From contig NC_068985.1 of NCBI RefSeq assembly GCF_001194135.2, positions 42,105,549 to 42,169,548 of the forward strand: a DNA stretch of 64,000 bases, given 5' to 3'. This DNA comes from Octopus bimaculoides (lineage: Eukaryota). The notes beneath the pieces are model-generated. The model saw only the letters and a list, made by a program, of their open reading frames with translations. It searched no databases and was not told the DNA's origin. Shown here piece after piece: positions 1-64,000 of this stretch; the first letter of the stretch is position 1; each line of letters begins with the position of its first letter. The translations under genes and the position numbers were made by a program.

Positions 1-33
<33 letters not shown>

Positions 34-42
34 GCATAATAG

Positions 43-64
43 CAACGATATAAGAACTACTGCA
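43..64 (+). CDS. Possible upstream mini-exon of the same gene (QRYKNYC+K)
   Basis: Perfect donor A|GTAAGT at 65 with a phase-1 end compatible with exon 2108. The acceptor is weak (ATAATAG after a (TA)n run). Confidence 0.25.
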
Positions 65-167
65 GTAAGTGCGTGAATCTGAGAAGGGAATATGTTGAAT
101 AAAATCATAATTAACTGATCCTCTTGTATTTTCATTTGCGAAAGCCAGGAGCTTCTCAACACCCCAT

Positions 168-263
168 CGTATGTATGTATGTATGTATGTATATACATAT
201 GTATGTATGTATGTATGTAGGTAGGTAGGTAGGTAGGTAGGTAGGTAGATATGTATGTATGTA
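168..263. repeat. Compound (ATGT)n/(AGGT)n microsatellite
   Basis: Read directly. Many similar arrays occur: (GA)n 655-722, (GT)n 1065-1138, (ATGT)/(GT) 8400-8513, (CT)n 14047-14146, (ATAC)/(AC) 25475-25557, (AC)/(ATAC)/(AGAT) 39140-39310. Confidence 0.95.
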
Positions 264-440
264 TCATCATCATGATCATCATTATCCTTTAATGACTGTT
301 TTTCATTCTGGCATGGGTCGGGTGGTTTGACAGAAGCTGGCAAGTTGGAGCCTCCATTGACTGCTTTGATACTTTCTATTGCTGGATGCCCTTCCTATAA
401 CCAGCCACTTTATAGAGTTTACTGTCACCAAGTAACTTGC
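262..440 (-). mobile_element. SINE 3' portion with (GAT)n tail
   Basis: Reverse complement resembles the + copy at 5385-5549 (GGGCATCCAGC ... CCCATGCCAG...AAA...GATGATG). Confidence 0.6.
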
Positions 441-1101
441 AGACAAAGACCGTTTGGCTGGAAGAGGGAGCAGTACTGAGGGAAATAGCTTTGTGCCTGA
501 TGAGAGGTTAAAGGTTAAACAGAGGGACAGAGATAGGTGTCTTACTGTGGAGGAGATACTTGGCTACCTAAGTAGGAAAAGAAAGGAAGGAGAGAATCGA
601 GAGATAAAGCTAGAAAGAAAGATAGAGAGACAGTGAGAGAGGGCGGGAGGGAAAGAGAGAGAAAGAGAGAGAGAGAAAGTGAGAGAGAGAGAGAAAGTGA
701 GAGAGAGAGAGAGAGAGAGAGAAATAGATGGTGTTGCAGAAGCATTGGGATCTATCCACATGGAACAGTGGTGGGGAATATAAGTGGTACAGAGGGGATA
801 GAGGGTTATGTTTCATAAGAGTGTTAGAGGAGATGTTTAGAGATGGGGGAAGAGGTGAATGCTGTAAGTGGTGGTGAGAAAAATTGGAGTGGCTGGGGTA
901 GGTATGGTAGGTATTTGAGGGCATGGAGAATGTGTGGACAGGTATGTGAGAGATAGTGGAGGTGCCTGAAGCAGGTGGTGATCATGGGTGGTGGGATGGT
1001 GGGGGCTTTAGGATGATGGGTTTTGGGGGAATTTTGAATTGACAGAAGACAGATTGTGTATGTTGTGTGTGTGTGTGTGTTTGTGCATGTGTGTCTGTGT
1101 G

Positions 1102-1142
<41 letters not shown>

Positions 1143-1374
1143 GGAGCATGGCTATAAAAGACATGCTTGTATATGGCCATGATTTTACTTATAAATACAC
1201 CTGAATAAATAGTGCTGTAGTTAGCAGAGTAATGGAGGGATGGGTGTTAGAAAAGTGAGAGGTGGGGAATGCTTGGCATGTACAGACTGGATACAGTGTC
1301 TGATGTAAGCAATTTGCTTTTAGGACCTCATTTTTTGTTGAGATGGACAGGTCTTCTTGAGCATAACAAATCAT

Positions 1375-1900
1375 AAATCATCTCAATCCTTTGTCATCTC
1401 CTCCATGAGGCTCAACAATGTGATGATGGTCTTCAATATTTTGTCCATGTCTCCTTGGGTCTCTTATTTCGTCAGGTAACATCCATTTTTAATGATCAGC
1501 ACTTCTTTATGCAACTGTCCTCATCCACATCCATCAAATGACCATCCCAGCATAGTTTTCTCTCATGCACACTACATCTGATGCCTCTCATGCCCAATTT
1601 TTCTCTCAATACATTAACACTTGTGGTACATGCACTCTGTCATTGCACTTCCAGATGAACACACTAGATTCTTTTCTTTCTAGTCTTTGCATATCATTTG
1701 CATTCTTGGCCTATGTTTCACTATAATGTAGCATTGCTGTTCATACACAAGCATCATACAATCTACCTTTCACTCTATTATTCACATAGGTAATAACTCC
1801 CTGAACTTTCTCCAGCTAGTTCATATTCTAGCAACTGTACTTTCAGTAGTTTTGTTCAAAGGTCACTATGCTCACAAATGTTGAGACATCCTCGTTTTTA
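1375..1900 (-). mobile_element. Degraded RTE-clade LINE 3' fragment
   Basis: Minus-strand remnants RVKGRLYDACV, LREKLGMRGIRCSV, L.W.GHL..VDEDSCIKKC, all typical of the RTE ORF C-terminus. Multiple stops. Confidence 0.6.
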
Positions 1901-2107
1901 GTCAATATATCCACAATAGTACCAAAGGCACATTCAACTATGTTGTTGGGAATAGCAAAAGCACTTGCTGAGTCTAAGTATTATAATATTGATGCAAAAT
2001 AAATAAGACAATTTGATATGTGTAAAATATGTGTTTTTGGTTTTAAAAAAAAGTGAAAAAATGATTTCACATTTTATATAAAATATTTAAAATTATTTTT
2101 CTTATAG

Positions 2108-2140
2108 AATTAAAACCTGGGAAAATTATTCCAAGGATAG
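2108..2140 (+). CDS. Small coding exon (33 nt, phase 1-1; xLKPGKIIPRI) of a gene entering from upstream of the window
   Basis: T-rich acceptor TTTTTCTTATAG| and donor G|GTAATG. Splices in frame to 3235-3262. Confidence 0.65.
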
Positions 2141-3234
2141 GTAATGTATTCTCTTTGATTTATAAATTGTTTTACTTTTCATTTTCATAAATTAATCAGT
2201 GGCCATAGCTATGACTTGTGACTAGTCCTCCATCCAGGTGTGTAAGACTGATGTGGCTAACTTGAGCACTGTAGGATAGTATTTTCAGAAAAATGTGAGT
2301 GAGGAAGAAATTCCAGGTGGGAGAATGATCTTGAGGAGCAAAAGTTGGGGACAGTGTTTAGTGTGGTTTAAATTAATCCAACACACTCTGTACAAAACAA
2401 TTTCTTGATCATTCCATTTCAAATGATTATCTATAAAAGTATTTAATCCATCAAAAACATATCTAATCTATAGTCACTGGGAGGAAAATTATCTACAAAG
2501 TTAAGAATAACTCAGTAATTAAATATTAAATTAAAAATACCAGCAAGGATTGCTCATTTGAAATTATGTGTCCAAATCATTTTGAATAGGGTTACAGATT
2601 TAATATTTTGTATTTTAATAAAGATAATGATTACTGCATATTAGAATAAATACCTGGAGTTTATACCTGGATGTGATATGGGGCTCATCTCACTCTTTCT
2701 GATTTTGAATCCTAGATCTACATTCCACAGGAATATAAAAAAAATTAAAAAGAAGGCTTGAGACAGCATGTTGCATTTTGTAATTATAGTCTGTATTTGC
2801 AATAATGCTATTCATATTATGTATATTCTGATTGTTAGAAAAGTTACACTGTATACCCTCTGCTCATAAGAGGTAACTCAAAGGGTAAGCATTGAGAAGG
2901 GCATATGGCTGTAAGCCATTGCCTCAAAATATCCTGTTCAACCCATGTGAGTATACAAAAATGGATGCTAAAAAAAATTATGATGATGATGATGAGGAGG
3001 ATTTAGAGCATAATTTTCATCCTTAGTTTTTGAAATTCTCCTCATTCTTCTAACAGAAGGAATTCCTGAATCTTTCATTCCCTTCATTAATAGAGTTTCT
3101 TCGATTTTAATTTGAAGCAAAGTATAGTCTTTAGAAATCCATCTCCAAAGCCACCATTAAACTATCAAGTGAATTATTCTAAATGTTTTAATTTTAAAAG
3201 ATATAGCCAATAATGTATTTTTTCTATTTTTCAG

Positions 3235-3262
3235 TAATCACTCCTGCAAGCGAGGTACCCAA
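3235..3262 (+). CDS. Small coding exon (28 nt, phase 1-2; VITPASEVPK)
   Basis: Strong acceptor TTTTTCTATTTTTCAG| and perfect donor |GTAAGT. Phases fit both neighbouring exons. Confidence 0.7.
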
Positions 3263-3569
3263 GTAAGTCCTGAACATTTATTAATTTTTGTTACCATCTT
3301 TTAATTCCCTGAAAATTTGTAGAAGTACTATGATAGAAGACTGGTATACACTTATCTAGTAAAATCAATTGAATTAAGATATTAGTAGATGTTCAGTGAT
3401 TGAATGTACTTTCTGTTTGTCACTCTTACTTGTCACATGGGATGTAAATTATTTTAGGTACCATCAAATATTTTGATGGTTCAACAATGTGCACCATTAT
3501 AGATAGGAGAGCAGTACATCTTATTGGGGATTAGTACTGGTAGGTGGTGGAGTAGGACATTCTGGTGGA

Positions 3570-3762
3570 TTCATTTGTACTCCAAGGTCGGAAGTGGTGA
3601 AGTAATACTCCATGGCAAATAATTTATATTCCAGGAGGGGCAATTTGTACTCCAGGATAGGCATTTTATACTCTAGGGTGGGTGATTCATACTCCAGGAT
3701 GGGGGATTTATACTCCAGGTCAAGCAAATTATGCTCCAGGATGGGTGATTTATACTTCTAAA
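3570..3762. repeat. Degenerate 21-bp minisatellite (~8-9 units, core ATTTATACTCCAGG)
   Basis: TACTCCAGG-like core recurs every 21 nt. It appears in the ORF track as LEYKSPI/LEYESPT/LEYKMPI heptads on the minus strand. Confidence 0.8.
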
Positions 3763-4424
3763 CTATTTAGCTACTGATCAATATACTAAGATGATGACTT
3801 TCCAGATTATTGACCACAACTTTAGAGTGTAAATTTTACAAAATTCACCTTTTTTTTTGTACTGCTTAGTTGGAGAAGGAAAGGTGATATTTTAAGCCCT
3901 TATTTTAATTTTTTATTGAGTGGAGGGATTCTGAGATTGGTGGTAGGAAGAGAAGGTTATTCTCAATACAGAGATGTGACCCAAATGCTTTCAACAAAGT
4001 GGACTCTGCTAAAGGAACACAAATATTGGATGGTAGCATTAAACTAGACCATAAATAAAATCTACAATTTATGTTTCAATCAAGTTGGTCCCCAATCATC
4101 ATCAGGAGGTGTTAAATTCCTGGATGTAAATGTAGACCAAGATAAAATTATTGTCATTAAAATAGTTTGGTGAGATGAATGATAACACTAAACTATGAGG
4201 AAGCTTCGTGTGGGCAGGCTTCTATGTTGTCATTTGGCTATCTAGAAATCCCACCATATTAACTTAGTAGAAGGAAGGAGACTTTGAATAATGTATTCTT
4301 GATATAATATGTCTGAATACAAAAACAGGATGGTCATAGCTGGAATGCCATTGCTCAAAAGTCAACTGGATCAGGGTTGACTTGGTTCTAAAGAACAATA
4401 ATGAAAGATGGCCTCTTTTAACTA

Positions 4425-5048
4425 AATATTGGGATCTTTTTTAAAACGGGGGCCACATTTTTCATTAATGTTTTACGTAGTGTTTTTGGTACCGAAAGAC
4501 TTTCAAACTTCGTATACTTATCTATTTTGTGTTATAGAACAGAAAAATATTTTTGTATTCGAATTTATTTCATGTAAAAAATTGTCTTATTTCGATAATT
4601 TCAACCAATCACTGACAAGTATTCAGTTGTTTACCTTTACTCCTTTGGCTCATTAAGCGATGTAAAGCATATTTAATCTCCATACCTTCGTTTTATTTGC
4701 TTTTTTCATTTTAAATTTGCTTTAACCCTAACCTTAACCCTAACCCTAACCCTAACCCTAACCCTAACCCTAACCCTAACCCTAGGGTTAGGGTTAGGGT
4801 TAATTGTTTCAGAATCGTTTGTTTATGTAGTCGGCACTTAATGTATATCGGCTGAATGGACGTCAGTGATTGGTTGAAATTACAGAAATACGACAACTTT
4901 AACATGGAATAATTTATGGATTTCTTTTTTTTTTAAGAAGACTAAGAGAAAAAGATGTTTTATATGACACATTCTACCAGTGTTCCAAGTTTCAAAGTGT
5001 TTCGTTAATGAAAAATGTGGCCCCCGTTTTAAAAAAGATCCAAATATT
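4425..5048. mobile_element. Non-autonomous TIR element (MITE) with nested inverted repeats and a central telomeric-repeat palindrome
   Basis: 44-bp TIRs at 4425-4468 and 5005-5048 (AATATTGGGATCTTTTTTAAAACGGGGGCCACATTTTTCATTAA, 1 mismatch). Perfect 20-bp inner IR at 4597-4616 and 4862-4881. (TAACCC)n-TA-(GGGTTA)3 at 4722-4803. A second family member is at 50520-50867. Confidence 0.85.
4722..4803. repeat. Interstitial telomeric repeat, (CCCTAA)~10 fused to (TTAGGG)3
   Basis: Read directly; symmetry axis CCCT|AGGG at 4783/4784. Confidence 0.95.
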
Positions 5049-5298
5049 GAATGATAGCCTGAGATATTTGATACACTGAAGCCACAAATCACCTCTAAGC
5101 CTAATTCATAATTTTACTTGAGCAGGGTTGACAAGAATAACTCAGCAACAACATTTACAACTATAACAATAATAACACCTTGAAAACATTAGATGTAGTA
5201 CAGTTTGAACTCCTAAATTTAGTGCCAGAAACTTTGTACTTCTGGTAACTTTCTGGCAATAAATATTTCTACAAGTATACTTTTTGTTTGTTTTGCAG

Positions 5299-5358
5299 AG
5301 ATATAGAAATCCTCATTGATGGACCGATTAAGAATTCATTATATGATTTAAATAATCC
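5299..5358 (+). CDS. Small coding exon (60 nt, phase 2-2; DIEILIDGPIKNSLYDLNNP)
   Basis: Acceptor TTTGTTTGTTTTGCAG| and donor |GTGAGT. Only the phase-2 frame is open, and that is the phase delivered by the previous exon. Confidence 0.7.
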
Positions 5359-5384
5359 GTGAGTGTTTTTTTTTTTTTTTTTGC

Positions 5385-5549
5385 GTGCGGGTGACACGTA
5401 AAAGCACCCACTACACTCTCTGAGTGGTTGGCGTTAGGAAGGGCATCCAGCTGTAGAAACTCTGCCAAATCAGACTGGAGCCTGGTGTTGCCATCCGGTT
5501 TCACCAGTCCTCAGTCAAATCGTCCAACCCATGCTAGCATGGAAAGCGG
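5385..5549 (+). mobile_element. 5'-truncated SINE with (GAT)n tail
   Basis: AGTGGTTGGCGTTAGGAAGGGCATCCAGCTGTAGAAAC...CCCATGCTAGCATGGAAAGCGGACGTTAAACGATGATGATG. Related fragments occur at 262-440 and ~2890-2995. Confidence 0.7.
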
Positions 5550-6359
5550 ACGTTAAACGATGATGATGAATGTAGATGCATTGGTAGATTTTGGACAGTT
5601 GAAACTTCTCACTTGTAATGTCTTTCATAATTATGTATTATTGTAAATATGGCACAAAATATCTAAAGACTTAGCCTTGAGTGAGTGATATTACATACCT
5701 ATTGTATGGAAGTTGGTTAGAAAAGAGCCGGACATGTTTTCTGGTTATTTGCTGAATGTCATTTGACATGAAAGTGTATGACTGGAAAGCAAGTATTGCA
5801 CAATGTAGTGACATAGACATCTAATGTGAATGAATGCTATGTTAAAGGAGTGGTTCTCATATCGAGTGCTGTAGGGCACAAACAGACCACATGAGGTGTT
5901 GTGGAATATCACAGATTTAAACAAATGCAGGCATACCTCATTATATCTTTTTTCAACTTTACATCATTCTTTTGTTTTTTTTAAGAAATTAATTAAAAAA
6001 TAAACCTCAACTTCAGTTGACTTATTTGACTTTATATCAATCTTAAAGATATTTAAAAGCATAAAATTTTTTAAAAATTCACTTAAAAACCAATACTGAA
6101 GTAAAAAATCAAATAAAACACATGTGAAAATATATAAATAGAACAAGATATAAGCTAATAAACTTTTTCAAATGATTTTCATATCACGTCATTTTTTTAA
6201 AGTTAAGTTGTCTTGGAACCAATTACTGGCATAAATTGAAGTGTATCCATATAGTTTAAGCTTTGGGAAAATGTGTTTTTCATAATTATATTATACATAA
6301 GTTTTTGGATTTGGATTGCAAGATTCTTTATGTGAGTTCATGTGTTGAAGCATATTCTT

Positions 6360-7671
6360 TTGTGTCTGGGGAGAGTCATTCTCTTTTAGTGCCTTATAAT
6401 TTAACACACTCACCAGTAAAATTTCCACTTATTTCCTTCTTTATTTTTCTAAAATTTTCGTTGCGTCTTGCAACCTTTTCAGACTGTGAACAATAGAGTG
6501 AAGCTCCTCCACTCCTATTACATGAAACCCATAGCTTCAAAATATGTTGTTCACAAGAACTCAGTTTTGTCACATAACATGAAAATCAACATACTGATGG
6601 CAGACTTAAGATAATGAACAACATGTCCCCACTATGCGACCCCTATGAAACGCAAAAACATATACAGAACTTCATGCACTGCAGGCAATTCTCTGGATAT
6701 GATCAGAAAGATAGGGTTTGAGTATACAGGGGTGCTAGAAAGAAATTAGATAACGTTATATGTAATGATACCAGTGGTACCTGCCCTAGATTTAGAAACA
6801 AAGACTGGAATAGGATACAAAGAACTTGTGACAAAGCAAACAGGGTGAACAAGTGGTATAAAACTGACAAATATCAAGGAGTGATGTTTGTAGAGGCCAC
6901 CTCTGAAGGTGACCAAACTCAACATTAAGATTGTTGAAAAGCCAGGAACTCCATCAGATCACAACTATGTAGGACATACTCCTTTGAGAATACCATATGC
7001 ACCAATGATAACTGCATGGTATGTAGGATTAGCCCTATCATTAACTGTAGAACTAGAAATATAGTTTACAGCATGATGCATAAAAGGTGCTTGTAAAGAC
7101 ATGAACATGACATACATAGGGGAGACATCTAGGAGCATTGCGATAAGACTAAATGAACATCTGAGACAATATGACGACAAAAAACAGTCTTCCATACTCT
7201 ACCAGCATGTCAAGGACCAGCATGGAGGCAACCTGGGTCACGTTGACGTCAGCATCTTATCCAAGCACCAAAAGGACCCAACACTTAGACAAATACAGGA
7301 GTACATCCTCAGAAATAAAACTTCTCCAATACTAAATAGGAAATATACACATGAATATGCAGAATACATACATATAAATGTACACACATACATACATAAA
7401 TAGATGCATACACACACATGCATGCATACATACATACATACACACATGCATGTATACACACACACACGCACGCACACACTAACCCATGCACATGCATACA
7501 AACAAACAAAAAGGAACGCAGTGTGAATAACAGATAGAATCAAAAGTATTGAAAAGGTTGCAAGACACAACGAAAATTTTAGAAAAATAAAAAAGGAAAT
7601 AAGTGGAAATTTTACTGGTGAGTGCGTTAAATTACAAGGCACTAAAAGAGAATAACTCTCCCCAGACACAA
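6360..7671 (+). mobile_element. Truncated Penelope-like retroelement (GIY-YIG endonuclease remnant) bounded by ~122-bp inverted arms
   Basis: CRTRNIVY...YIGETSRSIAIRLNEH...SILYQHVKDQH is a GIY-YIG motif typical of PLEs (ORF 7101-7403). 6360-6481 is the reverse complement of 7550-7671 with only scattered mismatches. Confidence 0.8.
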
Positions 7672-7824
7672 CATTATACACAAGTGTTATTCTTTATTGT
7701 ATTATACACAATGAATTAAGAGATAGTTTACTATATTTTTAAAACATAACACAATAATGTCCACAACTACATCAACATATCATTCAGTGATTTACTAAAT
7801 ATTTTTTCTTTCTTCTCATTACAG

Positions 7825-7861
7825 ATACATTTATTTGGCAAACAGCTGTAAATATTTCTAA
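7825..7861 (+). CDS. Probable terminal coding exon (YIYLANSCKYF*), followed by AT-rich putative 3' UTR
   Basis: Long pyrimidine tract TTTTTTCTTTCTTCTCATTACAG|. Phase-2 reading gives 11 codons then TAA (7859-7861). AATAAA hexamers occur downstream (e.g. ~8544, ~8782). Confidence 0.5.
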
Positions 7862-8472
7862 CATCCTTGGCTCAGAGATTTTACAAATACATGTTTGTAA
7901 TACAGAAATTACAAATATGTTTGTTGCAATTTACAGCTATATATCCATCATAATTTACAGTTACATATTTATCACAAGGAATATTTTTTAATTAAATTAT
8001 ACATCATCAAGTAGCTGTAAATATTTTGTGTGAAAATTTCCATTACTTCTGTATGAATGTCTCAAATTACATATACATACCTGTTACCTATAAAGGGTTC
8101 CAAACTAAAATTGTTATTATGTATAAATGTATGTTGCAAATTGCAGATTCATTCATGTAAAAAGAAGTTGTAAACAGCTGTATCATAAATCTGCAATAAT
8201 GGTATGTGTCACGATTTACGGGAACATTGTAGATAATCCTGAGACACAAACATACATTTATATCACAAGTAACTGATACAGACCTGTTACAAATTGGTGA
8301 CACATGTGTATGTCACAAATCACTGTTGTAGGCGTGTCGTAAATAACTGATATAGATGTGTTGCAAATCACTGACATGTATATATGTCACAAATAATTTA
8401 TGTATGTATGTATGTATGTATGTATGTATGTATGTATGTATGTATGTATGTATATGTGTGCGTGTGTGTGTG

Positions 8473-8516
<44 letters not shown>

Positions 8517-9767
8517 TTCACAAGATGTAAATATATTTCATATCAATAAAACTATTTAAAGAATTTCAAACTTTGTTTTGTGTTAAATTCAAAAGTATTA
8601 TGAATTAATTGAGAAGGTTCTTTTTGATGTGCTCAGTTCATGCTTATTACAAAATTCATAATTGCAATTAATAAATAAGTCCCAGCGTTGAATCTAAGCA
8701 GAGACTTACTTCAGGTCCATAAATTGAAGAATCATCTTCTTTCACCAAAGCTTGATTAAGAGAAAGCATAATTGAATGAGAAAATAAAATTGTTAAGTCA
8801 ACAGATTCAGGTGCAAAAAGAAATTAAAATTTTGTGCTAAAAAGTTAGGTTTATATAATCATGGCATACAAAATGTTATAGAAGCCTGCATATGATCTGA
8901 GTGCTGTAGGTTATCTATACCTGCTGCAAACTGATGATTCATTCATTAGACAGTTGAAAATATCCCCACAGTTTTTACTTTTCATCTTATTACTTGTAAA
9001 CAACTGCTAAATACACTTTGTAGTTAAGCAGGTAAAACAGTATCCAGAATTGAAATATCTGATTTTCCTATTTGCAGAAACATTTACATCTCAGGAAAAT
9101 TATGAACGAAAATGTTTAAAAAAAGAGATGAAATATATTTAATATGGATAAAATTATAGAGAATGATAAAAAGTATTTTTTAACAAGAATTTAAAGAAAC
9201 AAAGTATGGTCTGTGTCAGTTAAACTCAGTTTTTGTAAAAAAAATTAAGTTTGTGGAACTTAAACAAAAAGGGCTCAGTTCATAATGTCAGCTTTCTCCT
9301 TTCTGGTATCATAAAAACTAATCTTACTTTACGAATTTATAAGGAGAAGCAGTAACAAAGATTAGTATTTTAGGGACAGAATGCAATGAAAATTGAAATA
9401 ATGTATGTTGTACTGTAAAATGGGATACTTCTGTTAACGGTTTTATGTCAAAATTTATAAGTAATTGAAGAAATATCAATGTGAGCAATGATAATGGAGT
9501 TGAAAACAAAGTGGGCAGTGAATATGAAGGATTTGTTCAAAAGGACCCTGACAAGATGGTACAAAGTCAGTTTTGAGAAACATCAAGATAATCAAAATTT
9601 GACATGGTAAAGTTGATGAAATGGGTCACCTGAGAGTTGTAGAAATTTTTCCCAAGATAAAACCCTGCAGCAAATGCCTTTCACATTCTAGTGAGCAGCA
9701 ACTTATTAAAGACAAATGTACACATCTTTATATTGACCTTCGCTGCTTCATGTGTTCGTATTGTATA

Positions 9768-11100
9768 TCCATCTCCATCCATCTATTTTCTCTTTTCTCT
9801 GCTCACTATTCCTGGGAGGGTTTGGGATAGAGTCTCAGGCACCTTTTCCATAGGGTCCAATCAGAGGCAACCCTCATTAGACTTCTGGCTGCATTCTCAA
9901 ACGAGAACAACTGAGGCTATGCACTTTATCCATACATCTTGTTTCTGGCCAACCCCTAGGTCTCCGGCTCATTGGCTCGGCTTGAACAACCCGTTTTGAA
10001 ATTCTTTCCAGCGACATTCTAGTCGCATGTCCATAGTACTGGAGCTGCGATCCTTCCATGCGGAAAAGTAGCAGTTCGACCTGGAGAGACTCCCTGATCT
10101 TTGAGCTTTGTACCCTGTCGAGTAACGTTACTCTAGAGGCTCCTCGAAGGGATCCTATTTTGGTTGCCTGTATTCGTGATCGTACTGTTTCGGTCATTAC
10201 CCAACACTCACGATCGTAGGTGAGGAAAGGTACAAGAATCGAAATGAAGATAGCGAGTTTGGCTCTTTGTTTTAGAACCTCTTCTTCTCTGAGGATCGAA
10301 TGCTGGTCCCGGCGCATTACTGTATCAGCACCTAGAATCCTAACATCCAATTTAGCACCCTACCTTCCATCACAGCGCCGAAATACTTAAACTTCTCCGC
10401 TTATCTCAGTAACGTTCCTCTAACAAGCAGTGTGCACTGAGAAGACGCGTTTGAGAGGACCAATGCCTGTCTTCGTAACACTAATTCTCATCCCTGCTTT
10501 GCAACACTCGCAGTAAACCCATTTAGTGCAGGTCGAAGATCACCTTCTGATGAGCGAAGTGGCACCATGTTGTCTGCAAATATCAGTCGACCAATCCTAT
10601 ACCCACTGATTGCGATACTTCTACAATGGCTGCGCATATCAATCCAGAGCATACAAATTATGAAAAAGAGAAGCGAAAATACACAGCCCTGCCGAAGTCC
10701 AACACCCATGTTGAAAGGTTTCGACTTTGCACCATTTACATAAACATAAACACCTGGGCATTTGTAAAGGGACTTCACGGCAACCAGAAGTTTCCGACTA
10801 ATCCCAAACTCTTGCAAAATCCTCCTCAGCATGTCTGTGATATGTAGTCGTATGCCTTTTGGAAGTCTACAAAACAAGCATACACTTGGCATTATTCCCA
10901 CGATTTCTCGAAGACAGGGCTTTGAGTGAATATCACCGGAGTGATATTTGATTACTTTATAGTTTGTCTGAGTGTCGGTTTGGTGTCTGGAATGGGATAG
11001 CTTACCTCATGGGCAAGCTCTTTGACTTTGGTTGGTAATCTACCTAGGAGAAGGAAATCTCCGAAATAAAACCCGAGGTCTTGGAAGTTTCTATTTTTGT
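9768..11100 (-). mobile_element. Internally deleted RTE-clade LINE, Rex3/Expander-like
   Basis: RT motifs GLRQGC.FS.LLF and LIFAD(N). C-terminal AKLAIF.SI.VP.LTY..ECWVMTE..RSRIQA and RRPRG.P.TR. (GATG)-type tail at ~9768-9785. Stops and frameshifts present. Confidence 0.8.
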
Positions 11101-11446
11101 CAATTTGTTGTCCGGCGAAAGTCTTCTTGGGCCAATAGGTGGGGGTAGTGCAGTGTAAGCTACACCCACTGAAAGTTATTCATCTGCACAGGTACTTCCT
11201 GTACTCCAAATCTTAGTAAAATCATTTATTGGTTGGTTGGCAGAAACCTAAAAATGCACTTGTAACTTACTCTAAAATGTCTCAGATTCAGTAAATAGCA
11301 AGAAAGGCTTGGGCACATCAGGGGAATAGGTCTGGTTCGACAGGTGTCCCTTTGTATCACAGGCTGGACCGGTCATCATCCTGCCACTGTGGTCAAACAA
11401 TCTTCAAGAAAAAGTAAATATAAACATCCTTTGAATTTCGGTTGTT

Positions 11447-13026
11447 GGAATGTGCGCACGCTTCTTGACAATAAGTCTCCAGGGTCTGATGGAATCTGAG
11501 CAGAAGTCTTGAAATATGGGGGTGACAAAATGTTTGAACTCTTAAATATATTAATTTGTTACTGTTGGAGAACTGAGAAAGTGCCTCAAGACTGGATTGA
11601 TGCCATTTTAGTCTCCTTGTATGAATCGGGGCCAAAGGATCTGTGTGGTAATTTTCGTGGGATTTCGCTTTTGTCTGTGGCTAGAAAGGTACTTGCCCGC
11701 ATGTTAGAACGTTTAAATACTTTTATAGTTCCAAATAGAGTGTCTGGGTCTCAGTGTGGTTTTCGTTCCTCAAGGGGCACAGCTGATTGTATCTTTACTG
11801 TCAGACAATTACAAGAAAAGTGACTGAACAGAATCTTGCTCTATACCATTGCTTTATTGATTTGAGAAAAGCATTCGATACTGTTAATCGAAATGCTTTG
11901 TGACTAATTCTAAGGAAAATAGGTTGAAAAAAACAGTTGTAATGCATCAACCTGTGTGTTTGTAACCCCACTAAAATTTTTGTTAAGGGAAAGTTACTTG
12001 AGGTTGTCGATTCATTCATCTAACTTGGAAGCTCTGTTCAAAATGATGGAAATCTTGATACAGAAATATAGCTGCGAATTCACAGGACAGCAAAAGCATT
12101 TGGTGGCTTGGAGTCATACATTTGGTGCCAGCAACATATAAATAAGAATACTAAGCTGGCTCTTTACAAATCATTTGTCTTACCATCCCTGTTGTATTCC
12201 TATGAAACTTGGACTTGTTATGAAAGGCATTTTAAACTGTTTGAACAATTCCACCAAAAATGCCTTCATCGTATTTTAAAAATTAAATGGAGTTCTGTTA
12301 CTCCAAACACAGATGTCCTTGCATCTGCAGGCATTACCTCAATTAAAGCCATGATTTTGAGGAACCAATTGAGATGGTGTGGCCACATTGTTCGAATGGC
12401 AGATGAACGCATGCCGAAACAGCTGTTTTATGGTGAGCTTGCAGAGGGGAAACCTAAAAAGAAGGTTTAAGAACGGCATAAGGACTACTATGAAGTTATT
12501 TGGAATGGTTCCAGAAGATATAGAAACCCTTGCTTCAGATCGAGATGGATGGCGAACAAAGGTGTGGAGTGGAGTAAAAGCATTTGAAGAGGCCAGGATA
12601 ACGCAAGTAAGACTCAAAAGAGATCTAAAGAAGAATGTAACGATCGAGAAGGTGAGTGACAATGACCTTTTTGTGTGCACAGCCTGTGACAGACCGTGCC
12701 TGTCTTTGGCTGGCCTCAAATTTCATCTGCGAACGCATGGAAAACGAACCTCTACCAACTATTCTGACTATATGTCTGTGCACACCTTTGAATGCAGTGT
12801 ATGCCAGAAGGTTTGTAAATCCAACGGAGGCCTCAAAAGACATGTTAAGATCCATAAAGAGCAGAGCTTATCTGCAGGTATTGGCGGTCCAAGTCAAAGG
12901 TGCAATCTGTGTGGGTGTCTTTTCAGAACACTGTCTGGTTTAAAAAGCCACATCAGACGCCATGATGGTGCTAAGGTGTAGGTACAGGACGTGGTCAAAC
13001 TCTGTATAAGGAGTAGGCAATCACCA
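11447..13026 (+). mobile_element. Degraded RTE-clade LINE with internal RT deletion and three C-terminal C2H2 zinc fingers
   Basis: KSPGSDGI.AEVLK, NFRGISLLS, QCGFRSSRGTADCIFTVRQLQEK, LLYS.ETW, LRWCGHIVRM..ERMPKQLFYGEL, then CxxC...HxxxH x3 (12670-12963) and TAG at 12979-12981. The short 3' UTR runs into an N gap. Confidence 0.88.
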
Positions 13027-13369
13027 TNNNNNNNNNNNNNNNNNNNNNNNNNNNNNNNNNNNNNNNNNNNNNNNNNNNNNNNNNNNNNNNNNNNNNNNNN
13101 NNNNNNNNNNNNNNNNNNNNNNNNNNNNNNNNNNNNNNNNNNNNNNNNNNNNNNNNNNNNNNNNNNNNNNNNNNNNNNNNNNNNNNNNNNNNNNNNNNTC
13201 ACAGGTGTAATTAGTTGACGCCGTGCCAACCACTGAAGAATGGTGTCTCCAGCTTTTCCTAATTGAATGATAGTCCACGATTCCTCTAAGATTGATTCGT
13301 CCCTTTGCTTCTTTTACTACTTATCTCCCCCTTAATTTTTATTTACTTACTTTAACCAAACTGAACAAT

Positions 13370-13450
<81 letters not shown>
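13370..13450. repeat. Compound (TAC)n(AC)n microsatellite
   Basis: Read directly. Confidence 0.95.
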
Positions 13451-13452
<2 letters not shown>

Positions 13453-14041
13453 TATGTTCATGTGTTTGATGGGAGTATGCAACTCATTCAAAGTATACGT
13501 CACTTTTAATGAATCTCGACAGTTCTCAATGAGAAAACTGCCGGCTACTTAGTCTGAAGCATGTAAACCTTTAATGAAACTAGCGACTTATTTAATATAT
13601 ATATATATATATATATATTCACATATTTTTCTTTACATAAGTTTTTTTTTTCAGCTTACAGTTTAAACTGAGTCGACTTTTGACTAATTACTACCACATA
13701 ATGTCGCCATGAGTGAATTGGACAACTGAAGTTGTAACATTATAAGTAAAATTACATAGACAATAATGAAGCAAACGAAGGTAATATATGTAATATATGT
13801 CAGGTGAGAAAGGTGAATCTAATAGATGTTTCCCTCGAAATAATGTTTGTTGCTTAATATAAGCAACTAATGTCAGAAACTAAGATTTTGCACAGGTTAA
13901 AAGCTATGTTAGGTGACAATGCTATTGTTGAGTTGGTTTATTTTTAATCATTGTCCATAGTGTGGCTGTTACTCAATAGGGTTGCTTCCCAGCAATTGTT
14001 CTTGCCATGAGAGAAAAATAAAGAAACTCTCTCTCAGTAGC

Positions 14042-14073
<32 letters not shown>

Positions 14074-14097
14074 ACTTCACGCTTTCTCGTCTTCTCT

Positions 14098-14147
<50 letters not shown>

Positions 14148-14368
14148 AGACACACACACACGCACGCACGCATGCATGCACATGCAACAACATGCTTAAG
14201 TACAAGCAGTAACCCCACACTCTCATAGGAACACCTACTCTCATACACTGTCACCAGCACGTTTCCGCGGCCACTTTTCCACAGACAGCGATTTATACAT
14301 ACAGACACAGATACATACATACATACATACATGTAGGCATGGAAGTGTGTGTGTATAGATAGGTAGAA

Positions 14369-14548
14369 ATACCTACCTACCTACCTACCTACCTACCTAC
14401 CTACTTACCTACCTACCTACCTACTTACCTACCTACCTACCTACCTACCTACCTACCTACCNNNNNNNNNNCTTACCTACCTACCTACCTACTTACCTAC
14501 CTACCTACCTACCTACCTACCTACCTACCTACCTACTTACCTACCTAT
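14369..14548. repeat. (ACCT)n microsatellite spanning a small N gap
   Basis: Read directly. Confidence 0.95.
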
Positions 14549-14861
14549 CTAATACATACATGCATATCTACATACATACAACCGTACACATACATATATA
14601 CGTACATATGTATACATAAACGTGCTATGACAACGATGTTTCCATTCATGCATAAGGGTACACACATACACAAACAGTTACTTATATACATACATACATA
14701 CATACATACATACATACATACAAACATACATACAAACATACATACATACATACATACATACATACATACGCGCATGTATGCATACATGGACGCATTCATA
14801 CATACTGACAAAACGTAGTATTTATAAACAAAATGTCATGCATGACGACGTTGCTTTAAAG

Positions 14862-15317
14862 CAGGAGTCGCCAAACTTTTTCGATCATCGACCCACTTCT
14901 CCTTCCGCATCGACCACTTTCCTCACTGAAAACATCTTAATATCCTACCTTACCGTACCATATCTTAAATGCGTATCGGGTATTAATGCTGGCAATTAAA
15001 ATGTTAGCTAAAATATACATGTACGACAAATTAAGAAATTCTATTTAAGATGATACACTTTCTACATTTAAAACTACGAGTACGCGTTTACAGCATTAAA
15101 TTTTCAATTTTTATGAAATTGTTTTCACGGTTAGAAAATGTGAAAAACGCATCATGTTTTCTCACGTTTCGTGGCGCTGACTAAGTATTTCAAGCATTTC
15201 ATCTGGGTGAGCTGGTCTTTCGCATGCCAACCTCTATTTGACTCCTTGGCTATCGTCGACCCCTGTGATTCCTCGCCGATCGCTAGGGGTCCCCTGCACT
15301 TCCTTTCGCGACCCCTG
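14862..15317. mobile_element. hAT (Charlie-type) MITE
   Basis: TIRs CAGGAGTCGCCAAA / TTTCGCGACCCCTG. 8-bp TSD CTTTAAAG (14854-14861) / CTCTAAAG (15318-15325). Confidence 0.8.
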
Positions 15318-15589
15318 CTCTAAAGCTTCAAAGATATACCGACATGGACAACAAAAGTAATTTATTTTGGGCAAACAAGCAGGGTATGAATGTTAGCTAT
15401 CACTTAAAAGGTTAGACTTAAAAGGTTAATGCAATAAAGAAATAAGAAATAAGAACGAAATACGGATGCAGGCTCAGTTACTCTCATCATGAGCAGATTT
15501 CCGAAGTTGCTTCATGATACCTATCTAATCGGCACGATGTGCTGGCTAAATATTGTCAGTGCAATTCACAGAAAAGGATAATCTTAAAG

Positions 15590-15830
15590 ATAAAAGTGTA
15601 AGATGGAATAGTCATAGGGCGGGCATAATTACTCATAATATAAATAAATGCTGGTGGAATGTTCTTGTCGAAACCCCCAAGAAAAGGCAAATATAATAGA
15701 TCAGATATGGTTATTGTGAATACGGAGAAAATTCCCGTATACACGATCATTGTAACACTTACCCATCAGATGTCAATATAATGTTAAAAGTAAGTGAAAA
15801 GTATTACAACTATATCCAACGAATGTGCAA
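15590..15830 (+). mobile_element. R4/Dong-like LINE restriction-like endonuclease fragment (degraded)
   Basis: Homologous to the better-preserved copy at 18135-18690 (WWNV.V.T...R.D...). Confidence 0.55.
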
Positions 15831-16002
15831 TCTACCAGCAATCATTTGGTACTCATTTCAACTGAATAAAATGGAGTAACGTGAAATAAGGTGCCTTGCT
15901 GAAGAACATAATGCATCGCTCGGTCCAGGAACAGTGCCCATGATTTTATGATCGTAAGTCTAACATTCTAACCATTAAGCCATGTGCCTTCTTATGTATA
16001 CA

Positions 16003-16877
16003 TACACGAGATGCAGGCCAGAAGTTTTGAGACCTTTTCAGGAGAAGCAGTTACAACTGTCCTAGATTATTGTAATGTCAATATATCATTACTATACAGC
16101 CAATAAGCTGAGCTGCCAACTTTTGTTGTTCCAGGAAGACGACTTTAACAGCACTGAACACACTCTACTAAACACTGCTTGTCACAGCTGACTAGTTATG
16201 CAGTCGGGACGAGAAGGCAACTTGGAAGCTTGCTATACAGTAAAGTTTCGTGTTGAACTTGGCAAAAACGTTGCAGAAACTTGTGAAATGCTCAACACTG
16301 CTTATGGGTTAACTTGTATGAGCCGAGCGTCTGTTTTCCGCTAGCACAAAAGACCAGGTAAAGCAAGTCCATGGGGAATTTCATGATAATCCTCCTTGTC
16401 AACAAGAGCATCATATACATCTACTGAATTCTCCCTGGCCTGACGGTTAACGAAGATACTTTGTGTAAATTTCGAGGGAGTTTAGGGAGTAGATTTTGTC
16501 ACAAAAGGCCAGAGATCTTCCGTTCTGGTCGGTGGTTCCTGCACCAGGAAAAGGCACCACTCAACAATTCCATTCTCGTAACCAACTACTCGACAGAGAT
16601 GAGCATCAAAACTGTCCTCCACCATTCCTATAGTCCAGACCTTAACCTTGTGACTTGGTTGCTCCCTTCTGAAGGAGAAGATGAAGGAGGCTGCGATAAA
16701 GGTCCTGAACGCCTTCACTTTGGAGGACTTCCATGGGCCTTCACGAAGTGACTGGAGCGCTGCAACAAGTGCATTGGATTAGGAGGATCCTACTTTGAAG
16801 GAGATTAGAGATTTGTACTTCTTTGAAATTAATGTCCCTCCGGAAAAAGTCTGAAAACTTTTAGAGTGTACCTTGTA
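16003..16877 (+). mobile_element. Internally deleted mariner transposon
   Basis: Remnants KFRVELGKNVAETCEML..AYG and WFLHQ..AP, HHSYSPDL (YSPDL motif). Degenerate TIRs sharing AAGTTTT.AGAC.TTTTC, flanked by TA. Confidence 0.8.
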
Positions 16878-18134
16878 TATAAGTCAAATTTTCAGATCCA
16901 CACGTTTAGTGATATCCATACTTGCACAAATGCATTGGTGCACACGTGTACATATTCATAGAAATACGCAGTGTGCATATCTATCTACATACATACACAT
17001 ATACACACATAAATACAGAGATACCAACAAACATACATGTATACAGACGCATACATACAATATATACGTACACACACACACACACACACACATGATGGAA
17101 GTCAATTCGTACCCGAGTACGACCACTTCTTCGGAGGTCGTAAATTCCTTGGTTGTTACCAGAGAAACGCGCAAAGAGAGGACACTTGGTGTGGGGTTGC
17201 TGGACAATTCCAGAATTAGACAAACTTTACTGAGACCAGCCTTTCTAGGTCCTTCCTGATTATTAGAACTGCTCAGTCACTCGAGGGATTGCTGAATCTC
17301 TCCATCGCCAAAGTGTGTTGTCCAAGAAGTTCCTGTGCGCAAAATTGAATGTAGTGAGTGAATTGTTTACATAACTTCTCTTACTTTTCAGATGTAACAG
17401 CTTTCCTCCAGATGGCCAAGTATTGGCTGAGACACCCTGATGCTGAACGTTCTGCAGATTTCATTGCAGTATTTAGTCTCATGGTTTGTCATATAGTCTT
17501 CGTTGGTAGGTCACAATATTAAATAGGCAGCATGGAAAGAATGACCAGACTGTATTTAATTGAGTTATTCAAATATTTTATTAACCCACGTCGCTTATAT
17601 TTACATGCATAAATATAAATAAAATATAAAAATAAATTAACATAGGCATTAATTCATTTTATGGTGACACTTTTCCTTTTATGGTAATATTGTAGATCGT
17701 GCTTATGAGAGCTATGTTCCAAAGCTCCGCATAGACCGCACTATGAGAATATTCTTTTCTTTGTGTTGCGGCGCGCTTGTTCACCATGTGTATTTCTTTG
17801 TCCCTGCACAATTGCTTGATAGTCGTTGATACCACGTTATCCATCATTATGATAGGTGTTGTTTCTATGTTCTGCGGGGATCCTAACAAACCTCCTTTCC
17901 AAGTGAGCGTGAAGAAGAGCCGTTTCACCCGGCGGCGATTCGACCATACAGCATATTGTGTCAGACTACACATTGCTAGTAGCATTCATGAGCGATCTGG
18001 CATACATACACGCATACATATAGACACAAATGAAAACATACATATACACGCATACTTACATTTACACACATACAAATACATGTATACGCATACACACATA
18101 CATGAATACATACATACATACATACATACATACA

Positions 18135-18690
18135 TAAGCAGTTATCTGAAAATGTCACCACGGTATTATCTACCGATGAAATATGATGTGGCTAGGACAC
18201 TATGTAATGAAATCCGTCGGAAAGATAACTCCGAGGACAAAGAAATAAGAACACACGGTATGGTAGAAGCCATAGTCACTCATAATAAAAAGAAGTAATG
18301 GTGGAATGTCCCAGTAAAGACCTTAATAAAATGTAAGCATAACAGACCTGATATAATGATTTGGGATACAGGAGAGAAACTGAGCACAGTTGTGGAAATT
18401 AGCTGCCCAGCGGATGTTAACATAAAGCTGAAGATCAGTGAAAAAGAGAATACCTACGTTGAACTCTTGAGAAATCTGCAGTTACTCTATCCAGATTACA
18501 AGTTCAGATTTATACTTATAATTATTGGGGGTCTTGGGTTTATGTAATACACTGCCTAAATATCAATCTTTAGAAATTAAGCTTCTCAAAACCAGAAAGG
18601 AGAAAGCTAATTCGAAGACTACAGTTCCAATCCATCACTGGAACTGTGAAAATCTGTTAAACTTTCCAGAAGTTTTTCATTTAAATATAT
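18135..18690 (+). mobile_element. R4/Dong-like (RLE-type) LINE 3' end
   Basis: WWNVPVKT..KCKHNRPDIMIWD...TVVEISCPADVN...EK...Y...IIIG.LG is a PD-(D/E)xK restriction-like endonuclease signature. Confidence 0.75.
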
Positions 18691-19089
18691 ATATGAGCAT
18701 GTCTAGATATGCAACTATATGCATGGGAATACATGCATAAAGCAAAACATACATATCTGCACTTATACATACATACATACATACATACATACATACATAC
18801 AAAAATACCCTGTTGTTGATGTTGAAATTCCAATGAAGGTGTCTTGAATCTAGGTTAGAAAGCGGCTCTTGCTCTATTGGCAAGAAATCTTGAAATAAAA
18901 CTGGATAATGACATACATACATACATACATACATAGACCTCAAACAATAGGGAACACAACCGATTGAATAACAACAAAACTGAGATAAACATGCTACCAT
19001 TGCACGAACGGTATGAACAATAATACTGAACAATAATATTGAGTGAAGAATATAAACAAATGAAAGCACAAAAGACAACAAAATTCAAT

Positions 19090-20070
19090 TAAAACCCATA
19101 TTCCCTTTATATTAATAAACAATTACATGAGAGAACAATTACCACACAAATCGATACAAACCGTACCAACCTGGTGTTATCTGCAATGGACAAAGTAACT
19201 AAAACACAACTAGCAAAGACCAAAAATCGCAACTTTTGGACATTGAATGTTCTGCTGATAGCCATTCACCAAAAGAAATTGATTGTAACGAGAAGAAACA
19301 ACCAAAATGAATTGTTTATTTTCAGACAGATATTGAGAGATTCAGAAAAAAATGTTGAACAATTAGAAATCATTAAGGGAAAACAGAATAATAAATTCAG
19401 GTTATGATTGATTATCAACTCTTTGAAAGATTATTTGAAATCTACAGGAACTGTCGACACGAAACATAACGAACTGCGAGCAGTTTGTGACAATTTCGTT
19501 ATAAAATAAACTTTTAGGACGGAAAACCGTTAATAGTATTTCTACAAAACCAACAAACGGCGTGTCGCAGTATGAAAAACCATACCATCAAGGTCGTAAA
19601 AGCCCGTTCTAAGAATGAGCTAAATTCCTTTTGGTGAGAGATCTGGAATGTAAAAAACGACATCAACATGATGCAGTTTGGTTAGATTAGCTACAGGGTG
19701 ACTATTGCGCAAACAATTCTCCTAAAATTTATAATATCAATAGTGAAATTCTCCTGACAATTGCAAAACTACCGATGTGCAGTCATGATTAAATAAAGGT
19801 GTCTGGGATTGTGTCGAAGAGCTACTCATCAACAAAGTTGTCCTTACGGAAGCAAAACAGCATTGCCGAAATCTGCAGATCTATGACTACACTACAAGAA
19901 GGCGTATGACTCTCTTCCTCATTCATGGATAATAGAATTACTGCACATTGCTAAGGTTTCAACTTCTATAATCCATGCTATTAAAAGACTCACATAGAAC
20001 ACAGAGATATTAAATAAGAACTGAAACTCCCATTATAGTCACTCACAAAATTAGGATAAGAGTAGGAATA
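19090..20070 (+). mobile_element. Degraded R4/Dong-like LINE RT-region fragment
   Basis: Frameshifted remnants FW..IW, E.LLINKVVL.EAK, YKKAYDSLPHSWIIELL. Confidence 0.65.
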
Positions 20071-20555
20071 TTTCAGGGATATATGAATGGAGTTTGGTTT
20101 GGACAAGCATTCATATTAGGTAATCATACGAGGAAAGATTATCGTCCAGGCAAGGAATATGGATATCAATGGATTGCTCATCTTCCCTCCTGAAGAGACC
20201 CACAACCTGAAAGATGTTAATATCTACTGGTTACTTTCATATCGGCAATTACACTGAGAGACTCTGTTAAACCGAGAGATGGGGACAAAAGCATAAGGTT
20301 AGTCCAGACGTCCTTTGAATGGTCGCATCGTATTACTTTGTAACAAGTAGTGAACAGTGGAGACAGAAATAAGTACATCGTACCTGTACTTAGCAGCGAA
20401 AAGAATAGTATCATAAGATTAGGGGGAAAATACCTGAATAGGAACTCTGAGTGTACAACTGTTCCATATGAAATAAGGTTAGCTGCACACAGACTTAACC
20501 AGAACCTTAAAGGAGAAATACTCTTTATGTCAGCAGAAAGTTACGCATGGATATA

Positions 20556-21852
20556 TGTAGTGAAACTACCTACCGCCATTAGATACAAAACTGCTATCGC
20601 CATTCTTCTCATTTAAATATAAACAAACGCGAACGTAGGGGAAAACACCAGCCTTGTCATCACGTGACTGATTATTATTTGAAGCGGCAAATTCTTCGAA
20701 CCTTTCCCGCCAGAACGCAAACTGACCAATCACAGCCCTTAATAAGGTCACGTGATAGTGTTTTTCTATCACCGTCTGAGAGCCCCCTTAACGCTATAAA
20801 TAGATCAACTCATACCCACCAAATTTGTCTCGGTCCAGTTTCTCTTAGAGNNNNNNNNNNNNNNNNNNNNNNNNNNNNNNNNNNNNNNNNNNNNNNNNNN
20901 NNNNNNNNNNNNNNNNNNNNNNNNNNNNNNNNNNNNNNNNNNNNNNNNNNNNNNNNNNNNNNNNNNNNNNNNNNNNNNNNNNNNNNNNNNNNNNNNNNNN
21001 NNNNNNNNNNNNNNNNNNNNNNNNNNNNNNNNNNNNNNNNNNNNNNNNNNNNNNNNNNNNNNNNNNNNNNNNNNNNNNNNNNNNNNNNNNNNNNNNNNNN
21101 NNNNNNNNNNNNNNNNNNNNNNNNNNNNNNNNNNNNNNNNNNNNNNNNNNNNNNNNNNNNNNNNNNNNNNNNNNNNNNNNNNNNNNNNNNNNNNNNNNNN
21201 NNNNNNNNNNNNNNNNNNNNNNNNNNNNNNNNNNNNNNNNNNNNNNNNNNNNNNNNNNNNNNNNNNNNNNNNNNNNNNNNNNNNNNNNNNNNNNNNNNNN
21301 NNNNNNNNNNNNNNNNNNNNNNNNNNNNNNNNNNNNNNNNNNNNNNNNNNNNNNNNNNNNNNNNNNNNNNNNNNNNNNNNNNNNNNNNNACGACATCACA
21401 ACTAGTGATCAGCTCTGCCACACTCAGCCTCTCCTCACTTTCACATACAGAACTTTTCCTATAGTGTACTAAAAAACTGGTATAATTGCTCACGTGTTAT
21501 TGACTCTTTCTATTTGCTGTAATAACTCACATACACATACATGTATCACTCACATACACACTTTTCTTTGTATGACGGCCTGTCTTTGATTATGTTCTTA
21601 TATGTCGCATTCACACTCTCACACAGACATACATTTTTAACGCCACAATAAATATCTCTGTTATTCATCTAATACGGTTGTGGTCTTTCATTACTGGTCA
21701 CATATGTTATCGTCGTATAACATATCATATATATCACCTTTGATATATATTTTGTGTGTTCGACCGTGTGACACGTTTAAATAAAAGGAGTCCTCTGTTT
21801 TTCCATTCGTCACCATTTCTCCTTTTATGAGTTCTCACGGTCGTATCTTACA
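20556..21852 (+). mobile_element. Probable LTR (solo LTR, or two LTR halves with the interior collapsed in the N gap)
   Basis: Starts TGTAGTG and ends CTTACA. CCAAT (~20727) and CTATAAATAG (~20794) lie before the gap and AATAAA (~21780) after it. 4-bp TATA on both flanks as candidate TSD, though the flanks are low-complexity. Confidence 0.55.
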
Positions 21853-23345
21853 TATATATATAAGCTGCAAAATTTCTTTGGTTTAAACTTCATCCTGATT
21901 CATTTACGTTACTATGTGTTCAAATGATGTTAGAACCTGTCTCGCCTCAACATGGGTTATGTTTATTATTGTGAGATCGTCCATGAAACCCCTTACTGGC
22001 TGTTGTTGGTTGTTTTACTTCATTCTCGGTCCTTGAAATTCTTTATAAGCTGTTATTATTAGGTTAATTCCCATGATGAAAAGAATGGAGGAAATTGTGC
22101 AACCAGTTACAATTATCTTCTTCAAGATTCCTACTAAGTTGTAAAGTAGGTTGTTTCGAAGCGCAACTGGATGCCTCTGAAGTAGCTAGTGACCATTATC
22201 TTAATGTACAGTGGGATGTGGTTATGATCTAGGATTGCATGGACTAGCTGGAGTGTGTTCCGCCCTTCCGTTTGCCGTCCACAGAAAACACATATTGCCT
22301 ACACAAAATACCTTAAAACAGGATAAAAAGTGCCGCCCGGGGCGGACCGCCCCGCCCCAGCTATCTTAGTGACTGCATGTATGATGACTTGAAGGGTTGA
22401 TCCGCATGCATTGACCAAACCTTGCGAAACCCCTGTCATGTCACTTTTGCTTTTTTCGGCGTTCCAAATCATTTTGATGATTTTGTTTCAGTCAAATGAA
22501 AGCTATATGTCTACGTCCTGTTTATTGATATCTTCTCGGTGTATCTTACAGAAGAAATACTTTGGTATTATTAACTATCAGAAAAGATTAAAAAAAAAAA
22601 AGCTTATGGATTAGACAGTTCATAACTCTNNNNNNNNNNTTATATAATTCTTAAGCTTAATGTCAGTAGCCATCCCCTAGTTTATGAAAAAAATACAAAA
22701 ATCATTGTAAAGAACTGTGTGCTTCACAGTTCCAGCGACGCGGTGTTTGGCTATTGTGCGCATCCTCACATGTCCGAGATAGGAAGCTTCACACTAGAAA
22801 GTGAGCACTGCGTGAACGACAGTGCCGGGTGAAAGGTAGTGTTTCTTTTTGACTCCGTGTGAGTTGTGCTTAAAACGTGTTTATATTATTGAATGTGATA
22901 AGTGTAGAATTAGATTATTATCCTGCTTCCAATTTCAGTGTTGCTGATAGGATTTGAAAAGTAGGCACCCCCCATTTTGTGATTTAGTGGGGATTTTTAA
23001 AAAAACAAGGGATAACTCGCGGCGATGTTTAGTAAACAAATTAAACACACTAGCTGGCAGTGGCTAAAATGCGAACCGATCAAGTTTATGCATAAATTTT
23101 CTTTTTATACGTTTGTTTCCTTTTACACAATATTAAAACAACGACTAAAACCTTTTTGAATCAACACCGCCACTAATTTTATCTACGAGCCGTCACTGCT
23201 CTTGACTCATTGCTGTTGTTATTGCTGTTTAATCCTTCGATCAAAGAATCACATGATCAACCCATAAGTTTTTCAAAAACAATTATCTAGAATTGTATTT
23301 GCTAATATGATTGTAGAAGATCATCGTCGTGTGGTCAAGTTGGCT

Positions 23346-24227
23346 GCGTGTATAATCACCTTGATCACCTTGACCGACCAATCCATCGGGCGTCCATTTG
23401 ACACCACTGGTCACAACACGCTGTCCACTCCTCTCTGGATCGCGCCTTCCTCATCCACGTGGTCTCAATCGCCCTCCTAAAATCGTAATTCCATCGTCGT
23501 GGAGGCCTTCCGAGTGGTCGTTTCCGCTCGCGCGGGTACCACTCGACAACTGCGCGGGTCCACCGATTATCGGTGAGCCGGGCGACGTGTCCAGCCCATC
23601 TAAACTTGCTGCGCATTTATTCTACGGTGACATCCCTCACGCCGGACTTCTGTCTGATGACCTCGCTACTGATGTGCTCTCTCAAAGAGATTCCAAGCAT
23701 TGACCTCTCCATGGCTCTTTGAACTGTTACCAATCTCTTCAAAACTTTTCACCGCATGTCTCGAGCAGATCTTCAGAGGCATCGACTGGCAAGGCGGCGT
23801 CAACATCAATGGCAAGCTATTCACCCACCTCCGTTTCGCTTATGATATTGTAATCATCGCTGAAACCACGGATCAGCTTCAGAGGATGCTGACGGAGCTC
23901 GACATCAAAAGCTCTGCAGTAGGTCTCAAAATGAACCGCATGAAAACGAAGTTCATGCGATCCGACAATATACCAACAGGTCGAATTGATGAAATAGGTA
24001 AAGGAATATGTCTACCTGGGACAAAGTGAATATGTGCCGCGACATCGAAAAGGAGATCTCGCGGAGAATAAGGGCCGGATGGAAGGCGTTTAATGGCATA
24101 AAGGATGTGCTCAAGGGAAGGGTGGACAGGACCACCCGCGCCAACCTCATAAATAGCACAGTTCTACCTGCAATGTTATATGGTAGTGAAACATGGGCTA
24201 CAACAAAGAGAGAAGAGCGTGTATAAT
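23346..24227 (-). mobile_element. 5'-truncated RTE LINE with inverted 5' segment and 11-bp TSD
   Basis: TSD GCGTGTATAAT at 23346-23356 and 24217-24227. Sense 3' segment on minus (23357-23738; FRWAGHVARL.DNRWT...RPLGRPPRRW; CAAGGTGAT tail repeats). RT segment on plus (23730-24217; HLRFA.DI, LYGSETW). Confidence 0.9.
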
Positions 24228-51563: not shown

Positions 51564-52070
51564 TACAGGGTGTCCCAAAAGCCACTGATGGGTTTTAATT
51601 TTTAATAACTTCTTTAACTTTACAAATAAATGCAGAAAAATTTAATACAATATAAAGGACATAATGAAAATTAATATGCACAAGTCAAATTTTGTAACAC
51701 CGCTACATCACATATGAAAAATGACATCGCTTAAATGGCAGCCATTTTCGGCTTCGCTCGCCCGTGCTCTTTCCAAAACTTGCACCATAACACTCTCAAG
51801 AGTTTCAGACTCCGCTTTTCTGATTTCTCTATTGATGTTTTTCTTCAGTTGCACCAGGGTCTCCGGTTTGTTGACGTAAACCCTCTCTTTCAAATATCAC
51901 CACAAGAAAAATCCGGGCTAGTCAGGTCTGGGAAACGTGAAGGCCAGTTGATATTGCCGTAGCGGGAGATTGTTCTCTCTCCAAAGCACTGCCGTAGCAA
52001 CTGCATTGTTTCTTTTGCAGTATGAGCAGTTGCCCCATCTTGCTGGAATCATGTGCGAGGTCTATTTTGA
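51564..52070 (-). mobile_element. Tc1/mariner-superfamily transposase 3' end with one TIR
   Basis: TA+CAGGGTGTCCCAAAA terminus. Minus-strand FQQDGA.AH, WPSR.PDLT..DFFLWGYLKERVY.NKPETL..LK.NI..EI (maT/rosa-like motif). Confidence 0.8.
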
Positions 52071-52290
52071 ATGGCCTTCGCATTCCCCAGTCAGTTGTGT
52101 CAATCTTGCATTCAGTCAGAATCTTTCACACAATCCTTAAAATGTAATTTTGGCTTATCCCATACAAATACCAGTTCGCCATAAAGGATTCGTTTTGGAA
52201 TTCTACTGTCATCTAGTCGCATGCCAAGGCCTATCTAACGAGTCTGTGTTTACGGATGTGAACTTCAATGCTCAGTACTTCAGAATCAGG
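52070..52290 (-). mobile_element. RTE LINE 3' fragment
   Basis: GLGMRLDDSRIPKRILYGEL...KPKLHFKDCVK on the minus strand. Confidence 0.6.
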
Positions 52291-52386
52291 CATATGAGTA
52301 TTACATACATACATACATACATACAAGATCGTAATATAAACCTTCGTATTTTTTATGACTAAAATCTTGCTTCGATTAATTTACAG

Positions 52387-55300
52387 GCGGAGATGGAAAA
52401 AACTGGAATAAGTCTGCATTTAACAAGGATTCAAAAGACTTCAATATTGCCACACAAGATTATATCCCGCATGATCTAAATTATCGGACAAAAATATTCC
52501 AAGGGTCTCAGAGCAAGAAAGACAGCTATAAATCAACGAAGAGAACGTTCTTCGAAAATCCAGCCTCAACTCATGCAGAAAGCGCTGATAGTTCACAAGA
52601 ATTTAACATGAGACGTTATTATAATACAATGAGTTCTTTGCGAAATACTAGGAGGAATAGTAGAGATAAACAAACGGTGAATGGGAAAAATTCGACAGAG
52701 AAAAACGTTGGTCGGCAAGAGCCAAATGCAAAGAACTATAAAAGACCAATGAAAATTATGACCTTAAACAAAAACGGTCGGTTGAATATGCGCAATAAGA
52801 AGACTGACATCCTGCAAATGTACAGGCAACTACTTTTAAAAACTGGACAAATGGAAAAATTTAGAAAGTTAGGAAAAGTTAAGCAACGTCAGTTTATTCG
52901 ACGTTTAATGCTTAAAAACCGCAAGATAGCTAAATTAAAAACTCAAAATGAAATGAACCATATTCATCAGATAAGTCGAGTACCGGAGCTAAATCAAGAT
53001 ACTGAGACAAGTCATGTGACTGGGCTGAGTCATGTATCTGAAAAAGCAACAACTGAAAGTTCAAACAGATTCTCAAATACTCCAACTTCTAGAAATACCA
53101 CGTTGTTGAATGTTTGGACAGATGGGATGCACAATGACAAACACGTTTCTTTAAAGAATGAACCCAGTTATCGAAGCACATCTCATCCTCTAAAATCTTA
53201 CAAAAAAGATTATAGATATTCGCCGGAAGAAAATCAAAGATCACAGAAACATAAAAAGGAACAAGTTATGCAGCAAAAGTTCGATAGTTTCCAACGTGAG
53301 AAAGGAAAAAATAGAAAACCATTTCTTGTCATGACTTCTCCAAATATGATAGATTCCGGAACACATCAACCAAATGCATTTATGTTTAATCAAAATGGCG
53401 ATGTCGTCCATTACAGAGGCTCTTCTTATCAAACGATTTATCCCGAATTTGAACAACAAAGATCATTTACCTTCAAAAATAATATGCCATATCTAAGAGA
53501 TATTCCTAACACATCACAAGCTGATATTAAGACTAAAAAAGAAGAGGAAAATTCGTCTGAAAACAAAATAGACGATGAAAATAATGCGAAAAAAAGACAA
53601 GATGAAAACGCAGACAACGAAGATGATGTAGATAATGAAATAAAGAAATCATCTGCAGAAGATAAAGACAAGTATGATTCTCATCAGCAGACTCAAACCC
53701 GACTCCCTGCCACCTTTACAATACGAGCTAAAAATTACAATGATATGAGTCCAAGCTTTCGGACACCTCGATACGATTTTACTCAACAATTTAATCGGCG
53801 CCAAAAGAAAAAACGTTTAATTCAAAGAGGAAAACTTCATTTACCTTCAAAAAACCTTCCTCTTAAAACTTTTAGAAATAAGTTCAGAGTAAATCGAAGA
53901 CAAAACCGATATGGCATGCTCAGAGAAACACCACCTTGGTCTAAGTTCCGTGCAAATATTGGTCAGCCTTCTCAGTTTGTCATGATTTCAAGCGACCGTA
54001 GAAAAGATATGCCAATTCCTAGGAAGGAAGATCAAGATTCCTCGGAAGACACTTCAGAAAGTGAACAAAGTCAATTTTCCCCTCCTTACTATCACACGTT
54101 GTCCCCGGGTCTAAATTCAATGGATATTGCCGGGGGGTTTCAATATAACTATCATCCTTATGCTGGTAACGATCAACTAGATCAGCAAAACAAAGTGGAT
54201 TATTATCAACAATATCCCATTACACATGTTGAGGACAATAACGAAGATAGCTCTGATGAAAACACTTCTATAGAGCAAGAGCAAGGAGACGAGACAGATT
54301 ACCAAGAACCACCCTCATATGTAGGCATGCACGGGTCAGATGTTGCTCTTGATACAGGTAGAGTAAATGAAGTGAACCATTTTTACGGTGAAAGTACGAT
54401 TGTACCTTTAGGTCAATTGAAACATGATCAAGATGATGACGACCAGGATGACAATATCAACTCCTCAGAGAACGCAGTGGAAGAAACATCGGAAGAGCAA
54501 GATAATCAAAAACAAATGCCGGAAAATATCCACAAAAATCGTGATTCACCTGACACTCTCCTAATCGTACTAGATAATGACTCAAAGACAAAGAAAAATA
54601 TTGATAATGAAGAACATAATCAATTCAAACAATCCTCTGCCGAAGACTTTACTGAAGGTAAAAAAGCTAGTCCAATAATGAAAGCCGATCACTCATTATC
54701 AAATGGAATATTAGTTATACTAGATAATGATGGAGAAAAACCAATAAGCACAATAAAACCCACTCCAGCAATAGAGAAAAGTAAACACTTTCCTGAAGAT
54801 AAACCTAAGCAATCTGCAAAGACAATTAAAATAAACGTTAGTAGTAATTCTAGTTCTCTTGAAATGTCTAACAAATACTCGTATTCATTTTTAAACGAGA
54901 CCTCAAATAAACATTCATATAAACCTCTGAATATCACAAAAAGCAATGAATCATCAAACAACAGCAGTAACAATTTCACCAAAACTATAACCTCTATTAA
55001 TGATATTTCCTTTAGTTTAAATAGTTCTGATCAGAGTCATCGACCATCTTTTAGTGTAAACAGTTCTAATCAACTTTACAGAACATCTTTGAAGCCCCTG
55101 CGGCCATCAAGTGAAAAGAAAAATTCTTTGAATAATCTTTTGATTGAATTAGGAACTAAAGATAACATATTCAACATCCGAACGCCCAGTAGAGGAATTA
55201 GCCAACGTGCTGGAGATTACCATAAAGGAATATCGGAAAGCAAATCACTAAGAAAAGATCAACGTTTCCGACTTGTAAACAAATCACGCCCTGTTACAAA

Positions 55301-58300
55301 CCGTTACAAAAGCAATGGGCGTAAAATAAAAAAGAAATTTAGGTACAAAAACATTGGCCATCCTTTCAAAAACGTTCGTCGCACTGGAAATAGTAACATT
55401 TCTATGAGGAAAAGATTTAGGAAATTATACCCAAATATTCACTTCCAAGCTGATACTGAACTGTTTGGTAACCGTGTTAGAGAAGTCGTAGAAATTCCTG
55501 ACATTGATTGGACATTAAATGGATCGACTTTGGAAGGTGATAGCATTAATTTATTGAAGAAATCAAAATCAACTGAAAATAAAACCATAACCTCCGGTCA
55601 TTTACCTCAAGAAGATCTTTCAGAAAGATTACCTCAAAATAATAATGTAATCCGAGGTATACATGCCATCAACACAAATATATTAGATTCCCAGAAAACC
55701 GATTCCCAGTCCATTGAAGATGACAACAGATACCGGAAAATACCCTTGGAGTATCCAAAAGATGTTGACGAATACAGACTTGATCACTTACATGGAATTC
55801 CGAACGTGTTCACTGTGGTGTCAAATACGAAAGATGATGATGACGATGATGATTCTGCTGAATATAGTCAGTCGAATCATAACCTAGTGATCAACACGAT
55901 TAAGTATAAATCACCCAATATAGATATGAATCCCATTGATTCTTTAAATCCTGTCTATTTAAATACCTTAAAAGATATTCGAAACTTTGTAGATACACAC
56001 AGCGAAGATAAAGATGATTTCAATGAAAGACTAGATGAAGAAAGAGAAGAAGTGCAAGAAAATATGGAATACTCAAATAAACAGCCAGCATTTCATCCAC
56101 TTTTGGCGAGAGGCAGAGAAGATTCGTATAAGACCGTATCTAATATTCAGTTAAATAATGAAAAGATGTCTCCTGTTTACAGGGAAATAAGCGGCTCACA
56201 AGAAGAATTTCCCGATATTGAGAGAGATCATGTTATTGGCGACTATCATTATCCAAAATTCGATCAATTGAAAACAAAGATACAGCTTCCCACTGAACTA
56301 TACCAAGATAGACTATATGGAATCGATTCGGATGACGAAAATGAAGAATTGCCGCTGATGTACAGAGATATAATGTACAAAAAGCGCTTATCCAAACACG
56401 ACAATAATAGAATGTCGCATGATAATGACGATACATTTTCTACATCGGAAAGAGTAAACACAATGAACACAAATAAGCAAAATAATCTGAACAATTTCTA
56501 TGTGCTGGGCAATAAGCCAAGTAAATTAAACCATACAGTTGGTGATTTCCACAACAATAGTAGAATAAAAGTCAACCACCCACTAATGTCACACAATTCA
56601 ATAAGTGCTCTCTATGGACAATCTCCATTAAACCCTGACGAAACATATGATTCAGTCGAGGATAGCAACTTGGACTCCACTAGTATGGCGGATGAATTAA
56701 ACTATCGCAATAAAAAACGGAAGTTGATTTCTTCAAGTTCACACAGTTTGCATAATAAAATACTTGTTACAGGCGCTGATACACCTGGATTATTAGGTTC
56801 AACGAAAAGTGAACGAACATTAAACGAGAATCGTCTGAAAAATACTTTGCAAAAGAAAACTTCCAGCCTTTTCAAGAGTCATCTACGTAACCGTGATAAA
56901 TTGTCAGATGATGCTTCCATCCGTTCTATAGAAGGGGTTCGATCTGACCAAGAATTTTATAGAACCTCGTCTGGCAGAAAAAGTCAGATTCTCGGTCAAG
57001 AAAATCGGGAAATCTATTTGCCCAGAGATTTTCATAGCTCCGAAATGATATGGAGAAACGGAAAAAGTCCTTTACGTGGGATAGAGACTCAAGATATACC
57101 TCGTCAATATTGGCGAATTTATCAACTTCTAAAGAATGGAAATTTACCAGAAAAATACAGACCGTTATATTATCACTTAAAAGACGAAATAGATAAAATT
57201 GCCAATAAATCTTCGCAAGGTGACATCTATAAAACCAATGCTCATAATAACCTTTCAGATCCAAATGAAACCTTGAATGAATTTGATATAAAATTAACTA
57301 ATAGATCTGGTAGTTCTCCATTGTGGGACAACAAAAATGAAGTAGATATTCTTAAGAGAAACGAGTATGAGAAGAAAACAGATAAGGAAGCTACCGATAT
57401 TGGTCTAGCAATGCAAAAGAGCAAAAAGAAATTGAGTGTAGTTGATGTTCATGATGACACACAAATCGCTTTAGAAGGAGTTTATCTGAAGGGTGGTTTA
57501 GACTCTAATAATAAGGATTTGGGGACACCAGAATTTGGTGGTCGGCCATTGGAAGATGAAAGTATTTCTGGAGATTTTGGAACCAATACATTTGAGGAAA
57601 ATAATAAAAACTGGAGGGATACAAGTTTCGATATTGGCATTTCAAATCCAAAGTGGAACGATACATTAGCTTATGAAGAATCCAGGATGAAGGAGAAAAC
57701 TGCATTTCTGAATGATAAGGACTACAATATGAATAGCATGGATTACCAAAAACTGCACAAAAACTTTTCTGATTATGAATTAACAAAAGGCCATAAGAGC
57801 GAAAACAGTTATCCGTTAGTTGATGAACAATTGCATAAAACACAATATAAAAATTACTTCGATGAAAATAGTCCTGGACTCTTTGAGAATGGAGTTCATT
57901 TTGGGGTTCATGGCAAAGCAGATAAAGGCCAGCAGAAACACGATATAAATACAAATTCTCGAGGACCAAACAGCAAAGTTCTCGGTCCTAATGATCAAGA
58001 GAGTATACAGTATCCCACAGAAAACGGAAGTCCACTCACGGATATTATTGAGAATCATCAATATGAAAACGTATATAATTATCATGGGAGTATATATGAC
58101 CCATACGATTACCTAGGGGAAGTGGATATCAGCCAACTGGACCCAGTTGAAAAGGCTTTTCAAATACCTTACAACAGTGTTCCAGAGAGTACACTCACTA
58201 AATTTGATAATCAAGGAAATCATTTAGAATCTTCAGATTTAACAAACACAAATTTACAAAAAAATAGGTTAATGAAAGACAATTCAAATTTATTGACCCA

Positions 58301-61300
58301 GTATAGTGATGAAATGAATTTAAACGGTCGGGTAAGCCCAGAAAAACAGACCCCTAGTATCGATAAAGATACAGAAAAGATCAAGAGCATGAGTAGAACC
58401 ATAAACATAGATAAACCAGGAATCTTTGGTAGTGATTTTCAAGAGAAATCTGATCAAGTTGTATTAGATAAATATTTATCACATGATGTATTCCAAAAAG
58501 TATACGAAAGTCAAGGGGAAGGTAAACGCTTACATGAAAGCCATGAGGGAAGAAAACACTTGCAAGACAGCCACGGGGAAAAAAAACGCTTGCAAGACAC
58601 CCATGGGGAAAGAAAACACGTGCAAGACAGCCATGGGGAAAGAAAACACTTGCAAGACAGCCACGGGGAAAGAAAACGCTTGCAAGACACCCATGGGGAA
58701 AGAAAACATTTGCAAGACACCCATGGGGAAAGAAAACATTTGCAAGACAACCACGGGGAAATAAAACACTTGCAAGACAGCCATGAGGGAAGAAAATATT
58801 TGCAAGACACCCATGGGGAAAGAAAACACTTGCAAGACAGCCATGGAGAAAGAAAACACTTGCAAGACACCCATGGGGAAAGAAAACACGCACACGACAA
58901 TCGTAGAGAAAGAAAGCAAGGACAAGGTAGCCATGAAGAGAAAAAATATTTACATGGTAATTTTTGGGAAGGAAAGCATTCTCAAGACAGTTCTAGAGGA
59001 GATAGAAAACCTTCGCATGATAGTCTTTGGGAAGGAAAGCACTCAAAACACAGTCGCAGAAGAGCAAAGCCGTTTCAACACAGTCGCAGTGAAGCAAAAA
59101 TTCTACAAAGCCATAGGGATATTAATGATGATGAAGATGATAGTAAAACACAAGAAATAGATATTGCCAAGCCAAATGATAATGAGTTAACAGAAGACAT
59201 TGACGATGGCGATGCAAAACATTATTCTGGAAATAACTACTATTCTGATATCATTGTCCAGCCATTAGGCTTAACAGAGAAAAACTTGCCAAACACATTT
59301 CAAATATCTCCAAGTAACGTCTTTTCAACATCGGCAACAATAATACATCGGAATAAAACTACAGAGGAGAGCAGAACTGATGCTAAAGAAACTGATGTTA
59401 AATATATTGATCACAAAATGTTTTCTGTAACTCAGAAGAAAATTTTCAAATCATCGTTACCTGTCTCTGTAAGTAACTTAGAAGGTACTGACAACAAATG
59501 GCTTTATTCTAGTACGGATAACGGAGATGCAATTCGAAATGTCTCTTCCGAAGAAAAACAAGGAAAACAATTTGTTGACGTAGGTGTTCCGCTGACGTCT
59601 TCACATCCATCACAATTTCAGAATATCTCTAGGACATCAGATGCTATTGATATAGATGGAAGTCGATTTAAAGAAATAAGCAATATTACAGAAGAGACTG
59701 AATCTCAAGGAAATCAGTCATTGTTTTTAGATAGAATTTCTTTTGAACCAACTTTATCGGATTTGGATAGTACGTCTGTCAAAATAAAGAAGTACAACAC
59801 TCACCAAAGATTAGTTACATTTGGTAAGGATGACCACCAAGTATCAAAACATGGCTCGTCTGAGTTAGGAGGAATTTCCAGGAGTGATTTCAATTCAAGC
59901 CAAATATATGAGGACCCGACATTTCGCGGAGAGATGGTACAGGCTGATGATGCAAATGCGACAGAAATTCCACAACTAACATCAGCAAATGACTTTTTGA
60001 TATACGATGAGAATTATGATCTTTTACCTGAAGAAAGTTCGAGAGACGAAAAGAACAGCAGTGAAAATTTAGATGAAGTGCATGATGATAGCATGAACAC
60101 CTCTGTGCATGTTGAAGGGACTGTAGAAAAATGGGGACGTGGCGGACATTCGATTAAACCAACAACATCACTATCTGATGATAAAAACATCGATGACATT
60201 GCAAAGAAAGACACTGAAAACGATCCGTTAAAATCTCAACCATCGTACATGGATGAGAGTGAACATCTATTAGCAGAGATAGAACTCGGAGAGTCATTTC
60301 CTCAGTTAGAGGATAAAAAGATACCCCATACACCAGAAGAGGAATACCGTGAACATCAACATCACATGGGTGCCTCCCCTATTAACCGAGATATTCATCA
60401 GCTACATCAAATCTTACCAGATATTCTGGTTGAAGAACCTGATATCTCACACAAACCAACTGTTCTTCAAACGACAACTGCTTTGAAAGACACTGAAAAG
60501 CATGTTAAAATTTCTGAAACAGTAAAAAAAGAAACTGTTCCAGCAATTGACATTGACAAACAGGTGTTCTTTAAGGGATCAGATATAGATAAAGAAAAGA
60601 AAAGAATCACTGGAAGAACAGAAGCATCGAAACTGGACTTTTTTGAACACGATTCGTTTCAGAAGCCCGAAACACTCATGATGGAGACAACTGAAGAAAC
60701 TCAAACAGATGCTAAGGATTCTCCGTCTACAAATATTATTGAACAAGAAGTAACTGGAGAAAGAACTGAAGAGAACATTTTACAAACAGCTGAAGACAAA
60801 ATACTTCCAACTGATCTCGGTTTTAAAACAAAAGAAGACTCATTTGATTCTCATAAGAAATCTACTCATGGAGTTAGATCTGAAATACCTTCACTAGGAC
60901 TTAACACTAAATTTATAACTTATGAAGGATCTGCCTTACCAACAATAACAGCAGGGCTTCAAGAAAGTCAGTCCTCATTCCTCCATTCATCTAATAATTC
61001 CGTCCCAAAAATTGAGACACAAGATGTGCTAGGTAAATTAATCACTGAACAAGGTGAGAAAACGTCTAAAGAAAGTTATACGGGAACAACACGTGATATC
61101 AAGGCTGATCCAGACATGAAAACGTTAGGATTGCTTCAATCTAGGAAAGAGGTGAAGACATTCAATAAAACAGGCCTGCAAGACAAACTTGATATTGTTA
61201 AATCGGATACTACTTTGCTTGGTATCGAAGAACTTATAATACATGAATCTAAACCACAAAGCACATTGCAAGGTAGTGATAAATCACAAAGTCAACACCA

Positions 61301-64000
61301 TGAATATCTAGATGGTATTTTACAAAGTACTGATAAATCTAGAAGCCGTCAACCGACTACAAAGGTTGGTACTTTACAGAGTGGGGAACCATTTGAAACA
61401 GATGTTACCATTAAGGGTTCTGGTAAATTAAAAGAATATGAAGCACCTGCAAAATATGTTACATTACAGGGTAGACAGACATCAATGAAATCTAAATCAA
61501 CAGTAATGGATGGTACTGCACACGATATTGATATATCGAGAAGTCCTAAAACAATTCAGATTAATGATAGCATATATAGCAGTGGCAGTAAATTACATGG
61601 CTATGAATCATCGACACAGCTCCATGATACTTATGAACATAAAGCTACTCATGTAGGAGACAGCACTTCATATAGTAGGGAGAAATCAAAAAAATCTGAA
61701 ACAACTCTGCAAGACAGTATTTCTCAGGCTACAGAAGAAAAACGACTACCTAGCTTATCTCATCTAGATGGCGCATCACTTGGTGCAGACATATCAAAAA
61801 TATATGTGGAGCCAACACAAGCAGTCAGTACCTTGAGAGATACATCTCAATTACATGAAGCTTCATATGGTAGAGGTGATTCAAGAGGACATACACCGAT
61901 TCAAGTAAATCATACTATGCAACATATAGAAGAATTAAGAGGACAACAACCAACTCAGTTATATGGTACCTTGCCGGGTAAAGATGAACATAAACACACA
62001 CCAGTTCAGCTAGATGACGCATTGCTTGGCATTGATGAATCACATAAACTTGAATTGTCCCATACAGACAATACCTCACAAGGTCCAGAGAAAGAAATAT
62101 TTCACGAGGCGAAACTACATAATGCTTCCCATAGTATAGATGAAGTTAGAAGACATGAGATGATTAAATTGCAAAATATTTCATATGACATTGAGGAATC
62201 GAAGAGGAATGAATCGACCCAGGTACTCAACACATCACTTAGTATTGATAAATTAAAAGAACATAAACCCATTCAACTGAACACTACCTTAGATAGTACA
62301 GATATATCGCATAGACTTGGACCTTCTCTACTAGATGGTAGCTCACATGCTACTAGTGAATTCTACAGGCAGGAATCAACTATTGTAGACTATGCTTTGC
62401 ATGGTATACATGAATCAAAAGAATACGAACCAACTCAAATAGATGGTACGTCGAACGTTGGTACAAGTAAACTGAATGAATATGAACCGACTATCGATGG
62501 TACTTTGCATGATACAAGTGAATTATTTAAGCATAATCAATCTCAGTTATATGGTACTTCACATGGTACAGACGCATTTAAAAGGCAAGAACCGGTTCAG
62601 TTAGAGGGTACCGTGAACATTGGTTCAGATAAACAGGGCGAATATGAACCGACTCAACTAAGTGGTACTTCTCATGATACAGGACGACTTATTAATGATA
62701 AATCATCTCTGTTAGATGGTGTTTCAGATGGATTTAATAAGTCCCATGGGCAGGAACTGATTCAAATAGATGGTATAGATGGTATCTCATACGATACAGG
62801 TGGTTTGCATGGACCTAAACTCTCTAAATTAGATGGTACCTTACGTGATACAGGTGAGCTGTATGGACACAAGTCAACAGAACTAGCTAGTACTCTTCAT
62901 GGACATAAACCGACTCAAACAGATGACATCTCTCATATTACAAAAGGATTATCTGAACAAGAAGCATCACTGCTAGATAGTTCTACTTATAGTACAGGTG
63001 AATTAAATACTCATGGACCAACTCAGTTCGAAAGCATCCCATCACATAGTATAGATGGACTACAAAGTATAGGTGGACTACAACTGTCTCAATTAGATCG
63101 TAGAAGACAGGAAACAGATGAACTACCTGGACACAAACCATCATCTCCAGATAGTACTCCATATAGTACAGATGGACTGCATGGATATGAATCGTCTCAA
63201 GTGGATGGTATTTCGTATAGAATAAAAGAATCAACAAGTCATAAATTAACTCAAGCAAATGGTAGCTTGTATAATGTAACAGAATCAAGAAACCATTCAG
63301 AACCGCACCAGTATGATACTTGGCATAGTCTAAATAAATATGAAACTACTCAATCAGATGGTAATAGACAAAGTAAGGGTATCTTTAGAAGTAGTGAAAC
63401 TGTTAGATCGGATGTTGACTTACCTTTTAACGAAACATCAAAGCACGGAGAAGCAACGAAAACAGATGATGGTATTAAATTAACTAGTTATCGAATACCG
63501 AAACTAACTGGTGTATCTCTGGAAAGTGATGGGTCCTCGAGACAACATGGTACATTACATGTTACAGATGATAATTTACAGGATTCTAAAAGTAATGTAA
63601 TGGGTGATAGCTCACATGTTACAGACAAAATGAAAAGCCACAGACAATTTAAATTTGATCATACAGTGAGCAGTTCGGACAAATCTAGAATTACTCAGTC
63701 AGCTAAACAATATATTAGCTTGGATGATACTGAGAAATCGAAAACATTGGATAGTACTTGGCGTAGAACTGATGAGTTGGGAATGTTTCAAACGCCTAAA
63801 ACTGACATTATATATCACAGTACTGAAAGACCAAAGAGTTATGAACCTGTAGGGACATATGACATGTTGCATGGTTCAACTAATATAGATGGTACCTTAC
63901 AAGATACTGATATATTGAGAGGTTACGATCCATCACAACCAGATGCTAGCCCATATAGTACAGATAAAGAAGGAGTGTATGTGTCAAAAACTGATGAAGC
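52387..64000 (+). CDS. Giant coding exon (>=11,614 nt, ~3870 codons, open at window end) of an uncharacterised, probably secreted, low-complexity protein
   Basis: Manual translation of the frame with codons starting at 52389 (GGA GAT GGA AAA AAC TGG... = GDGKNWNKSAFNKDSKDF...) shows no stop through 63998 (...EGVYVSKTDE). In-frame TAA at 52377-52379 is followed by acceptor TTTACAG|GC (52380-52386), so the exon starts in phase 1. First in-frame ATG is at 52608. No microsatellites or TE relics interrupt it, unlike the rest of the window. Confidence 0.93.
58530..58889 (+). repeat. Coding 30-bp tandem repeat, 12 units, consensus peptide LQD[S/T]HGERKH
   Basis: Units read directly: LHESHEGRKH, LQDSHGEKKR, LQDTHGERKH, VQDSHGERKH, LQDSHGERKR, LQDTHGERKH x2, LQDNHGEIKH, LQDSHEGRKY, LQDTHGERKH, LQDSHGERKH, LQDTHGERKH. 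Degenerate units continue to about 59110. Confidence 0.95.
61250..64000 (+). repeat. Coding degenerate repeat, ~18-19 aa period, consensus approx. [EK]PTQLDGT[LS]H[DG]T[GD]ELxGH
   Basis: Examples: YEPTQIDGTSNVGTSKLNE, NQSQLYGTSHGTDAFKRQ, YEPTQLSGTSHDTGRLIND, KLSKLDGTLRDTGELYGH, EASLLDSSTYSTGELNTH. GATGGTAC/GATAGTAC recurs at the DNA level. Confidence 0.75.

Follow-up and report, generated by a model that had tools for sequence, protein, structure and literature searches.

A giant cysteine-free exon in Octopus bimaculoides probably belongs to a gene for a secreted, mucin- or matrix-scaffold-like glycoprotein

A 64,000-nucleotide stretch of the Octopus bimaculoides genome (contig NC_068985.1, forward-strand positions 42,105,549 to 42,169,548; here referred to as the window) ends inside a very long open frame without cysteine codons, which raises the question of whether this frame is a coding exon and, if so, what kind of protein its gene encodes. 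The original prediction had described about 3870 consecutive sense codons running off the window, none of them Cys. Computed translation agreed with this, as the frame at 52380–63998 (+) has 3,873 codons with neither a stop nor a Cys and runs off the window end. Over the same span, one of the two other forward frames holds 218 stops and 78 Cys and the other 510 stops and 102 Cys, and base composition predicts ~283 stops and ~74 Cys codons for a frame of 3,873 codons. Beyond the window the frame stays open for 866 more codons, giving 4,739 open codons in the genome where hundreds of stops would be expected. The giant open frame is thereby confirmed as a real coding exon.

52387–64000, + strand: giant exon (exon 2), in-window part, with no Cys and no stop

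The first base of the exon, in phase 1, is at 52387, behind an AG acceptor (52385–86) that closely follows a stop codon in both octopus species compared (TAA here and TGA in Octopus sinensis). Its 3′ end is a GTGAGT donor, conserved in O. sinensis and located 2,369 nt beyond the window end. The whole exon measures 13,983 nt (genome positions 42157935–42171917), a length of 4,661 codons with 4,660 full codons in phase 1-1, again with no Cys and no stop, and it is single-copy in a search of the 2.34-Gb octopus genome. Although absent from the ORF track, as had been noted, it is not absent from the annotation: in its own genome, a 4,519-aa read-through model (P0002) takes a Met inside the exon as its start and continues past the donor until a stop. 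In O. sinensis RefSeq, two split models named 'uncharacterized protein' are present. No mention of the exon was found in the literature.

The O. sinensis orthologue, which had been proposed as a check, comprises LOC118763570 together with the neighbouring gene model on its upstream side. The giant exon is 95.8% identical between the two species at the DNA level and the introns ~91%. Over 4,583 aligned codons, dN was 0.034 and dS 0.079 (dN/dS = 0.43), with per-window values down to 0.2, also downstream of apparent O. sinensis frameshifts. Of the 13 indels, 11 keep the frame as multiples of 3. Two frame breaks are present in the O. sinensis assembly, a 181-nt block within the His array described below and a 1-nt deletion at window-equivalent 63370, which may reflect either errors of assembly or true lesions. 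None of the aligned codons is Cys in either species, and no Cys-creating change was found among the 362 non-synonymous differences, against ~9–10 expected (P ~1e-4). By this codon comparison, the exon is under purifying selection over 14 kb, so the long form is presumably made and matters.

Where translation starts was approached from the 5′ side. Ahead of the first Met common to both species lie 83 open codons with 94% identity, and O. sinensis has Arg where the frame in this genome has its first Met; therefore, translation must begin in an upstream exon. We scanned the 52 kb upstream, on both strands and in all phases, for stretches of 15–29 codons that start with ATG, end at GTRAGT and have a hydrophobic core of at least 2.5. 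Exactly one ATG-started stretch was recovered, in phase with the giant-exon acceptor, in line with the upstream signal-peptide exon that had been claimed.

32614–32668, + strand: predicted signal-peptide exon (exon 1), coding part, top match of the phase-aware scan
32669–52386, + strand: intron 1, ~19.7 kb, with the acceptor ...ttaatttacAG

The predicted exon 1 starts with ATG and has 18 codons (MKIQIFLLFIQATILPSS) plus one base, G, before a phase 1 donor (G|GTGAGT), and joining it to the giant exon gives the split codon G|GC for Gly. The 2,220-aa O. sinensis model consists of 2,202 giant-exon codons and 18 others, exactly the codon count of exon 1. Intron 1 contains microsatellites, assembly gaps and a mariner-like remnant, with no Cys-rich or long coding ORFs, and no Cys-rich exons were found in the 52 kb 5′ of the giant exon.

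On the 3′ side, the split codon T|AT at the GTGAGT donor joins exon 3 exactly as in RefSeq model P0003 ('...NESA-YYLVESV'). Eleven small downstream exons (exons 3–13) are all present in this genome with 92–100% amino acid identity, except for one extended match at 81%. They encode a tail of 898 aa with 65 Cys, consisting of a 4-Cys linker (possibly a VWD remnant), C8-like, TIL, EGF-like, VWD, C8, TIL, EGF and VWA. Pfam matches on the tail were VWA (3.5e-34), VWD (9e-18), C8 (1.4e-12) and TIL (1e-6), and the first C8-like–TIL unit matches the second at E = 2e-11. The MIDAS motif of the C-terminal VWA is intact, and the position of the GDPH autocleavage motif reads GLSR. Extending the frame past the window thus revealed the C-terminal domain exons that the original prediction had suggested looking for. 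Its statement that no domain is recognizable holds for the giant exon itself, in which no Pfam domain was found, but not for the gene, and the difference arises because the window ends inside this exon. These downstream exons therefore place the protein in the known VWD-C8-TIL superfamily (FCGBP, zonadhesin, mucins), so that the idea of an undescribed system was not upheld.

We consider it fairly probable that the giant ORF is exon 2 of a 13-exon, ~70-kb octopus gene for a secreted glycoprotein resembling a mucin or an extracellular matrix scaffold. The joins of exons 1–2 and 2–3 were deduced from splice consensus, phase and the Gnomon models of O. sinensis. The predicted product has ~5,577 aa (~634 kDa), in the order of an 18-aa signal peptide, a 4,660-aa Cys-free and strongly hydrophilic polyampholyte (contour length ~1.7 µm) and the 898-aa Cys-rich tail, with no transmembrane segment. 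Secretion is very probable, given the upstream signal-peptide exon and the extracellular Cys-rich domains encoded by the remainder of the gene.

Within the giant exon, the modular layout that had been claimed (charge blocks, a His decapeptide array, an acidic spacer and an 18-aa periodicity) could be located:

52389–55988, + strand: N-terminal charge-block region, with Lys/Arg-rich stretches alternating with Asp/Glu-rich ones
54834–55134, + strand: local cluster of N-glycosylation sequons, 10 N-x-S/T per 100 aa
58422–59100, + strand: His-rich decapeptide array, consensus GERKHLQD(S/T)H (Tandem Repeats Finder)
59121–59222, + strand: acidic spacer, INDDEDDSKTQEIDIAKPNDNELTEDIDDGDAKH, seen in the sequence
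61299–64000, + strand: degenerate 18-aa repeat zone, ~LDGTxHDTxELxxHxPTQ (autocorrelation and chunk-to-chunk BLASTP)

The net charge of the charge-block region, per 250 aa, is +26, +16, -30, +25 and -17, and an LL(I/V)VLDND motif is duplicated there, at 54555 and 54705. Its Lys/Arg blocks resemble nuclear-protein sequence. The His array, with 15% His, has 13 copies in register; Tandem Repeats Finder gave a clean core at 58515–58889 (period 30 nt, 12.5 copies, 86% matches), flanked by degenerate copies that reach ~59100. The 18-aa repeat zone, rich in Ser, Thr, His, Gly and Asp, showed autocorrelation peaks at lags 18, 36 and 54; it spans exon residues ~2970–3920, ends ~150 nt past the window end and is the least constrained part of the exon (dN/dS 0.7–0.8). 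By chunk-to-chunk BLASTP, ~75% of the giant exon is non-repetitive unique sequence.

The claim that no long hydrophobic segment is present was borne out, as no hydrophobic or TM-like segment appeared in 19-residue Kyte-Doolittle windows of the giant exon (mean -1.09, highest window 1.07). Disorder also found support: the normalised hydropathy of 0.38 lies below the 0.42 boundary of the charge-hydropathy rule, and AlphaFold2 modelled the 18-aa repeat zone without secondary structure at a mean pLDDT of 32, on single-sequence input, a mode that tends to low confidence anyway. D+E make up 15.7% and K+R 13.5% of the residues, with a pI of ~6 and nearly balanced charge. S+T reach 19% (22% in the second half) and P 4.5%, a composition that is not mucin-like. 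As for the reported wealth of sequons, the local dense cluster is there, but the overall excess is not (61 vs 51.8 ± 6.2 in shuffles, z = 1.5); sequon richness is compositional, and only 54834–55134 is locally dense.

The best structural match of the tail is the IgGFc-binding protein FCGBP (PDB 8rde, 2e-118), and FCGBP and invertebrate 'zonadhesin-like' or 'IgGFc-binding protein-like' proteins are also the best sequence matches of the tail cassette. Like the octopus tail, FCGBP-type relatives are secreted and disulfide-rich, and they occur in mucus or adhesion settings. However, FCGBP has 13 VWD-C8-TIL units, where the octopus protein has one complete and one C8-like–TIL unit, GLSR in place of GDPH, a C-terminal VWA and a Cys-free region of 4,660 aa that these proteins lack. 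Crassostrea gigas zonadhesin X3 is 27% identical to the tail, and the nearest co-linear relative, an 815-aa Argonauta hians zonadhesin-like protein, 36%, over EGF-VWD-C8-TIL-EGF-VWA. The Argonauta protein was rejected as the orthologue, being a distant paralogue (34–46% identity), with its own orthologue in this genome on another chromosome (contig C18). In a scallop relative (P0044), a Cys-free repeat array of His/Lys/Ser/Glu stands at the N-terminus, a partial likeness to the octopus protein. Our searches found no homologue of the giant exon outside Octopus, as expected from the lineage specificity that had been proposed.

In its architecture, the gene is built like a mucin gene, but its giant region has an unusual, uncharacterised composition. 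MUC4-type genes have a signal-peptide exon, a giant exon 2 and many small exons for VWD and EGF domains; the octopus gene likewise has a tiny signal-peptide exon and one giant Cys-poor exon before small Cys-rich exons including VWD and EGF. Unlike MUC4, it lacks NIDO, AMOP, a transmembrane segment and a cytoplasmic tail, its giant region is mostly unique rather than Ser/Thr-rich tandem repeats, and its C-terminal end is a VWA. The tail also shares VWD-C8-TIL assemblies with MUC2, MUC5AC (1e-42), MUC5B and VWF (~1e-40). In gel-forming mucins, a giant, essentially Cys-free central exon encodes an extended hydrated domain. Gel-forming mucins and VWF have an N-terminal D1-D2-D'D3, whereas the octopus signal peptide is spliced directly to the giant exon, no VWC or CTCK domain was found in the tail, and the chain is a polyampholyte rather than Pro/Thr/Ser-rich.

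By analogy, we read the giant exon as encoding a hydrated disordered spacer that may play the role of a mucin domain. The protein would enter the secretory pathway, and its VWD-C8-TIL assembly would form disulfide-linked dimers or multimers, as in VWF, MUC2 and FCGBP, so that disulfide polymerisation comparable to that of gel-forming mucins is likely. The VWA/MIDAS may bind a partner in the matrix, like that of collagen VI or of PTMP1, a mussel byssus protein; structural matches of the VWA include collagen VI alpha-3 and PTMP1 (4.6e-21). Anchored or polymerised via its VWD/VWA end, the giant chain could project as a hydrated, space-filling brush or gel, with charge blocks favouring electrostatic self-association and glycans perhaps carried by the Ser/Thr-richer second half and the sequon cluster. 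Cys is probably excluded from the chain because, over 4,660 disordered residues, free thiols would disrupt the disulfide pairing of the 65-Cys tail. The His array may provide crosslinks that depend on pH and metals (Zn, Cu or Ni). Metal-crosslinked His-rich proteins of marine materials include mussel byssal preCol flanks, PTMP1 (VWA), a Nereis jaw protein and squid beak and sucker proteins. The octopus protein is similar in being a probably secreted protein of a marine invertebrate with a His-dense array and a PTMP1-like VWA, but the array is ~4% of the chain, its unit is highly charged and not Gly/Ala-rich, and it has no sequence homology to these proteins.

It is quite improbable that the giant ORF stands as a gene of its own, encoding a disordered protein inside the cell (for example nuclear or cytoskeletal) that starts at the internal Met and is fused to VWD/VWA by prediction only. 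Model P0002, which has such a start and reads through the donor, would fit this, and N-terminal Lys/Arg blocks, RRQKKKRLIQRGK among them, resemble nuclear localisation signals; moreover, many animal giant single exons encode nuclear disordered proteins. However, such a gene would leave unexplained the conserved open codons before a Met that is Arg in O. sinensis, the consensus splice sites in phases fitting both the signal-peptide exon and exon 3, and the RefSeq joining of the giant exon to the VWD/VWA exons, while a selected, full Cys exclusion is expected of a secreted chain on a disulfide-rich module and needless in the cytosol. It is very improbable, and already disfavoured, that the ORF is a remnant in decay or without function, such as a recent pseudogene or an exonised repeat, that is still open. 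The two O. sinensis frame breaks, the relaxed dN/dS of the 18-aa repeat zone and the lack of homologues found beyond Octopus would suit it, but 14 kb are open here against ~340 stops expected (the composition estimate scaled to the full exon), constraint persists past the supposed frameshifts, indels are in excess in frame, Cys is avoided and three quarters of the exon is unique.

The secreted reading could also be modified in two ways, both of which seem unlikely to us. The giant exon may be a skippable cassette, the common product being a ~920-aa secreted VWD/VWA protein and the giant isoform tissue- or stage-specific. As its phases are symmetric and its length is 3 × 4,661 nt, skipping keeps the frame (G + AT = Asp), and the co-linear Argonauta relative is only 815 aa long. 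Nevertheless, ~1/3 of exons would have a symmetric phase by chance alone, and the purifying selection over 14 kb argues for a long form that matters. Alternatively, the same protein may serve in a hard or semi-hard tissue (statolith, stylet, beak, radula or sucker lining) as a scaffold that binds minerals or metals rather than as a hydrated gel. The acidic blocks, together with the His array, would then offer binding sites for Ca2+ or transition metals, and the VWA would bind a chitin-associated matrix. Asp/Glu runs (e.g. DDDDDDD at 55830), the D+E content and the His array point in this direction, as does the PTMP1 match, since VWA matrix proteins, such as Pif and BMSP, are common in mollusc shell and byssus. 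On the other hand, no chitin-binding domain was found, the near-balanced charge is unlike that of strongly acidic biomineral proteins, and most of the VWD-C8-TIL relatives act in mucus, clots or adhesion.

A stop-to-stop scan under the standard code found 3,873 codons open at 52380..63998 (+), where the frame leaves the window. This translated part held neither a stop nor a Cys codon; the other two plus-strand frames over the same DNA had 218 and 510 stops and 78 and 102 Cys codons, and ~283 stops and ~74 Cys codons are expected from base composition. Both the openness of the frame and its lack of Cys far exceed chance. An in-frame stop, a polypyrimidine tract and an AG acceptor set the start of the exon at 52387, in phase 1, and in the genomic DNA downstream of the window 866 further codons are open. 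The two limits of the exon (exon 2 of the gene), with a slash at each exon boundary, are as follows.

52385-52386, + strand: AG acceptor at the upstream boundary, where the in-frame stop is followed by ...cttcgattaatttacAG/GCGGAGATGG with the polypyrimidine tract
2,369 nt beyond the window end, + strand: consensus splice donor GCTT/GTGAGTA, past which the frame turns into Cys/Phe-rich junk

The whole exon measures 13,983 nt (3 x 4,661), is in phase 1 at both ends and comprises 4,660 complete codons with no Cys and no stop; a search of the animal's own genome returned a 4,739-aa open frame at the same locus. The original prediction of a long, hidden and Cys-free single exon was confirmed by the computed translation and its extension. 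The exon had been listed as absent from the ORF track, but public annotations already hold broken predictions of the gene.

The Octopus sinensis RefSeq model P0003, in which the giant exon is joined to Cys-rich exons, passes from '...FLRKNESA' into Cys-rich sequence. All 11 downstream exons of P0003 were located here by tblastn at window-equivalent positions 68231-102933 (same numbering extended), followed by a stop, with identities of 92-100% and 81% in one extended match, and the split codon T/AT (Tyr) joins exon 2 to exon 3 precisely as in P0003. Judged from these matches, the giant exon does not stand alone as a gene. The C-terminal part encoded by exons 3-13, here called the tail, has 898 aa, of which 65 (7.2%) are Cys, and the following Pfam domains were detected in it.

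Tail residues 158-212: TIL (1.3e-6)
Tail residues 314-469: VWD (9.4e-18)
Tail residues 674-699: EGF
Tail residues 719-889: VWA (3.5e-34)

When pieces of the tail were scanned alone, Pfam also recognised a C8 domain (1.4e-12) in the second unit, to which a first C8-like-TIL unit could be aligned (E = 2e-11). The tail has one complete VWD-C8-TIL unit and one C8-like-TIL unit with no recognisable VWD; a weak match of exon 3 (72 aa) to the middle of the VWD domain (E = 0.016) hints that this exon is a VWD remnant. Among solved structures, the best match was the IgGFc-binding protein (8rde, 2e-118), followed by Mucin-5AC, VWF and MUC2. The VWA domain, covering Pfam profile positions 1-172 of 174, matches collagen VI alpha-3 and the mussel proximal thread matrix protein 1, and the last exon, in which the MIDAS residues DVSGS, GTT and TDG were read by eye, is 100% identical between O. 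bimaculoides and O. sinensis. No transmembrane segment was detected in the tail, its top 19-residue hydropathy (1.33) lying within a VWA strand. The predicted product has 5,577 aa, ~634 kDa and a pI of ~6.1. Following the gene past the window thus revealed Cys-rich C-terminal domains, and the earlier statement that no domain could be recognised holds for the exon itself, which has no Pfam match, but not for the gene, which continues into the TIL, VWD, C8, EGF and VWA exons.

At the 5′ side, upstream extension of the frame is blocked by a stop, which is TAA here and TGA in O. sinensis, the first Met here is Arg in O. sinensis, and the 83 codons ahead of the first Met common to both are open and 94% identical. 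Taken together, these points imply that translation must start in an exon upstream of the giant exon, as judged from the two sequences. The O. sinensis 2,220-aa model, which runs off the examined locus, has 2,202 codons in the exon, which leaves 18 codons and 1 nt upstream. A phase-aware scan of the upstream 52 kb ranked the following candidate at the top.

32614-32668, + strand: candidate signal-peptide exon (exon 1), ATG at 32614, MKIQIFLLFIQATILPSS then G/GTGAGT, 18 codons, phase 1
Predicted N-terminus of the product, + strand, from the signal peptide in candidate exon 1 onward: MKIQIFLLFIQATILPSSGGDGK...

The last base (G) of this candidate completes the Gly codon of the giant exon. With GTRAGT as the required donor, no other ATG-started hydrophobic mini-ORF occurs in the 52 kb on either strand or in any phase, and MKIQIFLLFIQATILPSS-G has the shape expected for n-, h- and c-regions, with no other such candidate in the upstream 52 kb. 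The proposed signal-peptide exon has thereby found a candidate counterpart. A looser scan had offered another, weak candidate at 39661, which was dropped for its poor donor and poor h-region. As no Cys-rich ORFs were found anywhere in the 52 kb upstream of the giant exon, the giant chain would directly follow the signal peptide. Just 5′ of the start ATG, at 32560-32613 (+), a pyrimidine tract ends in ...aaatttccAG, so that a separate 5′-UTR exon may precede the ATG exon; ATAAATA, 13 nt before the ATG, was rejected as a TATA box for that start, being too close.

The nearest public relative of the protein is from O. sinensis (~90% identity), and the orthologous exon was identified in that genome at locus L005 (CM016863.1). 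Identity between the species is 95.8% in the exon, against ~91% in flanking intron DNA. Over 4,583 aligned codons, the Nei-Gojobori method gave dN = 0.034, dS = 0.079 and dN/dS = 0.43, ranging along the exon from 0.20 to 0.81, with an 18-aa repeat zone as the least constrained part; the suggested search for an orthologue and a dN/dS value has thereby been answered. Of 13 indels between the species, 11 are multiples of three, and the O. sinensis frame is broken at two places.

L005 ~9400, window-equivalent 58639: 181-nt block in the His array
L005 ~13950, window-equivalent 63370: 1-nt deletion

These two breaks in the O. sinensis assembly explain why RefSeq split the gene into the 2,220-aa model and the 3,196-aa LOC118763570; the RefSeq models of this species also skip 30-odd residues through an artificial intron. 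Pseudogenisation in O. sinensis would fit the two breaks as such, but dN/dS stays below 1 downstream of both, and it is more likely, as far as the alignment tells, that they represent an assembly error or a very recent change.

The O. sinensis exon likewise has no Cys in any of the 4,583 aligned codons. About 2.5-2.7% of the possible non-stop non-synonymous single-base changes in the exon would make Cys, so 9-10 of the 362 non-synonymous differences should have produced Cys had it been accepted as readily as other residues, and none did (P about 1e-4, an approximate value because residues differ in their acceptance rates). By this approximate test, Cys is actively excluded from the giant exon.

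The giant-exon chain is composed of S (11%), K (8.5%), D (8.5%), E (7.4%), T (7.3%), N (6.8%) and H (4.3%) among others, with S+T at 19.0% (22% in the second half) and P at 4.5%. Its mean Kyte-Doolittle hydropathy is -1.09, and because the top 19-residue segment reaches just 1.07, no membrane segment is predicted in it, in line with the expected lack of a long hydrophobic stretch. The expected modular layout was also recovered, with the following parts.

First ~1,250 exon residues, + strand: charge-block region, net charge per 250 aa of +26, +16, -30, +25 and -17
58515-58889, + strand: His array of the decapeptide GERKHLQD(S/T)H (Tandem Repeats Finder: period 30 nt, 12.5 copies, 86% matches), widened by degenerate copies to 58422-59100
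59121-59222, + strand: acidic spacer after the His array
Exon residues ~2970-3920: 18-aa zone with the loose consensus LDGTxHDTxELxxHxPTQ, autocorrelation peaks at lags 18, 36 and 54

Whole-exon self-BLASTP gave the diagonal alone, and internal similarity was therefore taken from chunked BLASTP, by which it is confined to the His array and the 18-aa zone, with ~3/4 of the exon unique. Antisense frames of 156-203 aa at 58381-58992 (-), rich in Cys, Phe and Leu, were discarded as by-products of the 30-nt His-array repeat and not genes. As for the very many N-x-S/T sequons noted before, the local cluster stood (54834-55134, 10 per 100 aa, the sole notable local density), but the overall count of 61 is near that of shuffles (51.8 +/- 6.2, z = 1.5).

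The predicted disorder was upheld by several measures. Normalised hydropathy (0.38) is below the charge-hydropathy boundary of 0.42 at a net charge of ~0.02, Pfam matched no family on the exon (3,873 aa plus the last 790 aa), and AlphaFold2, run on a single sequence over the last 870 window residues, returned a mean pLDDT of 32 with no helices or strands. A pLDDT of 32 from a single-sequence run over one region is compatible with disorder, weakly so when taken alone; the giant chain nevertheless combines low hydropathy, no Pfam match and no predicted fold where modelled. A duplicated hydrophobic motif, DTLLIVLDNDSK (54555, +) and NGILVILDNDGEK (54705, +), 50 residues apart, sits where the exon is most constrained (dN/dS 0.2), and the pair may serve for a short interaction or form a beta strand within an otherwise disordered chain.

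No paralogue of the exon was found with two exon pieces searched against its own genome (2.34 Gb, 145,327 contigs, with the window at G000:C5:42105549-42169548), which gave self matches alone, and no homologue was found outside Octopus: a word-indexed search with the whole exon, a method of limited sensitivity for fast-evolving disordered sequence, returned its own model and the O. sinensis model only. The same kind of search with the signal peptide and the first 2,181 exon residues returned nothing, from a collection evidently lacking the O. sinensis 2,220-aa model. For the tail, exhaustive HMMER gave 4,472 matches, mostly to multi-unit FCGBP-like or collagen-VI-like proteins. The sole co-linear match in a single stretch (36% identity) came from the octopod Argonauta hians, whose 815-aa 'zonadhesin-like' protein is laid out as signal peptide, two PAN-like modules (read by eye), EGF, VWD, C8, TIL, EGF and VWA. 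Its true orthologue in O. bimaculoides is at G000:C18:10762479-10779763 (+), on another contig of the genome, with 59-70% identity, against just 34-46% for the giant-exon gene, which points to the latter being an old paralogue. Two clusters of VWD exons, representing paralogous VWD-C8-TIL(-VWA) genes, were seen on contig C3 at 46.0-46.2 Mb and 141.43-141.50 Mb. A '2,989-aa open frame' at one such locus (C3:141467118) turned out to be an N-gap artefact, so it does not demonstrate that giant exons recur in the family. In a scallop IgGFc-binding protein-like relative, the N-terminus bears an array of the HSKEKHSKESKE type that has no Cys, which indicates that charged His-containing arrays on VWD proteins recur.

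In MUC4, a signal-peptide exon is followed by a giant exon 2 and small VWD/EGF exons, and in gel-forming mucins a giant central exon free of Cys lies between VWD assemblies. By sequence, the octopus product belongs to the VWD-C8-TIL superfamily, with FCGBP and zonadhesin-like proteins nearest, so it is not the undescribed system for which it had been put forward as a candidate but takes its place among mucin-like VWD proteins. Each named family nevertheless has defining features that the product lacks. The gel-forming mucin/VWF family is marked by a central domain dominated by Pro/Thr/Ser (PTS) and encoded by one very large exon; here there is such an exon (13,983 nt), but its composition (S+T 19.0%, P 4.5%) is not PTS. 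The N-terminal VWD1-VWD2-D'-VWD3 sets (the 52 kb upstream being free of Cys-rich ORFs) and the C-terminal VWC and CTCK are absent; Pfam found neither of the last two in the 898-aa tail, and VWA ends the protein. Like FCGBP/zonadhesin-like proteins it has at least one VWD-C8-TIL(-E) assembly, which aligns across the FCGBP repeat units, but FCGBP has 13 tandem VWD-C8-TIL units and zonadhesin 5 D-domains, whereas here there is one complete unit. The VWD starts with CSCLVSGLSRYRTYDG here and in O. sinensis and with CSASGDPHYRTFDG in the VWD paralogue P0060; where VWD domains of FCGBP and mucins have the autocleavage motif GDPH, GLSR is found here. Zonadhesin proper also carries MAM domains and spans the membrane, with a short tail in the cytoplasm, whereas no MAM match (Pfam) and no transmembrane segment were found here. 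VWD and EGF are shared with MUC4-type proteins, but NIDO, AMOP and the transmembrane anchor are absent, and the likeness is in the exon layout alone. Both the fold profile and the D-x-S-x-S...T...D residues of VWA/MIDAS proteins are present in the tail sequence. The product is best described, on these domain comparisons, as a new variant among mucin-like VWD proteins that is a member of none of the named families; its gene layout and, by analogy, its function are like those of mucins.

The literature searched contained neither the locus name nor the repeat peptide, and on octopus VWD or zonadhesin and on cephalopod giant exons it held nothing specific to the giant-exon gene. In published octopus skin-mucus proteomes, VWD and VWA proteins occur along with many that are uncharacterised, none assignable to the giant-exon gene, as is also the case for the 'zonadhesin' transcripts in the oviducal gland of O. 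maya.

The gene structure, domain content, selection on the exon, exclusion of Cys and hydrophilic unstructured chain are the observed ground for a proposal on how the protein would work. By analogy it is probably secreted; of the suggested lineage-specific extracellular protein, the lineage restriction of the giant region and the probable secretion stand, but the region is the mucin-like part of a VWD/VWA protein. Going by the known families, the VWD-C8-TIL module would form disulfide-linked oligomers and the MIDAS VWA would bind a matrix partner, while the 4,660-residue chain, with a contour length of ~1.7 um, would act as a hydrated spacer or gel former. The charge blocks could associate electrostatically, the His array could form pH- or metal-dependent crosslinks, glycans would be mainly in the Ser/Thr-richer second half and the sequon cluster, and the exclusion of Cys may guard the disulfide pattern of the tail. 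As the exon is symmetric (phase 1-1), skipping it preserves the frame (G + AT = Asp), and a short isoform without it is possible.

A bolder reading, which we consider rather unlikely, is that some secretion or matrix specific to octopus (e.g. the lining of the suckers, the cement of the eggs, or mucus of skin and funnel) has this protein as its main structural polymer, and that the protein represents a new non-PTS 'mucin' class. The 1.7-um Cys-free polyampholyte with its His decapeptide switch would then be a single exon born de novo and grafted on an old VWD/C8/TIL/VWA anchoring cassette, replacing the N-terminal half of a VWD, and gelation would proceed by charge-block coacervation and His-metal/pH crosslinks, not O-glycans.

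If the gene model holds, the protein ranks with the largest that have been predicted to be secreted in a cephalopod, and it is split or cut short in current annotations; the gene-model error in both octopus annotations merits correction. The mucin plan of signal-peptide exon, giant Cys-free exon and disulfide-rich VWD tail could then carry a very different polymer, here a charge-patterned polyampholyte with a His array in place of the glycosylated PTS domain. This is relevant to cephalopod biomaterials (adhesion, mucus, egg attachment), to the origin and maintained openness of lineage-specific giant exons, and to why extracellular disordered regions shut out Cys, which is measurable here as selection between two species.

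No further gene could be made out in the upstream 52 kb. Microsatellites of the (TG)n and (TATG/TACA)n types dominate region 1-52386 (e.g. 1012-1201, 7241-7693, 8356-8556, 14548-14835, 25429-25693 and 38734-39375) and give rise to the spurious 'CVCVCV' and 'MYVCMYVC' ORFs on both strands. The window has nine N runs, six of 158-539 nt and three of 10-14 nt. These and the mobile-element remnants are listed below.

13028-13198, 20851-21389, 37740-37921, 39404-39561, 48614-48808 and 50059-50490: long N runs
14462-14471, 22630-22639 and 46511-46524: short N runs
51711-52048, - strand: presumed mariner/Tc1-like transposase remnant, FQQDGATAHTAKETMQLL..., ending ~340 nt upstream of the exon 2 acceptor
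68914-69252 (window-equivalent), - strand: second presumed mariner/Tc1-like remnant, LPYSPDLAPSNYQLFPQLKKHL, in the intron past the giant exon
23673-24029, + strand: LINE-like reverse-transcriptase fragment (RVT_1, 5.5e-8)
10488-11006, - strand: LINE-like reverse-transcriptase fragment (RVT_1, weak, 3e-3)
9877-10359, - strand, and 12072-12470, + strand: neighbouring putative LINE-like reverse-transcriptase fragments

Both transposase remnants, neither of which matched Pfam, are taken to be mariner/Tc1-like by motif recognition alone, and the ORFs alongside the two RVT_1 matches had no Pfam match. Beside the retroelement fragments, a frame at 12373-12981 (+) is open for 202 aa and encodes C2H2 zinc fingers (zf-C2H2, 8e-9); it ends at the gap 13028-13198, and could be an exon of an expanded octopus ZNF gene or part of a retroelement.
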